Sequence record: NC_020077.1
Strand: one strand, 5' to 3'
Length of the DNA: 64,000 nt
In this document: piece after piece, positions 1-64,000 of the stretch
Numbering within the stretch: position 1 is the stretch's first letter
Layout: the number at the start of each line of letters is the position of its first letter
Made by a program: the position numbers and the translations under genes
Notes under the pieces: model-generated
Database searches by the model: none
What the model saw: the letters and a program-made list of their open reading frames with translations, nothing else
What the model was told of the DNA's origin: nothing

Positions 1-168
1 TACCCTGGCAAAACCCCACGTGACGTACTAGTATTAGTATTCGTGTATAATCCATTTAAGAAAAAGACTGATCACGAGATTGTTTCGAGGGCCTCAGATC
101 ACCTTTACAGGGCAATGGATGAGTTACGAAAAGATAATATCATCTTTGATTCCAACATTTTCCACTGA
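1..168 (+). CDS. 3' end of hypothetical protein (starts upstream of window)
   Basis: Open frame 1 from base 1 (YPGKTPRDVLVLVFV...SNIFH) to TGA at 166-168. Confidence 0.5.
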   Translation, partial: YPGKTPRDVLVLVFVYNPFKKKTDHEIVSRASDHLYRAMDELRKDNIIFDSNIFH

Positions 169-180
169 CAGGCTAGGTCG

Positions 181-228
181 TTCTGTAAATCTACCAAATT
201 GTTATGACAATTCTATAATTTTACCAAA
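181..228. repeat. 48-bp tri-palindromic element, full copy
   Basis: TTCTGTAAATCTACCAAA-TTGTTATGACAA-TTCTATAATTTTACCAAA. Confidence 0.9.
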
Positions 229-327
229 GCCCGTTTTTCCCTTGGGTTTTTATGACTATAATGCTATGTTTATATACGATTTTACGTTTTTGGCTATGTA
301 GCTCATGGTAGAAAGTTTTATAAGCTT
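229..327 (+). promoter_or_regulatory. Repeated ~100-bp early-promoter header ending in BRE/TATA AGAAAGTTTTATAAG (310-324)
   Basis: Aligns with 3821-3922, 8792-8893 and 10579-10680 (CCCTTTTTCCCTT ... ATTTTACGT ... GCTCAT ... AGAAAGTTTTATAAG). Confidence 0.85.
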
Positions 328-360
328 CAATAACAAAGTATAAAATCGGTGGTTTAAAAT

Positions 361-1359
361 TTGTCACAAATAAAGATAAATAATAAGGCTGAACTTATTT
401 CGAAAATACAACAGGATATTGAAGAGCTAACTCAAGTTGAGGGTACTTTTGGAATATATCACAGAATTGACAGTATAGAGGTAGATCTTAAATTTGCACA
501 GAAAGAGATTGAGGAGAAAAGTTTTACATCGAAAAGTGTGCAAAGAGCAATAGAACTGATACTTAGCATTTTAGAAGGCGTCTACTATGATGAAATAAGA
601 GAGTATTCCGTAATACTAAGTAACATTTTTAATAAGGCTTTTGATAAGGAGAAAGGCATAATAGTAACAGAGAAGTTTGATGCTAAAAATACGTTTATGT
701 ATGTTTTAGAAATTTACGCAAATTTATGGGCAATGAGCGCATTATACTGGCTTATAAAAGACAGCAGAGATATAGATCTACTAGATGAACTAAAAATAAA
801 TTTAGATGGATCTATGATGAGAGCAGTTTATATACTTAATAATATTACGAATTACTATATACAGTATGACAAAATTAGCACAGACAAAAGGCAAGTCTTG
901 GTAGAAGTGCTAGGTAAGTATCTCTCGAAGTATTATGACATGGTAGAAAATTATCATGAGCATCTTGAGGGAGACATGGATAAGATTGCCGCGATGCTTA
1001 AGGCAAATGAGGATATTGCTAGAGGAACTTACAGCATACTAAGCGCAGCTATTGATGAAATGTGGGAGTATTATAATGTAGCAATCACAGCTGCTAATCA
1101 GGCTAGATTAATGTTAGAAAAAGAAGCCTTAAACGAAGAGGAGCAAAGGGTAGGTGAAGAAAAAGTTGATTTTAACGTGATTACACAAAACTTGAGAGAG
1201 GCATATATAGGGTTTAAGGCATTACAAGCGTTTTATGACGTACTGTGTAATGATACGTATGAGCTATGCCTCGATGATTTCCAAAAGCATCTTGATGAGG
1301 CCCTAAAGAACGCTAAAGAGGCCTTACACTTAATCGCAGAGCTTTGCATAACATTCTGA
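361..1359 (+). CDS. Hypothetical alpha-helical acidic protein (332 aa)
   Basis: Long ORF, TTG start after GGTGG RBS and early promoter. Confidence 0.8.
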
Positions 1360-1369
1360 AGAGGTAAAA

Positions 1370-2146
1370 GTGATGATAGTCAGACTAGTGTCATATTCAC
1401 CTGATGGTGAAAAGGTAGTAGCTATTGCGGCTAAAATGAGTAGGAGTAGGAAAGGTTGGGATTATCATGAAAAAGAAATGACTGATGAAGAGATTGAGAC
1501 ATGGATTAGGGATGCAATTCTACATGGGTATTGGTCTGTGTTAGAGCATTCAGTTTATACTTTTTCTATTGAGGGAATTTCTAGGGTTGCGTCTCATCAG
1601 CTTGTTAGGCATAGAATAGCCTCTTATACGCAAATGTCTCATAGGTTTGCTAGGCCAATAGATGAATATTATAAACCAATAATACCTACTAACATTAAAA
1701 AGAGGGATGTTCATGAGCTAGTTAACAAAGCTTACAATAATGCTTATGAAATTTATTATGAATTGTTGAAGAGCGGAATACCCGAAGAGGATGCACGTTA
1801 TGTTTTACCAAACGCTGTTAATACAAACATCGTAGTAACTATGAATGCTAGGGAATTATATAATTTCTTTTCCCTAAGGCTCTGTTCAAGAGCTCAATGG
1901 GAAATTAGAGCAATTGCATGGAGAATGCTAGAGGAAGTAAAGAAAGTTCACCCAAGATTATTTAGATATGCTGGGCCAAATTGCATAATACATGAGAATT
2001 TCATAAGAAATGAGTATATAACTTTAGATGATGTGCTTAAAAATCACAATATAGAGTTTATATCTCAAAGATGTATTGAAGGAGTTAATAGGGATGGAAT
2101 TATAAAATGCATCATTAACTCACGTGGAGTTATTGACTCGAGGTGA
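1370..2146 (+). CDS. thyX: FAD-dependent thymidylate synthase ThyX
   Basis: SVLEH and [17 protein letters not shown] signature; AQWEIR C-terminal motif. Confidence 0.97.
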
Positions 2147-2165
2147 AGTGATGAAAACATATTTA

Positions 2166-2205
2166 CGAATTTCGAACTTGTGCTATATACAGGGACTTCG
2201 AACTT
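2166..2205 (+). repeat. TTCGAA-rich 40-bp repeat core, copy 1
   Basis: CGAATTTCGAACTTGTGCTATATACAGGGACTTCGAACTT; 38/40 identical to 27275-27314 and 37/40 to the reverse complement of 48730-48769. Confidence 0.9.
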
Positions 2206-2261
2206 TTATTGCTAAAATTTTCCCTTTCTTAAATCTCATGAGGACGAGAAAAATTCGTGAC

Positions 2262-2309
2262 GGTAGCAAATTTGCAGAAATGTCATGCCAGTTCTACAAT
2301 TTTACCAAA
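2262..2309. repeat. 48-bp tri-palindromic element, full copy
   Basis: GGTAGCAAATTTGCAGAA-ATGTCATGCCAG-TTCTACAATTTTACCAAA. Confidence 0.8.
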
Positions 2310-2377
2310 TCCCCCTTTTCCCCCTTTTTAAGTCTAGATAAGTCTAAAAGGGAAAAGATGAATAGAGGTAAGAAGAG

Positions 2378-3253
2378 ATGGCAGACACAATGAAGATCGT
2401 TTTAGGACTTTCTGATAACAGAGTGAAGTTATGGGAGTTAGGTGTGCCATTAATGATTAATCAGTTGGTGTGGGACAGTGTAGAATGGGAAAATGAAACG
2501 TGGGTAGATTCTGGTGGCTATCAAATAATGGTTAAAAAAATGCAGATTAGTGTAGATGCCGTATTGGATAAATACAAGAGGCTTGATGCAGACTATTACA
2601 TTAGCCTCGATATACCTGCAACACCTTGCGAAAAGCCTTCAGAGCTTAATTTCAAGCATTTTGAGTACCTATACACGAGACTGGATAAGAATATAATACC
2701 AGTCATTCACGCTTATGATGTTGAAAGTATTAAAAAGGCTATTGATTTCTACTCTCAATATACGGATTATATCGCATTTGGTGGGATAGTTCCACCATCT
2801 CTTAATAAGGTAGCTAGCCAAAAGCTAGCAGTTGCAATGTACCGCCTTGTTAGGAAAGAATGGAAGGGTAAAATTCACGTTTTAGGTGCTGGTTCTCCTT
2901 TCATGAGAAAGGTTTTTTATGATGCTGATAGTGTTGATACATCAACTTATAGAGTAAAGGCAATACATGGTATGGTGTTATTGCCTGGAAAAGGAGAAAG
3001 GTATGTTGGAGAGAGAAAAATAAGTTGGGGGGCTAGACGAATTAGTGAAGATGAACTTGAATCGCTAAAGGCTTTTCTAGAGAAAACTCACTATCCATTT
3101 CCTATTAGGTTTGATAATTGGATGGATAGATCACTTGTTAACGCATGGGTTTTGTTACACAGTGAGTATGAGGAAGATAATCCTCTTATCAGATATGCAC
3201 ACAACATAACAGACCCAGAGGCTGAGATAAATGAGTTATGTAGAAAGCTGTGA
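2378..3253 (+). CDS. tRNA-guanine transglycosylase superfamily protein (DpdA-like candidate)
   Basis: WVDSGGYQ, SLDIP, IAFGG, IHVLGAG and DSVDTST motifs of the TGT barrel; no PUA domain or Zn-binding CxCxxC. Confidence 0.85.
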   Translation: MADTMKIVLGLSDNRVKLWELGVPLMINQLVWDSVEWENETWVDSGGYQIMVKKMQISVDAVLDKYKRLDADYYISLDIPATPCEKPSELNFKHFEYLYTRLDKNIIPVIHAYDVESIKKAIDFYSQYTDYIAFGGIVPPSLNKVASQKLAVAMYRLVRKEWKGKIHVLGAGSPFMRKVFYDADSVDTSTYRVKAIHGMVLLPGKGERYVGERKISWGARRISEDELESLKAFLEKTHYPFPIRFDNWMDRSLVNAWVLLHSEYEEDNPLIRYAHNITDPEAEINELCRKL

Positions 3254-3788
3254 ACACTTAGAGAAATATCTTGGCTCAAATAATGAACCAATAATAAAAA
3301 AGCCCGGCTTTGACCCATTCCAACACCCTGTCGTAAGGAAATGGCATGAGTACTTTCTCAATAACTGGCATTCCAAAAAAGAAATAGCGCTTTTACTGCC
3401 CTGCACATCAGTTAAGCCTTATAATAGGTCAGCTACTCATAAATTAGCATACTCGTTATTGAGAAAGTATAAACTTGAGGATAAGGTTCAGGTTTACTCT
3501 GTCTCCGAGCCGATGTTGTTAGTCCCTAGAGAGTTAGAGAACTGTTACCCTTTCAATTCTTATGATTATCCTCCTTCTTTAATGACTGAAGAAGAAAAAC
3601 AAGAGTTCATCAGCCTACTTTCCATTGCACTCTCTCATGTCCACAATATCCATAAGAGAATAATCGCAGTTTTGCCTAAACATCATTACAAGATAGTTTA
3701 TGAGGCTTCTAAAAACATCCCAATCGAACTTTATCCTTATGGCAAATTAGCTTTTAAAACGATAGCAAATGTTATAATGAAGATATGA
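3231..3788 (+). CDS. DUF5591 / archaeosine synthase (ArcS)-like domain protein
   Basis: ALLLPCTSVKPYNRSATH (PCxxxKPY motif), SEPMLLVPRELE, YDYPP; overlaps the TGT-like gene by 23 bp. Confidence 0.8.
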   Translation: MSYVESCEHLEKYLGSNNEPIIKKPGFDPFQHPVVRKWHEYFLNNWHSKKEIALLLPCTSVKPYNRSATHKLAYSLLRKYKLEDKVQVYSVSEPMLLVPRELENCYPFNSYDYPPSLMTEEEKQEFISLLSIALSHVHNIHKRIIAVLPKHHYKIVYEASKNIPIELYPYGKLAFKTIANVIMKI

Positions 3789-3802
3789 ACAACTATAGAC
3801 AA

Positions 3803-3922
3803 TTCACCAATTTTACCAAAGCCCCTTTTTTCCCTTGTGTCTTTTCTTACTACCGTTTATGAAGTTACGTTATTTTACGTGTTTGGTTATGAAGCTCATT
3901 ATAGAAAGTTTTATAAGTTTAA
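3803..3922 (+). promoter_or_regulatory. 18-bp palindrome half element plus early-promoter header
   Basis: TTCACCAATTTTACCAAA (3803-3820), header, AGAAAGTTTTATAAG at 3903-3917. Confidence 0.85.
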
Positions 3923-3949
3923 AGTGTAACAGAGATAATCGGTGGGAAA

Positions 3950-4270
3950 ATGTCAGAGGTGGAGCGCCTAAAACCTGTAACCTTTAAGTGTGAAGATAGT
4001 CTGTTTTTAAAGCTAGAGGAAGAGGCTAAAAAAGCTAACGTCGCTAAAACTAAAATTATAAGAGAGGCATTAGCGAAGCTTTTACAACATGACATTGAGG
4101 AAATAAGGGAGTTAAGTAGAGGAACTCCTCCCTATTCAGGCAAGCGTGTAGTTTCAATAAGGCTTCCCGAAAGCCTTAATACTCAGTTAGAGATTGCTGC
4201 AGAAAAAATAAGGTCTAACAAGAGTGACCTGATAAGGGCTGCTTTAGCAGCCTACTTCAGGTTAGTGTAA
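3950..4270 (+). CDS. Tandem two-RHH DNA-binding protein
   Basis: KPVTFKCEDSLFLKLEEEAKK...IIREAL and VVSIRLPESLNTQL...DLIRAAL ribbon-helix-helix patterns. Confidence 0.85.
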   Translation: MSEVERLKPVTFKCEDSLFLKLEEEAKKANVAKTKIIREALAKLLQHDIEEIRELSRGTPPYSGKRVVSIRLPESLNTQLEIAAEKIRSNKSDLIRAALAAYFRLV

Positions 4271-4272
4271 GG

Positions 4273-5343
4273 GTGATGAAAATGGCGTATTTATACTTGC
4301 AGCTACATAAATCTTTATTAAAGAAAGTAAAGAAAGAAGCGTCACGTTTAAATGTAAAACGAAAACTTTTGATGAGTGCTGCAATTCAAGCGTTTGTCGA
4401 AAACCCGCCAGAAACCATAAATCTACCGCCAGACTTGAATAACGGATTTGAACTGACAATTGGCGTTACCTTAGAACTGCCTAAAGATGTTATAGAAAAG
4501 ATTTATTCTTACACTATATCAAAAGCTCTTTCGGTAAAAAAAGTAGCGGAGATAGCGATAACTACTTTTCTTAGCCTTTCTGATGAACAGAAAATGATCT
4601 ATATAGATAAGGAGATAAAAAGACTTGAAGAGAAGAGAAAGAGAAAACTAAGCGAAGAGCGTATGTTTCAATTTCTGGAAAGTATTGCTTCAAAAGATCC
4701 TTCTCGATCAGTTCGAATAAGTTTTAAATGTGTAGATGACTTACATAAACTACTTGAAAACGAAGCACGTGAAAGGGGAACAACAGCGAGTGAGCTTATA
4801 AGAGGTGCTGTTGAAGAATTTTTACAAAACTACTATAAGGGCAAGATAAAAATAAGAAAGCTGTATGAGGCTGCTAAAGACTCGCATTATAGCAAAGCTG
4901 GGGACAAAGTATATGACCTAAAAGTACCTACATATATTCTATTACATTTAATGGAAATAGCTGATAATGTGAAGTTGTCTGTGGCTATGCTTATTCGTCT
5001 TGCCATAATGAGATACTTGAAGCTGGTTGACATGCAGCCGCGAAAACGAGTCAGATTCGCATGTGCGGCTAGTCTTATTTTAATGATAGAGGAGGAGGTT
5101 AAAAAAACTAACACCGCAAAAGACGCAATTATAAAGGAGGCAGTGAAACAACTTTTACAGCATAGTGTCGATGAGATAAGGGAGTTAAGCAGAAAAACTT
5201 CTCCCTATTCGGGCAGCTATGAAGTTTTCATAAAGCTTCCTGAGAGCCTTGTCGTACAACTAGATGCTATTGTAAGAAAAGTAAGGACTAGTAGAAGCAA
5301 TCTCATACGGACTGCATTGGCAGCTTATTTCAAGTTAGTGTAA
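4273..5343 (+). CDS. Six-RHH DNA-binding protein
   Basis: Six strand-helix-helix units; last two homologous to 3950-4270. Confidence 0.8.
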   Translation: MMKMAYLYLQLHKSLLKKVKKEASRLNVKRKLLMSAAIQAFVENPPETINLPPDLNNGFELTIGVTLELPKDVIEKIYSYTISKALSVKKVAEIAITTFLSLSDEQKMIYIDKEIKRLEEKRKRKLSEERMFQFLESIASKDPSRSVRISFKCVDDLHKLLENEARERGTTASELIRGAVEEFLQNYYKGKIKIRKLYEAAKDSHYSKAGDKVYDLKVPTYILLHLMEIADNVKLSVAMLIRLAIMRYLKLVDMQPRKRVRFACAASLILMIEEEVKKTNTAKDAIIKEAVKQLLQHSVDEIRELSRKTSPYSGSYEVFIKLPESLVVQLDAIVRKVRTSRSNLIRTALAAYFKLV

Positions 5344-5345
5344 GG

Positions 5346-6440
5346 GTGGCAAAGATGGCATATTTACACTTTATAATGCGCAACTCTCTACTTAAAAAGG
5401 TAAACGAAGAAGCTACCCGCTTAAATGTAAAACGAACACTTTTAATGAAAGCTGCAATTCGGGCGTTTATTGAAAACCCTCCAGAAACCATACAACCGTT
5501 ACCAAATGCAATCGGCGGATTTGGACGAAAAGAAACAACACAAATTTTCTTAACACTGCCAGAAGACACTTTAGAAAAGATTTATTCTTACGCCACTGCA
5601 AAAGGACTATCAATAAGAAAGGTAGCGGAGAAGGCAGTAGCTGATTTCCTTAACTTGTCTGATGAACAGAAACTAATTTATATAAATAAGGAGATGGAAA
5701 GACTTATAGAGAAGAGAAAGGGAAAACTAGACAAAGAGTCTACACTACAATTGCTAGAGCCCGAGGCTTCAAAAGATCCTTCTCTGCTGGTTCCAATAAG
5801 TTTTAAATGTATAGATGATTTACGTAAACTACTTGCAAAAGAAGCACATGAAAGAGGAACAACGGCGAGTGAACTTGTAAGAAGAGCTGTTGAAGAATTT
5901 TTACGAAAACATGGTGATAACCTTGAGGAAATCAAAAAGCTGCATGAGGCTACTAAAGACTTGTATTATAGCGAAGTTGAGGACAAAATATGTACTTTAA
6001 AAATGCCAGCGTATATGGCAGTACAATTGGCAAAAATAGCTAATAAGATGAATGTGTCTAAGTCTGCGTTAATTCGCCTTGCGATCGTGAAATATCTGAA
6101 CCTGAGTGACACAAAGCCACAAAAACAAACAGAGCCACAAAAACACATAAGCTTCGGGTGTGCGGCTAGCCTTGTTTCAATGTTAGAAGAAGAGTCTAAA
6201 AAAGCTAACACCGCAAAAGCTGCAATTGTAAGGGAGGCAGTAACGAGGCTTTTACAGCATAGTGTTGATGAGATAAGAGAGTTAAGTAGAAGAAATCCGG
6301 CTTGTTCAGCCGACTATACAGTTTCCGTAATGCTTCCTGAGAGTCTTAATACTCAGCTAGATATTATTGCAGAAAAAGTAAGGACTACTAAGAACGATCT
6401 GATGAGGACTGCATTAGCAGTTTATTTCTGGTTGGTATAA
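5346..6440 (+). CDS. Six-RHH DNA-binding protein (paralog of 4273-5343)
   Basis: Same six-unit architecture; colinear similarity. Confidence 0.8.
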   Translation: MAKMAYLHFIMRNSLLKKVNEEATRLNVKRTLLMKAAIRAFIENPPETIQPLPNAIGGFGRKETTQIFLTLPEDTLEKIYSYATAKGLSIRKVAEKAVADFLNLSDEQKLIYINKEMERLIEKRKGKLDKESTLQLLEPEASKDPSLLVPISFKCIDDLRKLLAKEAHERGTTASELVRRAVEEFLRKHGDNLEEIKKLHEATKDLYYSEVEDKICTLKMPAYMAVQLAKIANKMNVSKSALIRLAIVKYLNLSDTKPQKQTEPQKHISFGCAASLVSMLEEESKKANTAKAAIVREAVTRLLQHSVDEIRELSRRNPACSADYTVSVMLPESLNTQLDIIAEKVRTTKNDLMRTALAVYFWLV

Positions 6441-6451
6441 GGGTGATATAA

Positions 6452-7663
6452 ATGGCATCTATCGAGTTCATTATCCCTGAAACATTATTAGATAAAGTAA
6501 AGGAAGAGGCAAAACGATTTTATGTTAGTGACAAACTTCTGATGAAGGCTGCTATTATTGCATTTATTGAAAATTCTACTGATGCTATAAAACCATTACC
6601 ACTTAATTATAATAAAAAAGAAGAAGAGTTGAAACTTATTCGCTTAGACTTACCAGAAGATATTGCGCAAAAGGTTCATCTTTACAGCAAGATAAAAGGA
6701 TTTCCGATTCGAAGGATCATTAGTAGTATGGTAGATAACTTCCTTAATCTTAATGATGAACGGAAAAAGTTCTATATAGATGAATTAAAAACAATACTAC
6801 CTAGCCTTAAAGTTGGTGCTTGGCGTATAATAAAACTGAAAGAAGCTTTAGCTTCAGGAAATCTTGATTCGCTAATTCAAGTAAGCTTTAAGTGTAATAA
6901 AGAGTTATACGTACTGCTTAAGGACGAGGCATTGAGAAAACATATAATGATAAATGTACTTGTAAGGCAGGTTGTTGATGATTTTGTGCAAAAGTATGGT
7001 GATAATCATGAGGTAATAAAAAAGATGCATAAAGTTGCTAATCACCTCTTTTATGGAAAGATTAACGATAGGGCTCTCGATGTAGAGTTGTCCGCACGTG
7101 TCTTACTGCAATTGGAAAAAATTTCGAGACAGACGCTAGTTTCTAAAAACGATATTATTCGCCTTGCGATTATGAGTCATTTGAATTTACTGAACGAGAG
7201 CGTCCTTGAACGGCCAATTTTTATAAAAAACGATCTACCACAACAAAATAATAAAGACAACCAGGCACAGACAGATAGTTTTATTAATATACTGTTGCCA
7301 AATAAACTTTACAATTTATTAAAGAGATATGTAATGCCTAACTACGAAGCCAATAAGGAAAGAGAGATTAAGTCTGTAGTCAGTAATGTTGTGACAGAAG
7401 TAATAACACAGTGGGCAAAAGAGCGTTTTTCCGAAAGCGGCGATGTTGAAACTTACGTAGTATGGCAAATAATTTTGGGCGATTTAAAAATGAGCTTTTA
7501 CCCTAGCCTAAAAAGAGGCACAATAGTAAAGAAGCAAGATATCCTAGATGCGATGAAGAATATAAAATATGTATTAGATGAAACAAGGTTATTTAAAACC
7601 TTTAAGGAACGCGGTTATCTAGAGGAGATCGATAATGATAATGTTAAGATTCTACTTCTGTGA
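6452..7663 (+). CDS. Multi-RHH protein (about 5 RHH) with C-terminal helical/winged-helix-like domain
   Basis: Four RHH units shared with paralogs, then FINILLPNKLYNLL and a C-terminal tail nearly identical in DNA to 10299-10527. Confidence 0.8.
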   Translation: MASIEFIIPETLLDKVKEEAKRFYVSDKLLMKAAIIAFIENSTDAIKPLPLNYNKKEEELKLIRLDLPEDIAQKVHLYSKIKGFPIRRIISSMVDNFLNLNDERKKFYIDELKTILPSLKVGAWRIIKLKEALASGNLDSLIQVSFKCNKELYVLLKDEALRKHIMINVLVRQVVDDFVQKYGDNHEVIKKMHKVANHLFYGKINDRALDVELSARVLLQLEKISRQTLVSKNDIIRLAIMSHLNLLNESVLERPIFIKNDLPQQNNKDNQAQTDSFINILLPNKLYNLLKRYVMPNYEANKEREIKSVVSNVVTEVITQWAKERFSESGDVETYVVWQIILGDLKMSFYPSLKRGTIVKKQDILDAMKNIKYVLDETRLFKTFKERGYLEEIDNDNVKILLL

Positions 7664-7678
7664 GTTTTTCGCCAACTT

Positions 7679-8758
7679 TTGGTGATGAAGATGGCATATT
7701 TAGACTTTTATATGCATAATTCTTTATTAAATAAAGTAAAGGAAGAAGCAAAACGGCTTAATGTAAGTGACAAACTTCTGATGAAGGCCGCTATTATTGC
7801 ATTTGTTGAAAATCCTACCGATTCTATAAAACCATTACCAGATGGTAATCATAACAACGGAAAGGTAGTAAGAGTTATCATAAAGCTTTCAGAAGACATT
7901 ATCAATAAATTTATACTTTATGCGAAGTCCAAAAATGCTACAATTAAAGAAGTTGCTGAAAATGCGATAGCTAACTTCCTTACTCTAGGCGATGAGCAGA
8001 AAAGGCCCTATATAGAAGAAGAAAAAAGGCAGTTAGCCGAAGCTAGGAAAAAATTAGCTGAACTTAATAAAAAGGAAATGCAAAAGAAGTCTTCAACACA
8101 GCTGCAAGCTGATATAGGGCCAAACAGCCTTATTATAATGTCCTTTAAATGCAATCCTAACTTATACAAACTACTTGAAAATGAGGCAATGAAAAGACGC
8201 GTAGCAGTTGCAGAGCTCATAAGAAATGCTGTTGCGGATTTTCTACAGAAATATGGGAATAATTATGATGAAATTATTAGATTATATTTTGCGGTCGATC
8301 TCTTCTTTTCTAAAAATAATACGAGTAATATTGGTACTAAAATATGTATCGTAAAAATGCCAGCATATATGGCATCAGAATTAGAAAAAATTGCAAGACA
8401 AACATCAGTCACAAAAAGTGGTGTTATTCGCCTTGCGATTATGAACCATTTGAATTTGTTAAATGGAAGTGTCACAGAACAACAGAAGATTACACAAAAT
8501 GAGGCAGCAAATGATCCGCCTAATGATCCGCCACAACAAAATAATAAAGATGAACTCTTACGAGCAAGTCGTTTTATTAGTGTGTCTTTACCAGAACCAC
8601 TTTATAATTTACTAAAGAAATATGTAATGCTTAAGTATAATGTTAATAAGGAAAGAGAGATTAAGTCTATAGTCAGTAACATTATAGCAGAAGTATTGGC
8701 ACAGTGGTCACAAGAGCATTTCTCCAAAAGCGGCGATGTTGAAACTCGTGTTCGGTAA
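7679..8758 (+). CDS. Multi-RHH protein lacking the C-terminal domain of its paralogs
   Basis: Follows paralog 6452 to SGDVET, then ends RVR* just before a palindrome element. Confidence 0.8.
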   Translation: MVMKMAYLDFYMHNSLLNKVKEEAKRLNVSDKLLMKAAIIAFVENPTDSIKPLPDGNHNNGKVVRVIIKLSEDIINKFILYAKSKNATIKEVAENAIANFLTLGDEQKRPYIEEEKRQLAEARKKLAELNKKEMQKKSSTQLQADIGPNSLIIMSFKCNPNLYKLLENEAMKRRVAVAELIRNAVADFLQKYGNNYDEIIRLYFAVDLFFSKNNTSNIGTKICIVKMPAYMASELEKIARQTSVTKSGVIRLAIMNHLNLLNGSVTEQQKITQNEAANDPPNDPPQQNNKDELLRASRFISVSLPEPLYNLLKKYVMLKYNVNKEREIKSIVSNIIAEVLAQWSQEHFSKSGDVETRVR

Positions 8759-8761
8759 ACC

Positions 8762-8893
8762 TTGTCATGTCAGTTCTGCAAATTTACCAAAGTCCCTTTT
8801 TCCCCTTGTGTCTTTTCTTACTACCGTTTATGATTTTGCGTAATTTTACGTATTTGACTATGAAGCTCATGGTAGAAAGTTTTATAAGCTTAA
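8762..8893 (+). promoter_or_regulatory. Partial palindrome element plus early-promoter header
   Basis: TTGTCATGTCAG-TTCTGCAAATTTACCAAA (8762-8791); AGAAAGTTTTATAAG at 8874-8888. Confidence 0.85.
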
Positions 8894-8921
8894 ATGGTCA
8901 CAGTAATAGTCGGTAGGAAAA

Positions 8922-9242
8922 ATGTCAAGTAAAGAGTATTTAAAACAAACAAGCTTTAAGTGTGAGGATAGTCTGTTTTTAAAGACTGAGGAAGAGTCTA
9001 AAAAAACTAATACTACAAAAGCCACAATTGTAAGGGAGGCAGTGAAACAACTTTTACAGCATAGGGTCGATGAAATAAGGGAGTTAAGTAAAAAAACTTC
9101 TCCCTATTCAGGTGGCTATATAGTTTCCATAATACTTCCTGAGAGTCTCAACGCCCAACTAGATGCTATTGCAGGAAAAGTAAGGACTAGTAGAAGCAAT
9201 CTCATACGGACTGCATTAGCAGCCTATTTCAGGCTAGTTTAG
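8922..9242 (+). CDS. Tandem two-RHH protein (paralog of 3950-4270)
   Basis: Same length and architecture; DNA close to 5100-5343. Confidence 0.85.
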   Translation: MSSKEYLKQTSFKCEDSLFLKTEEESKKTNTTKATIVREAVKQLLQHRVDEIRELSKKTSPYSGGYIVSIILPESLNAQLDAIAGKVRTSRSNLIRTALAAYFRLV

Positions 9243-9243
9243 C

Positions 9244-10527
9244 GTGATGAGAATGAAGTCTCTGATCTTCATCATCCCTAACGCCTTGTTAGATAAAGTA
9301 GTAGAAGAGGCAGAACGGCTTGGTGTATCTGGTGCGCTTTTGATGAGGGCGGCTATTATTGCATTTGCCGAAAATCCTATCTACTTTATAGAACCACTGC
9401 CACCCAATTATAATAAAGAGGAGTTAAAAGGAATTTCTTTAAAATTACCCGAAGATATTATAAAGAAGATTCATCTTTATGCCAACTCAAGAGGATTTTC
9501 GATCAGGAGAATAGTTTGGAGCATGATAGATCACTTTCTTACTCTTGATGATGAGCAGAAAATGTTTTATATAAAAAAAGTAAAAGAAATATTATCTAGA
9601 ACTAGGATTGGGCGAAAACGCAAAACAAAACTACAAGAGACTATTGTTTTTGGAGATCTTAACGCGTTAGTTGGGACAAGCTTTGCGTGTAGTAACGAGT
9701 TGCACAACCTCATTGAGAATGAAGCAATAAAAAAACACATAACAATAAGTGAGCTTATAAGAGAGACTATTAATGAGTTTTTGAAAAAATATAGTAATAA
9801 TTTTGAGGAAATCAGAAAGCTGCATGAGACTGCTAGCAATTTATTTTCTGGAGAGGATCCTCAAAGAGTGATCACTGTAAAGTTACCTGCACATGTTTTA
9901 CTGCAATTGGAAAAAATTTCGGGAAAGACACTAGTTCCTAAAGGCATTATTATTCGTCTCGCAATTATGAACCATTTTAATTTACTGAATAGAATCGTCA
10001 CAAAACAACGGAAGGCCACACAAAATGAAGCAGCAAATGATCCGCCTGATGATCCGCCACCACAAAATTATAAACCCAAACCTAGATGGGCAGGAGGTTT
10101 TGTCAGTGTGTTGTTACCAGAACCACTTTATGACTTACTGAAAGAGTATGTAATGCTTAAGTATCATCGCGGTTTTATACTAAGCATTAATGAAGTCATT
10201 AGTGAAGTTACGATTAAGTTTGAAGTTAGCGAAATTGCAACAAAAATATTGAAACAGTGGGCAAAGAGACGATTCTCTGGAAAGTCTGACGTTCAAACTT
10301 ACGTAGTATGGCAAATAATTTTGGGCGATTTAAAAATGAGCTTTTACCCTGGCCTAAAAAGAGGCACAATAGTAAAGAAGCAAGATATTCTAGATGCGAT
10401 GAAGAATATAAAATTAAAATCTGTCATAAACAAAACGGAGTTGTTTGAGGAGTTGTTTGAGATATTTAAGGAACGCGGTTACCTAAAGGAGATCGATAAT
10501 GATAATGTCAAGATTTTACTTCTGTGA
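9244..10527 (+). CDS. Multi-RHH protein with C-terminal domain (paralog of 6452-7663)
   Basis: RHH units; identical TYVVWQIILGDLKMSFYP...EIDNDNVKILLL tail. Confidence 0.8.
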   Translation: MMRMKSLIFIIPNALLDKVVEEAERLGVSGALLMRAAIIAFAENPIYFIEPLPPNYNKEELKGISLKLPEDIIKKIHLYANSRGFSIRRIVWSMIDHFLTLDDEQKMFYIKKVKEILSRTRIGRKRKTKLQETIVFGDLNALVGTSFACSNELHNLIENEAIKKHITISELIRETINEFLKKYSNNFEEIRKLHETASNLFSGEDPQRVITVKLPAHVLLQLEKISGKTLVPKGIIIRLAIMNHFNLLNRIVTKQRKATQNEAANDPPDDPPPQNYKPKPRWAGGFVSVLLPEPLYDLLKEYVMLKYHRGFILSINEVISEVTIKFEVSEIATKILKQWAKRRFSGKSDVQTYVVWQIILGDLKMSFYPGLKRGTIVKKQDILDAMKNIKLKSVINKTELFEELFEIFKERGYLKEIDNDNVKILLL

Positions 10528-10530
10528 GTT

Positions 10531-10680
10531 TTTGGTAAATCTACAAAATTATCATGGCAATTTGGTAATTTTGGTGAAGTCCCTTTTTTCCCTTATGTTT
10601 TTGTGAGTATCGTGTTAAATTAACATGTGATTTTACGTTTTTCACTATTGAGTTCATGATAGAAAGTTTTATAAGCTTAA
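10531..10680 (+). promoter_or_regulatory. Full 48-bp palindrome element (10531-10578) plus early-promoter header
   Basis: TTTGGTAAATCTACAAAA-TTATCATGGCAA-TTTGGTAATTTTGGTGAA; AGAAAGTTTTATAAG at 10661-10675. Confidence 0.85.
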
Positions 10681-10707
10681 ATGAACACAATAATAATTGG
10701 TGGTAAA

Positions 10708-11514
10708 ATGTTTGAGATCCAATCCGAATCCGAAAGAACACAACTCCATTTAAAGGTGAAAGAAAAGACTTTAGAAGACTTAGTATATTACACGTTAAGA
10801 AACAGCGTTACGTTATATAAGAAAGGCCTATTGCCTTTCGCATTTTACAACTACAAAATAGATAGGATAAAGAAAGATATGACAAAGATTTATCAAACAA
10901 CATATGCAATAACTTTAAGCGTTAGACTATATAACACTGCCAGCAAAGAAAAACTAAAAATAATGTTCACTTTCATTTTCGAAATAAATGTCGATCATAG
11001 CAGCGAGTACTTGTTTGACCCAGATGCGTCTGAAGATAGATTATTGATAATAACAATGCCAGGCTTATCTCCACTAATTTATGACTTCGCTGACTTTATC
11101 GAAAGGGCTGACTTTACCTATGATCCTCTAGCTTATGTTGAATCAAATAAAGAAGTTAAGGAGAATATGATAAATATAGCAATGAAGAAGCTAAAAAGAT
11201 ACACTATACCTATAGGCGATGAGGCCTTTATTGAGGCTGATGTGTTTTATGCAGATAGAAAAATAGACTTAGATGCTGCTAGTATGTTAGGGAGTAATAA
11301 TTGGACACTTACAGAGAAAAAAGTTAATTTGGCTGATTACAATGATGATATACAGGCTGTGATAAAGGCTTATGCTGAAGAGTTAAATAAAATGTTTCAT
11401 GACTTGATACGAAACGGAGAAACTAAAATATTTGCTGTAAAGTATAAGGATAAATTGACCATGCATCTTATAGCACCTGTCTCTAAAAAGGAAAATTACC
11501 TATTCGCCACGTAG
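10708..11514 (+). CDS. Hypothetical early protein
   Basis: ORF 10681-11514; ATG 10708 preferred (GGTGG RBS, TATA spacing). Confidence 0.75.
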   Translation: MFEIQSESERTQLHLKVKEKTLEDLVYYTLRNSVTLYKKGLLPFAFYNYKIDRIKKDMTKIYQTTYAITLSVRLYNTASKEKLKIMFTFIFEINVDHSSEYLFDPDASEDRLLIITMPGLSPLIYDFADFIERADFTYDPLAYVESNKEVKENMINIAMKKLKRYTIPIGDEAFIEADVFYADRKIDLDAASMLGSNNWTLTEKKVNLADYNDDIQAVIKAYAEELNKMFHDLIRNGETKIFAVKYKDKLTMHLIAPVSKKENYLFAT

Positions 11515-11524
11515 GTGACCCATC

Positions 11525-12508
11525 ATGCCTTATTTAACGTTTAGAATCCCACGAGGTTTGATAGAGATAATGAAAACACTTCAAGAGGAGCGAAAAGAAA
11601 CTCAAGACCTAATAGTCACTAGGGCCCTGGAGAGATTTTTTGAAAAGTACAAAAATGAAAGCTTCGGAATTGCGCATCGAGAAGTAAAGAAAATAGAGCC
11701 AAAGCTGATTACTGGCCCACTGCGACTTGAGAATCTAGTTACTGTTTCATTACCAGATGATATGGTAAAGAGGCTAAACGAGTACATGAAACAGAATAAA
11801 GTGAGCTCTAGAGATTTAGTTGTTTCTACCGCGCTTACTGATTACCTTTATGATCTTACCATGAGAAAAAGTGAGAAGGTGGAATTTTCTTTTTACATCA
11901 ACAGTGAGCTTTATAGAAAGCTTAAGGATATAGTACGATTTACTACTAAGGGCGTTAAGGATATTATACCAGACATAGTAAAATGGTTTTTAGATAATTA
12001 CGGAGACCGTGACCTTGCTCAGATAATTAAGGATAAGATAGAAAATAAGGATGAAATATACAAGGGTAATACGGCTGTCTACACAGTGATACCACGGGGC
12101 CTTAAGAGACGTTTATATAATTATGCGCATAAGCATGGATTTTCGCTGTTAACTGCTCTTCGTGTTGCGATAATTCTGTACTTAAAAAAGGTTGAAGAGG
12201 GTAAGATAAAGCTTAATGAGACTAAGATTGAAGAAGTAAATCAAGATACGCAAAAGGAAAAACAGATAAACGAGATTGTTGAATCACTTGATAAATTGCA
12301 AAAAGAGCTTAAAGAACTAAAGGAGAAAAAAGAAGGAAATGATTCACATGCTCGTCTCGTTAATACTAAACTAGAGGTCATAAAGTTAGGCATTAAAAGC
12401 GGTGCCGATGCTGATGAGATTATGAATGTAGTAAAGACAATTGATAAAATGAAGGATGAAGCAAAGGAAAAGAAGGAGAAATTGGAAAAGGATAATAATT
12501 TGACATAA
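11525..12508 (+). CDS. Four-RHH protein with C-terminal coiled coil
   Basis: YLTFRIPRGL, LVTVSLPDDM, EFSFYINSEL, AVYTVIPRGL units; K/E-rich tail. Confidence 0.75.
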   Translation: MPYLTFRIPRGLIEIMKTLQEERKETQDLIVTRALERFFEKYKNESFGIAHREVKKIEPKLITGPLRLENLVTVSLPDDMVKRLNEYMKQNKVSSRDLVVSTALTDYLYDLTMRKSEKVEFSFYINSELYRKLKDIVRFTTKGVKDIIPDIVKWFLDNYGDRDLAQIIKDKIENKDEIYKGNTAVYTVIPRGLKRRLYNYAHKHGFSLLTALRVAIILYLKKVEEGKIKLNETKIEEVNQDTQKEKQINEIVESLDKLQKELKELKEKKEGNDSHARLVNTKLEVIKLGIKSGADADEIMNVVKTIDKMKDEAKEKKEKLEKDNNLT

Positions 12509-12520
12509 TAGCTTATTCTG

Positions 12521-13927
12521 ATGAACCCAATCTTAAATTTCCTGAAGAACGCTAACATTCCTATTGTTTCCATTATATCATCATTCATCTTCTTTGTTGT
12601 CGCTGCAAAGCTTTCAACCCCGGCATTTTTTGGACAAGTAGCTATAATTCAGCTGTTTTCCACTGCGGTCTCATTGCTTGAACTAGTCAATACTTCTATT
12701 GTCTCGCGAGAAATCGCATATCAACTTGCCAAGAACGAGCTAGACAAGAAGTTCATAAGTACTGCCATTATCACATCATTTTTAATCTCGCCGCTCTTTC
12801 TCGCCTTATTGGCCTTTTCTAACTATCTCAGATTTTTAATTCCTTATTTAATTCTCTTTTTGCTATATCATTATCTAACTGCCATTCTAATAGGCTTGAA
12901 TAAATTTACTGAAAACATGATTTCATGGAGCATATTTTTCGTAATACGCTGGGGCGTATCAGTAATTGCAGTAATTTTTAACAGTATTTTACTCTTCATC
13001 GCAATCTGGACTCTCGCGGCGTTAATATGTGACATTTATTCGCTTCTAGTAGTGATAAAGAGCATTTCCGGTTTGCCTTTCGCCTTTGACAAGACTCTTT
13101 TCAAAAGATTAGTTAAAGAGAGTTATGCGCTTAACCTAAAGAGCATTGCTAGCTTTTTCAGTACACAAGGCGATAGGCTAATAGTTGTCTCACTCCTAGG
13201 TACTTATTTTTTGGCCATTTACCAATTCGCTGCGTTATTGGCAGATGTGCCGGGAATGATCTTAAGGGCTGTTAACGATTCAGTTCTTGTTTCTTCTTCT
13301 TATTTCAAGGCTAAAGGCGCTGATGAGTTGCGAATGAGTAGGTTAACGTTTAAGGCAGTGGCAATTCTAACATTCGTGACCGCAATAGTGTTTTTAGCAT
13401 TAGTGCGCTTTTTAGTGCCCACATTTTTCCCTGCATACAAGGCCAGCTTAGATGCGCTTTCCATCCTTTCGCTTTCTTTTATTTTTTCAATACCATTTCT
13501 TGTTCTCACACAATTCATCATTTCGTACAAGAGAGATCTTAGGCTATTTACGTTAATTTCTCTGATTGATGCTGTATTAGTTGTATTAACATCCATTGCA
13601 TTAGTTCCAAGGTTAGGAATCTTAGGCGCTGCCATTTCGCAATTGATTGTCGCAGTGGTCAATAACGTTTTGAATCTTCTCTATTCTCTGCATGTAAAGG
13701 TGTTTAAAGTTGGAAAGAAAGAGTTATTGCTGATGATCATGATGCCAGTCATCTTTGTTTATGAGTTGTTTTTTGACAAAGCTTATTTCAGCGTGTTGCT
13801 ATTATTTGTGCTGTTTGTCTTGTTCAAGCTAACCAAAATTTTCAATAAGCATGAGAAGGATGTAATTACCTATTTTATTGAGAAAAAACTTAGTTTTACT
13901 AAAAGATTTTTTGAAGTGATTTTTTGA
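12521..13927 (+). CDS. Wzx/MATE-like oligosaccharide flippase (polysaccharide biosynthesis protein)
   Basis: About 12-14 hydrophobic segments; TQGDRLIV..LG...LAIYQFA and PRLGILGAAIS motifs. Confidence 0.8.
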   Translation: MNPILNFLKNANIPIVSIISSFIFFVVAAKLSTPAFFGQVAIIQLFSTAVSLLELVNTSIVSREIAYQLAKNELDKKFISTAIITSFLISPLFLALLAFSNYLRFLIPYLILFLLYHYLTAILIGLNKFTENMISWSIFFVIRWGVSVIAVIFNSILLFIAIWTLAALICDIYSLLVVIKSISGLPFAFDKTLFKRLVKESYALNLKSIASFFSTQGDRLIVVSLLGTYFLAIYQFAALLADVPGMILRAVNDSVLVSSSYFKAKGADELRMSRLTFKAVAILTFVTAIVFLALVRFLVPTFFPAYKASLDALSILSLSFIFSIPFLVLTQFIISYKRDLRLFTLISLIDAVLVVLTSIALVPRLGILGAAISQLIVAVVNNVLNLLYSLHVKVFKVGKKELLLMIMMPVIFVYELFFDKAYFSVLLLFVLFVLFKLTKIFNKHEKDVITYFIEKKLSFTKRFFEVIF

Positions 13928-14107
13928 TTAAAGTTTATTTCTCCCAAAGGAAGGAAATTTTGTTATCATACGGCCCCAAGATAACAGAAGATCCGGTTAC
14001 GAAGTTATCTTTTGATCGATTTTAGTGAAGAAAGATAACAAAGAACGAATAAGCAAAAATCCCCTTAGTTTAGAATATTTTAAGCACAATAATTTTTTAA
14101 TCGCGTT

Positions 14108-14440
14108 TTGCAATTTTACCATATGAGTGGGCACACATTAGAACTTATACTAAAACCGATTGATTTTCGTAAAGTTACAACAAAAGAAGAAAAAGAAGCT
14201 ATAAAAAAATATGTTAATAGAAATTATGAGATAATAGAAGTTAATAAAAATGAGCAAGAAATAGAAATAAAAATCACATATAATAAGCTACCAGATACTG
14301 TTTTAATCAAAGATAGCTTAATAAATGATTGTGTATTAAATTACAAGATTGGTAGACTCGTAGTCAGACGTAAAGCAATGTATATTAAACTTGTTCCTGG
14401 AAAGCTTGTGGAACGTAAATCAGTCTCTACTTCATTATAG
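14108..14440 (+). CDS. Hypothetical protein
   Basis: 110-aa ORF; ATG at 14123 is the more likely start. Confidence 0.55.
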   Translation: MQFYHMSGHTLELILKPIDFRKVTTKEEKEAIKKYVNRNYEIIEVNKNEQEIEIKITYNKLPDTVLIKDSLINDCVLNYKIGRLVVRRKAMYIKLVPGKLVERKSVSTSL

Positions 14441-14453
14441 AAAGTTTTATAAG
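14439..14453 (+). promoter_or_regulatory. Early promoter BRE/TATA
   Basis: AGAAAGTTTTATAAG identical to other copies. Confidence 0.8.
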
Positions 14454-14485
14454 TTTAAATGTTGATCATATTTATGGTGGGAAAA

Positions 14486-14788
14486 ATGTTGAAGGCAATT
14501 CCTTTTGAAATAAACTACAAAATGCTCTTTCTAGACCTCGATGAAGAGACTAATGACGTGTATGCCTACTTGACAGACCCAAAGCTAAAGCTAGAAAGGC
14601 GTGAAAAATTTAGAGAATTCACTGAGTTCAAAAACTTCATCGATGAGTTAAGTAGAGACTACATCATAAAGCCTGTAGCTGGCTATGTCAATCAAAATGG
14701 TAATGAGCCTCAACTATCATTTTTGATAGTTGTACTATTCAAAAAGCTTGTAGCTGCTGACGTTCAATATACAACAACAGTGAATTAA
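14486..14788 (+). CDS. Hypothetical early protein
   Basis: ORF 14459-14788; ATG 14486 after GGTGGG RBS. Confidence 0.7.
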   Translation: MLKAIPFEINYKMLFLDLDEETNDVYAYLTDPKLKLERREKFREFTEFKNFIDELSRDYIIKPVAGYVNQNGNEPQLSFLIVVLFKKLVAADVQYTTTVN

Positions 14789-14803
14789 CTGGGGGGTTAA
14801 AAG

Positions 14804-15559
14804 ATGGCAGAAGAGGCTGAGAAATTAAAACTCCTAGTTGGTCATTTTAAGGATTTGGCATTAGCAAAAGAGTTCTTAATGCAAGTTACGCCCCAAAAGC
14901 TTGGCACGATTAAGTATTCATATACAGTGGCCATTTCACAAAACACTGGACTAGAGTTCATTCCAACTGAAGCTAAAATAAATCCAATCGTCATAGGGGA
15001 TGCACAACGTAAATATGTGAAAAAACTCGTAACAGAAAAAACAACAGCCCTTTCACAAAACATGCTAACAGCACCAAAAAACTTGAACAATCGTACGATT
15101 TCCAGCCTTTACACACGTGCCGAAACTTATGGCGACCTCTTGTTTGGAATGCGTAAATTGCTTTGGAAAATGCAAGATGATATAAGAGAAGCTGGAAAAG
15201 AGGCAAACCTCTTACCTAGCTTAAAAGTAATGCAAATAAACACGTTAAGATTGCTTTTCAACGTATGTATGGAATTTATGCTCAGAAGAGGGAATATAGT
15301 TACATTTGATTACGATAAAGGATCAGTTCTTCTTTATAGATTAGCAGATCAAAATGGTGTTTTGACTTTCGCCAACTACAGTGAAATAGTGTATGCGAAT
15401 GATCTCGCGTTTGATTTTCCAGCGCAAAAGCTAGTAGAAATAGAGTCACATTTAAGGGCAAGGGAAATGGTCCCACTCGTTAACACAGTAATGAAATTGG
15501 TACATTGGGTGTTTGACTTTACTTATGATTATTTGAATGGTAGAAAACATATTTTATAA
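14804..15559 (+). CDS. Hypothetical protein
   Basis: 251-aa ORF with GGGGG RBS. Confidence 0.75.
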
Positions 15560-15585
15560 GGTTCTTCATTAGAGAGGGTTCCAAA

Positions 15586-16104
15586 ATGATTTTCAGTGAT
15601 AGAGATTTAAAATATTACCTGGAAAAGGGATGGATAAAGATTGAGCCATTAAGAGAAGACACTATTAGGGAAAATGGGGTAGATTTAAGGATTGGTAACG
15701 AGATTGCTAGATTCAAGAAAAATAGGATTTTTGATCCTGACAAAGATTCCATAGATGATTTTATAGAGAAAGAGGTGGGGAATGAGTTTATAATAAATCC
15801 CCATGAGCATGCATTATTAACTACAGAAGAATATGTAAGATTGCCTAATGATGTAATGGCATTCGTAAATCTTAGATCAACATTTGCTAGGTTAGGTCTT
15901 TTCATTCCTCCAACTATCGTAGATGCAGGATTTGAAGGGCAATTAACTATAGAGTTAGTAGGATCAGAATTCCCAATAAAACTAAAATATGGAATGAGAT
16001 TTATCCACCTAATCTTCGCAAAAACACTAACACCAGTTGAAAAGCCATATAATGGAAAATATCAGAAACAAATGGGTGTGACGCCGGCCAAGCTCTCAAG
16101 TTGA
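15586..16104 (+). CDS. dcd: dCTP deaminase / dUTPase family protein
   Basis: [40 protein letters not shown] motifs. Confidence 0.9.
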
Positions 16105-16109
16105 TGTTT

Positions 16110-16157
16110 TTCTACCAATTTACCAAATTGTAATGACAATTCTGTAGATTTGGTGAA
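16110..16157. repeat. 48-bp tri-palindromic element, full copy
   Basis: TTCTACCAATTTACCAAA-TTGTAATGACAA-TTCTGTAGATTTGGTGAA, 5 bp after the dcd stop. Confidence 0.9.
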
Positions 16158-16234
16158 TTCTGATCTTTTGTTCATATTTCAGTAACCAAGGTTATGGAAT
16201 CTTTTTAACTTATATTTTGTGAATAATATTTAGA

Positions 16235-19200
16235 ATGAGTGTCACATCGCCAACTACACAACAGTTATATGCTTATGCTCAATACACATCTCTCCAGCAA
16301 AAATTATCTAGCTTACTAAATGAACTTCAACAAATTCCAAACCCTCCAACACCACCACAGGTATCAACTACAAATACTCCAGACGCACTAGCTAACTATT
16401 ACTCTGGCCTAGCAGAATATTATCAAAACTTACAATCCTATTCTCAGAATTATGGAAATACAATAGCGCAAAATCTACAAATCTTACAACAAGCAATGCA
16501 AATAGTCAACCAAATGGAAGGATTATTGAAGATTTTAGGAGTGACAGATCCTAACTTACAACAAGTTGCAAACCAAATAAGCCAAAACATAAATTATTAC
16601 CAGCAATTACAAAATGCTACTCAAACAAACTATTCGACATACATTGCCTTTTTCAATAACCTAGCAAATGCCTATAATCAAATAAGTCAGTATCAACAAC
16701 TACCAAGCCTTCCACAGGCGCCTAGTGGTTCCGTATCATTGTCTGATGCTGCTCAATACTACTCAAACTTATCGAACTGGTTAACACAAAACTCATCTAC
16801 TGTCCAACAAAACATAAGCGCTTTACAAGGGGCAATACAAGCGTTACAAGCAGCTTTAAACAATGTACCCCCAGGTTATAATGCTTCTCAACTGCAACAA
16901 CAGTTACAGCAATGGCAGCAATCTTTAGCACAATTACAAAGTTTAACAAATCTAAATCCACAGCAATTACAAAATACAGCAACTGCTTATTCATTATGGG
17001 CTCAAGGAATTTCAGCATTTAACCAAGGTGATTACCAAGATGCTGTAAACGATTTTAATCAAGCATTACAAGCTGTTGGTTTAAGTCCACCATCATCACC
17101 GACACAAAAAGCTCCTTCTTCACAATGGGCTTCACTATTCTACCTTTCTGGATTAGCAAATGCATTATTAAATGCACAAAATATACAAAATCAATATCAG
17201 CCACAGTTAAACCAGTTAGGTCAACAAATTTCATCTCAACAAGGAGGAAACATTTCGCCACAGCTTCTACAAACCATCTCACAATTCTACACAGCTTTGC
17301 CTCAAGAATTGGCACAAGTAAAACCATACTTCGAACAAGCCTCACAATATGGAGCAAACGTAGGCATTCAGATTAACGTGGAAGGATATAATAGAGCATC
17401 AAAACTTGCAGCTGATTTAGCAAAACTAGCAAGTGACATGGCAAATGCGTTACAGCAATTGAATAATAGTAATACACAGAATCCTAATCCAGCTAATCAG
17501 GCATCGCAAATACTTATGGGCGATCAAGGCCTAGTTAATGAAATAAATTCCCTTGCCTCCTCCTTACCTTCAACCTTTAGCAGTTTAGTAACAGACGCAC
17601 AATCCCTAGTTAATGGTTACAATGAACTTACTAAGTCTTCTGTAAACGCATATACGTTTTATAGTGGTGTTAATCAAATTCAACAGTATTTAAATCAACA
17701 GGATTATCAAGATGCTTATAACGCTGCAGTAAATCTAGCAAAATCGCTTGGTATATCAGTCTCAATTAATGATCTAACACAACAGTCTTATCAGCCGCCA
17801 TCTAACGATCAAGAAACTGAAACTGTGTATTACCTACTTTTATTATCGAAGTGGGGTGTAACATATCAGAGTATTACAAATCAATACCAACAACAGATTA
17901 ACTCACTCGCATCTAGCATTAGCTCCTCAAGCTCTATGGAACAAACTTTCAGCACTTATGCACAAATCTTTAAGCTAATGTATGAGATGTATAGCAATCT
18001 CCAACAAATCACCCCTGCTGCTAACGCTGCATTTTCATATTTTGGCGAGACAACTTTCCCGCAAAACTACTTTGCTACAGCTGCAGAGTTAATGAAAAAA
18101 GCATCAGATATAGCATCACAGATCGCAAATGACCTAGCAAATGGTAATTATGATGATATAGAGAAGATGCAACTGAACTTTAGTGAATTAACACAACTAC
18201 AAAGCATGAACAACAGTCTAACACAAGGCATGACTTCTAGCATACAACAAAACATAGCTAATTTCGCTATTGCTGTTGCAAACTTACAATACAATATCGC
18301 ATTTACAAATTCAATAAACAAAGCATTACAACAAGTAAATAACCAGCAAAACCAGACTACTACTGTTAACCAAAACAGTATAGCCGCGAATCGTTTCTTC
18401 AGAGGTAGATTCGGTAATGCATACGAAGCTTCTAGCAATTCATCAGCACAAACATACCAACAATTATCACAAACATATGCACAAGTAGCACAACAAATTA
18501 CGACAGTTACACAACAACAAGCTGCTGGGAGCGTACAGATACCTGGAATAGGTACAGTAAATGTCCGCGTACCAAATAATCTAGTCAATTCTGCAAACCA
18601 AACCGCACAGCAGATGAAATTATTAAGCCAAGCTTATAATGCATTAGCACAAGCTTCACAGAATTCTAACGACCCACAAACTGCGTTACAGTACTATCAA
18701 ACAGCTTATAATGATTTTACACAAGCTGGCGTTAGTCAAGATAAATTAAGCAACTTACAGAGTGTAATTTCATTTTATCAATATTTAGTAAATAATCAAA
18801 GCACATTACAAAGCATACAAAGCCAGTTACAAGAAATAGGCAATTTAACACCACAAGTAAATGGTAATTCTGTAAAAATAGGCTCAGCAGCACTTGTTGC
18901 ATCAGCCGCTACAATGCCCTTATCACAAATGAGAAGTACAGTAGAACAAGCAACTGGTTTAGACCAAATAAAGCAACAAATTGATAATTATTATGATAAT
19001 TTCCCATCTTTACCTCAAAACCTACAACAACAAGTTAATAACATGCATACAATTGCAGACACTACAGTTGATTTATATGCAAATAATTTAGTAGCAAGAG
19101 CTTATATAAGTGTAACACAATTACCTAACGTTTCAGCAGACCAACAAATACAAGCATTACAAAATGCGAAACAAGCGCTAGAAAATGCAAAACAAGATAC

Positions 19201-22200
19201 TCAAACATTACAAAGCTTAGGAATAGATATTGATCCATCACAAATCCAGCAGACTATAGATAATATCAACCAAAGCATAAATGAAATACAAGCAATACAA
19301 GGTTCCTCTCAGCAATTACAAAACATATTGAAGCAAATACAAAATCAATTGCAAACGCCTCAAAGTGCAGAAACATTAACATTAAACTTAATGAATCTAT
19401 CGAGTCAAGGTTTACAAATAATCAATAATATAATGGCAACATATCAAAAATATGGACAAAGCCCAGACCAAAGCATTTTATCATTGCAAAAGAAACTACA
19501 GAAGATTTATGATAATGCGCAGAGCGAATACCAGTTATTAACTGCGCAACAAGCTTCTCAATCATTTACACAATCAGCAGGCGATATTGCTACTGGAAAC
19601 ATAGGTGGGGCTATTATAAGTGGTCTCGCTGGTATTGGTGAATCTGTCTTATCCGGTTTAGCAAATATAGGCGCCAATTTCGTAAGCGTTGTTGGCACAG
19701 CAATAAACGATGGTTTAAACGATCTAAGCAACTTCATAACTCATGCCATTCCTGGTATAGCTGGCCAAATAATCGCTGGAATTGTAATAGGCGCATTATT
19801 TACAATCGTACAATTCATACCTGGAGTTGATGTAGCAGTTGATACAGCAATTGGAGCTTCTATAATGGCTGCAACAATAGGTGATGCAATACAACAATAT
19901 TATTTATCCGGAATTTCTAATCCGCTAACAATAGCAACAGATATAGGAAAATCGTTTATAACACCAGAAGGATTAGCTGCGCTGTTTGCCGGTGTAGGTT
20001 TTTCAATAGGATTGCCACGAGTTGTTGATAATGTAGGCGATTTATTCAAATCAACTGATGATGTAAAAGTATCTGAAGTAGTAAAAAGCCTAGATAAGGC
20101 AAAAGTTGACTTAGATAATGTACGAGCAAAGGTAGGAGACCTATTAGACAGACTAAATCTCGATAAGAACAAAATTAATGTCTCAGATGTTGCCAAAAAC
20201 TTAGATTTAAATAATCTACTTAAGATAAAGGGGGTATTAGAAGGTATTAAAGATGAACTTGATAACCTAGAAGAGCGACTGAATGGAATTGTAAAAATAG
20301 ATGCAGAAGTAAAAGTTGGACCAAAAGGTGCAGAAGTTTATACAACAGACATCACATTACTTGGTGAAAAAATTGCTAGCTTAACCGCAGAAATAGAAAA
20401 AATACAACAAGCTGTTGATGTTACAATTGAAAAACTAAACCCAGCAATCAAGATAACTAAAGAAGGAACAGTAAAAATAGAAGGTGGTGGTAATTCTGCA
20501 TCAATAATAGCTAAGATGAGTAATGAAGGAAAAGTAGACTTATATGAAAATTTACCAAACAATACATTCGAAAAACTTGAAGTTCCTCCTGAAAACGAAA
20601 TAGGTTTACCAACATCTAAAAGAGTTGAGATAAATAATGGGGGGTTTCATGGCACTACGCTTTCGCCAGACATATTAAACCTAAAACAAGCTGATCTAAA
20701 CGAAATTAATCCAGAAAAAGCAGTTAATGAATTTTCACAAATCCCAGAAGAGATTAGTAGATTAGAGGCACAATTTGAAAATAAGGAAACAACCGCAATA
20801 TCTATAAGTAAAGATTTCGCAAATTATTTACAAGCAAAATTTGATGCTTTGAGATCACAAATTGAGCAAATCACATCAACAATGAATGAAATACATCAAA
20901 ATAACCCAGATTTTGAAGCAGCAGAGGAAGAAATAGCTCAGCTGGGTTTAGTAAAGCAATTAAAGTCCACTGAAGATCAGCTAAAGACGTTGTATCAAAA
21001 ATTAAGTGCATTGAGACAGATAAGTGGGTTATTAAAAGATGCCACAGAGAAAGCAAAGATAGATATTGAACCACTATTGAAAGATTATGTTGATGGTAAG
21101 ATAGATAATATATATGAGCTAGCAAATATATTAAATGAAAAACTTTATGATTATTATAAACCACAAATCGATTCTTTAGAAAATGATATCTTAAATGATT
21201 TACAGAAGAAGGGCGCAACGCCAGATCAAATTGCAGAGATAAAGGGTAAAATTGATGAAGCATCAAAACAACTTGATGAGATTATTAATCCAACAGAATC
21301 GACCAATATAACACAAATACTTGATAATGTTAGCAAGCTTGTTGATCAGCTAAATGAAATTGAAGAGCTTGCAAAGAATGCATCTAATGCAAATGATATG
21401 ATTAACATAATAGATGAGCGCCTCGGTGGAGGTTCCGGTACACAATACGAAATACAACTGAAGGCTGAAACGGAGAACCAACCGTTAGGTTCAAATAACA
21501 TTAGTCAACCAAAGACCCCTCAAAATACTTCTAGTACCACTAGCCAAACTCCTGGTACTACTGCCTCTGGCGGTATTGAGAGTCAGACTGGTAGCGGACA
21601 GTCTTTAATTGCAGTACAAGTGCCAAAAGAAGCAGTAAACGGCGCAGAAAGTAATGTGATAAACTTATCGCTAAGGTATAGCCTCTCTGATATTATTAAT
21701 ACCGCTAGACAAATACTTGGAGAAGACTTTGATAGAGAATTATACGCATTTTCGCAGTTGTTTGGACAAGATTCTATAAACCAAGCAATTTTAGATGCTG
21801 TGAATAAGTCCCCAACACCAGATCTAGACACCATAGCAAGAACCTTAGGCGATGTTATAGAGAGTAAAGTTGATGAGGTTTTACGGACTTCCCCAGATAA
21901 AGCAGTTGCAACTATTGAAGATATGCTGAAAATCAATAATAATTTAGTAAAAAGCAAGCTCACAACAGATTTACTTGACTTTATAAAGAACAATCCAAAA
22001 GCAACATTTAATGATTTATTGACATTTACAGAGAAAGATCTACCAAAAATTGTTAATGATGTTAAGGATACATTAACAAATACGATTTTAGATCAATTGA
22101 GTAAAGGGTTTGGTGATTTAACCAACATAATTGGGAAAGATTCGCTAAAGACATTCCTTGAAAACGAGATACAGAATGGTGTATTTGATGTAAATAAGTT

Positions 22201-23302
22201 GTTAAGTGATGCTAAAGCATTTGTAGATTCCAGGCTGACAGAATTATTGAAAACCAATCCGGAGCAGGTACTCTCAACGATACTAGATTCTGCAAAGATT
22301 GGGAATAAGCTGATTAGAGACAAACTGTTGACAGATACATTAGACTTTGTAAAACGTTTTGGCGGTAATGTGACATTACAAGATATTGCGGAATTTATAG
22401 CAAAGGACGCTTCTGATCTAAAAACGCAACTTACAAGTGCATTAAAGAGTGGTAACTTACAAGAACTGGCAAATACACTCCCTGCTTTGAAAAACGTTCT
22501 AGAGGAACTAAAGAAGGACCCAGTAATAGGGTTAAGACAGTACTTTAAGTCAATAAATCCAACACTTGCTGATGCCTTAAATAGGATAACACCAGATAAT
22601 GCACTAGATATTCTTGACGCACTAAAGAGTAATAACTTAACTAAGATCGCACAAATACTTGACTTATCAGTAGACGAACTAGAAAGGCCAGAAGTCAAGT
22701 TATCAATAATCAGTGAGCTATTAGACGATTTAATAAAGAAGCTAAAGGTGAAACAAATAACTGAAGAAGACTTCGAAAGCGCTATAGAAAGTTTGAAAGA
22801 AACAATAAATGAAATATTGCCAGAGTACAGAAGTGTGTTAGGTGATTATGCTGAGAGACTGCAAGAACAAGTACAAGAAGTTGAGGATTATGTAAAACAA
22901 AAAAGATTGCCTAAAGTAGTTGAACTTTATGATGTATTGGTTCCATCTACTGCTGAATTACCAGTGATCTTGTCAATAGCAAGCGACAGTGACATTAATT
23001 ATTTATTAGACTACGTAGAACAGTTAGCCGCTGAAGAACAAACACCACAAGTTAGCCAAGAAATTCCACAACAAGGAGCACAAGAAGAACAGAGTACAAC
23101 AGTTTTATCAACACCAGCTGAACCAGAAACACCTATACTTGGAGAACCTTTACCCACACCACCAAACAATGAACCAAACCAACAAGAGCAACCAGAATAC
23201 CCAATGCCAACGGGACCTAATGCACCAGCATTGCCAAGCAGAAATACTAGATCTGTCAGCGGTGAAATACAACAACAAGAACTATACTTCCCAATTTCAT
23301 GA
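16235..23302 (+). CDS. Giant virion-associated protein (2355 aa): Q/N-rich N-terminal half, central hydrophobic Gly-rich segment, charged coiled-coil C-terminal half
   Basis: Composition and size typical of the largest bicaudavirus proteins; late-type promoter at 16198-16208. Confidence 0.75.
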   Translation: MSVTSPTTQQLYAYAQYTSLQQKLSSLLNELQQIPNPPTPPQVSTTNTPDALANYYSGLAEYYQNLQSYSQNYGNTIAQNLQILQQAMQIVNQMEGLLKILGVTDPNLQQVANQISQNINYYQQLQNATQTNYSTYIAFFNNLANAYNQISQYQQLPSLPQAPSGSVSLSDAAQYYSNLSNWLTQNSSTVQQNISALQGAIQALQAALNNVPPGYNASQLQQQLQQWQQSLAQLQSLTNLNPQQLQNTATAYSLWAQGISAFNQGDYQDAVNDFNQALQAVGLSPPSSPTQKAPSSQWASLFYLSGLANALLNAQNIQNQYQPQLNQLGQQISSQQGGNISPQLLQTISQFYTALPQELAQVKPYFEQASQYGANVGIQINVEGYNRASKLAADLAKLASDMANALQQLNNSNTQNPNPANQASQILMGDQGLVNEINSLASSLPSTFSSLVTDAQSLVNGYNELTKSSVNAYTFYSGVNQIQQYLNQQDYQDAYNAAVNLAKSLGISVSINDLTQQSYQPPSNDQETETVYYLLLLSKWGVTYQSITNQYQQQINSLASSISSSSSMEQTFSTYAQIFKLMYEMYSNLQQITPAANAAFSYFGETTFPQNYFATAAELMKKASDIASQIANDLANGNYDDIEKMQLNFSELTQLQSMNNSLTQGMTSSIQQNIANFAIAVANLQYNIAFTNSINKALQQVNNQQNQTTTVNQNSIAANRFFRGRFGNAYEASSNSSAQTYQQLSQTYAQVAQQITTVTQQQAAGSVQIPGIGTVNVRVPNNLVNSANQTAQQMKLLSQAYNALAQASQNSNDPQTALQYYQTAYNDFTQAGVSQDKLSNLQSVISFYQYLVNNQSTLQSIQSQLQEIGNLTPQVNGNSVKIGSAALVASAATMPLSQMRSTVEQATGLDQIKQQIDNYYDNFPSLPQNLQQQVNNMHTIADTTVDLYANNLVARAYISVTQLPNVSADQQIQALQNAKQALENAKQDTQTLQSLGIDIDPSQIQQTIDNINQSINEIQAIQGSSQQLQNILKQIQNQLQTPQSAETLTLNLMNLSSQGLQIINNIMATYQKYGQSPDQSILSLQKKLQKIYDNAQSEYQLLTAQQASQSFTQSAGDIATGNIGGAIISGLAGIGESVLSGLANIGANFVSVVGTAINDGLNDLSNFITHAIPGIAGQIIAGIVIGALFTIVQFIPGVDVAVDTAIGASIMAATIGDAIQQYYLSGISNPLTIATDIGKSFITPEGLAALFAGVGFSIGLPRVVDNVGDLFKSTDDVKVSEVVKSLDKAKVDLDNVRAKVGDLLDRLNLDKNKINVSDVAKNLDLNNLLKIKGVLEGIKDELDNLEERLNGIVKIDAEVKVGPKGAEVYTTDITLLGEKIASLTAEIEKIQQAVDVTIEKLNPAIKITKEGTVKIEGGGNSASIIAKMSNEGKVDLYENLPNNTFEKLEVPPENEIGLPTSKRVEINNGGFHGTTLSPDILNLKQADLNEINPEKAVNEFSQIPEEISRLEAQFENKETTAISISKDFANYLQAKFDALRSQIEQITSTMNEIHQNNPDFEAAEEEIAQLGLVKQLKSTEDQLKTLYQKLSALRQISGLLKDATEKAKIDIEPLLKDYVDGKIDNIYELANILNEKLYDYYKPQIDSLENDILNDLQKKGATPDQIAEIKGKIDEASKQLDEIINPTESTNITQILDNVSKLVDQLNEIEELAKNASNANDMINIIDERLGGGSGTQYEIQLKAETENQPLGSNNISQPKTPQNTSSTTSQTPGTTASGGIESQTGSGQSLIAVQVPKEAVNGAESNVINLSLRYSLSDIINTARQILGEDFDRELYAFSQLFGQDSINQAILDAVNKSPTPDLDTIARTLGDVIESKVDEVLRTSPDKAVATIEDMLKINNNLVKSKLTTDLLDFIKNNPKATFNDLLTFTEKDLPKIVNDVKDTLTNTILDQLSKGFGDLTNIIGKDSLKTFLENEIQNGVFDVNKLLSDAKAFVDSRLTELLKTNPEQVLSTILDSAKIGNKLIRDKLLTDTLDFVKRFGGNVTLQDIAEFIAKDASDLKTQLTSALKSGNLQELANTLPALKNVLEELKKDPVIGLRQYFKSINPTLADALNRITPDNALDILDALKSNNLTKIAQILDLSVDELERPEVKLSIISELLDDLIKKLKVKQITEEDFESAIESLKETINEILPEYRSVLGDYAERLQEQVQEVEDYVKQKRLPKVVELYDVLVPSTAELPVILSIASDSDINYLLDYVEQLAAEEQTPQVSQEIPQQGAQEEQSTTVLSTPAEPETPILGEPLPTPPNNEPNQQEQPEYPMPTGPNAPALPSRNTRSVSGEIQQQELYFPIS

Positions 23303-24295
23303 AGATACAAAAATTTTTTCTAATTCCTTTATTAACTCTTTTTGAACTTCTTCTCTCACTTTCTTTTTTCTTTCCAACTCAGCTCTTATTTCATCTTTTA
23401 CTTTCTTCAACAAACCAGTCTTTACATAATAATCATATACTATCATCCATTTTTCCCTCGCTTTATTACGTAGTTCGAATAGATATGCAATAATATCCCT
23501 CATGTTAATCTGAGGAGGCTGTCTATCTATCTCATCCTTATAGGCTTCTATAGTCTTCTCAAGCCTATCAGAAAAGATCCACATCATATAATAATAGTAC
23601 TTACGAAGAGAAGATTCACTTGTAAATGCTTTTTCATCAATCTTATCACCATTAATTGGCACATAATCTCCTGCTAAGAGTTCTTCAAGCTCGGTCTGAT
23701 TCAGAAAATGAAAGCTTAACTCACCAATTAGCTTACTCCTTCCACCGTTACCACATAAGCCGTTTTCAGTAACTTCATTTAAATAATTATTAATTTTCTC
23801 CCTAAGATTTTTAATTGCTGGCATTATTTCATCTACTGCTTTCTCTAAACGCTCTGCCTTTTCTTTCTCACCTTTCTGTTTAAGAGCTCCAAGATGTATA
23901 TAAAAGGCAAAATCCTTCATAGACAGATGAGAAGGAAGGTTTATAAGATTAATTTTTCTAGGTAGAACTTCATAAAAATATGACCAGAGTTTAAAACAAT
24001 ATCTGGCCGCTCCCTCAAGTGCTTTCTTTATTTCTTCAAGTACCACATGAGGATCATCGTTTTTGTGTGCTTCAAGGTACTCCTTTACGCTTTTATATCC
24101 TTGTGGAATGTATAATAAATCCTTGCTAAACTCTTTTTCATCCATTATTTGAACATTTAGGCTTTTTTCAAACTCTTCTTCTTCTAGTCTTTTCATTATC
24201 CAGGGATCATTTATGCCTTTATAGTACTCGATTATCTTTTTCGCTTCTGTTATAATCTCATTTAACCTTTCAACATAGTCCGAATAACTTCTCAT
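23297..24295 (-). CDS. Hypothetical K/E-rich helical protein
   Basis: 332-aa ORF convergent with and overlapping the giant gene by 6 bp. Confidence 0.75.
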   Translation of the reverse strand: MRSYSDYVERLNEIITEAKKIIEYYKGINDPWIMKRLEEEEFEKSLNVQIMDEKEFSKDLLYIPQGYKSVKEYLEAHKNDDPHVVLEEIKKALEGAARYCFKLWSYFYEVLPRKINLINLPSHLSMKDFAFYIHLGALKQKGEKEKAERLEKAVDEIMPAIKNLREKINNYLNEVTENGLCGNGGRSKLIGELSFHFLNQTELEELLAGDYVPINGDKIDEKAFTSESSLRKYYYYMMWIFSDRLEKTIEAYKDEIDRQPPQINMRDIIAYLFELRNKAREKWMIVYDYYVKTGLLKKVKDEIRAELERKKKVREEVQKELIKELEKIFVSS

Positions 24296-24338
24296 CTAAA
24301 AAATATATAGAGAGAAAGGTAAAAAATATTTTTATCTT

Positions 24339-24782
24339 TTATACGCCTTGTGGGAGATAACCTAATGCCATCAGTATGTATAAAACTTCTGATATTGAAA
24401 ATGCGCTTGTTACAACATCGTCAAATACCAGAACAACTGGCGCTACTAATGAACCTTGAACCATTAGTGGAATCCAATGGACAAAGAAGAAAATCGCATT
24501 AGTGTAGATATACGTAACATATGCTACTATAAACACAGTTTGCGCGTAAGTTTGTGTTGAAGAGGAAAGGTTTGATAGTACTGATATTCCAGATATTGCT
24601 CCTAGTGCTGCTACACCGTTTGCTATAGCTCCAAAAAATGGATTATTTGTCAATCCAGCTAGGAATGAGATAATGCTTATCCCAGAAATGTAAGATAGTA
24701 ACTGAGATGCTTGCCCAAAAACGGAGTTTGGTGCCGCTGCCATAATTGCATCAAACAAGATGTTTAATACTGCTGCGCCCAT
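24339..24782 (-). CDS. Small multi-pass membrane protein
   Basis: Four or more hydrophobic segments. Confidence 0.7.
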   Translation of the reverse strand: MGAAVLNILFDAIMAAAPNSVFGQASQLLSYISGISIISFLAGLTNNPFFGAIANGVAALGAISGISVLSNLSSSTQTYAQTVFIVAYVTYIYTNAIFFFVHWIPLMVQGSLVAPVVLVFDDVVTSAFSISEVLYILMALGYLPQGV

Positions 24783-24881
24783 TACTATTCCAAATGCTGC
24801 GTTAAATGTTGCTTGTAAGAAATTTGTTAGGAATCCCGTATTCTCTCACCTTTTGTATATAATTATTCTATTTCATTCACC

Positions 24882-27131
24882 TTATAAGAGTTGTGTCTGT
24901 GCTCTTTGTGTTGTTGTGCTAGAAGAAAGTACTGATGGTGCTACTGCTACTGCCGCATCGCCTACTACGTTTATTACTGCGTTTAAAGCATTAACTGCAT
25001 TAGTATACATTGGTTCTTGCGTGAAGTTTTGACCAGTTATCGTGTTTAGCGCGTTGAGGAGATTTAGATAATATTTTGCTTGTTCTTTATACTGTATTGC
25101 AGAATTAGTATCTCCATTTTTTAAAGCGTTATATGCCTTTGCAGCATAATCATATAAAGAGGCGAGTAATCCATTCATCTTCATTGTAAATGTGCTTCCT
25201 GGCTCTTGTGCTAAAGCTATGATGTAAGGTGCGTATTGTGGTGCTGCAGCTATTGCATCTGCATAATCATTATTCAGTAAGTAATTTGCAACTGTTTGAT
25301 TATATTCTATTTGTACTGCTTGTGATGAATTGCTTGGTGAGAATGCGGATACAATGTTATTAATGTAAGTGCTCAATCCATTGAGATATGGATTATTAGT
25401 ATTCGCTAAGGCTGAAAGTTGGTTAACAATGAACTGTGGATTTTGTCCTTGTGCAAATGCCGTGTCAAAATCTTGTAACAAATTCTGGAGTTGATTAATT
25501 GTATTTATTGCCTGATTGACCTCAGCTGTATTATTAGTATCTGATTTTAACTGATTCAATATCTGAAGGGCCTCATTTAGATTACCGCTTTGTAGTGCGT
25601 TTTGGAGATTTGTAGTTAGATTCTGCGCGTTTGTACCTACTTGCTGTTGTGCGGTTTGTAATAATTGTGCTACAGTATTTGCCTCATTATTTAGATAATT
25701 AGCCAAATACGAAGTGATTGGATTACTGCCCACTTGATTTGCGATTTGTTGCAATTGATTTGCGATTTGTTGCAATGTGTTAACATCTGATGAAGTGTAT
25801 TGCCCTTTATTTTGTTCTTGCTGTATTGTACTAACGGCATTATTGAACTGCTGCTGTATACTGCTCAATATCTGAATTGCTTGTGAGATTGTGTTTGCAG
25901 CCTGCGTATAACCAATTTGATTTGCGAGTTGGTCACCACTCTGCAAGGCAGAAAGAGCGTTACTTATGTTACCACTCTGTAGGTTATTCTCAGCCTGAGA
26001 AACATAGTTTTGTACTTCTTGCTGTAAGTAGTTTTGTATGTTAGTTTGTACTTGTTGCGCAGTACTCGCTAAATTGCTTATATAGCTAGATAAGTAAGAG
26101 GTAATAGAATTGTTGCCTATACTATTATTTATACTGTTTAGTGCACTAATGGCATTTTGAATAGCTTGCAAATCACTAGGTGTATAACTACTCTTATTCT
26201 GTTCTTGCTGTATTGTACTGATAGCATTATTGAGCTGTTGTTGAATGTTATCTAGTATTTGCGTTGCCTGTGAGATTGTGTTTGCATCTTGACTATCGCC
26301 TATTTGGTTAGCAATTTGCTCACCACTCTGTAAGGCAGAAAGAGCACCACTTATGTTACCGCTTTGTAAATCATTTTCAGCTTGAGAAATGTAGTTCTGT
26401 ACTTGCTGTGTATTTGGTCCAGAACTGCCTCCACCACCACCTGAACCACCAGAACCACCGCTTGAACCACCACCGCTTCCAGAGCCACCACCACCAGAGC
26501 CTGGCGGACTGGAACTACCCCCGCCACCGCCAGAGCCACCGCCGCCGGAGTTTGGATTAGAACTTCCACCGCCGCCTCCAGAACCAGGGCCCGAGCTGTT
26601 TGGTGAGCTATTAGGACTGCTTGATTGGTTATTAAGGTATTTTTGTATTTGTTGTTGAACTGACTGTGCTTGTTGATATAGACTGTTTAAATAATTTGCA
26701 AGAGGACCAGCATATGGATTATTATTGTTTGCTTCTGCGTCTAAGCCATTAACAACATTCTCCAAATTATTTACAATTGTGTTAATTGTATTCAAATCGT
26801 TTTGTGTATATGAACTTTGTTGTTGTAATTGAAGTATTGTGTTTCTGTATTGATTATAGTTATATGCAGTAAGAGCATTTAGGACTGACTGCGCATTATA
26901 AGCATCGCCTTGATTACCAGTTTGCTTATCATATTGTATTATTCCATTTAGAATATCTTGCGCATCAGCAGGAGAAGCACCAGCACTAACAACTTGCCCA
27001 TTTTGAACTGTTTGTGTGCATTCAGCAGGACCATATCCATTACTGTATAGCGGAGGGGGATTAATAGAAAATACACTTTGGTAAGCCATTAACCACCCTT
27101 GATTTGTGCATGGTTGCGAATTTGACGACAT
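24882..27131 (-). CDS. Q/N-rich helical repeat virion protein with Gly/Ser linker
   Basis: 129-aa period repeats (QxVQNYxSQAENxLQSGNISxALSALQSG); Gly/Ser tract at about 26419-26623. Confidence 0.75.
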   Translation of the reverse strand: MSSNSQPCTNQGWLMAYQSVFSINPPPLYSNGYGPAECTQTVQNGQVVSAGASPADAQDILNGIIQYDKQTGNQGDAYNAQSVLNALTAYNYNQYRNTILQLQQQSSYTQNDLNTINTIVNNLENVVNGLDAEANNNNPYAGPLANYLNSLYQQAQSVQQQIQKYLNNQSSSPNSSPNSSGPGSGGGGGSSNPNSGGGGSGGGGGSSSPPGSGGGGSGSGGGSSGGSGGSGGGGGSSGPNTQQVQNYISQAENDLQSGNISGALSALQSGEQIANQIGDSQDANTISQATQILDNIQQQLNNAISTIQQEQNKSSYTPSDLQAIQNAISALNSINNSIGNNSITSYLSSYISNLASTAQQVQTNIQNYLQQEVQNYVSQAENNLQSGNISNALSALQSGDQLANQIGYTQAANTISQAIQILSSIQQQFNNAVSTIQQEQNKGQYTSSDVNTLQQIANQLQQIANQVGSNPITSYLANYLNNEANTVAQLLQTAQQQVGTNAQNLTTNLQNALQSGNLNEALQILNQLKSDTNNTAEVNQAINTINQLQNLLQDFDTAFAQGQNPQFIVNQLSALANTNNPYLNGLSTYINNIVSAFSPSNSSQAVQIEYNQTVANYLLNNDYADAIAAAPQYAPYIIALAQEPGSTFTMKMNGLLASLYDYAAKAYNALKNGDTNSAIQYKEQAKYYLNLLNALNTITGQNFTQEPMYTNAVNALNAVINVVGDAAVAVAPSVLSSSTTTQRAQTQLL

Positions 27132-27228
27132 TTCACTCTCCTCTCTCTAAAAATAATAAAACAAAGTTAAAAAGAGTCACTCAGAAGGCTTTTTGGCAAA
27201 TTTACCAAAAACTGTCTGAGTGTTCATA

Positions 27229-27362
27229 ATTCTCCAGATTTGTAGAAGGGTTTTTCCTCATGTAGTCTTACTTTCGAATTTCGAACTTTTGCTATATACT
27301 GGGACTTCGAACTTGTAACGTTAAAAATTGGGCGTCAAATGGTTTCACAAGTTTGAAAAAAA
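27229..27362 (+). repeat. ~135-bp intergenic repeat (18-mer palindrome plus TTCGAA core), copy 2
   Basis: Colinear with the reverse complement of 48681-48814. Confidence 0.9.
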
Positions 27363-27413
27363 TACAGAACATTTTTTCGTTAAATTTACCAAATTCTTAC
27401 TAGTAAAACATAT

Positions 27414-27461
27414 TTTGGTAAATCTAGCGAATTATCATGACAATTCTGTAGATTTGGAGAA
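27414..27461. repeat. 48-bp tri-palindromic element, full copy
   Basis: TTTGGTAAATCTAGCGAA-TTATCATGACAA-TTCTGTAGATTTGGAGAA; extra 18-mers at 27192, 27230, 27376. Confidence 0.9.
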
Positions 27462-27500
27462 AAAGCTAGTCTTTTTAATTCATTATGTTTACTTAAGATT

Positions 27501-28001
27501 ATGAGTGAAATAACTCCATCAGACCCACTACAACGTATCTCATCTAATTTTATAATAATATTGAATAGTTTACCGCCTACATATCAGTCTGAGACAGTAC
27601 AATACATTAAGACAACTCTACTCAACAACGGCCTACAGCAAATTGTACCACAATCTTTTAGCCAATTAGTTCCCTCTACTACTCCAGCAGCTATTCTTTC
27701 ATCTATCCAAAAAGAAATAACTACTGGACAAGGTGAGAAAATACAAATACAGCAGTTGCCAGCATTAGTAGAGCAAACACAAAACCTAATTGAGCAACTG
27801 CCTTCAGTAATTGCAAGAACTCAACTGAGTGTTGAAGAAGCGCCTACAGTGCTTGCAGCGATTATTGCTGTACCATATATTAAACAAAATATTTTACCAA
27901 AAGTGATTCAAACATCATCTAGTTCAATAAAGCAACTGCCTAGTGTGCTTGGTAATACTGAATCTGAAGTTTTAATATCACCATTAGTAGTAAACCAATA
28001 A
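27501..28001 (+). CDS. Hypothetical Q/S/T-rich protein (structural module)
   Basis: 166-aa ORF after late promoter AGTCTTTTTAA (27468-27478). Confidence 0.7.
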   Translation: MSEITPSDPLQRISSNFIIILNSLPPTYQSETVQYIKTTLLNNGLQQIVPQSFSQLVPSTTPAAILSSIQKEITTGQGEKIQIQQLPALVEQTQNLIEQLPSVIARTQLSVEEAPTVLAAIIAVPYIKQNILPKVIQTSSSSIKQLPSVLGNTESEVLISPLVVNQ

Positions 28002-28057
28002 AAGAAGAAGTAGAAGAAAAGAATTTTAAAAAAATCAAAAATATCTTATTTTATTGT

Positions 28058-28417
28058 TTATGATTTGAAGTAGCCTAGTAGATACTTTATTGCTACACCG
28101 ATTGATGCTATTATTAATACTATCATTACAATCTCAAAGACTGTAGATGATAAGCCAAGTGTGTAGTTAATACCGCCTGTAACTTTCGTAGTTATGTTAT
28201 TATTTTGTGGTAATGATGGGATTAATGTTCCTCCAAGTATACCTACTATGAAATATGCTACTATAATTAGAACTATAACAAATACTGCAGCCTTTGCAAG
28301 ATTTATGAAAACATCTGTACTAAAGTCTCCGCCACCTGCTGATTTATAGAACCTTCCTAGCTTCTTTGCTACCTTTGCTCTTGCGTTATTATTGGCAGTT
28401 ATGAGCCATCCCGCCAT
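28058..28417 (-). CDS. Hydrophobic two-helix hairpin protein, probable capsid shell protein
   Basis: Basic N-terminal leader, two long hydrophobic helices, Asn-rich loop with NIT and NYT sequons; shares a symmetric promoter with the major virion protein. Confidence 0.55.
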   Translation of the reverse strand: MAGWLITANNNARAKVAKKLGRFYKSAGGGDFSTDVFINLAKAAVFVIVLIIVAYFIVGILGGTLIPSLPQNNNITTKVTGGINYTLGLSSTVFEIVMIVLIIASIGVAIKYLLGYFKS

Positions 28418-28448
28418 CTTTTCTCGTTACTTTTTATATGGATTGGAG

Positions 28449-28500
28449 TATAAAAAGACTCCTTAAACATATTAACAATGGCTTAACGAGTCTTTTTATA
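28449..28500. promoter_or_regulatory. Symmetric bidirectional late promoter
   Basis: Perfect 13-bp inverted repeat TATAAAAAGACTC / GAGTCTTTTTATA, each 32 bp from its start codon. Confidence 0.8.
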
Positions 28501-28531
28501 TCTCATTTTGAAAAAAGGTTATTGAGCAAAA

Positions 28532-28969
28532 ATGGCAAGAGACGAACCATACAAAGGCGACTACGTAGGAGGAGTAGGGAAGATATTACAAGGCTATTTT
28601 GAAAACTACTATGGATATCCAGAAGTTTCATTGAAGCTAGCTGGTGAGGAAGCAAATCTTAGCAGAACTGGGCATGTAAATGCGAAAGCAATAGTTCATG
28701 AAATGATAAAAACAATTAGAGAAGCTTCAGATCCAGTAAGAAGAGGAAAAGGCTTCAAAGATGCATGGGTATATTTCAGTAGAGTACCAGACAATGCCCC
28801 ACCTAACAGTACAGCATTACCACCAAATATTGCTCAAGCTGTACAACAAAGAATACAAGCGTTATATCAACAGTTAATGTCTACAGGAGCTGCTGCCAGT
28901 GCTGCAGCAAAAGCCCCATCTACTTTCACTAATCCCACTTCAAATCTGACTATGCAAACTACTGCATAA
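28532..28969 (+). CDS. Bicaudavirus major virion protein (ATV p131 / STSV coat protein family)
   Basis: N-terminus [15 protein letters not shown]...[15 protein letters not shown] matches the recalled p131 family pattern. Confidence 0.9.
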
Positions 28970-28986
28970 AAGTAAAGCTAAACTAA

Positions 28987-28993
28987 TTTTTTT
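28987..28993 (+). terminator. Oligo-T terminator after major virion protein gene
   Basis: T7 tract 18 bp after the stop. Confidence 0.5.
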
Positions 28994-29047
28994 ATATCTT
29001 CTCCTCCTTAAGGAGACTTTTTTACCTTTGTTATATTAAATTAACAT

Positions 29048-31270
29048 ATGAGATTCAGAATAAGATACTTATTCATGTTAGCCTTTCTAATCTTTACGTT
29101 CACAATGATTGTATCTGCAGCTATTCAACAGATAAATGTCCTAGTCAACATTCCACCATCTCTAACTGGAAACAATTTGTTCTTCGTTATTCCATTGAAA
29201 ACTAATAATAACATAATAACCAATAATAACTTTTACGTTATCAATAATTATGGCTATTATGAATACGCTTATCTTTTCTCATCAACCCCACCATTATTAA
29301 CAGTATATCAGGCGCAGGCTACAAACACAACGTATTATGTTACGTTTGGAAATGGAATAACACCACAGTACGTTTCAACTAATATATACTCGAACCTTTT
29401 CACATTTTATCTGATAAATACTACAATTTTTAATGTAAGTGGCGTTACAGCAAGCGCTGGAATTGCGACCTTTGCAAACAATAGTCACCTTTGGTTCCAA
29501 CCATCTACGGTACGTTATGTTCCATCATCCGTCCTATTCCTTTACAACATTTTACCATCAGCAACCTTATCCGTTAGCCCATTAATATACTCTGGCCAAC
29601 CATTACAAGCTGGTGCTGCAGTATTCTTTAATCTATTTCAATCATCAACAACATACACATTCTCAGCACAATACTTGAACGTACCTTACCTTTTCCTAAA
29701 TTATCTACAATATCCTACCCTACAAATAACTAACAATCATGTATCAATCAATAATTTCCCACCAGTTCCAGTAAAGCCAGTTTCCGAAGTGATAGTAACT
29801 CAAAATCAAACCATCGTGTCAAACGTTACCTTCCACACTACTCCAATTATCACTCCTTCATCGTCATTCTCAACGACTTATATAGCAACCTTCACATCAA
29901 TCTATTCTCAAACTGGTTCATTCGTATATGGTTTAGCCCCACTCATCTTCACTCAATCAATGATAAATGGTTCTAATCTCTATGCATTAGAAAATGGAAA
30001 GTTTGTAACTGTGGGTACGGCACCTTCATCCTTATCCTTAGTCAACAATCCGCAAATGTTTGTAGTAAACTTAGGCAATAATCCAAAGAACGTAACATTA
30101 TATGGAGTTCCCATAAGTTCTACAATTGCTGTAACATATTCGAACGGTACAACTAAAACGTTTATTGCACAAGGACAAGTAGTTAACAATGTTGGACCAT
30201 TGAAGTTAACTAACTATGGCATTCCAGCTGGTAGTGGAATTACTACGATGGTAATTACTCTGCCAGGCTCTCAAGAAATCTACACTGCACAAATAGGCTT
30301 TACCGATTTCGTTCATACCTTTTATGTGAATCTAACAAATGGTTTTGCAAGTATAGATATTAATGGTACACAATTAGTTACACTTGGGCAAGTAGTTTTA
30401 CCAGCAAATATTGTCATCGGAACACAGCAAGTTGGTTCAAACACTTACCTTCTTGGTCTTGTGCAATCATACACTGGGCAAGTTTATAACTTCTTAGTAC
30501 CGCTAAACTATCCAGTCTATGACGTTGTACCTTATGTAAAATATGTTACATATACTGGCCAACCATTATTATTAACGGAAATAGGCGTTTATCCAGCAAA
30601 TGGCCTATTCTATACTCTAAGTGGACAAATTAAGCTTAGTATTTCTACACCTTATCCAATTACTGCTACGGTGGAAACAATAGTCACATCGCCTGGCTTA
30701 ACGCTTTCGATTAATAATGGTAAAGTAAACGTTTATACTAATTCTTCTGCATCTTCTTCAAACTTGGTAATAGAAGGGGCAAATGGTTACCAGTTACAGT
30801 TGATTTATCAAAACGTACAAACTACTACACCAATAACATCAAACTATTACTCTGTTCAGATACCTTCAAATATGCCGGCCTTAGTTTCAATTGATCCATC
30901 GTCAAGAGTAATAGTAGTTAATGCTAATGCTATTCAGCAGCAACAAGCACAATATATTAGCCAAAAAGTAACTCTAAACCAACCATTAAATGTTACAATA
31001 ACTCAATTACAAATTACGCCAATGAAAATACAACTACCAAAAACTAATACTAACGACGTAATTCAAGTTGGTGCGTATTATCTATTTGCGGCATTTGGAA
31101 TTTACTTGATAAGTAGAAATCTTGAAATCACTAACACAATATGGTATGGATCATTGCTGTTAAGTTTATTTGGTATTGTTATAGCTGCAATCACTTTTAA
31201 TGTAGCATATGTGATTTCCTCGGTTTTCATGTTTGTAGCTAGCTTTGGTTTAAGGCAACTTGGAAAATGA
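29048..31270 (+). CDS. Secreted, membrane-anchored beta-rich virion glycoprotein
   Basis: Signal peptide, T/N/Y-rich body with many N-x-S/T sequons, C-terminal TM helices. Confidence 0.7.
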   Translation: MRFRIRYLFMLAFLIFTFTMIVSAAIQQINVLVNIPPSLTGNNLFFVIPLKTNNNIITNNNFYVINNYGYYEYAYLFSSTPPLLTVYQAQATNTTYYVTFGNGITPQYVSTNIYSNLFTFYLINTTIFNVSGVTASAGIATFANNSHLWFQPSTVRYVPSSVLFLYNILPSATLSVSPLIYSGQPLQAGAAVFFNLFQSSTTYTFSAQYLNVPYLFLNYLQYPTLQITNNHVSINNFPPVPVKPVSEVIVTQNQTIVSNVTFHTTPIITPSSSFSTTYIATFTSIYSQTGSFVYGLAPLIFTQSMINGSNLYALENGKFVTVGTAPSSLSLVNNPQMFVVNLGNNPKNVTLYGVPISSTIAVTYSNGTTKTFIAQGQVVNNVGPLKLTNYGIPAGSGITTMVITLPGSQEIYTAQIGFTDFVHTFYVNLTNGFASIDINGTQLVTLGQVVLPANIVIGTQQVGSNTYLLGLVQSYTGQVYNFLVPLNYPVYDVVPYVKYVTYTGQPLLLTEIGVYPANGLFYTLSGQIKLSISTPYPITATVETIVTSPGLTLSINNGKVNVYTNSSASSSNLVIEGANGYQLQLIYQNVQTTTPITSNYYSVQIPSNMPALVSIDPSSRVIVVNANAIQQQQAQYISQKVTLNQPLNVTITQLQITPMKIQLPKTNTNDVIQVGAYYLFAAFGIYLISRNLEITNTIWYGSLLLSLFGIVIAAITFNVAYVISSVFMFVASFGLRQLGK

Positions 31271-31918
31271 TCAGAAAAATACTGGCCTTGCGCCAAATAA
31301 TGGTGCCCTATATAAGAAGAATGCTTTTGGTGCTAACAATATTAATTCAGCATCTCTTGTTGTTGGATCCATATACGCATAACCAAAAACTTCATACTTT
31401 AACTTCCATTTTTCATTATTATCTGGAGTGAAATAGTTTTCCATTGAAAATTGTGATGCTGGTGAGGCTGCTTCAGTTAGCACACAATGCTGGCTTTGTA
31501 CTTCATCGCAAAGCGTAAAGAGTTTGCGTAGTATTCTTGGTCTTTTATCTTTCCGTCTAAGTTTTTCTAATTTTCCTAGTGCAATATCTGAGAGATTGGC
31601 ATGTATATAAACCAAAACCTTTGCTGGTTCATAGTTTGCCAGAGTGTTAATAAATACTGAAAGATTCATTGGTGTTTGCATACGCATTTTATACACACGT
31701 TTTAGTTCTCCAGTCAAGATAAAGCCAAAAGGTCTGGCCTCTTTTACTAATGGCTTTAGTAAATATAGCTTAGGCTTCTTGTAGGACTTTAAAATATCAA
31801 CTGTGTAAGGCAAGTATGAGAGTTTAGGCGTTAAGGCTGGTTTTGGTTTTTTTGAAAAAATCATGTTACCCATGCTCCAAAATTGTATATTTTGGAGGAG
31901 ATTTAGGTATTTTTTCAC
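31271..31918 (-). CDS. Hypothetical basic protein
   Basis: ORF; start probably near 31864 (MIFSKK). Confidence 0.6.
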   Translation of the reverse strand: MKKYLNLLQNIQFWSMGNMIFSKKPKPALTPKLSYLPYTVDILKSYKKPKLYLLKPLVKEARPFGFILTGELKRVYKMRMQTPMNLSVFINTLANYEPAKVLVYIHANLSDIALGKLEKLRRKDKRPRILRKLFTLCDEVQSQHCVLTEAASPASQFSMENYFTPDNNEKWKLKYEVFGYAYMDPTTRDAELILLAPKAFFLYRAPLFGARPVFF

Positions 31919-32351
31919 ATGGAATCACGTAAATATGTAAGAGATCTTCTAGTCTTGCATCGCTAGTGGTTACTTTTGCGGTTTGCTCAACTTCAATGCA
32001 CGTTTCCCCTTCTTTTTTATCACTATTAGTAACATATGTAATTTCGATTATAGTATGATATGTATCATTATAAGGATATGATTTTACAGAATTAACTATA
32101 GCATCTTTTGGGACAGGGTAAAGTGAACTAAGCCTACTAACAAGGCCACTGACTATCGTGAACTTGATAAGTTCACGGCTTTTTGGATCATCAAAAGCTT
32201 GTAAAAACAAGTTTAAATCTTCTGGAAACGCCCTCTCAGGGTTTTTGTCTAGTAGCAGCACGTTTTTAAAAATTTTAACAATAAGAGTAATATCGTATGG
32301 AGGCTCTTTATTTTGACTACTAGATTTCCGTTCACTTGCGGTAGCTGACAT
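31866..32351 (-). CDS. Hypothetical protein
   Basis: 161-aa ORF. Confidence 0.65.
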   Translation of the reverse strand: MSATASERKSSSQNKEPPYDITLIVKIFKNVLLLDKNPERAFPEDLNLFLQAFDDPKSRELIKFTIVSGLVSRLSSLYPVPKDAIVNSVKSYPYNDTYHTIIEITYVTNSDKKEGETCIEVEQTAKVTTSDARLEDLLHIYVIPCEKIPKSPPKYTILEHG

Positions 32352-32383
32352 ATTTATTGATTATACCGTTGAGTTTATATTTG

Positions 32384-32707
32384 TTATGATTCTTGCCTTC
32401 TTATTGCAGTGACTAAAGCCAGTACGAATAAGACAACGAAGAAAAGGGCAAGTACAAATATTACTATATTTAATGTTGTACTTCCTTGTGCTGCTATTGC
32501 TTGCTGTTGTTGTATTGCTTTGCTGTAGTATTGTTCCCCTTCTGCCGAAACATTGCTAGTAATTTGGTATCCAAACACATCAAGCTTTGTCACTTGCGAA
32601 AGTATGATATCAGCCGCAAAATATAGCGTGGGGATGATAATAATCAGAATTATCAGTACTCTTATGTAAATAGCTGGTACCTTTAGCGGAGAATCATCTC
32701 TTGCCAT
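32384..32707 (-). CDS. Small two-TM hairpin membrane protein
   Basis: Two hydrophobic helices with an NVS sequon in the loop. Confidence 0.65.
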   Translation of the reverse strand: MARDDSPLKVPAIYIRVLIILIIIIPTLYFAADIILSQVTKLDVFGYQITSNVSAEGEQYYSKAIQQQQAIAAQGSTTLNIVIFVLALFFVVLFVLALVTAIRRQES

Positions 32708-32738
32708 AGTTTAAAAATATGCATTCATATTATTAAAT

Positions 32739-33104
32739 ATGCGACTAAAAGCTAACGGATCAACTCCGCCATTTTCAATAACAACATATCTACTCATCCT
32801 TCTCTTAGGCCCAATAGTCACACTGCTGCTTTACTTCTTCTTCTCTACTATGGTTCCACAACTCCTTAAAGCCAATAACCAAATAGCGGTATTATTATCA
32901 AACGTGACAAATATGAAGGTAGAGAATTATAGTGTTGAAAACGTGACTGTTCAATATTTGAATGGAAGTTATAACAATGCAGTAGGTCCAGTAGCAGCAA
33001 CAGTAGCATATTTTTCATACTTACTAACTAATCCATATTCAATAGCAATAATGTTTGGTATTGCGCTAATTTTCTACGCACTATTCTCAATCAAGAAAAG
33101 ATGA
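32739..33104 (+). CDS. Small two-TM hairpin membrane glycoprotein
   Basis: Two hydrophobic helices; loop with NVT, NYS, NVT and NGS sequons. Confidence 0.65.
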   Translation: MRLKANGSTPPFSITTYLLILLLGPIVTLLLYFFFSTMVPQLLKANNQIAVLLSNVTNMKVENYSVENVTVQYLNGSYNNAVGPVAATVAYFSYLLTNPYSIAIMFGIALIFYALFSIKKR

Positions 33105-33140
33105 TAAAGCTTAATTATTTTTTCTTTCCTACTTTTAAAT

Positions 33141-33254
33141 ATGGCGAAAAAGGATAACAAAAAACAACAAGCCACAAGAAGAACTGAGAATGTGGTTATC
33201 GCAAGAGTAGATCCTCTAATGGTTACTAAAAGTCTAGAACAAGCAAAAGACTAA
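33141..33254 (+). pseudogene. Truncated tandem duplicate of the 5' end of 33287-33835
   Basis: MAKKDNKKQQ...VVIARVDPLMVTKSLEQAKD* versus MAKKDKEEEQ...IVARLDPPLVIRNLEQAT; same T-rich upstream sequence. Confidence 0.65.
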
Positions 33255-33286
33255 AGATTTATTATTTTTCTTTCCTATTTTTAATT

Positions 33287-33835
33287 ATGGCCAAAAAGGA
33301 TAAGGAAGAAGAGCAAACCGCAAAAGCGTCTGATAGACCTATTGTTGCAAGACTAGATCCGCCACTGGTTATTAGGAATCTTGAACAGGCAACTGCAACA
33401 ACAAGGGTACCTATAGACAACATGACAGAAAAGGATTTACAAACTGCTAACCAGCTTGTGGCAACAGTTGCAAAGGATATCGAAGAATTGGTAAGGTCTG
33501 TTTATCTTGAAGGTTGGCAGAGATTCTCAATATCTGCATCAACACTAGAAGCAGACTTTAGCAGAATACTTACATCGATTCTCGAGGTATTAGAATCATA
33601 CCTCATCGAAATAAGGAAGTACATTCAAGCTAGACTAAAAGAGGCACTAGAGGCAAGAGATGTTGAAAAACTAAGGCAATATGGCTATATGCTAACTATT
33701 TTACAAAGGGCTATCGTCATCGCAATTTATAACATATTACAATCTATCGTGGGTAAAATAAAGGTCAACTTGCCTCTAACATATAACTCGCAAGAATATA
33801 ACCATACTGTGCTTGGAATTGCACACCTAGATTAA
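33287..33835 (+). CDS. Hypothetical helical protein
   Basis: 182-aa ORF. Confidence 0.75.
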   Translation: MAKKDKEEEQTAKASDRPIVARLDPPLVIRNLEQATATTRVPIDNMTEKDLQTANQLVATVAKDIEELVRSVYLEGWQRFSISASTLEADFSRILTSILEVLESYLIEIRKYIQARLKEALEARDVEKLRQYGYMLTILQRAIVIAIYNILQSIVGKIKVNLPLTYNSQEYNHTVLGIAHLD

Positions 33836-34068
33836 CGGTTTTTCTCATACAGTACAAACACTATATAGATTATGATGAATCCCAAAATGATAAATATAAT
33901 AGCCCAATAGAAATAAGTACTTATCGATGCATTGAATGCTGAGGTAGAACTGCCAGTCAATGTTAAAACTGTTGAATACAAATTTTGTATTATAACAGAA
34001 ATATCTAAGACGATAAGTACAACTATTCCAAGCAAAAACATAGCTAAAACAACATAAATAATGTTCAT
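33832..34068 (-). CDS. Small two-TM membrane protein
   Basis: 78 aa, two hydrophobic helices. Confidence 0.6.
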   Translation of the reverse strand: MNIIYVVLAMFLLGIVVLIVLDISVIIQNLYSTVLTLTGSSTSAFNASISTYFYWAIIFIILGFIIIYIVFVLYEKNR

Positions 34069-34691
34069 ATTTTTTTATTATTCATCTGCAGTTTTATTGC
34101 TTTCGCTCCAAACCTATACTTTGCAAGTATTATGGATAGCATGAAAAGGTTTTCTGGAATCCCATCAGGATACATAAATGGGAAGAATGGTATGTGTTGG
34201 ATATCATATCTTGGTTTATGTATAGGTCCTTCATCTACTGGGCAAATAGTACGATATTGTTTATGTTTAATGAGAAAGTGAGTGATGAGATCGCTCAATT
34301 TTCTGACTGAATAATTACAAGCTGGACAGAAATAAGCTTCTGGGTTTATGTTAAGCAGCTCATCAAGGTTCAGGCTTGACACTGTTCCAGCATAGTTCCT
34401 TTTCACCCAAACTACTAAACTTTTGTATGAAAATGCTGGGATGTAGGCCTCATCAAACAAATACGTTAGGATGGCTTCCATGATAAAACGTTTATATTTT
34501 TTGTATTCGCCAAAATCTGTTGTAAGCTCTTTTTCTATCCTTGTAAAATCTGGCGCTGAGTTATTTGAAATGTAGTATTTCAGTTTGTCTTCAAGATTCT
34601 TATCTGCCTTGCGGTGCGTCTCAATCAATATGTAATTATACTTTTTGCTGTACCTAACAATTGCTGGTATGTGCAGCTTCTTTAAGAACAT
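34065..34691 (-). CDS. C2H2 zinc-finger protein
   Basis: YFCPACNYSVRKLSDLITHFLIKH. Confidence 0.7.
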   Translation of the reverse strand: MFLKKLHIPAIVRYSKKYNYILIETHRKADKNLEDKLKYYISNNSAPDFTRIEKELTTDFGEYKKYKRFIMEAILTYLFDEAYIPAFSYKSLVVWVKRNYAGTVSSLNLDELLNINPEAYFCPACNYSVRKLSDLITHFLIKHKQYRTICPVDEGPIHKPRYDIQHIPFFPFMYPDGIPENLFMLSIILAKYRFGAKAIKLQMNNKKI

Positions 34692-34732
34692 GTATGCTAG
34701 TAGCTCACTTTCCTCTTTATCAGTTTTAAGTG

Positions 34733-35356
34733 TTATTTGAAATGTGCCTTGATGAATTCCAACACACCCCCTACAACTTTAAGCATCTTAAGCGAATAAT
34801 CAAAAAAGTACTCTGCATGTAGAGCTTCTTCAAGGTTTTTCTCGTTCACATTAAATAGTGTCATTATCTCTTGATAAAGCATCGTGCCCCTAATACGTAG
34901 TAAAAGGGCCTTAGTCTTCTCGATTATTACCTGGTATGCCTTCAGTTTTGTCAAGTATTCAGACTTCTCCTTGTAAACTGTTTCCAGGTGTGATAAGATG
35001 TTCGAGGCTTCATTAACAACTGCCTCAATGTTATAATCACTCGTATCTACAGTATCAATCACTAAATTTGTAATTGCTGGATTATTAGAAAATAAGGCAA
35101 CACATAATTTTATAACATGAGCGCGCTGTACAGCTTTGTCATTAGTGCTCTCAAGAACCTTCTTAGTTTTTTCAAATAATGGCCTTAAATGTGGGTATGT
35201 TGATAAGAATAGTAATAGGCTGTTGTAAACTGATATTGGGTGAGAAGATATTGTTAAGCTATTACACATGTTTAGTGCGAGAGAGATAGCGTCTTTTCGT
35301 TTATCAAGATCTTGTGGTGCTGCTTCAGGCAAAAGATAATCTAGTTCGTCACTCAT
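34733..35356 (-). CDS. Hypothetical helical protein
   Basis: 207-aa ORF, translationally coupled to the ParB-like gene. Confidence 0.7.
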   Translation of the reverse strand: MSDELDYLLPEAAPQDLDKRKDAISLALNMCNSLTISSHPISVYNSLLLFLSTYPHLRPLFEKTKKVLESTNDKAVQRAHVIKLCVALFSNNPAITNLVIDTVDTSDYNIEAVVNEASNILSHLETVYKEKSEYLTKLKAYQVIIEKTKALLLRIRGTMLYQEIMTLFNVNEKNLEEALHAEYFFDYSLKMLKVVGGVLEFIKAHFK

Positions 35357-36336
35357 CTTTGATCATCATCATGACTTCTAATATTCTTCAAAACTTTCTT
35401 AGGTAATTCAGCTTCAAACACAGGCAGAAGTGCATCATAAAGTTGTTTTGGCAATACTACAATAGCGCCGTTCTTTGCCCTTTCTTCAATGCTACTAATG
35501 TAATCATCAAGCTTTGTGATATTAATCAATCTTGTTCTTTTCTTAAACTTCTTTACCTTTTCACGCAACTTATTTTCCATTAGTTCCTTCACAGTTTTCA
35601 TATATTCGTCTTTATCCTTGATCTGTGAGAGAAGTAGTTTATATTTAGAAAAGAAAGATGGGCCATTCTGCAGAAGTAAGTCTACATCTTCTTTTGTTAA
35701 CCTCTCGCGTACGGGTATAGGGATTGCTTTGGCCATCGCTGAAACGTTAGTAGGGTAGAGGTTGTGGTATTTCAGATACTCGCTTAGCTTTCTGAAGAGA
35801 ACTGGATATTTTTTGAAGTGTTTTATTATTAAATCAAAAGTTCTTACGCTTAAGTCAACATTAGTCTCTTCAAGTAGCTCTAGAGTGTTATGATATGAGA
35901 GATTCACCCTTTCTCTCAACTCTTGTAATTTAGAATAGTATTCAAGCAATTGGCCCCTATCTATTGCCTTCCTAACGAAATTGACTGCGTAAGCTATTAG
36001 TTCTAGCTGATCTTCTGAACCATACACTATTCTGACTGGAATCATTACTTTATCCCATTTTCCATCATAAAGCTCACGTAATGCATAATATCTAACGTAA
36101 CCATCAATCAATAGAAAACGATCTTTGCTTGTCTTATCTTCTGTTACGATGAGGGGTTGAAGAAGTGATTCGTTCTGTATGCTTTCTTTCATTTTTTGGA
36201 TTTCATCTTCTCTTCTCGGGAAAAGCGTTGCAAACTTAGGATGCTCAAAAATGTACGATAAGGGAACGTTTGTTGAAACTGTGTTAGAAAGTATGTTAAG
36301 CTCTCTGAGTTTATCTAGCAATTCTACTGTTGCCAC
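35353..36336 (-). CDS. ParB/Srx N-terminal domain protein
   Basis: SIQNESLLQPLIV...FLLIDGYVRYYAL...IPV pattern, then a helical domain. Confidence 0.8.
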   Translation of the reverse strand: MATVELLDKLRELNILSNTVSTNVPLSYIFEHPKFATLFPRREDEIQKMKESIQNESLLQPLIVTEDKTSKDRFLLIDGYVRYYALRELYDGKWDKVMIPVRIVYGSEDQLELIAYAVNFVRKAIDRGQLLEYYSKLQELRERVNLSYHNTLELLEETNVDLSVRTFDLIIKHFKKYPVLFRKLSEYLKYHNLYPTNVSAMAKAIPIPVRERLTKEDVDLLLQNGPSFFSKYKLLLSQIKDKDEYMKTVKELMENKLREKVKKFKKRTRLINITKLDDYISSIEERAKNGAIVVLPKQLYDALLPVFEAELPKKVLKNIRSHDDDQR

Positions 36337-36424
36337 GTGATGTTATTATGCTTTAAATGCTTAAATATTTGCCTCTGAAAAAAATGCGAAATATAAAGAA
36401 AAATTGTGAATTGAATTCACAAAA

Positions 36425-38014
36425 TTATGAAATAAGCTTTGAATTAATTGTATCTATAAAATCTCTAAAACCTTGCTCGTCACTAATTATTGTTGGTGGG
36501 GGTTTTAAATCTTTCGCCAACTTCGTGTATTGTATCATATCTTGTTTACAATTTGTTTCCGCTGGGAAGCATATCTTTCCAGCATCAAAAGGTAAATCAA
36601 GCGTATTTGCCAAAATCGCTAAGAATGTTCTATAAACACTGTAAGGATCATAAGGATTTTCTGCAATAAGGCTTGCAATTGTTGATTGCAGTTTTGCTCT
36701 TAGCAAATCGTCGTAAAACGTGGTTGTTGAGATTTGCGCTATTTTCATCAATTCAACAGCCATATCACCAATTATCAACACAAACTTACTACTCTCTGTT
36801 TGCAATAAATGATCTAATACTTCAAGGTAGTATTGAGTGAATTTAGGCAGTGTGATTACACTAAGTGCATCTCTGAATAGCTCTACGGTGTTGAAATAGT
36901 CCAGCGGAGTAGCGCCAATTGTTGGAGTGAAAAGCGGCTTATTACAAACTTCGCTGAAGTATGCAACTACAAGTGTTTTATATAATGGGACATACCTTGT
37001 TACAAAGGAAATACGTAAGGGTGTAGAATCACACTTTATTCCTAAATTTTCTTGGAAGAAGCGAGTTAATAGTCTCTTTCCTTCATCTGGTATAGGCTTT
37101 TGTGTAATTAGCCTTGATACTCCCCTCGTGTTTTCCATACTTCCAGTGTATGCTCCAAGTATAAGGATTTGCTCAATCATCCTAAAGGAAAGGCCTCGAT
37201 TTACTGCTAATCTAGCAAACTCGTCAATTCCTAATTCCATGCCTTTGAATTTCACAGTCTTAATGCCTTTGAGATTAAGATAAGCTTGTATCGCTTCGTA
37301 GTCTGGCAATGGAAATGGCACTTGAATGTTGAAACGTGAAACAATTGCTTGATCTAGGGTATCAAGCTTCACGTTTGTTGTTGCAATTATTGAAATATGC
37401 TGTTTAGTTCTTTTCCATAAATTAAGCCTCTCTAAAACTTGGTTTATCAAATTTAAAGTAAGTGTTCCATATCCTTCTTCAGCACTCGTTGGCCTAGTAC
37501 GTAAAAGCCATTCGCCATCATCAAAAACGACGATTGAAGGTTGTTCGCTCTCAGCTTTAATAAAAAGTTCTTCTAAGTTCTTTTCCGATTCGCCTACAAA
37601 TTTACTCAAGAATGAATAAGGCCTTATCCAGACTGTTGTGAAACCATAGTACTTTGAAAGAATTTCGGCAATACTTGTTTTTCCAGTTCCTGGCGCGCCA
37701 TACAAAAGAACTGATTGGAAAGGCTTCTTTAGGAGAATATCGATTACATCTCCTATTTCCTTTGGGAAAATATAGTAATCAACATTTTCTGGGCTGACTA
37801 CTCTATAAATATGATTAAAGCGCAAGTTCTCTCTATCAATCTTAACATCAGAAATTAACTTTATGTTGCCTGGATTAGCAGCAAACCACGTTTGGTTGAA
37901 AACGCAAGGGTCTGGCTCAACAAAACGTACACCTTCAGTTTCAGAAGAAATTACTTGCCCATCTTTAATACTCCTAGTGGTGATAAGCTTTTCGCAAATC
38001 TCCATCCTTACCAC
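36425..38014 (-). CDS. AAA+ ATPase (ATV p529-like)
   Basis: Walker A GAPGTGKT, SKFVGESEK, Walker B IVVFDDGE, ATTN sensor, IVSRF arginine finger. Confidence 0.92.
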   Translation of the reverse strand: MVRMEICEKLITTRSIKDGQVISSETEGVRFVEPDPCVFNQTWFAANPGNIKLISDVKIDRENLRFNHIYRVVSPENVDYYIFPKEIGDVIDILLKKPFQSVLLYGAPGTGKTSIAEILSKYYGFTTVWIRPYSFLSKFVGESEKNLEELFIKAESEQPSIVVFDDGEWLLRTRPTSAEEGYGTLTLNLINQVLERLNLWKRTKQHISIIATTNVKLDTLDQAIVSRFNIQVPFPLPDYEAIQAYLNLKGIKTVKFKGMELGIDEFARLAVNRGLSFRMIEQILILGAYTGSMENTRGVSRLITQKPIPDEGKRLLTRFFQENLGIKCDSTPLRISFVTRYVPLYKTLVVAYFSEVCNKPLFTPTIGATPLDYFNTVELFRDALSVITLPKFTQYYLEVLDHLLQTESSKFVLIIGDMAVELMKIAQISTTTFYDDLLRAKLQSTIASLIAENPYDPYSVYRTFLAILANTLDLPFDAGKICFPAETNCKQDMIQYTKLAKDLKPPPTIISDEQGFRDFIDTINSKLIS

Positions 38015-38017
38015 TCT

Positions 38018-38860
38018 CTACAAGTGGACTGGTATGAGATGCTGTCCGGCTAGCAGTAAAATTATAATCAATATACCAGCGCCTAACATTACAAATGTAA
38101 GTATACTCTGCCATCTTTGTGAAGATTGCATTAATCTTAATTTCTCAATTCTTTGCGCTATTTTCGACCATTCTCTAATATCATTTCCAATAGCGACTAA
38201 TGTCCTCGTCATTGCTGTTGTGGCATCTATAGGGAAGGCTAACATTTCATCCGTTATAACAGTTTTAGGATCAACAGTGAATGCGAAAGCGTAATTATTA
38301 GCAATTGGAATATAACCAGCTATTTCCTTATTTGTTGTAATTATATCAACTATAACATCAAGGATAGTCTTTTTCCCAGTAGCAGCCTTGAGGAGATCTA
38401 GCTTTGCAATAGTGCCAAAATCGAATGCAGAAAACATAGGTATATCACCAACAGCAAAATAAACTGGCTTATTGTAGTTCTTTACACCAAACCTATAAGG
38501 CCTAGCGTATGGACTAACGAGAATTAAGTATAACGCGCCATTTTCAGTAGCATGAAGAAGACCTTGCCTAACATATCTCGCCGGCAAAATCTTTAATTCA
38601 TCAAGTTTAGAGTTGATTAAAACAACAATAGCATCAGCGTTTTTATGGTTAACTGAAAGGTAAGGTATTCTATTTGTAGAACGAGAGATAATAATAGCAA
38701 TAAAAGCAATTGCAAGAGTTGCGACAAGAATTATTGGCAGCAAGTTCGCTAAGTTAGCAAATAGTGGAGGTGCTTGAATAGAAATATGAGAACTTGTTGC
38801 TGCTGGCGGTGGGGCTACAGTACTAGATGTAGAAGGTGGTGGAGTAGGAGATGCTGTCAT
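38018..38860 (-). CDS. Membrane protein with N- and C-terminal TM segments
   Basis: ORF 38018-38911; ATG 38860 preferred (TTTAAATA about 25-30 bp upstream). Confidence 0.7.
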   Translation of the reverse strand: MTASPTPPPSTSSTVAPPPAATSSHISIQAPPLFANLANLLPIILVATLAIAFIAIIISRSTNRIPYLSVNHKNADAIVVLINSKLDELKILPARYVRQGLLHATENGALYLILVSPYARPYRFGVKNYNKPVYFAVGDIPMFSAFDFGTIAKLDLLKAATGKKTILDVIVDIITTNKEIAGYIPIANNYAFAFTVDPKTVITDEMLAFPIDATTAMTRTLVAIGNDIREWSKIAQRIEKLRLMQSSQRWQSILTFVMLGAGILIIILLLAGQHLIPVHL

Positions 38861-38884
38861 TCTATATATATTTAAACTACTTAT

Positions 38885-39060
38885 ATTTAAAAATACATTA
38901 TACCTTGTCACCCCACAGTTAGGAGGGGGTGTTGAGCCTCAACCTTACGATTCACTGTGGTTACCAACCACTCCACGTGAGGGTCATGGGCCCCCTTCGA
39001 GCCCCAAGGCATGAGGCTCACATCTAATTTTTTAGCTATATTCCACGCTGCTATAACGTC
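38885..39060 (-). ncRNA. Putative omega-RNA overlapping tnpB 3' end, guide in flank
   Basis: GC-rich block nearly identical in DNA between both tnpB copies, while gene bodies differ at synonymous sites; boundaries approximate. Confidence 0.6.
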
Positions 39061-40252
39061 CCTATCATGCGTAAAGCCACACTTCTTGCATTTTAGAACC
39101 CTAGGTTGCCAGCCTCTCCTCTGGGCATTGTTTGTCATAATATTTAGGCTAGAACCACACTTAGGGCATGTCCTAGAGGTATTTTTAGGGTTTACAAATT
39201 CCACTTTTATACCGTATTCTAATGCCTTTTCTGTAATACGTTTCTGTATTCCTCTTATTGCTGATTGTTTAAGTCTATGTGCATCAAATGATTTAAGTCC
39301 ATCTTTCTTAAGCGCCTTATCCTGGAAATTTTTAGGAAGCTTTTCCAATACAAGAGCAGCATTCTCCTTCTTAACTATCTTTGCTACGAAAGAAGCAACC
39401 TTATCTCTCAGTGCTTTTTTAACACTCTTCTCTCTTAACTTTCTTAAAGCAATACGAAGTGATCTCTTATCATGCGCATGTCTTTCCTGGATAGATTTTC
39501 TTCTGTATGCATAGCCTAACACTACCTTACTGTGATTAGTTACGAGTGTGATTGCTTTATGGTCTGGTAGTGTGAAGAGTGTCACATTATTCTCATTCAC
39601 ATCAATGCCAATTACTCTGTTGTAGTTTGTGTTTGGTTCGACGGTTTTACGAAAAAATACATATAACGTCAGCTTTCTGTCTTCGATTTTCCATCTACAA
39701 GAGTCTCTAAGAGTCCAGCCGCCATTGTAGTGTATGTAAAACTGTTTGTGGAAAAGTAATGGTATTCTTATCCATCCCTTGTGGGTAGAGATTTCAACGC
39801 CTTGGAAAGACAGTTTCCAAGACATATTGCCACAGCTGACAGTCCATTGTTTAACTTCTGGTTTTTCAGTGTAAGCAAGGCCTTTCTTTTTCAGCTTTCT
39901 GAAGGATTCCAGTCTAGATGCTGCATCGCGTATTGCCTGTTGAACATATTGTGATGGTAAGTCTGGGTACTTCTCTCTAAAGTACTTGTATAATTCTTTA
40001 ATCCCTCTTAGCCAAGATGTTGTGCCTTTTTGATACATTACATTTACTGCTTCTTTTACCATTTCACCATATACCTTATAAACATAAGAAAGAGCTTCGG
40101 CCTTTTTTGCCGTTAGCCTTAGTGAGACAAGTTCAACCGTTTTTGTAACCTTTTCGCTCATTACGTACCACCAACCCCTCCCTGGAATCACCAGGCATTG
40201 GGGGCTATCATAAGCAGCGAAGTGAAAATTAATAAACTTTACTTTTTATCTC
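38902..40252 (-). mobile_element. IS200/IS605-family solo-tnpB (IS1341-like) element 1
   Basis: tnpB without tnpA; upstream ~55 bp and downstream end GGGTGACAAGGT shared with element 2. Confidence 0.8.
38908..40161 (-). CDS. tnpB: RNA-guided endonuclease TnpB
   Basis: RuvC-I GIDVNE, RuvC-II VLEKL, Zn finger CPKC/CKKC, RuvC-III DRDVIAAWN; MSEKV start at 40161 (ORF extends to 40191). Confidence 0.93.
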   Translation of the reverse strand: MSEKVTKTVELVSLRLTAKKAEALSYVYKVYGEMVKEAVNVMYQKGTTSWLRGIKELYKYFREKYPDLPSQYVQQAIRDAASRLESFRKLKKKGLAYTEKPEVKQWTVSCGNMSWKLSFQGVEISTHKGWIRIPLLFHKQFYIHYNGGWTLRDSCRWKIEDRKLTLYVFFRKTVEPNTNYNRVIGIDVNENNVTLFTLPDHKAITLVTNHSKVVLGYAYRRKSIQERHAHDKRSLRIALRKLREKSVKKALRDKVASFVAKIVKKENAALVLEKLPKNFQDKALKKDGLKSFDAHRLKQSAIRGIQKRITEKALEYGIKVEFVNPKNTSRTCPKCGSSLNIMTNNAQRRGWQPRVLKCKKCGFTHDRDVIAAWNIAKKLDVSLMPWGSKGAHDPHVEWLVTTVNRKVEAQHPLLTVG

Positions 40253-40277
40253 GTAAGCCAGGTATGAATAAAAACCC

Positions 40278-40325
40278 TTCTCCAAAACTGGAGAATTGTA
40301 ATGACAGTTCTGCAAATTTGGTAAA
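40278..40325. repeat. 48-bp tri-palindromic element, full copy
   Basis: TTCTCCAAAACTGGAGAA-TTGTAATGACAG-TTCTGCAAATTTGGTAAA. Confidence 0.9.
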
Positions 40326-40346
40326 AAAACAGTTAAAATAAATCTT

Positions 40347-40595
40347 CTAGAACTCTGCATAATTCTTTTCTCTAATCTGCCTCATAACCTCATTATACAT
40401 TCTGCGGAATAATTGTTTCATCTCCTCAGCCTTCATCTGGAATAGCTCAGCTGCGCTCAGTTGATCTGCGATATATGTCTTTATGATATTATGTATCATA
40501 GGTTCAAGGTCCTTCCTTTCTATGACTAAGAGCGTATTACAACAAACTATCTCACAAAGCACATCGTCACATTCGACCTTAAACATTGTTCTCAT
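40347..40595 (-). CDS. Hypothetical protein
   Basis: 82-aa ORF with late-type promoter at 40620-40630. Confidence 0.6.
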   Translation of the reverse strand: MRTMFKVECDDVLCEIVCCNTLLVIERKDLEPMIHNIIKTYIADQLSAAELFQMKAEEMKQLFRRMYNEVMRQIREKNYAEF

Positions 40596-40675
40596 GTGGT
40601 AAGAAAAGAAAAATAAAAAATAAAAAGACTCGCTAAGTATAAGTCTTTAAAATTCCAACAACGTATTTATAAATT

Positions 40676-43600
40676 ATGAAGAGTGGTGAGTTAATAATCC
40701 GTCTTCTCCTCCTTAATTTACTCCTAACTAGCATCATATTAGTTGCGACAGGAATAAAAGCAGATTCAAGTGTCTCAGCACAGCCAATTGGGCAAGCAAC
40801 AGTGTACACAGCACCTTACACATCAACAAGCTTCGTACTTAACACCACAGTAAATCCAATAAACCCAATAGCAAGTAATATAAGACTATTCAAGTACCCA
40901 AACCTAACTGGGCCAATACAGGCTTTCGTATCACAAGGCTGGTCATCGATATCATCTGGATCATACCCAACGTCAAGAGTAATAAAAGTAGTGCCGGGCA
41001 GTGGAGTTAGTGGCGTGTACCCAGATTACTTGTTTAATGGATCGATGTTCAGAGTAGGAAGTGTAGTAGAATCAACTGCGTGGAGTCCAGCACCTAAACC
41101 TTATTATCAAGGGAATTTACTAGTGATAAATTCGACTGGTTCAACAGCTGGGCAATACATAGGATGGGCTTTTTCACCTTCAACAACAACACTTAATGTT
41201 ACGATACACGTAGTATCATTCCCAGAGCGTTATGCTAATCCAGGCATTGATCTTCTTAGTCCGAATGTAGGAAACCAGACAAATGATGGACAGGCTGGAT
41301 ATTATTTACTTCTTGTTGATCTTTATGGTAGTTCAATATACTACCATGGACCATCTGTTAACTGGCAACAGTTATATACTTCACTGCCACAACCTAATCC
41401 AAGCTATCCATTTACTTTTAGTATTATATACACGGAGAATAGTGCTGGTAATGTAACAGTTGCTGAAATAGGAATAAACGGTACGTATACAACAATCAAT
41501 GTAAATACGCCATTTCCTTGGACACAGATTGGTTATGTAGCAATAAGAGAAGATCCAAATAATTTAATCTACGTCTCCTATTTGGCAGCATCTAGCGGTT
41601 CAGTATTTGTGCAATTCCTCCCAACATCTTCGATAGGTGAAGCAGTGAAATATCCATCTTTAATAGAGTCAACTACTTGGAGTCCATCACCTACACCTTA
41701 TTATCAAGGGAATTTGTTAGTGGTAAATACAAGTAATGATGCAAATCTGCAATATATAGGATGGGCTTTTTCACCTTCAACAACAACACTTAATGTTACG
41801 ATACACGTAGTATCATTCCCAGAGCGTAATAATAACCCAGGCATTACAATTTATAGCCCAAATATAGGAAACCAAACAACCGATAGTAATAATGGATTTT
41901 ATGTACTTCTTGTTGATTTTTATGGTGATACAGTATGGTATCATGGGCTATCTACTGGCTGGCAACCGTTATATGGATCATTCCCGCAACCTAATCCAAA
42001 CTATCCGTTTACTTTCTCTGTCATATATACAGAAAATAGTGCTGGGAATGTAACAGTGGCAGAAATAGGGATAAACGGTACGTACACGACAGTGAACTAT
42101 AACACACCATTCCCATGGTCACAAATAGGTTATGTAGCAATACATGGGGATCATACTGATTTATTCTACGTCTCTTATTTCGCAGCATCCAGCGGCCCAA
42201 TATTTGCGCAATTCGTCCCACCACGAGAATTACAATATCCACCTTTCGTAGAGTCAACTGCCTGGAGTCCAGCACCTAAACCTTATTATCAAGGGAATTT
42301 GTTAGTGATAAATTCGACCGGTTCAGTAGCCGGGCAATATATAGGATGGGCTTTTTCACCTTCAACAACAACACTTAATGTTACGATACACGTAGTATCA
42401 TTCCCAGAGCGTTATGCTAATCCAGGCATTGATCTTCTTAGTCCGAATGTAGGAAACCAGACAAATGATGGACAGGCTGGATATTATTTACTTCTTGTTG
42501 ATCTTTATGGTAGTTCAATATACTACCATGGACCATCTGTTAACTGGCAACAGTTATATACTTCACTGCCACAACCTAATCCAAGCTATCCATTTACTTT
42601 TAGTATTATATACACGGAGAATAGTGCTGGTAATGTAACAGTTGCTGAAATAGGAATAAACGGTACGTATACAACAATCAATGTAAATACGCCATTTCCT
42701 TGGACACAGATTGGTTATGTAGCAATAAGAGAAGATCCAAATAATTTAATCTACGTCTCCTATTTGGCAGCCTCAAGTGGCCAACCAGGTACTTATCCAG
42801 TTGTCTTTGTTCCATCATACACTGTTAACGCTAATCCTTTCCCAATCTTTCGTTTCCCATCAACTATTACTCAAGCTTACCTAGTGTATAATAATAACAC
42901 CGTGTTCTTGTCATCGATAGATGCTGGTGGCCAATTCTTCTTGAATATTCCATTAAAAATGCAATGGGAGCCATTCACCTACTTTGGCCTAAGTGCATAT
43001 CAGCTTCTAACTGTTGTTAATGCACCAACTACTGGTTACCTTGCCGCTTTCCCATATCCTTTAACGTATAATTACTTTACTTCGCCTGGGCCTTTCACTT
43101 CTGTTCCATCGACTGTAATAACTCCAACGTTTAGTAAAACTACGTATCAATTAACTAACGTTTCAATACAACAGCTGACATTATTCACCTCTGCTGGTAG
43201 TGTCACAACTTCAACGCAAGCTTACGTTTTGCCCAACATAGGGGCGTGGACTTATGCTTCAGTGCAATACCCAACTTCAGTGAGTGTAATAGTGAATAAT
43301 ACTGTGCAAAAGCTTAGTGTGAGTGGCGCATCTGTAACTGTCACAGCATCATACCCAACGACAGTAATAGCCCCAGACAATTTAATACCCCCACCAAATG
43401 CACAAGTAAGTGTATACAATGCTACTTTTAACAAAATAGTTATATCTTCAACGTCAACCTTCACATTTAGTACACAGATAGTACAGTCTGGATTGCCAAC
43501 GTTTGGGCTGGTGCTGCCAGTGTGGTATTATGTTTCGCTAGGGACTGGAACGATTGGCGTACCATTAGAACAAGTGCCTATGATATTGGGTAATAAACTA

Positions 43601-45319
43601 TTTGCATTCTTGCCAGAAGTTGTGTCAACTACCTGGAGTCCATCACCTACACCTTATTATCAAGGGAATTTGTTAGTTATAAATACAAGTAATGTTGCAC
43701 ATCTGGAATATATAGGATGGGCTTTTATGCCTTCAACAACAACACTAAATGTCACAATACACGTAGTATCATTCCCAGAGCGTAATAATAACCCAGGCAT
43801 TACAATTTATAGCCCAAATATAGGAAACCAAAGTGATGATAGTAATGGCGGATTTTATGTACTTCTTGTTGATTTTTATGGTGATACAGTATGGTACCAT
43901 GGACCATCTACTGGCTGGCAACCGTTATACGGTTCATTCCCGCAACCTAATCCAAACTATCCGTTTACTTTCACTGTCATCTTTACGGAAAATAGTGCTG
44001 GGAATGTAACAGTGGCAGAAATAGGGATAAACGGTACGTACACGACAGTGAACTATAACACACCATTCCCATGGTCACAAATAGGTTATGTAGCAATACA
44101 TGGGGATCATTCTAATTTATTCTACGTCTCCTATTTCTCAGCATCTAGCGGCCCAACTTCCATCACTTTCGTTTCTCCCTCCTACATCTTCTTAAACAGT
44201 TGGGTATCTTCTTATGTTGTACCTAGCTATCTAAACACGCCCTATGCTTTACCTTACTCTGTATCACAAACTAGCGCTCAAGTTGGCCAATACACCCTTT
44301 CGCAAGGTTTGAACTACGTTTCCTATTCATTTACGCCGGGTTACGTTGCTACTGCTATATTATACTATAACTCTACTCCAGTCCTAGCAAATCTACTATC
44401 ACCCTACATTTCTTACAAGTTCTCTTCACTAACTTTATCATTCTCTACTGCAACAGCTGCAATGTTTTCTAACTTCCCTATTCCAGCTCCTCAGCTACTA
44501 AGTAGTTATATTCCAGCTGGTTCTGTTCTTTATCAAGACCCTATCATATACTACATTTCTCCAACTACAGTTACAATGTATAATACTACGACACTAGCTA
44601 GTTTGCAAAGTTCTAACGCTAGTTCTAGCAGTGCGACTACTACTACTCCACCGCCTTCATCATCTACAAATACTACTACACAATCTATTTCCCCTGGCCA
44701 AATGCAGATAGTGTATAATGGTACAACTGTAATAAGGATAAACCTTGTTACTTTTCCATCAATTACAGTGTCTGAGATTGGCCAAATTATAGCTATGCCT
44801 ATTGTTAACTCATCTGGCGCTTATCTATACCTCTACAACTATAATCAGTCTGCCAATTTCAATGTAACTGTCGCTTATGAATTTAGTAATGGTAGTGTGG
44901 AAACAGTGAATGTTCGTGTTAATTCGATAATTCCAATTCCAGTGCCATATCTGGATTTGCCAGTTAAGGTTAATATAACTGTGTTAAACAAATCTATTAC
45001 TTTTAACATAACGCCAATTCAATTGGGTAGTTCACGATTAGCTCAAAATCTGTACAATGAGATTGCAAATGGCTTGCCTTATCCTTTCAGTCTCTTTGGT
45101 ACTCTTCTTGCTAATCTATTCTTCTCTGTATTTGGCATATCAGCGATATTAAGGAATAATTTGAGATTACTTGGAATAGGCGGAATTGCGTATGGTGCAT
45201 TTATAGCCCCAGGCTTGCTAGACTTAGGCTTCCCGTTGTTTCCTACTGTTATGAGTGCGTTAGTAGCGATTGGTGTAGGTCTTGTTGCAATATGGGCAAG
45301 TACGAGAAGTACTAGTTAA
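40676..45319 (+). CDS. Large membrane-anchored adhesin / receptor-binding candidate with four beta-sandwich-like repeats
   Basis: Signal peptide, four 178-aa repeats, S/T-rich stalk, C-terminal TM helices, many N-glycosylation sequons. Confidence 0.75.
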   Translation: MKSGELIIRLLLLNLLLTSIILVATGIKADSSVSAQPIGQATVYTAPYTSTSFVLNTTVNPINPIASNIRLFKYPNLTGPIQAFVSQGWSSISSGSYPTSRVIKVVPGSGVSGVYPDYLFNGSMFRVGSVVESTAWSPAPKPYYQGNLLVINSTGSTAGQYIGWAFSPSTTTLNVTIHVVSFPERYANPGIDLLSPNVGNQTNDGQAGYYLLLVDLYGSSIYYHGPSVNWQQLYTSLPQPNPSYPFTFSIIYTENSAGNVTVAEIGINGTYTTINVNTPFPWTQIGYVAIREDPNNLIYVSYLAASSGSVFVQFLPTSSIGEAVKYPSLIESTTWSPSPTPYYQGNLLVVNTSNDANLQYIGWAFSPSTTTLNVTIHVVSFPERNNNPGITIYSPNIGNQTTDSNNGFYVLLVDFYGDTVWYHGLSTGWQPLYGSFPQPNPNYPFTFSVIYTENSAGNVTVAEIGINGTYTTVNYNTPFPWSQIGYVAIHGDHTDLFYVSYFAASSGPIFAQFVPPRELQYPPFVESTAWSPAPKPYYQGNLLVINSTGSVAGQYIGWAFSPSTTTLNVTIHVVSFPERYANPGIDLLSPNVGNQTNDGQAGYYLLLVDLYGSSIYYHGPSVNWQQLYTSLPQPNPSYPFTFSIIYTENSAGNVTVAEIGINGTYTTINVNTPFPWTQIGYVAIREDPNNLIYVSYLAASSGQPGTYPVVFVPSYTVNANPFPIFRFPSTITQAYLVYNNNTVFLSSIDAGGQFFLNIPLKMQWEPFTYFGLSAYQLLTVVNAPTTGYLAAFPYPLTYNYFTSPGPFTSVPSTVITPTFSKTTYQLTNVSIQQLTLFTSAGSVTTSTQAYVLPNIGAWTYASVQYPTSVSVIVNNTVQKLSVSGASVTVTASYPTTVIAPDNLIPPPNAQVSVYNATFNKIVISSTSTFTFSTQIVQSGLPTFGLVLPVWYYVSLGTGTIGVPLEQVPMILGNKLFAFLPEVVSTTWSPSPTPYYQGNLLVINTSNVAHLEYIGWAFMPSTTTLNVTIHVVSFPERNNNPGITIYSPNIGNQSDDSNGGFYVLLVDFYGDTVWYHGPSTGWQPLYGSFPQPNPNYPFTFTVIFTENSAGNVTVAEIGINGTYTTVNYNTPFPWSQIGYVAIHGDHSNLFYVSYFSASSGPTSITFVSPSYIFLNSWVSSYVVPSYLNTPYALPYSVSQTSAQVGQYTLSQGLNYVSYSFTPGYVATAILYYNSTPVLANLLSPYISYKFSSLTLSFSTATAAMFSNFPIPAPQLLSSYIPAGSVLYQDPIIYYISPTTVTMYNTTTLASLQSSNASSSSATTTTPPPSSSTNTTTQSISPGQMQIVYNGTTVIRINLVTFPSITVSEIGQIIAMPIVNSSGAYLYLYNYNQSANFNVTVAYEFSNGSVETVNVRVNSIIPIPVPYLDLPVKVNITVLNKSITFNITPIQLGSSRLAQNLYNEIANGLPYPFSLFGTLLANLFFSVFGISAILRNNLRLLGIGGIAYGAFIAPGLLDLGFPLFPTVMSALVAIGVGLVAIWASTRSTS
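41066..44151 (+). repeat. Four 533-bp intragenic repeats in A-B-A-B order
   Basis: A1 41066-41598, B1 41663-42195, A2 42248-42780, B2 43619-44151. Confidence 0.92.
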
Positions 45320-45328
45320 TTTTTTTAT

Positions 45329-45679
45329 TTATTGTGAAGAAGTTTGAGAAGGTTTTTCTATTACCTCCTTGTAAAAAACATTTAACCACTTGTCTACATA
45401 AAGTGCTATAGCTGTTTTTATGATGATGGCTGGCGTAACGTTTCTCCTCTTTGCTAGCTCTTCTATTGCTTCGACCAGATTGCGATCTAATTTCATAACC
45501 TTTATATGCCTTTTTCCTGGCTTAATGTAATACTTGTCGATTGGGTTTTGCAGGTACTCTATCAATGCCTCATTTATTAGCTGTGCCTGATCCTTCTTAA
45601 GAAAGTTTGACACTTTTTGGAGGCTGTCAAATAGGTGATTATCTAAGGGAAATCTAACTTGAACTCTCTGCCCTGCCAT
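45329..45679 (-). CDS. Tandem two-RHH DNA-binding protein
   Basis: RVQVRFPLDNHLFDSL...LINEAL and IKVMKLDRNLVEAI...IIKTAI. Confidence 0.8.
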   Translation of the reverse strand: MAGQRVQVRFPLDNHLFDSLQKVSNFLKKDQAQLINEALIEYLQNPIDKYYIKPGKRHIKVMKLDRNLVEAIEELAKRRNVTPAIIIKTAIALYVDKWLNVFYKEVIEKPSQTSSQ

Positions 45680-45731
45680 ACGTTTTTGCTCTTCATTCTA
45701 GTATTTAAATCTTTCTGACCTAATGAAGATA

Positions 45732-46283
45732 CTACGAATTTACGATACGCGCTAAGTAATCTTCCGCCTCCTTCGTTTGAACATAAGTCAGAATGTGGCG
45801 CAAGCTCTTATGCCCAGTTATTTTTGCAACCACTTCAGCCGGTAATCCATCTTTTATTGCTTTTGTTATAAAAGCATAACGGAAAGAATGCGTATTTACA
45901 CCATAACGCCTTTTACAAAACATCTTAACTGCTGCAATCATTTTCCTTTCACTTTTTGTAAGGATGATGGAATAATACTTTTTGTAAGTGATTATTTTGG
46001 GGATGATGATTTTTCTTTCATTCCCGCCTTTTTCAGCCTTTAAGATGATTGTTCTTTCTTTGCCACCAACCTCTACAAATTGGTAGAAAGCCTTAACTGC
46101 TTCGCCTATTCGTGTACCATTTGTAAGTTGTGTAAGTAAAATTGCAACGTAAATCTCTTTGTCAAAATCTTCAGCGGAGTTTTGCGAGAATTGCTTATAG
46201 TCTTTTTCTAAGGTTTTTCTCATCTTGTCAAAGTCAACTCCCTTGTCCCACTTGAATATTGTCTTCCCTTCTTCTATTGCCAC
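45732..46283 (-). CDS. Minimal tyrosine recombinase (catalytic domain only)
   Basis: GTRIGEA (R), KAEKGG (K), THSFRY (HxxR), TGHKS (H), LTYV (Y); 183 aa. Confidence 0.88.
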   Translation of the reverse strand: MAIEEGKTIFKWDKGVDFDKMRKTLEKDYKQFSQNSAEDFDKEIYVAILLTQLTNGTRIGEAVKAFYQFVEVGGKERTIILKAEKGGNERKIIIPKIITYKKYYSIILTKSERKMIAAVKMFCKRRYGVNTHSFRYAFITKAIKDGLPAEVVAKITGHKSLRHILTYVQTKEAEDYLARIVNS

Positions 46284-46427
46284 ACTTTCATTTTAGATTA
46301 AGCAGTTAAAAATATTCTTTCTGTAAAATTGGAGAAGTAAAGGGAACTAAAAGAGGTCAAAAGTAACGTGTTTATGACGTTGCTGATTATAGAAAGTTTT
46401 AAATATTAGAAAAACAGAACCTAAAAT

Positions 46428-46580
46428 ATGCCATTCAAATGTCCGGTCTGCGGTGAATTCGGAACGCTATATGTTAAAAAAGTAGAAAAAAGAAGATGCC
46501 ATTATTATATAAATCATTATAATAAAAAGCACTGCTACATAGGGCCAGTAAATGATTGTAGTGGTTTTGTAGAGATTTAG
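46428..46580 (+). pseudogene. Truncated duplicate of the zinc-finger gene at 46763
   Basis: MPFKCPVCGEFGTLYVKK...HCYIGPVND then diverges to a stop; own copy of 18-mer (46319) and promoter (46391). Confidence 0.75.
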
Positions 46581-46762
46581 AGAAGCATTCATAACTTATG
46601 TATACATAAGTAAGGTAAATCTTTTTTTTCCAAAATTACCGCTCTTATCTTCTTTCTATAAAATTGTAGAAACAAAGGGCAGTGAAAGACGTAAAAAATG
46701 ACGAGTTCATAACGTTAGTGATTATAGAAAGTTTTAAATACAAGAAAAACAGATCCTAACAT

Positions 46763-47203
46763 ATGTCAACCAAATGCCCAATTTGTGGTGAAAATGGAAC
46801 CCTATACATCAAAAAGTCAGGAAAAAGAAAATATTATTATATAAACCATAATAATAAAAAGCACTGCTACCTAGGGCCGGTAGATGAGTATGTACATGTC
46901 GTAATGAATTATTTAAAAGTTTTTGGCAAACTCCATTTAACAAATGTGAGAGATGCTGATCTAATTGCTGTAATGATGGAGATACTCGATGTACTTGAAG
47001 AGAGATATAAGGGATCAAAAGACTTGAAACTGAAGGCAGATCTAAGGATGATAAGGGACAGGATAGGCAAGATACTAGAGGAAAGCGATACTCAAGCTGG
47101 CCAAGATGAGAAGCAAGAACAAAAAGTAGTGGAAATAATAGAAGGAGATGGCAAAGATGGGAAAGTAGAAAAACCAGTGGAAATAGAGGTACAACATCTT
47201 TAA
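46763..47203 (+). CDS. Zinc-binding (CxxC...H...C) small protein
   Basis: CPICGENG...YYYINH...HCYLGP; early-type promoter AGAAAGTTTTAAATA at 46726-46740. Confidence 0.75.
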   Translation: MSTKCPICGENGTLYIKKSGKRKYYYINHNNKKHCYLGPVDEYVHVVMNYLKVFGKLHLTNVRDADLIAVMMEILDVLEERYKGSKDLKLKADLRMIRDRIGKILEESDTQAGQDEKQEQKVVEIIEGDGKDGKVEKPVEIEVQHL

Positions 47204-47230
47204 ATTATCTTTCTTTTTCTTTTATTTAAT

Positions 47231-47659
47231 ATGTATAATGAAGTTTTGCTTAGATTTGTTGAAGATCTCGGCGATGCGCTTGACATGTACGATATAAGCG
47301 CGCGCAAAATAGCCCCTCACATTGGGCCTTTCGTCTTAAATGAACTGAAAAGAACGATAAGAGAGTACTTGAACACAACTGATATCATAAATTATGTTGA
47401 TTTAAGGCAACTCAACGAGGCAAAAAATGCTAAAGCGCTGCTAATGGCCTTTATACAGGTTTTGGATGTTGGTTTGGCGAAAAGCTATCAATTTGCTGGA
47501 TTTGGCTATCAAACTACACTGGCTAGAACGCAAGCAATAATGACAATAATAAAAAACATCGTGCTTGAAGTTTCAAAAGATTTGGGACTTCCGGAAATTG
47601 AAGAAAAATTGAATGCACTAGAAAAGATACAATTGCAAAGCGGTAATGCTACTTCTTAG
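47231..47659 (+). CDS. Hypothetical helical protein
   Basis: 142-aa ORF. Confidence 0.7.
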   Translation: MYNEVLLRFVEDLGDALDMYDISARKIAPHIGPFVLNELKRTIREYLNTTDIINYVDLRQLNEAKNAKALLMAFIQVLDVGLAKSYQFAGFGYQTTLARTQAIMTIIKNIVLEVSKDLGLPEIEEKLNALEKIQLQSGNATS

Positions 47660-47994
47660 CTTATCCTCTGTATCAATCTCGCGAGCAATACGATAGTGCT
47701 TATGCCCATGAAGACGATATATATTGCGTTAAGCGTATCTGCATAACCTACTGTTACGTAAACTGTTGTATTCGTTGCGGAAGTTGTCATATTAATGCCA
47801 GGCGTTGAAAGGATATATTGATCTGAAGAAAGATACAAAATTGTGGCGTAAATCATACCTAATACTATCAAAACGTCATAGCGAAAACTACCGCTAAAAC
47901 GATAAAGCATAAAGCCAGTGATTGCTATAAAAATGCTGACTATAACAATAAATATTATGTATTGCGTAAGTGTTGGAAGGACTACATAACCCAT
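47656..47994 (-). CDS. Small membrane protein
   Basis: Three hydrophobic segments. Confidence 0.6.
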   Translation of the reverse strand: MGYVVLPTLTQYIIFIVIVSIFIAITGFMLYRFSGSFRYDVLIVLGMIYATILYLSSDQYILSTPGINMTTSATNTTVYVTVGYADTLNAIYIVFMGISTIVLLARLIQRIS

Positions 47995-48033
47995 TTTGGG
48001 TCACTATCAAAGAAAGGAAAAAAATAGATCAGC

Positions 48034-48174
48034 TTAAGCGTGATTTAATAACTTCTGCAGAGCTTTGTCTTCTTCCTCTTCTTCCCTTTTCTCTTTCTCT
48101 GTCTCTTCTTGGTTATCAAGTACTCTCTTATGCTCCTTCTTCATTTTTTCGAGGACTTCCTTATAACTGCTCAT
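48034..48174 (-). CDS. Small highly charged protein (46 aa, not in ORF track)
   Basis: MSSYKEVLEKMKKEHKRVLDNQEETEKEKREEEEEDKALQKLLNHA; TTTAAA about 30 bp upstream. Confidence 0.5.
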   Translation of the reverse strand: MSSYKEVLEKMKKEHKRVLDNQEETEKEKREEEEEDKALQKLLNHA

Positions 48175-48256
48175 CTCATTAGTAATCTCTTTATACACAT
48201 TTTTAAACTTTTGCTTGGTGCGAAAGGTTTAAAATAAAAAGATAGAAAAAATAAAA

Positions 48257-48682
48257 ATGATGACAACGATCAATGTATTTCAACTACATGGATTAAAGAC
48301 AAGGCTATACTACGAGGCCTTTGCCGCTGGAATGCAATCAATAATAAATGAGTTTTACAAAAAAGGTATCTCACCTATTCAAATTAGCGATGAATACGTT
48401 CTTGATAACAACTACTTCGATCAACAAGTTACATTTGGTGATGATGGTACATTTAAGATAATAAGTACAATAAGGCATTACGGCCTAAATAGTAAAAAAG
48501 AAATCTTGATTGATTTTGTCTATACGCAGAGTGTGGATAAAAAGACAATGCAAATAAAGGCAAGGATTGATGATGACATACTTGCTGGCCCAGAGATTGA
48601 TTATCAAAAATACCTAGAGATCTATTACGATGTGGTAGATAAGCTGGCCTCTGAGCTTGACTCTAAACTTGAAAAGGAATAA
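48257..48682 (+). CDS. Hypothetical acidic protein
   Basis: 141-aa ORF. Confidence 0.7.
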   Translation: MMTTINVFQLHGLKTRLYYEAFAAGMQSIINEFYKKGISPIQISDEYVLDNNYFDQQVTFGDDGTFKIISTIRHYGLNSKKEILIDFVYTQSVDKKTMQIKARIDDDILAGPEIDYQKYLEIYYDVVDKLASELDSKLEKE

Positions 48683-48814
48683 TTTTTTCGAACTTGTGAA
48701 ACTGCTTAACGCTTTATTTTTTACGTCATAAGTTCGAAGTTCCTGTATATAGCAGAAGTTCGAAGTTCGAAAGTGAAAGTAGATGAGGAAAAACCTTTGG
48801 TAAATTTACAGAAG
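48681..48814 (-). repeat. ~135-bp intergenic repeat, copy 3 (inverted)
   Basis: Reverse complement aligns with 27229-27362; includes 18-mer at 48796-48813. Confidence 0.9.
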
Positions 48815-48825
48815 TCATGACAAAT

Positions 48826-50064
48826 CTATCTAACCTTTTTCAACACCACCAGATGCTCGGTTTTGATTCTACTATCTTCTAGCCCAGTGGCCGGATTTAC
48901 ATCTGCTTCGAACATTACGCGAGAAACTATTTTATCAACATAGGTAACTTCATGTTTCCAACCAAACTCTCTTAGGTGCTCAGCAATTATATCATCTATT
49001 TGAATAGGTACATTTCGTATCTTAGCTGGGCCAACAAAGATGAACATGTAATCTGCCACTCTTTCACCTAACGTAGCGAATACCTGCAAAATTGCATTAA
49101 AGTAATTGTCATAAAGTGCCCTAAGATGGTTTTCCTCTATTTTTTCTCTGAGGGTGTAATACGTTTCTGAAAAAATGTTTGTGCTTCTTACTTGTCTATA
49201 AGGAATCTCTCTTTTGCTCAGTGATTGTATGTACTGCTCATCATAGCCCAACCAAAATAGCTCAAGTTTAGTAGACCTAATATACTCTTGTGCTTGCAAG
49301 TAAGGTGGAGACGTGATAAGGACATTAACTTCTTTATCTAGCTTGGTTTCCAACGTGTCAATACCGGCTTTTAACTCATACTCCACTGCTTTTGGATTAA
49401 GATGATTGTACTCTTCTATTTTTGTAATAAGCGTAAGTATCTCATTCTTTAACATGTTATAAAATTTGGCTTTCCAATTTGTTTTAAGAAGTTCTTCTAC
49501 CTTTTGTTTAGAGTACTTTGACTTAAATAGTTTGTGTACTTTTTCATCGCTGTACGAAAAATATCGCGTAACCTTGAGTAACGGTATTAATAGTAAGTAT
49601 TTTGTATCATCTGTCAGTGAGTGTACAAAACCCCATGCATTTGAAAGAAAAGTTAGAAACTCCTCCGGGAACCAATAGTTTAAGTTAGACCACTTGGGGA
49701 GGAATTCCTCTCGTGAGTTCATCAAATCTTTCATTATCTTTTCAACATCTATCTCTGCTCTTGACATGATAGCTGTATTATGAGTCACGTTTATTATTGG
49801 ATTTAATTCCCACAATATATAACTATAGCCATACACTCTTGCCACTACACCAACTGTGCCGTAGCCAGCAAAAGGGTCAAAGACCGTCATGTCTGGCTTA
49901 CAATAAGCCTTTAGCGCGTAGGCAACAACTTGCGGAATGAATTTAGCAGGGTAACGATAGATAGCAAATGTGGCATATGTAGTTGTTGGAATTTCCGGGA
50001 TCATGTTCCTAAAAACTACGGGAACCCTTTGAGACCCTTCAGACGATACCGTCATAATTATCAT
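48826..50064 (-). CDS. DNA amino-methyltransferase, alpha order (probable N4-cytosine)
   Basis: FDPFAGYGT (motif I) before LITSPPY (motif IV); YRYPAKF N-terminus. Confidence 0.85.
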   Translation of the reverse strand: MIIMTVSSEGSQRVPVVFRNMIPEIPTTTYATFAIYRYPAKFIPQVVAYALKAYCKPDMTVFDPFAGYGTVGVVARVYGYSYILWELNPIINVTHNTAIMSRAEIDVEKIMKDLMNSREEFLPKWSNLNYWFPEEFLTFLSNAWGFVHSLTDDTKYLLLIPLLKVTRYFSYSDEKVHKLFKSKYSKQKVEELLKTNWKAKFYNMLKNEILTLITKIEEYNHLNPKAVEYELKAGIDTLETKLDKEVNVLITSPPYLQAQEYIRSTKLELFWLGYDEQYIQSLSKREIPYRQVRSTNIFSETYYTLREKIEENHLRALYDNYFNAILQVFATLGERVADYMFIFVGPAKIRNVPIQIDDIIAEHLREFGWKHEVTYVDKIVSRVMFEADVNPATGLEDSRIKTEHLVVLKKVR

Positions 50065-50076
50065 TTAATGAAATCT

Positions 50077-50460
50077 TTATTGGGATCTTATTACCTTTAT
50101 TACTTTTTCATTTTCATCATAGATAAATTTAGTAATATCTCCAGGCCTTACTCGAAAATGTATTAATAATTTTGCGGGTATCTTCAACCTATAATTTATG
50201 GAAACTATGGCAAAATCTTCAAACTCGAGTTGTAGTGGATTTTCTGCATTCTGTGAATCAACAGGCAACATCCTAGTTGGTGAGACTCTAGTATATGCTT
50301 TAACTAACCTTAGCATTGGTTCATTGCCATTTTTGACAACGCTCACTCTCATAATGTCGCCTAAAGCTATCGGGTAAACCTTCCTTATTGCTATTGGTAT
50401 CGTTACTACGTAATTCGTAGTAACTTTTGAATACGATTCGACTACCATTTTTTCCACCAT
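50077..50460 (-). CDS. Tandem AbrB/SpoVT-domain DNA-binding protein
   Basis: SKVTTNYVVTIPIAIRK...LGDIM and VSINYRLKIPAKLL...RPGDI; early-type promoter at 50493-50507. Confidence 0.75.
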   Translation of the reverse strand: MVEKMVVESYSKVTTNYVVTIPIAIRKVYPIALGDIMRVSVVKNGNEPMLRLVKAYTRVSPTRMLPVDSQNAENPLQLEFEDFAIVSINYRLKIPAKLLIHFRVRPGDITKFIYDENEKVIKVIRSQ

Positions 50461-50546
50461 TCCTTCACATTACGTTTTTTGTAATTTACCAATATATAAA
50501 TCTTTCTATAATAGTGATGAAAACAAACTTCGGAAAAATGAACTAC

Positions 50547-51539
50547 TTAACCAAAAACCTTCCTAAAAACTTCTTCGTGTTCTCTTATCACTCTTTCTAT
50601 CCTGAAATAGTCCGGCAATGTAACTCTAATCTCTTGAGCCTCCTTTATTTTCTCTACTGCTTCTTCATCGCTGCTGTAGAAGAACATCTTCAAATGTTTG
50701 CCAAGTTCTTTATGCACTGGAATATCTGTCACAACCGCTGGGAGGCCATGTGCTGCTGCTTCAGCTAGTGGTAATTCAAACCCCTCTTCTTGTGATGTAC
50801 TAAGATAAACGTCACTCCCAGCATAAAGGAGTGAAAGTTCGGCGTCTGAAATAGTTCCTATGCTTTTATCGCCGTAAATATTTCCTTTCCCTACTGTAAT
50901 GAGATAATAATCATCACCTAGTTTTTCCCTTATTCGCTTCAATCGTGGTAAGTCTTTCCGCGGATGATAGTTTGTAACGTTGAGTATTATCTTTTTATTG
51001 GGCGGGATGCCATACATTTCTCTTACTTTGCGTACTGCCTCTTCACGTGTATAAGCAATGTTAAGGTAATTCCCGTGGTGAATAACCCTAATAGGAGGTA
51101 AATCGAGGCCTTTCTTATCCGCATATTGTTCTAACTCTGATAATGTATGATAAGTTGGAACAATAACGTATGCAGCCTCTGTGAGATGTTTAAGCATGAA
51201 GTACATGTATGGCGTGTAGGTGTAGTGTTTCCATTTTAAGAAAACTAAATCTTGTAGTCCCGTAACTATTGTCTTATGTTTAGCGTGATTCAAGAAATCG
51301 ATGTTTGGAAAAAACACGTTTTGTTCTGGAACAAATTTACAGAAGATGTCGTAGAAAAACGCGTCGATTATAATATTTAGCCTATTTCTGAAAACGTTTA
51401 TTACCTTATCATAACCAGAGGGTGCTTCAGTGTTAACTCGGATAAAATAGAACTTAGAATTAAGGCCAAAGGCAATAACTGCTGCGTATCGACCTAGGCC
51501 AGTGTATGGCGGAGATCGCGTAACAGTAGCGAAATTCAC
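50547..51539 (-). CDS. GT4 (GT-B) glycosyltransferase
   Basis: PRKD, LYAGSDVYLSTSQEEGFELPLAEAAAHGLPAVVTDIP (Ex7E motif). Confidence 0.9.
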   Translation of the reverse strand: MNFATVTRSPPYTGLGRYAAVIAFGLNSKFYFIRVNTEAPSGYDKVINVFRNRLNIIIDAFFYDIFCKFVPEQNVFFPNIDFLNHAKHKTIVTGLQDLVFLKWKHYTYTPYMYFMLKHLTEAAYVIVPTYHTLSELEQYADKKGLDLPPIRVIHHGNYLNIAYTREEAVRKVREMYGIPPNKKIILNVTNYHPRKDLPRLKRIREKLGDDYYLITVGKGNIYGDKSIGTISDAELSLLYAGSDVYLSTSQEEGFELPLAEAAAHGLPAVVTDIPVHKELGKHLKMFFYSSDEEAVEKIKEAQEIRVTLPDYFRIERVIREHEEVFRKVFG

Positions 51540-51578
51540 AAAAAAACTTTTACCTTTACGGAATTATAAAGATTATTG

Positions 51579-53318
51579 TTAAAGTAAACTCTTTAGAGTG
51601 AGAACGCCATTATTCCCTACAACGTTGTAATAGCCAAACGCTTCAACAGTATTATTAGTAACACCAAGAATCTTAGCGTTTATTGCCGTATATATACCAG
51701 GTATTAAGAATAGTTTAGTTGTACCATTTACGCTAAATGATGGTGGCTTAAACAGAACTGGAGGGCCAGTATAGTTGTACTTCATCACAACAAACCAGTA
51801 GTAAACTGCATAAATTCCATACCCATTCTTGTAAAATAGGTTAAGCACCGCAATTGATTGATTATTGAAGTTACTCGTTATGTCAATGACAATGTAATCA
51901 ACACTGACGTTAACTGTAGTGTTAGTAGCAGAATCATAAACCAAATACTGATTTTTAGCAAAATTGAATGATGTGAAGTTTGTGTATTGTAAAACAAGTG
52001 GATATAAATGTTCTGGGACCCTTGGATAGAGCTCGGGCATGTATGGTGTAGTTAAGACAGAAGCGTTTTGAGGTATTAGACTTGCAACCTGGTAGAAGTC
52101 TTGAACACGGTCTGGATACTCTGCCAGCGTGTAATATGGCCCGCCTAATGCTATGCGCGAAGTGATTGAGACTGGGGAAATAAGTGATAGTACAGCAAAT
52201 GTAAGTAGGATAAATACTAATGCGTTTGGCATTATCCTCTTTAAGTTGAAACTATCAATTTTTGCAAGTGTCCTAGCTACAGTAATGAAGAGCTGGGCTA
52301 AGTAAAGTGATGCGTATTGGAATAAGTAAATATATGGGAACGTCATTGATGTATACGTTGTTATTGAAAATATGATAGCCACTGGTAGTATAGTTAGGAT
52401 AAACCAATCCCAAACAAAAAAGGCTGAGCCAAGGATTGTCAAAGGCGTTAAAAGATTCAAAGGCCTAAACCCAATGTTACTATGTCCACTTGAGCTAGCT
52501 AGATGCGATTGTATAAATATGTCAAACGCATTAGGCCCAAAAGCTGCAATTCCTAATGAAGTAAAAGTTATTGCAAAAATAGCAGCGTACATAATGTACT
52601 CAGATGCTTTGTTAAATTCATCTTTTGTTTTAGACTCTTCATGTCTTTTTCCGAAAAGAAGCATTGCGAAATTGCGACTTTTTATGGCTTCTTTAATTTC
52701 GTGTCTTTCTTCAAAAAGTTCTCTAAAAATATCTACAAGACCTTCAACAATAATGTACCATAATACAAGGAATACATAAGGATATCGAACAGTAGAAGCA
52801 AGAATTGCAAAGATCCCTGCTGGTATTGGCTTATTCTTTATCTTAAAGTAATACATTAATAAAAAGTATAGTACAAACAGATTTTGCATGTGGAAAGGCA
52901 TAAAAAGTTCGCCATAAACGCCAGGATTCAAGAGATAAAGCCACACCGTAAAGTATGCCTTATTATAACTTTTTGTTAATTCTTTGGTAATATAGAAGAT
53001 TGGAATTACTGGTGCTGCTGTTACTGCAGCTTGCCAAATCACTGCCTCGTAAGCGTTGTTTATGAAGAAGAAGTAGAGGAGCGGAGATTTATAGGAAAAC
53101 GTACCTAGGATATAGAGCCATGCAAGAGGGTTGTTTAGATGAGCAAGTTGCTGAGCAGTTAAATAAAGAAACATTAGGTTGACTCCAACATCGTAAATTG
53201 GAAAGGCCTCCATTGTTACGTATTGCTGATAGACAAAGGTATAGAATGCGGCAAAAGCTCCAGCGAAAATAAGAAAAACCCCGTATCTCTCTAAGAGATT
53301 TCTATATTTCTTGCCCAT
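51579..53318 (-). CDS. Polytopic membrane protein, DUF2079-like GT-C glycosyltransferase candidate
   Basis: YDVGV after TM1, PFH motif, about 10 TM helices, C-terminal glycosylated domain; MGKKY start at 53318 preferred over 53414. Confidence 0.6.
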   Translation of the reverse strand: MGKKYRNLLERYGVFLIFAGAFAAFYTFVYQQYVTMEAFPIYDVGVNLMFLYLTAQQLAHLNNPLAWLYILGTFSYKSPLLYFFFINNAYEAVIWQAAVTAAPVIPIFYITKELTKSYNKAYFTVWLYLLNPGVYGELFMPFHMQNLFVLYFLLMYYFKIKNKPIPAGIFAILASTVRYPYVFLVLWYIIVEGLVDIFRELFEERHEIKEAIKSRNFAMLLFGKRHEESKTKDEFNKASEYIMYAAIFAITFTSLGIAAFGPNAFDIFIQSHLASSSGHSNIGFRPLNLLTPLTILGSAFFVWDWFILTILPVAIIFSITTYTSMTFPYIYLFQYASLYLAQLFITVARTLAKIDSFNLKRIMPNALVFILLTFAVLSLISPVSITSRIALGGPYYTLAEYPDRVQDFYQVASLIPQNASVLTTPYMPELYPRVPEHLYPLVLQYTNFTSFNFAKNQYLVYDSATNTTVNVSVDYIVIDITSNFNNQSIAVLNLFYKNGYGIYAVYYWFVVMKYNYTGPPVLFKPPSFSVNGTTKLFLIPGIYTAINAKILGVTNNTVEAFGYYNVVGNNGVLTLKSLL

Positions 53319-53360
53319 CAAGTGATAATATATGTCGAGATATTTTAAATTTTTGGACTT

Positions 53361-53408
53361 TTCTCCAAATTGGTAGAATTGTAATGACAATTCTGTAAAT
53401 CTGGTGAA
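53361..53408. repeat. 48-bp tri-palindromic element, full copy
   Basis: TTCTCCAAATTGGTAGAA-TTGTAATGACAA-TTCTGTAAATCTGGTGAA, between divergent TATA boxes. Confidence 0.92.
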
Positions 53409-53448
53409 TTGCATAAATTCTTAAATATTTCTTAGTTGTTGTAATGAT

Positions 53449-53766
53449 ATGGAAGCTGAGATAGTTAAAGGATATAAGGATTTGGTGTTAGAGGCCCTGT
53501 TCTGGGCTTTGAAAAATATGTCTCGTGTAATCAACTATCAGGATGGGTGCCACGAATATTATGATAGAAATAAGGAGTGGTCACTTCAGATTTGTAAAAG
53601 CAGAAAAGAGGAAGTTAATGTCTTCATACACGATGGAAAAGTAATCGTACGTGTTGATGTCTATACATTAACTTACAAGGTTACAGAGATAGCGTTCGAT
53701 TTAATTGAAGATGCGATAGATGCTGTGTGGAGCGGAAAATATGTAACCACGAAAGATTTATCATGA
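53449..53766 (+). CDS. Hypothetical small protein
   Basis: 105-aa ORF with TATA at 53421. Confidence 0.7.
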   Translation: MEAEIVKGYKDLVLEALFWALKNMSRVINYQDGCHEYYDRNKEWSLQICKSRKEEVNVFIHDGKVIVRVDVYTLTYKVTEIAFDLIEDAIDAVWSGKYVTTKDLS

Positions 53767-53799
53767 TACTTATACAATTTTGTAGAAAAACCAGGAGGA

Positions 53800-54795
53800 T
53801 TACTTAATAGCTTTTTCGAGAGCTTGAATTTCTTTTTTACTAAATTTCTCAAACTCTTCCTTTAAGTACTTTATAGCCTTGTGAATTGCCATTATTGGGT
53901 TTTCTACGTTAAATCCAGTTTTGTATATCTTGGTTGAATCAAGCAGTAAGTAGTTTGGCTCAATTGGCCTTGGATTTTCCATCCAGCTTATCTTTCCTTC
54001 CCAGCCTAATTCCTTAGCAACGATAGAAACAGTTTCTGATAACGTCAGAATGTGATTATATACACTATAATGGATTGATACGTTATACACTCCTTCCATC
54101 TTATCTAGATTTTTAATAGCGTGTAGGTAAGCGTTCACGTGGTCCTCCCAGTACATCCATTGCCTGCTTGAGAGAGGATGGCCATCGTAATGTATTTCCC
54201 TAGCACCACTCAACATTGTTAAAACAGTTTTTTCAAAGAAGTATCCTCTTGCCTCTTCCGGCAAACGTGAAATTGGCCTACCAATAGTATTTATAGGCCT
54301 TAAGATAATTGTCTTTTCCTTTCTACCAGCAAGTAGCATCTCTGACGCTATTTTTGAAACTGCATAAGGACTAGTTGGTGTCCTATAAACATCCTCTTCC
54401 TTATAATAGTGAGGATAAGGTGTATAAGGGTAGACTTCGGCGGTTGAAGCGTGAATTAATGGGGCTTCTGCAATTGCTATGTTATATGCTATAATTGCGT
54501 TATTCATGAAAGAAGTGTCCTCATAACTAAGCCTAACAGGCGTTTTTGAGGCCAAGTTAATAACCAAATCAGGCTTTACCTTTCTTAACAAATCCCTTAC
54601 CTTTTCTCTGTCTGTGAGGTCAACGAAAACGTACTCCGCAGCGGAATTAACTGTGTTATGAGAAAAATGATCTTTATTTGAGACACATACTACCTTATCA
54701 TTGTTTAGCTTCTTAAGTAACTGGGAACCGATAAAGCCCGTACAGCCAGTGATTAAAATCATGAGATAGTTAATGTAGTCATTATTTTTAAACAT
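53800..54795 (-). CDS. NAD-dependent nucleotide-sugar epimerase/dehydratase (SDR)
   Basis: ILITGCTGFIG, INLAS, HASTAEVY, SPYAVSK (YxxxK); likely start 54762. Confidence 0.9.
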   Translation of the reverse strand: MFKNNDYINYLMILITGCTGFIGSQLLKKLNNDKVVCVSNKDHFSHNTVNSAAEYVFVDLTDREKVRDLLRKVKPDLVINLASKTPVRLSYEDTSFMNNAIIAYNIAIAEAPLIHASTAEVYPYTPYPHYYKEEDVYRTPTSPYAVSKIASEMLLAGRKEKTIILRPINTIGRPISRLPEEARGYFFEKTVLTMLSGAREIHYDGHPLSSRQWMYWEDHVNAYLHAIKNLDKMEGVYNVSIHYSVYNHILTLSETVSIVAKELGWEGKISWMENPRPIEPNYLLLDSTKIYKTGFNVENPIMAIHKAIKYLKEEFEKFSKKEIQALEKAIK

Positions 54796-54852
54796 TTCTT
54801 TTTGCTTAAATATGAATGGCTAAACAGAATTCTACAAATTTATAGAAGAAAA

Positions 54853-55746
54853 TTATTTTTGCGTGACTGACCTTTGTCCTCTAACTTTTTCCTGAAGCCA
54901 TGTCCTTAGCCATTTTGCGTCTTCTCTTATAATTATCTCGAAATTCGATGAATCCGAATTAAACAGTTTAGCGTGATCTATGCCTAGTTTCTTTTTGACC
55001 ACGTCAAGAAGTTCTAAATCAATTTCATAACCAACTGCTTTTCTTTGTAATTCAATAGCTACCTTTAATGTTGTAGCAGAACCCATAAATGGGTCCAAAA
55101 CAGTTTCGCCAACATAAGAAAATAACTTTATCAGCCTATAGGGAATCTCTTCTGGAAATGCAGCTATTCCTTCTTCAATTCTACCTTTCGCTGGTAAAAC
55201 GTTTGTAATCTCCCATACAGAAAGATACCACTTTTCTCGGTTAAACTCTTGTATATCAATTTTTGATAATTCTAACTCAAGTTTGTTTTTTGGGTATCTG
55301 TATTCACCTTTTTGCATAATCAAAATCTCCTCGTAGATGTTGTCTGGATAGAAATACATCGGATATGGATGCTGTATCTGTACTCCACTTCGTCTACTTA
55401 TCCTAATGTAACCCTCTGGCTTTTTCCAAATAATTCTATCCCGATAATTGAAACCTTCCTCCATCATTATTCTAAGAATGTCCGCAGACACAGGATATAA
55501 TTTCCCATTAATTCTAACATCTTGAGTAATAAAACAAGCTATCCTGCCCGGGGCCAAAACCCTATATAGTTCCCTAGCCACATCCCTTATCAACCCAAGA
55601 AATTCATCATAATCCCTAAATAAACCTGGATAATCAAAGGGAGCATTAAAATAAGGAGGTGAAGTAACCACTAGATGAATTGAACCATCTGGAAGTTCTT
55701 TCATGTTCCTGCTATCGCCGAAAACTATCAGATTTCCTTGAGGCAT
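54853..55746 (-). CDS. DNA amino-methyltransferase, beta order (probable N4-cytosine)
   Basis: VVTSPPY (motif IV) before AAFPEE and VLDPFMGSATT (motif I); MPQGN start. Confidence 0.9.
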   Translation of the reverse strand: MPQGNLIVFGDSRNMKELPDGSIHLVVTSPPYFNAPFDYPGLFRDYDEFLGLIRDVARELYRVLAPGRIACFITQDVRINGKLYPVSADILRIMMEEGFNYRDRIIWKKPEGYIRISRRSGVQIQHPYPMYFYPDNIYEEILIMQKGEYRYPKNKLELELSKIDIQEFNREKWYLSVWEITNVLPAKGRIEEGIAAFPEEIPYRLIKLFSYVGETVLDPFMGSATTLKVAIELQRKAVGYEIDLELLDVVKKKLGIDHAKLFNSDSSNFEIIIREDAKWLRTWLQEKVRGQRSVTQK

Positions 55747-55889
55747 TTTGTAACTATTGTTAATCTTGTGCTTTATATTTATTTTTCGTATACAGTAGAA
55801 GGTCACATCCGTTCTGTAAATTTACAGAAGCTAGAAATAAGCAAGTTAAGACCAAAAAATTTTTAAGTTATAATTATAACCATTATTCA

Positions 55890-56027
55890 ATGATTAATAT
55901 AAATGCCAGCGATCTAGTAGGTCTATATGATGCCATGTATGAAATAGAAAAGCTTAAGGATGACATTATGGAAATATCTGCTAGATTGAAGCAAATGCAG
56001 AATGACCTTGTCACCCGCCTAGGCTAG
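55890..56027 (+). CDS. Small coiled-coil ORF (45 aa), probably interrupted by tnpB element 2
   Basis: MININASDLVGLYDAMYEIEKLKDDIMEISARLKQMQNDLVTRLG; TTTTAAG at 55861. Confidence 0.55.
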   Translation: MININASDLVGLYDAMYEIEKLKDDIMEISARLKQMQNDLVTRLG

Positions 56028-56160
56028 GGTGTTGGGCCTCAACCTTACGGTTCATTGTAGCAACTTGCCACTCCACGTGAGGGTCATGGGCCCCCTTCGA
56101 GCCCCAAGGCACGAGGCTCACATCTAATTTTTTAGCTATATTCCACGCTGCTATAACGTC
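55988..56160 (-). ncRNA. Putative omega-RNA of tnpB element 2
   Basis: Same conserved GC-rich 3' block; boundaries approximate. Confidence 0.6.
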
Positions 56161-57352
56161 CCTATCGTGTGAGAATCCACATTTCTTACATTTTAGAATT
56201 CTAGGTTGCCAGCCTTTCCTCTGGGCCTTGCCAGTCATAAGAGTTAGACTAGCTCCACATTTAGGACAAGTCCTCGATGTATTCTTTGGATTTACAAACT
56301 CTACTTTTACACCATGTTCTAATGCTTTCTCCACAATTCGTTTCTGTATTCCTCTTATTGCTGACTGCATAAGCCTATGTGAATCAAACGATTTAAGGCC
56401 GTTTTTCTTAAGCGCCTTATCCTGGAACCTCTTAGGTAGGTTTTCCAATACAAGAGCAGCATTCTCTTTCTTTACAATCTTTGCTATAATAGATGCAACC
56501 TTATCTCTCAATGCTTTTTTGACATTCTTCTCTCTTAACTTTCTCAAAGCAACTCTGAGAGACCTCTTATCATGCGCATGTCTTTCTTGAATAGCTTTCC
56601 TTCTATACGCATAACCTAACACTACCTTACTGTGATTAGTTACTATCGTTATGGCCTTGTGATCTGGTAATGTGAAAAGTGTTACGTTATTCTCATTTAC
56701 ATCAACGCCAATTACTCTGCTGTAGTTTGTGTTTGGTTCGACGATTTTACGAAAAAACACGTATAACGTCAGCTTTCTGTCTTCGATTTTCCATCTAGCA
56801 GTACTTCTGAGAGTCCAGCCGCCATTATAGTGTATGTAAAACTGTTTATGGAAAAGTAATGGTATTCTTATCCATCCCTTGTGGGTAGAGATCTCAATAC
56901 CTAGAAAAGATAGTTTCCATAACTTCTGATGACAACTGACAGTCCATTGCTTAACTTCTGGTTTTTCAGTATAAGCAAGGCCTTTCTCCTTCAGCTTTTG
57001 AAAAGACTTCAGTCTAGTTGCCGCGTCACGTATTGCTTCATCAACATACTTTGCTGGTAAATCTGGATACTTCTCTCTAAAGTACTTGTATAATTCTTTA
57101 ATTCCTTTTACCCAGGATGTTATACCTTTTTGATGCAATATGTTTACTGCTTCTTTCAATATCTCTCCGTATGTCTTATAGACATAGGAAAGAGCTTCAG
57201 CCTTCTTTGCAGTAAGTCTTAGTGAGACCAGTTCAACCGTTTTTATGACCTCTTCACCCATTATGCATCACCAGCCCCTCTCAGCAGCGCCAGTCATTTG
57301 GGGCTATCATAAGTAACGATGTGAAAATTAATAAACTTTACTTTTTTACCTC
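56005..57352 (-). mobile_element. IS200/IS605-family solo-tnpB element 2
   Basis: Ends shared with element 1; no tnpA. Confidence 0.8.
56011..57261 (-). CDS. tnpB: RNA-guided endonuclease TnpB
   Basis: GVDVNE, VLENL, CPKC/CKKC, DRDVIAAWN; close paralog of 38908-40161. Confidence 0.93.
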   Translation of the reverse strand: MGEEVIKTVELVSLRLTAKKAEALSYVYKTYGEILKEAVNILHQKGITSWVKGIKELYKYFREKYPDLPAKYVDEAIRDAATRLKSFQKLKEKGLAYTEKPEVKQWTVSCHQKLWKLSFLGIEISTHKGWIRIPLLFHKQFYIHYNGGWTLRSTARWKIEDRKLTLYVFFRKIVEPNTNYSRVIGVDVNENNVTLFTLPDHKAITIVTNHSKVVLGYAYRRKAIQERHAHDKRSLRVALRKLREKNVKKALRDKVASIIAKIVKKENAALVLENLPKRFQDKALKKNGLKSFDSHRLMQSAIRGIQKRIVEKALEHGVKVEFVNPKNTSRTCPKCGASLTLMTGKAQRKGWQPRILKCKKCGFSHDRDVIAAWNIAKKLDVSLVPWGSKGAHDPHVEWQVATMNRKVEAQHPSLGG

Positions 57353-57449
57353 ACAAGGCTAAGTTGTTCTACCAATTTATAGAAGCTAGAAATTATGCGG
57401 TAAAACAAAAAAGTTTTTAAACTATGTTTATAACAAATCATCATTAGAA

Positions 57450-57932
57450 ATGAATAGTAACGATAGAATAATAAAAACTAAGCAAGGTAACAAATTCCTA
57501 CTTATCATGTTAAATAAAATACTCAAAACTATCAAGGAGAATGGGGAGTACTACAAGGCCAGAGATGTAGGCAAAAACTACGTTTGTTATATGTGGGAAA
57601 CTGCAAGAATATGCGTAGGCCTTGCAAAAAAGTTTGGAAAAGATGAGTATGTTGTTTTCCTAAACTTTAATTCTAATGATATAGGAACTGATGTAATGTT
57701 GTACATTGATACGGAAGAGAGAACAGTGAAGAGACACTCGGTAATTCTAAGCTTTCTACTTAAGAAGATAACTAACGCACCACTCGTGTTGAAGAGCCTA
57801 GATGGCTTGAGAGCGTTTATTGAGGAGTTGATCAGAGCATTGCCAGCTGAGGATGAAAGTGAAGAAGATGAGAAAATGGCTAACTATGAAACACGCCCAA
57901 AGGCAGCAGTAGCAGTTGTTAACTTATCTTGA
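57450..57932 (+). CDS. Hypothetical protein
   Basis: 160-aa ORF flanked by 18-mer palindromes (57367, 57934). Confidence 0.7.
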   Translation: MNSNDRIIKTKQGNKFLLIMLNKILKTIKENGEYYKARDVGKNYVCYMWETARICVGLAKKFGKDEYVVFLNFNSNDIGTDVMLYIDTEERTVKRHSVILSFLLKKITNAPLVLKSLDGLRAFIEELIRALPAEDESEEDEKMANYETRPKAAVAVVNLS

Positions 57933-58017
57933 CTTCTGTAAATTTGTAGAAGTCTGGTTTTTGTTTATATTTGTGTTGAGATAATAAAAGTAAACTGCGT
58001 TTGGTAAATTTGTAGAA
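57931..58017. repeat. Two 18-bp palindrome units
   Basis: GAC-TTCTGTAAATTTGTAGAA-GTC (57931-57954) and TTTGGTAAATTTGTAGAA (58000-58017). Confidence 0.85.
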
Positions 58018-58788
58018 AAGCTTGTTAGTTAGGTAGCTTACTGTAAGAGGTATGACGGTTTACTGTCTGAAAGTAAGCTGTTTAACTTTCGCCCGCACCC
58101 CCAAAAAGAGGGAGGGTGGTGTAAGAGGGGAGGTTCATTAGCAGCAACAATAAGTGTTTTTTTTTTTTTGTAGGCTTACAGCCTACAGCCTATATTATAT
58201 ATATAATAATTAGCTTTTATATAATACACTTATTATAATTAGCTAAGAACGCCCTTAACTCCCTCAGATTATTTCATATGCCTATTTAGCGCATTTAATT
58301 AAACGTCTGATCATTTCATATCTCCTTCTATTTTTGATCTCCTTAGTATTAACACTTCAAAGATCGTTTTCTGTCTCTCTTAATTCAATACTTCTTACTA
58401 CACATTTTTATACACCACAGAATTATCAATTGAGTACTCCTTTTTTCTTCTGCTTAATTCAGTATCTTTCACTTTCACAATATTTAGATGGCATATAAAG
58501 GAGGTGGTAAGAAGTCTCATTCAGCATGAGAAAAATTGCGATTTCATATCCCCCCTACGCCTTCTTAACTTATTTCATATCCCTTTTGTGTATAGTTGTA
58601 ATATTAATATAAGCTACTCTCTTTTTACTGTCACTTAAGGGATATGAATATATTATTACTTAACAAAAATTTTTCTTACTTCTCTTACCTTTTACATTTT
58701 TCCCTTAAGCTTTTAGGTTGGTAGAATATTTATTACAGTCATGAGAAAAATTATCGATAAAATTAAATGTTTTTTTATTTCACGTTAA
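58018..58788. other. ORF-free AT-rich region, candidate replication origin
   Basis: Longest non-coding stretch; ATTTCATAT x4 plus one inverted near-copy, CATGAGAAAAATT x2, T13 tract, AT-only run. Confidence 0.5.
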
Positions 58789-59553
58789 TTATGTAACTAC
58801 TTCTCCCATATCTACTTCTATAGTGCCTAAATTAGTAAAGTCTTCAATTAGCGTTTCTAGTTCATTCTCTAGTCCATACTTTTCCGCAAGCGTTTTATAA
58901 ATAGAATACATTCTAGCTATTAATACTTGAGTCCTTGGTGCAACTTTTGCAAAAGTTTTCACATTATCATCTTCTAGTTTGTATATTAGTTTTTCAGTTC
59001 TTTCCCTAATGAAGTTATTGATTGTTTTAGCAACTCTTTCCAATAACTTTTCTAACCTTTCTTTTAACTCCTCAACATTCTGAATTGGATTCTCATTCCT
59101 TCTTAATCTTAATACTATAATCTGGTCCCTAAACAATTTCTTTAAGAATTTTTCAGCGTTTGAAGTAACCCTATCACCAAAGTAAACATATGTTACACTC
59201 GTATTCTCCATAATGGGCACTTTCATCACTTTATTTAACCACTTAGAAGCAGTTCTAATCTCTCTCTCCACATCAGATGGCGTTATAGGTTTTGATGTTT
59301 GCCCAGAATATATAAATACCACAAAGTGATTTTCTCTCTTACTGAGTTTAATTTTAATGTAAGCAACTCCTAATTTTACGTTTTGGTCAAATTCTACAAT
59401 CCTTTCATCTTCAGTAAGAGGAAGAAAATCATCTTTAATACCTAAAGCATCCTTAAAAATTTTCATAAAGTCCACAATAGAGCGTATAGTAACTTCATTA
59501 ACCTTTTTTGTTGCCTCACGTCTCGCTAACTTCTTCTGTTGCAGCATCATCAT
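58789..59553 (-). CDS. Hypothetical protein, possible restriction-endonuclease (Mrr-like) fold
   Basis: KPITPSDVERE...VYFGDRVTSNAEKFL resembles the second half of Mrr-cat; catalytic motif not evident. Confidence 0.45.
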   Translation of the reverse strand: MMMLQQKKLARREATKKVNEVTIRSIVDFMKIFKDALGIKDDFLPLTEDERIVEFDQNVKLGVAYIKIKLSKRENHFVVFIYSGQTSKPITPSDVEREIRTASKWLNKVMKVPIMENTSVTYVYFGDRVTSNAEKFLKKLFRDQIIVLRLRRNENPIQNVEELKERLEKLLERVAKTINNFIRERTEKLIYKLEDDNVKTFAKVAPRTQVLIARMYSIYKTLAEKYGLENELETLIEDFTNLGTIEVDMGEVVT

Positions 59554-60547
59554 TTTCTTCTAATATATTGTCTTCTTCTCCTTTATATTTCTTTTTCTCT
59601 TCTTCAAGCAATAACTCAATGTAACTATTCCTTACCAATGTATATTGGTCATACGCTGCTTTAGGCAGTTTTACGTTAACTAGGCCTGTGTGGGCCCTCA
59701 CTCTCCCCGCATCTACTACTTTATCACCCTCAACCTTTATCTCATTATAAATTATGTAGTCTTTCTTAAGCCAGTTCTTTATTGCAGTTCTCGTGTATAG
59801 TTTCCATTGCGCGTAGTTATCTGGATCTAGGTTATTCTGAACTAAAAGCTTCACAAAATTATAATCCTTCCTTCTATTATCACGCGTTAAATACAGATAA
59901 TAGATCCCTTTAATTGTCCTCAGCATTTTGTGCAAGTTTTGTTCTGTTGTTGGCATCGTTATTATTATACTACTCACTCGAGGCCTTAGAAGTGTTAATA
60001 AATCATTCGCAACCTGATATCTGTTTCGCCTTGACCAATAAGTGTGAGAGCCAAAGAACACTTGCGCATCATCTAACAAAATGACCGGAACCCTCAGTCC
60101 GTTTCTTTCTAAAAACAAAACGAAATCACGTAATTGTAATGGATCGATTATGTTAAAATAGAGCGCAAATTGGAAATTAAGCAGAGGATCATCAGGCCAA
60201 TATCCATAAATTCCTGCCAAGATTTGTAATGCCATGCTGCTTTTTCCAGCGCCTTGCTCACCTTCTATCACGAAGATTGAAAAGCTTGTCAAATCTTTTG
60301 TAAAATCTCTCGTTATTTTCATAATGAAGGGGTTAATGGTAGGAATCAAAACTTCTTGTCCACTCTCGTCTTTAAGCCAAAGCGGCATATCGAGGAACGG
60401 GTTTTTGTCTCTTTTTAGCTTCTCCTCTATCACTTCTTTTAATATTACCTTGAATTGTTTTCTAAACGCATTTTCATAATCAACTGTTAATAACGGTTTA
60501 CTAGGATCCTCATTTTGAATAATAAAATCGCCAATTCTTTTTATCAT
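59516..60547 (-). CDS. P-loop NTPase (Zot/FtsK-like or AAA)
   Basis: Walker A VIEGEQGAGKSS, Walker B VILLDDAQ; start 60547 preferred over 60721. Confidence 0.8.
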   Translation of the reverse strand: MIKRIGDFIIQNEDPSKPLLTVDYENAFRKQFKVILKEVIEEKLKRDKNPFLDMPLWLKDESGQEVLIPTINPFIMKITRDFTKDLTSFSIFVIEGEQGAGKSSMALQILAGIYGYWPDDPLLNFQFALYFNIIDPLQLRDFVLFLERNGLRVPVILLDDAQVFFGSHTYWSRRNRYQVANDLLTLLRPRVSSIIITMPTTEQNLHKMLRTIKGIYYLYLTRDNRRKDYNFVKLLVQNNLDPDNYAQWKLYTRTAIKNWLKKDYIIYNEIKVEGDKVVDAGRVRAHTGLVNVKLPKAAYDQYTLVRNSYIELLLEEEKKKYKGEEDNILEENDDAATEEVSET

Positions 60548-60601
60548 GCTATTCTTTATTTTAGCTACAGAATTTATAAAAGTAATATCGAATAGTAATA
60601 T

Positions 60602-60916
60602 ATGTCTCTTCCAAGGATTCCTAAAGCAAGCATTGTCACAGACAGAATTAAGAATGAAGACAAAGATGAACAAAAAACTACAGAAAACAAAAAAGATGAG
60701 CAAAAGGTAGATTGCACACAAGTAGTTGCACAGTATGTTACGCTTTTAAATAATTTATTAAGCGATATGCAAGAACTTCTAAACCTTTTAGCAGATCGTT
60801 CTCTTAAAGCAAAGCCAAACTTCAAATGCCTCGATTACGATTTCTACCCTATTAACCCCGTGTTGACCCGTTACATTGTTAAGGGAATAAAAGAAGAGTG
60901 TAAGAATTTAAAATGA
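60602..60916 (+). CDS. Hypothetical protein
   Basis: 104-aa ORF. Confidence 0.65.
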   Translation: MSLPRIPKASIVTDRIKNEDKDEQKTTENKKDEQKVDCTQVVAQYVTLLNNLLSDMQELLNLLADRSLKAKPNFKCLDYDFYPINPVLTRYIVKGIKEECKNLK

Positions 60917-61117
60917 AGTTTTGAAGAGTTCAGAAATCCTCTGTTTTCTACCATCATAATAGTAAATAATTCCATCATCGCCAAGTTCCTCAATTCTCTT
61001 GACCTCAAAACTGTAAAGCCTGATAGTGTTCAGATCAAGTTCGTCCTCACTTTCTGAGTTAGTTATCTTTATGTAATCACCTTCCTTCTCTATCAAATAT
61101 TTACCTATTTTGATCAT
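60908..61117 (-). CDS. Small acidic protein
   Basis: 69-aa ORF downstream of the coiled-coil gene. Confidence 0.6.
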   Translation of the reverse strand: MIKIGKYLIEKEGDYIKITNSESEDELDLNTIRLYSFEVKRIEELGDDGIIYYYDGRKQRISELFKTSF

Positions 61118-61128
61118 CTTCTCGCCCT

Positions 61129-61749
61129 TCAGCCTGACATTTCTGCTGAAAGTATTTCCATTTCAACAGACATCTCACTTCTTTTACGAAATACTTCTAT
61201 TGCCTGTTCTAGCAATTCTAATCTTTGTGAGGCATTCTGTTTTGCTTCTTCCATTATATTAATTAATTCTTTTGTATTATCATTAATCCTTATAAGCAGT
61301 TCATTTAGCTTCTCCATTTCATTTTTTTGATCTTCTATATCATCCATTGCTTCTTTGATTTTATTTTTGTTAATACGTTTAGAATTAGCGGCATTTTGTA
61401 CTATTCTCATTTCCGCATCTAAAGTTACTTTTGCTAGTTTTGTTGATGTTTCTATAAATTCCAGTTCCATCTTATCCATTTGTTTTAGCATTTCTATTAT
61501 CCCATTTATTTTATTGGTTATCTCAGCTTCTGGTACCTCTTCTTCATTCAATCTTTTATGGAGGTCTGTTACACTATCAAAAATTTTTACGGTTATGTCA
61601 TCTATTTCAGCGCTAAGTCTATCGACTTTTTTTGATAACCTATTAAGCTCTTTAAGTTCTCTATCACTGAAAGTACCCTTTAAGTTTGCGAAATTTGTGT
61701 TATCTTCTTCATCATATACTTTATTTTCTTCAAGATCTTTTTCTTTCAT
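61129..61749 (-). CDS. Acidic coiled-coil protein
   Basis: Heptad-rich 206-aa ORF. Confidence 0.75.
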   Translation of the reverse strand: MKEKDLEENKVYDEEDNTNFANLKGTFSDRELKELNRLSKKVDRLSAEIDDITVKIFDSVTDLHKRLNEEEVPEAEITNKINGIIEMLKQMDKMELEFIETSTKLAKVTLDAEMRIVQNAANSKRINKNKIKEAMDDIEDQKNEMEKLNELLIRINDNTKELINIMEEAKQNASQRLELLEQAIEVFRKRSEMSVEMEILSAEMSG

Positions 61750-61790
61750 ATTAATCTATTTCTTTATTTGTCATTTTATAAATTTTTAGC

Positions 61791-61838
61791 TTCTTCAAAT
61801 TTACCAAATTATCATTGCAATTCTACCAATTGGTAGAA
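61791..61838. repeat. 48-bp tri-palindromic element, full copy
   Basis: TTCTTCAAATTTACCAAA-TTATCATTGCAA-TTCTACCAATTGGTAGAA (last 18-mer is a perfect palindrome). Confidence 0.92.
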
Positions 61839-61899
61839 AAGCCTACAAAACTTCACTACTTAAGGGGAGGTAATATTACTATATACACGTTTTCTTCAA

Positions 61900-62319
61900 T
61901 TGTCTTTTACGTTACTCATGGAAGAAAACTTTAAATATGAAAAAAGTCAACATATAACATGGTGGGAAATGTTAGCCCAAATAGATAAGATTTCTCATGA
62001 AAGGATTACAAACCTACTAGAAAACTCAATTCAACTACTTACTGCTTCAGCAGAAACCAAAAAATTGCGCACAGTAAGGGCAAACCTTAGTAATGTTATA
62101 AACAACATATCGAGGGTAATGCTTTTACTAGAAAAAAGAGAAACCACAGAGGATGAAAAAGCATACGTTCTTCTTCAATTCGCCAGGAAATTGGCAGTTT
62201 CAGAAAAGGCAAAAATAGATGAATTAATAAAAGGAAAGAGAAAAGGAGGACTAGCAAAGGACAACTTTAATAGCATTAAGATATTGTTATGTGAAGTTGA
62301 AAGGCTAGTAAAGGGGTGA
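61900..62319 (+). CDS. Hypothetical helical protein
   Basis: 139-aa ORF. Confidence 0.65.
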   Translation: MSFTLLMEENFKYEKSQHITWWEMLAQIDKISHERITNLLENSIQLLTASAETKKLRTVRANLSNVINNISRVMLLLEKRETTEDEKAYVLLQFARKLAVSEKAKIDELIKGKRKGGLAKDNFNSIKILLCEVERLVKG

Positions 62320-62325
62320 AGTTTT

Positions 62326-63198
62326 GTGTCCCCCGTGATTTACGGAGTCCATATAAAAGAGACAGAATACACTGTACCAGATGATATCGCAGAATTACTC
62401 GTTCAGAAGGATGAGTATGCATTAGAAAAACTTCCAGTCTCCTACCTTCAAAAGGCAGTACGTGATCCTAATGCGATGCAAAACTTAATCAACTTTGCGT
62501 TAAATATTCACACATTTAGAAAGGGAATTACAAGATGCAAAGTTTTACTTCCACTTCCGCTTTATGAAAAAGTAATTCACGCTCTGCAAAATGTTCCACC
62601 AGAAAAAAAGTTAACACTAAGCAAGCTATTACTCGCAGCGCTTCTTTTAGGCGCAAAAGAGGCAAGTCTTTTATCTGATACAGAAATTGAGCAATACACA
62701 CAAGATTCAGTAATTTATTCTATGAGACGCACATTTTATGTTCCGCAAGGTTTTAGGAAAGAACTATTCGCAAAAATTCGCGCAAACGGCTATATGCCAT
62801 CGGAGTACGCGAGAGATGCTATTTACCGATTCATGTCAGACACTTCATTTAAACAAAACGTAATTAGCATACTAAGTTCACTCAACATAGAAAAAATACC
62901 AACTGATTGCGGTGAAAAATATCCAATATACATGACCCCACAAGAATACAAAAAATACAGAGAAATGCTTGAGCAAGAAGCACTTTTCGAAAAATACGGC
63001 ATTTCAAGGCCAACAATTGTAATATTACTTTCGCATATGCATGACAATGGCCTTATAACTAGCCAAGAATTTTTCAACTACTTAGCAAGGCTCACTAATG
63101 CCGTTCATATGAATTGCCAACAACAGCAGGAAAATACACAAGCACTATCAGATTCAGCATCTCATCAACAGTCACAATCCAATAACCATCATACTTAA
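62326..63198 (+). CDS. Probable multi-RHH DNA-binding protein
   Basis: RCKVLLPLPLYEKV, RRTFYVPQGFRKEL...YARDAIYRF, KYPIYMTPQEYKKY units. Confidence 0.6.
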   Translation: MSPVIYGVHIKETEYTVPDDIAELLVQKDEYALEKLPVSYLQKAVRDPNAMQNLINFALNIHTFRKGITRCKVLLPLPLYEKVIHALQNVPPEKKLTLSKLLLAALLLGAKEASLLSDTEIEQYTQDSVIYSMRRTFYVPQGFRKELFAKIRANGYMPSEYARDAIYRFMSDTSFKQNVISILSSLNIEKIPTDCGEKYPIYMTPQEYKKYREMLEQEALFEKYGISRPTIVILLSHMHDNGLITSQEFFNYLARLTNAVHMNCQQQQENTQALSDSASHQQSQSNNHHT

Positions 63199-63913
63199 CC
63201 TTAAGCTCATATTTTTTGCATTCCTCTCTAGTATCATAAAGCAAAATTATTTCATCACCGTGATCTTCTACAGAAACGATTTTGCCTAGCTTTACGCCAT
63301 AGAAGCGTTCAAGCTTTTTCAAGTTTAACTCGAGTACACCATTTCGTGAAAATTCATGCGCAACTCTTTTTAGTATAGTCTTGTTTTTATCAAGTATCTT
63401 TATATAGTAGTATATCCTATCGCCCATGTTATATTCTAACACTTCCATAGTTTTGTTGATAAACCGCTTTTTCTCTTTGCTTTTTTTCTTATCTGCTATT
63501 ATTAGTAAATCATACCCCGGAATGAGTGGTTTCAATTCTTCAACAAAATGATCAATCACTAGCGCCGACTTTCTTATGTACTTCCGCTTCTTTACCACAA
63601 CCTTTTTCGATAGGATTATAGAATCAGGCGTGTAAGCCTTATAGTACCTACCATCATATTCACGCGGAAAGCGTATTATTAACGTTTGCTTTTTCGTGTC
63701 TTTGCGATACATCAAATGGTAACCAAGTTTTGGGTAGTTCAACTCTTGATCAGTGAATTTTATCTCAATGAGACCATTACCTTGATCGATCAAGTAAGCG
63801 TATTTGGGATTTTCGATGTCCTTCAAGTAGCGTAAGAGTCCGGGCGGGGGCACAGTTCTCGTAAACCCTTCTATTATCGCTAAAGTAGAGCCTAGTTTTT
63901 GGACCTTTTGCAT
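63095..63913 (-). CDS. Basic protein with AbrB-like swapped-hairpin motifs
   Basis: VQKLGSTLAII resembles the AbrB/MazE N-terminus; repeated beta-rich units. Confidence 0.5.
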   Translation of the reverse strand: MQKVQKLGSTLAIIEGFTRTVPPPGLLRYLKDIENPKYAYLIDQGNGLIEIKFTDQELNYPKLGYHLMYRKDTKKQTLIIRFPREYDGRYYKAYTPDSIILSKKVVVKKRKYIRKSALVIDHFVEELKPLIPGYDLLIIADKKKSKEKKRFINKTMEVLEYNMGDRIYYYIKILDKNKTILKRVAHEFSRNGVLELNLKKLERFYGVKLGKIVSVEDHGDEIILLYDTREECKKYELKVKYDGYWIVTVDEMLNLIVLVYFPAVVGNSYERH

Positions 63914-64000
63914 TGCAGTAAATTTATGCGCTTCCTAGCTTATAATTTTGTATTGTACTACTTAGTAGAATAAAGCATTACTACCTTCTTCTTAGCATTA

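Follow-up and report, generated by a model that had tools for sequence, protein, structure and literature searches.

A catalytic-domain-only tyrosine recombinase of Sulfolobus virus STSV2 and the dyad operator proposed at its promoter

Introduction

The final 64 kb of the genome of Sulfolobus virus STSV2 (record NC_020077.1; the stretch analyzed here, hereafter the window) carry a gene for a tyrosine recombinase that appears to consist of a catalytic domain only, and an enzyme of this build poses the question of how site specificity arises. The gene, STSV2_54, is already annotated, with the record labeling it "integrase", and its family is already named: a 2021 review by Badel, Da Cunha and Oberto uses the name STSV/SMV family and, in its available text, reports no detectable Pfam domain (PMC8371274). 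The same portions of the review make no mention of the catalytic-domain-only build of the family, its breadth, or its gene neighbors. The family is biochemically uncharacterized, as no recombination site, product, or activity was found for any member in the literature searched. The original prediction for this locus held that an RHH protein encoded downstream supplies the enzyme with specificity or directionality, and that the pair acts on 48-bp elements of the genome as a cassette shuffler or genome-dimer resolvase rather than as an integrase.

Results and Discussion

STSV2_54 (45732–46283, minus strand) encodes 183 aa from a GTG start, and an in-frame TAA stop at 46295–46293 leaves room for at most three further codons upstream. 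The GTG is supported as the start because the STSV3 homolog has an ATG at the same position and because the family-invariant residues W12, D13, and G15 precede the next ATG (M21). Catalytic residues are in the conserved order (R58, a hairpin Lys at K82 or K85, H132-x-x-R135, H158, and Y167), and the predicted full R-K-HxxR-H-Y set is borne out by an alignment with 14 relatives in which R58, H132, R135, H158, and Y167 are invariant. A family-specific N-terminal motif, WDKGVDF, is likewise invariant in this alignment. In profile searches, the protein matches phrog_9208 with an E-value of 2.4e-82 and phrog_5127 with an E-value of only 0.071.

The AF2 model (pLDDT 85, pTM 0.82) aligns over residues 5–183 to residues 126–340 of Cre, 100–280 of XerA, and 170–356 of lambda Int, with Z scores of 10–12.5 (12.5, 11.7, and about 10, respectively). 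Only the catalytic domains of these enzymes are aligned, in agreement with the predicted lack of a core-binding domain; an N-terminal SAM-like or core-binding domain was not found in the model or in comparisons with the Atlas and with known structures. Foldseek's top matches are all integrase catalytic domains, those in the Atlas are to the catalytic halves of two-domain recombinases (TM 0.65–0.70 by query), and the best sequence match in the PDB is XerA (E = 0.008). We are highly confident that STSV2_54 is a tyrosine recombinase and that its architecture is limited to the catalytic domain. No other tyrosine recombinase was detected in the STSV2 genome, and no SSV-type integrase.

STSV2_54 belongs to the STSV/SMV family, whose members, in the available text of the review, share 30% identity or more with STSV/SMV integrases over no less than 60% of the protein (PMC8371274), because it is 42–46% identical over 89–97% of its length to proteins of SMV1–4, ATV, ATV2, ATSV, and YNP1/2. 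It is a member of the founding type, and its identity to the SMV, ATV, and ATSV proteins extends over more than 90% of length. A homolog is a core gene of every large tailed spindle virus searched, and 157 representative clusters match at an E-value of 1e-30 or better. The family numbers 1,546 representatives. Among the 150 best representatives, 143 are no longer than 225 aa, with the match beginning near residue 1, and all 13 close relatives are 165–183 aa. The short catalytic-domain-only form is the norm in the family, which reaches Thermococcales, Methanococcales, and Desulfurococcales and is also carried by autonomous Methanocaldococcus plasmids.

Some members have DNA-binding modules nearby or small extra domains fused to them. 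A 177-aa HTH gene is linked to the short recombinase in six loci, five of which are Methanococcales records; in Methanococcales the HTH gene is overlapping or divergent. The recombinases of ATV, SMV1, and ATSV bear a 70-aa N-terminal extension with a predicted fold of three short helices and one long helix (pLDDT > 90), which we would guess to be HTH-like, and other family members carry small fused domains. No separate STSV2 gene resembles the 70-aa extension (tblastn against the whole genome; best E = 0.14). The predicted separate supply of a DNA-binding module is therefore in keeping with the linked HTH genes and fused domains of relatives, but the RHH protein fares poorly as that module, as detailed below.

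Structurally, the catalytic domain is matched best by XerA/XerC/XerD and Cre (Z scores of 11.7–12.5), which resolve dimers of circular replicons, the role we favor for STSV2_54. All of them differ in possessing a core-binding domain at the N-terminus and a defined site of 28–34 bp. When the genome was scanned for 11-bp inverted arms separated by 5–9 bp, a search that misses shorter or asymmetric sites, 11 such sites appeared, none of them near STSV2_54. The protein also falls outside XerA proper because it scores 25.8 bits against NCBIfam model NF040815 (residues 54–172 only; cutoff of 220) and because it has no N-terminal SAM-like domain. The integrase of SSV1, like STSV2_54 a viral enzyme of Sulfolobales, has the same catalytic fold (PDB 3VCF, 3UXU, and 4DKS; Z scores of 8–9). 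But it has a 173-aa N-terminal domain and an attP inside its gene, and STSV2_54 has neither; SSV-type integrases are of phrog_5127, whereas STSV2_54 is of phrog_9208. These differences uphold the prediction that the enzyme is not SSV1-type and that its gene holds no att or tRNA fragment. The only in-gene match to two Sulfolobales metagenome-assembled genomes (MAGs) is a chance match of 20 nt (E = 0.17) outside any tRNA.

Two other systems resemble this one in part. FimB and FimE of enterobacteria are tyrosine recombinases of about 200 aa with little beyond the catalytic domain; they use accessory DNA-bending proteins and invert a promoter segment between short inverted repeats. Unlike the Fim system, STSV1 and STSV2 show no inversion. 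The integrase of the archaeal virus SNJ2 reportedly requires two small proteins encoded in the same gene cluster, as shown experimentally. It is said to be a full-length enzyme of another family, with accessory proteins that are neither of the RHH nor of the HTH type seen near STSV/SMV enzymes. Whereas the SNJ2 partnership is thus reportedly experimental, a partner for STSV2_54 is a proposal.

Location and recurrence of the 18-bp dyad upstream of STSV2_54 bear on whether it is a target of the enzyme. The 18-mer (46319–46336, unstranded; consensus TTCTGYAAATTTRCAGAA; 20.7 bits) is, as predicted, 35 bp from the start of STSV2_54 at 46283, and it is 92 bp from a divergent ORF. It has arms of 6–7 bp and a center of 4–6 bp, and it adjoins the TATA/BRE region of the recombinase gene, where a putative TATA-like box (46305–46311, minus strand; 22–28 nt upstream of the start codon) corresponds to a TATA_box annotated in STSV1 at 59891–59897. 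In STSV1 and STSV3, the 18-mer is kept 36 bp upstream of the recombinase gene. Each STSV genome has about 30 copies: 29 sites of at least 16 bits in STSV2 versus 0.27 in shuffles, although the matrix was built from the 48-bp elements and 14 of these sites trained it, and 24 in STSV1 versus 0.2. Despite noncoding DNA making up only 12.6% of the genome, 26 of 30 sites are intergenic, and their distances to start codons cluster at 36–42, 66–72, 92, and 130–133 bp. A weaker copy is inside the recombinase ORF (46071–46088, unstranded; codons about 66–71; 14.0 bits), 248 bp from the promoter copy; its counterparts score 19.0 bits in STSV1 (59657) and 14.0 bits in STSV3.

Among the viruses and contigs scored, enrichment of the 18-mer is confined to STSV1 and STSV2. 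Four carriers of the recombinase (ATV, SMV1, an ATSV segment, and a Thermofilum contig) lack the sites. The expected co-occurrence of recombinase and element is contradicted by these four, and together with the recurrent promoter distances and the collinearity of STSV1 and STSV2, they argue against the 48-bp elements and their 18-mers being the substrate of the enzyme. We consider it probable that the 18-mer is a promoter operator and not a recombination site. The copy before STSV2_54 is more likely a general promoter signal of STSV2 than a private target of the enzyme. A 2024 study of a shared early promoter lists, in its available text, the STSV2 anti-defense genes STSV2_03, _04, and _06, all of the left arm (PMC11065993). 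The 18-mer looks like a different signal from the one in that text because the left arm of STSV2 has a single copy.

The 18-mer is also part of a module that serves a gene on the opposite strand. Positions 46312–46525 (plus strand; 214 nt; repeat family D18) comprise the 18-mer, a promoter, and the 5' part of a Zn-ribbon gene, and are 75% identical to a tandem copy at 46647–46860; the module is single-copy in STSV1 and STSV3. The first copy leads into an unannotated but transcribed ORF of 50 aa (46428–46580, plus strand) that encodes a truncated Zn-ribbon paralog of STSV2_55 (phrog_33343, E = 2.7e-16). The second contains another 18-mer (46654–46671, unstranded; 16.9 bits), 92 bp upstream of STSV2_55 itself (46763–47203, plus strand), whose product joins a Zn ribbon to a helical tail and also matches phrog_33343. 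Homologs of STSV2_55 are divergent from the recombinase in STSV1 and STSV3; in Desulfurococcaceae locus L029 a homolog is directly downstream of it, and in two further loci (L011 and L012) one is no more than 10 kb from a short recombinase.

RNA-seq contigs cover the STSV2_54 ORF in all four runs, and the promoter gap at 46313–46426 has no contig coverage in three of the four. Contig ends joined to adapter fall at 45680 and 46427, each 1 nt before a start codon (the ATG of STSV2_53 and the start codon of the ORF at 46428), and contigs of the truncated paralog start at 46427–46451; being contigs, these data are no proof of the ends, strand, or level of transcripts. STSV2_54 and STSV2_53 are on separate RNA contigs.

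STSV2_53 (45329–45679, minus strand), the predicted two-RHH gene, does follow the recombinase in the same orientation, across a gap of 52 bp. Its product is a single chain of 116 aa with two RHH units, matching phrog_3180 (Arc-like) at residues 4–43, phrog_3887 at 60–96, phrog_7325 (CopG-like) at 8–97, and phrog_33101. However, its predicted place as a dedicated partner is not supported. The gap holds a TATA-like box (45702–45711, minus strand), equivalent to a TATA_box annotated in STSV1 at 59290–59295, and STSV2_53 is one of at least nine RHH-repeat paralogs in STSV2, including STSV2_17 to _23 and _25. Its homologs occur only in STSV1–4 and in a Metallosphaera STSV-like contig of the same gene order, and 44 further loci have none next to the recombinase. 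STSV2_53 is more likely a separately promoted transcription regulator than a dedicated recombinase subunit, and possibly reads operators of the 18-mer type.

The STSV1 and STSV2 genomes are collinear: nothing has been inverted or transposed between 18-mer sites. Three structural differences between them are flanked by direct copies of the 18-mer: the STSV2_63 cassette, a 1.5-kb IS-bearing segment that splits a 48-bp element, and a 335-bp duplication at the STSV2_54 promoter. A catalytic domain guided by the RHH protein and recombining the 18-mer/48-bp dyads, so as to move promoter-linked cassettes or resolve dimers, would also explain these differences. Such a partnership would be in line with the tight linkage of a DNA-binding gene to the recombinase elsewhere in the family and with the RHH-recombinase-Zn-ribbon trio preserved in the relative from Metallosphaera, where the recombinase shares 82% identity with STSV2_54. 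The minimal core site of lambda also has dimensions not far from those of an 18-bp dyad with 6–7-bp arms. Yet some 30 near-palindromic sites have yielded no inversion, and closeness of indel ends to the motif is, by a rough estimate, not beyond chance for intergenic breakpoints (p of about 0.06). Homology-driven recombination between dispersed repeats of 18–48 bp explains the flanked indels equally well. With the motif missing from four recombinase carriers and fixed in its promoter distances, and with an RHH gene that is separately promoted and has eight or more paralogs, we regard RHH-guided recombination at these dyads as very unlikely.

The annotated alternative is that STSV2_54 is a viral integrase that inserts the circular genome into, and excises it from, a site in the host chromosome while its gene stays intact. 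It would be classical or pNOB8-like rather than SSV-type, and accessory proteins of the host or the virus would stand in for the N-terminal domain that it lacks. The annotation may be correct because a review table, in its available part, lists STSV1/2 under "Integrates: yes" (PMC4390879). ATV is reported, in the available text of two sources, to lysogenize by integration (PMC12662068, PMC8371274). The STSV2_54 homolog is its only integrase candidate, with no other recombinase annotated in 54.5 kb of the ATV record (all but positions 50001–58195). Being the only tyrosine recombinase found in STSV2 also speaks for this role, as do several chromosomal homologs at 0.3–1.5 kb from tRNA genes.

Searches for attachment sites point the other way. 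A perfect 44-bp repeat, corresponding to the 3' half of a tRNA-Gly gene, marks both ends of a Thermococcus element of 27.5 kb, and an SSV-type integrase is split at this repeat, with an intact short recombinase directly upstream of the Int(N) stub. Integration of this element is therefore accounted for by the SSV-type enzyme, split at its att site, and not by the short one. In the Methanothermococcus chromosome, the tRNA-Ser adjoining the recombinase gene has no detectable att repeat, and none was found within the 10-kb flanks of STSV2_54 homologs. Likewise, no tRNA-like attP was found in 36 kb of the STSV2 record (positions 40001–76107) compared with the two Sulfolobales MAGs, which are incomplete and not from the host. 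The recombinase is also a core gene of viruses that are described as chronic or lytic. In Desulfurococcales locus L025, a second SSV-type-like integrase adjoins a tRNA-Arg and the short recombinase is also present; the two kinds of enzyme are together in two to four loci only. This coexistence in relatives speaks for the predicted role outside integration. We place integration second, as a close if somewhat unlikely rival to maintenance of the viral circle.

Another possibility is that the protein no longer works as a site-specific recombinase, acting either as a sequence-independent, topoisomerase IB-like nicking-closing enzyme or as a helper for another recombinase, for which the Thermococcus arrangement would speak. 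As a helper, it might for example lend its own undamaged catalytic domain where an element's SSV-type integrase gene is split on integration. Type IB topoisomerases match the fold of STSV2_54 with a Z score of about 9, and neither the AF2 model nor structure comparison reveals a recognizable DNA-targeting domain. These scores are below those of the recombinases, however, and invariance of the catalytic residues and of WDKGVDF is as expected of a conserved specific enzyme. STSV2 also has no SSV-type integrase to assist. Either version of a nonspecific enzyme appears improbable to us.

Conclusions

The explanation we favor overall, albeit tentatively, is that STSV2_54, a minimal recombinase, serves to maintain the circular viral genome, with the 18-mer as an operator and the RHH gene independent of the enzyme. 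The intact and expressed protein would carry out conservative site-specific recombination on circular viral DNA and rely on other proteins that bind or bend DNA to locate its recombination site. It may thereby keep the genome as monomeric circles, through resolution of multimers or maintenance as an episome, and this role, itself held with considerable reservation, is preferred over integration of the tRNA type. The copy of the STSV-specific dyad against the recombinase TATA/BRE region would place the gene in a virus-wide regulon, with STSV2_53 as a possible reader of the 18-mer.

A broader and rather improbable reading is that family members are split recombinases, bare catalytic domains that work with an interchangeable DNA-targeting module. 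The module would be fused N-terminally in ATV, SMV, and ATSV and C-terminally in some metagenomic members, and in Methanococcales it would be the overlapping or divergent HTH gene. In Thermococcus it would perhaps be borrowed from the Int(N) stub of the partitioned SSV-type integrase. STSV would draw it from the RHH or Zn-ribbon neighbor, with 18-mer dyads as targets and promoter-linked cassettes as the mobile units.

Apart from the enzyme, a dyad operator of about 30 copies would define a regulon in STSV-like viruses, of which we found no description in the literature searched, and the 18-mer is a concrete candidate for the binding site of their unusually large set of RHH proteins. Members of the STSV/SMV family are common among the viruses, plasmids, and integrated elements of archaeal hyperthermophiles, and their occurrence alongside self-destroying SSV-type integrases hints that archaeal mobile elements divide labor between the two. 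With DNA-binding modules that are fused, neighboring, or absent, the family offers natural variants for testing how a catalytic-domain-only recombinase acquires specificity.

Structure and family of STSV2_54

Sulfolobus virus STSV2 encodes a single tyrosine recombinase, STSV2_54 (45732-46283, minus strand), whose annotation reads "integrase" and "similar to STSV1 ORF56 and ATV gp72". Positions 44000-48000 match the STSV2 record (NC_020077; 76,107 bp) at 99.9% identity, and adding 12,107 converts window to record numbering. Its ORF starts at a GTG and encodes 183 aa, and an in-frame stop three codons upstream excludes a longer N-terminus. This start is credible because STSV3 has an ATG at the same position and because the invariant residues W12, D13, and G15 precede the next ATG (M21). 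The 163-aa annotation of STSV1 ORF56 (locus L002, 4705-5196) begins at that internal ATG, loses the family-invariant W-D-x-G motif, and is probably too short; tblastn aligned the full 183 aa to this region with 97.8% identity.

The protein has the catalytic residues R58, beta-hairpin lysines, H132-x-x-R135, H158, and Y167. Residues 5-183 of an AlphaFold model (pLDDT 85; pTM 0.82) align to Cre 126-340, XerA 100-280, and lambda Int 170-356 (Z 10-12.5), and Foldseek matches of the model are integrase catalytic domains. Relative to recombinases with an N-terminal SAM-like domain in the ESM Atlas, TM scores are 0.65-0.70 by query versus 0.34-0.45 by target. Going by the structural alignments and this asymmetry, STSV2_54 is the catalytic domain alone. 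The original observation of a catalytic-domain-only recombinase with a full residue set is thus confirmed.

STSV2_54 is already known, being annotated and in a named family whose biochemistry is uncharacterised. A 2021 review (PMC8371274) counts the "STSV/SMV family" as one of 17 archaeal tyrosine recombinase families and says of it only that it has no detected Pfam domain. When 1.84 billion representatives were searched with a profile, 1,546 matched at E ≤ 0.001, including 157 at E ≤ 1e-30. The short build is the norm: 143 of the 150 best representatives are at most 225 aa, and the 13 near relatives span 165-183 aa and open with a conserved W-D-K/R-G motif at residues 2-14. The gene is in all large tailed spindle viruses of the phage collection (STSV1-4, ATV, ATV2, ATSV, SMV1-4, and YNP1/2). 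The recombinases of ATV, SMV1, and ATSV (241-242 aa) have a conserved N-terminal extension of ∼70 aa, for which modeling gives, at high confidence, a small helical domain and a linker, and no counterpart of it is encoded anywhere in the STSV2 genome. Some metagenomic members have other N- or C-terminal additions. Among species genomes, the family occurs in Thermococcus, Methanocaldococcus plasmids, Methanothermococcus chromosomes, Desulfurococcales, Pyrobaculum, Thermofilum, and others.

Besides a 169-aa homologue, a Thermofilum MAG contig (L008; 23.9 kb) encodes a MoxR-type AAA ATPase and a VWA protein, two genes that together are a hallmark of large tailed spindle viruses, and it is probably a virus of this type infecting Thermofilaceae. 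A PAPS-reductase-like gene adjoins the short recombinase upstream in ATSV (L005 2960-3742) and downstream in Methanothermococcus (L030 10643-11557; L038 3956-4870).

The 18-mer as a putative operator

As originally noted, an 18-mer dyad (46319-46336) lies 35 bp from the STSV2_54 start codon and a gene with two RHH units follows downstream. The 18-mer is immediately upstream of a TATA-like box, at a place matching an annotated TATA box in STSV1. It is similar to each half of the 48-bp elements, in which two 18-bp dyads (consensus TTCTGYAAATTTRCAGAA) flank a 12-bp palindromic center. A matrix trained on 14 half-sites found 29 sites of at least 16 bits in STSV2 (14 of them training sites) versus 0.27 in shuffles, and 24 in STSV1 versus 0.2, at gene-order positions matching those of STSV2. 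No sites of this score were found in SMV1, 54.5 kb of ATV, an 8.5-kb ATSV segment, or the Thermofilum viral contig.

Sites are concentrated between genes, with 26 of the 30 STSV2 sites of at least 14 bits in noncoding DNA, which is 12.6% of the genome. The spacing between an STSV2 site and the nearest start codon falls repeatedly into the same classes (36-42, 66-72, 92, 106-110, and 130-133 bp), the first class including the 18-mers before STSV2_54, STSV2_35, STSV2_63, and STSV2_72. The copy before the recombinase gene is retained in STSV1 and STSV3, where it is 36 bp upstream. It is also the first element of a 214-nt module with a tandem duplication only in STSV2, and this module drives the divergent Zn-ribbon gene, STSV2_55. 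The 18-mer thus looks like the operator of a virus-specific transcription factor.

An STSV2-specific 335-bp tandem duplication (46312-46981) comprises the 18-mer, promoter, and first ∼44 codons of the Zn-ribbon gene, and gives rise to a 50-aa ORF (46428-46580) missing from the annotation; from 46427 on, this ORF is covered by RNA-seq contigs. Within the recombinase ORF is another dyad copy (46071-46088; STSV1 record 59657-59674; STSV3 locus L061 2389-2406), 248-249 bp from the promoter copy and scoring 19 bits in STSV1 and 14 bits in each of STSV2 and STSV3, which could serve looping or autoregulation or else be due to chance.

Recombination at the 18-mer and 48-bp elements

STSV2_54 was originally proposed to act, guided by the RHH protein, on the 48-bp elements, and some rearrangements would fit such action. 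A 354-bp STSV2_63 cassette has direct 18-mer copies at both ends, the 335-bp duplication starts at an 18-mer, and a 1.5-kb segment with a transposase-like gene, bounded by a 27-bp direct repeat containing the 18-mer, interrupts a 48-bp element that is intact in STSV1. However, recombination between dispersed short repeats explains such repeat-flanked differences equally well, and by a rough estimate chance could place intergenic breakpoints as near to motif copies as the indel ends are. STSV1 and STSV2 are ∼86% identical and collinear throughout, with zero inversions despite ∼30 near-palindromic sites in each. Moreover, the sites are tied to promoter geometry, and the recombinase family is far wider in distribution than the motif, being kept without sites of at least 16 bits in SMV1, ATV (54.5 kb), the ATSV segment, and the Thermofilum contig. 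Action on these elements is therefore not supported.

STSV2_63 (53361-53793; record 65468-65900) is absent from STSV1 and inserted between two direct 18-mers. The start given for STSV2_62 in the annotation (record 65521) overlaps a 48-bp element and probably lies too far upstream. Two transposase/TnpB-type elements, 85% identical (38902-40247 and 56005-57346; record 51009-52354 and 68112-69453), both terminate 20-30 bp away from an 18-mer. Of these, the second is inside the 1.5-kb insertion, and the 48-bp element split there is intact in STSV1 at 68665-68712, which suggests that palindromic elements are attractors of this IS family.

The RHH gene and candidate DNA-binding partners

The two-RHH gene STSV2_53 (45329-45679, minus strand; "hypothetical protein") is separated from STSV2_54 by 52 bp that include a TATA-like box. 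In contigs from four RNA-seq runs of one 2015 study, a break falls between the two genes in three of the four runs, and the promoter gap (46313-46426) likewise lacks coverage in three of the four. Two contigs stop 1 nt short of a start codon: one, with adapter letters at its end, at 45680 before the STSV2_53 ATG, and the other at 46427 before that of the divergent 50-aa ORF. The pattern shows RNA signal and not DNA carry-over, and fits leaderless transcripts from separate promoters, though contigs cannot prove transcript ends. Homologues of STSV2_53 are limited to STSV1-4 and a Metallosphaera contig of the same gene order. This restriction and the separate promoter pattern give no support to the RHH protein as the recombinase's partner.

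Kin of STSV2_53 include the 106-aa two-RHH proteins STSV2_17 and STSV2_22 and the multi-RHH proteins STSV2_18-21, STSV2_23, and STSV2_25. STSV2_17 and STSV2_22 head two runs of multi-RHH genes (3950-12508), each with one 18-mer copy 130-131 bp upstream (3803 and 8774), a layout typical of autoregulated repressors.

Other DNA-binding genes are linked to the recombinase in relatives. In two Methanocaldococcus plasmids, the short recombinase gene overlaps a gene whose 177-aa product has an HTH of the resolvase/invertase type. At two Methanothermococcus loci a homologue of this HTH gene is upstream and divergent, at a third it is no more than 1.1 kb away, and at one further locus it is a longer ORF downstream (gene and homologues: L020 10534-11067, L042 10537-11070, L031 9174-9707, L034 9139-9669, L030 8346-8882, and L037 2992-4263). 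The arrangement thus varies between overlapping downstream and divergent upstream, and linkage that persists through rearrangement usually marks a functional pair. A Desulfurococcaceae locus encodes a Zn-ribbon protein of the STSV2_55 family immediately downstream of the recombinase, and two further loci have one no more than 10 kb away. HTH linkage and Zn-ribbon neighbors support the general part of the two-component idea, that a catalytic module may work with DNA-binding modules, whether fused to it or encoded separately; the specific pairing with the RHH protein lacks such support.

Integration or genome maintenance

STSV2_54 is the sole tyrosine recombinase of STSV2, ATV is reported to integrate (PMC12662068; PMC8371274), and STSV1/2 are entered as integrating in a review table (PMC4390879). 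Yet comparison of 36 kb around the gene with two incomplete Sulfolobales MAGs revealed no tRNA-like attP, family members occur alongside true integrases in other elements and on autonomous plasmids, and all these circular-genome spindle viruses have the recombinase as a core gene. On these grounds we favor, tentatively, a role in genome maintenance, in which STSV2_54 would, for example, resolve multimers, over integration, which is only slightly less likely.

One case of coexistence is in a Thermococcus MAG, where a 27.5-kb element (L058/L059, contig positions 26805-54396; L022 9980-10834) lies between perfect 44-bp repeats of the 3' half of tRNA-Gly(CCC). An ORF that begins at the distal repeat encodes the C-terminal portion of an SSV-type integrase (phrog_5127, E 4e-66, profile positions 121-354 of 355), and an Int(N) stub overlaps the tRNA. 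An intact short recombinase is 55 bp upstream of the stub in the same orientation. Since the SSV-type enzyme explains integration, the short recombinase there must have another role. Speculatively, "suicidal" elements might be excised by means of an intact catalytic domain encoded beside the broken integrase. In a Desulfurococcales locus, too, a second, SSV-type-like integrase adjoins tRNA-Arg.

The points worth carrying forward are the minimal build as the family norm; the 18-mer regulon of STSV-like viruses, of which we found no published description; and the links of the short-recombinase family to SSV-type integrases and HTH genes in other archaea.
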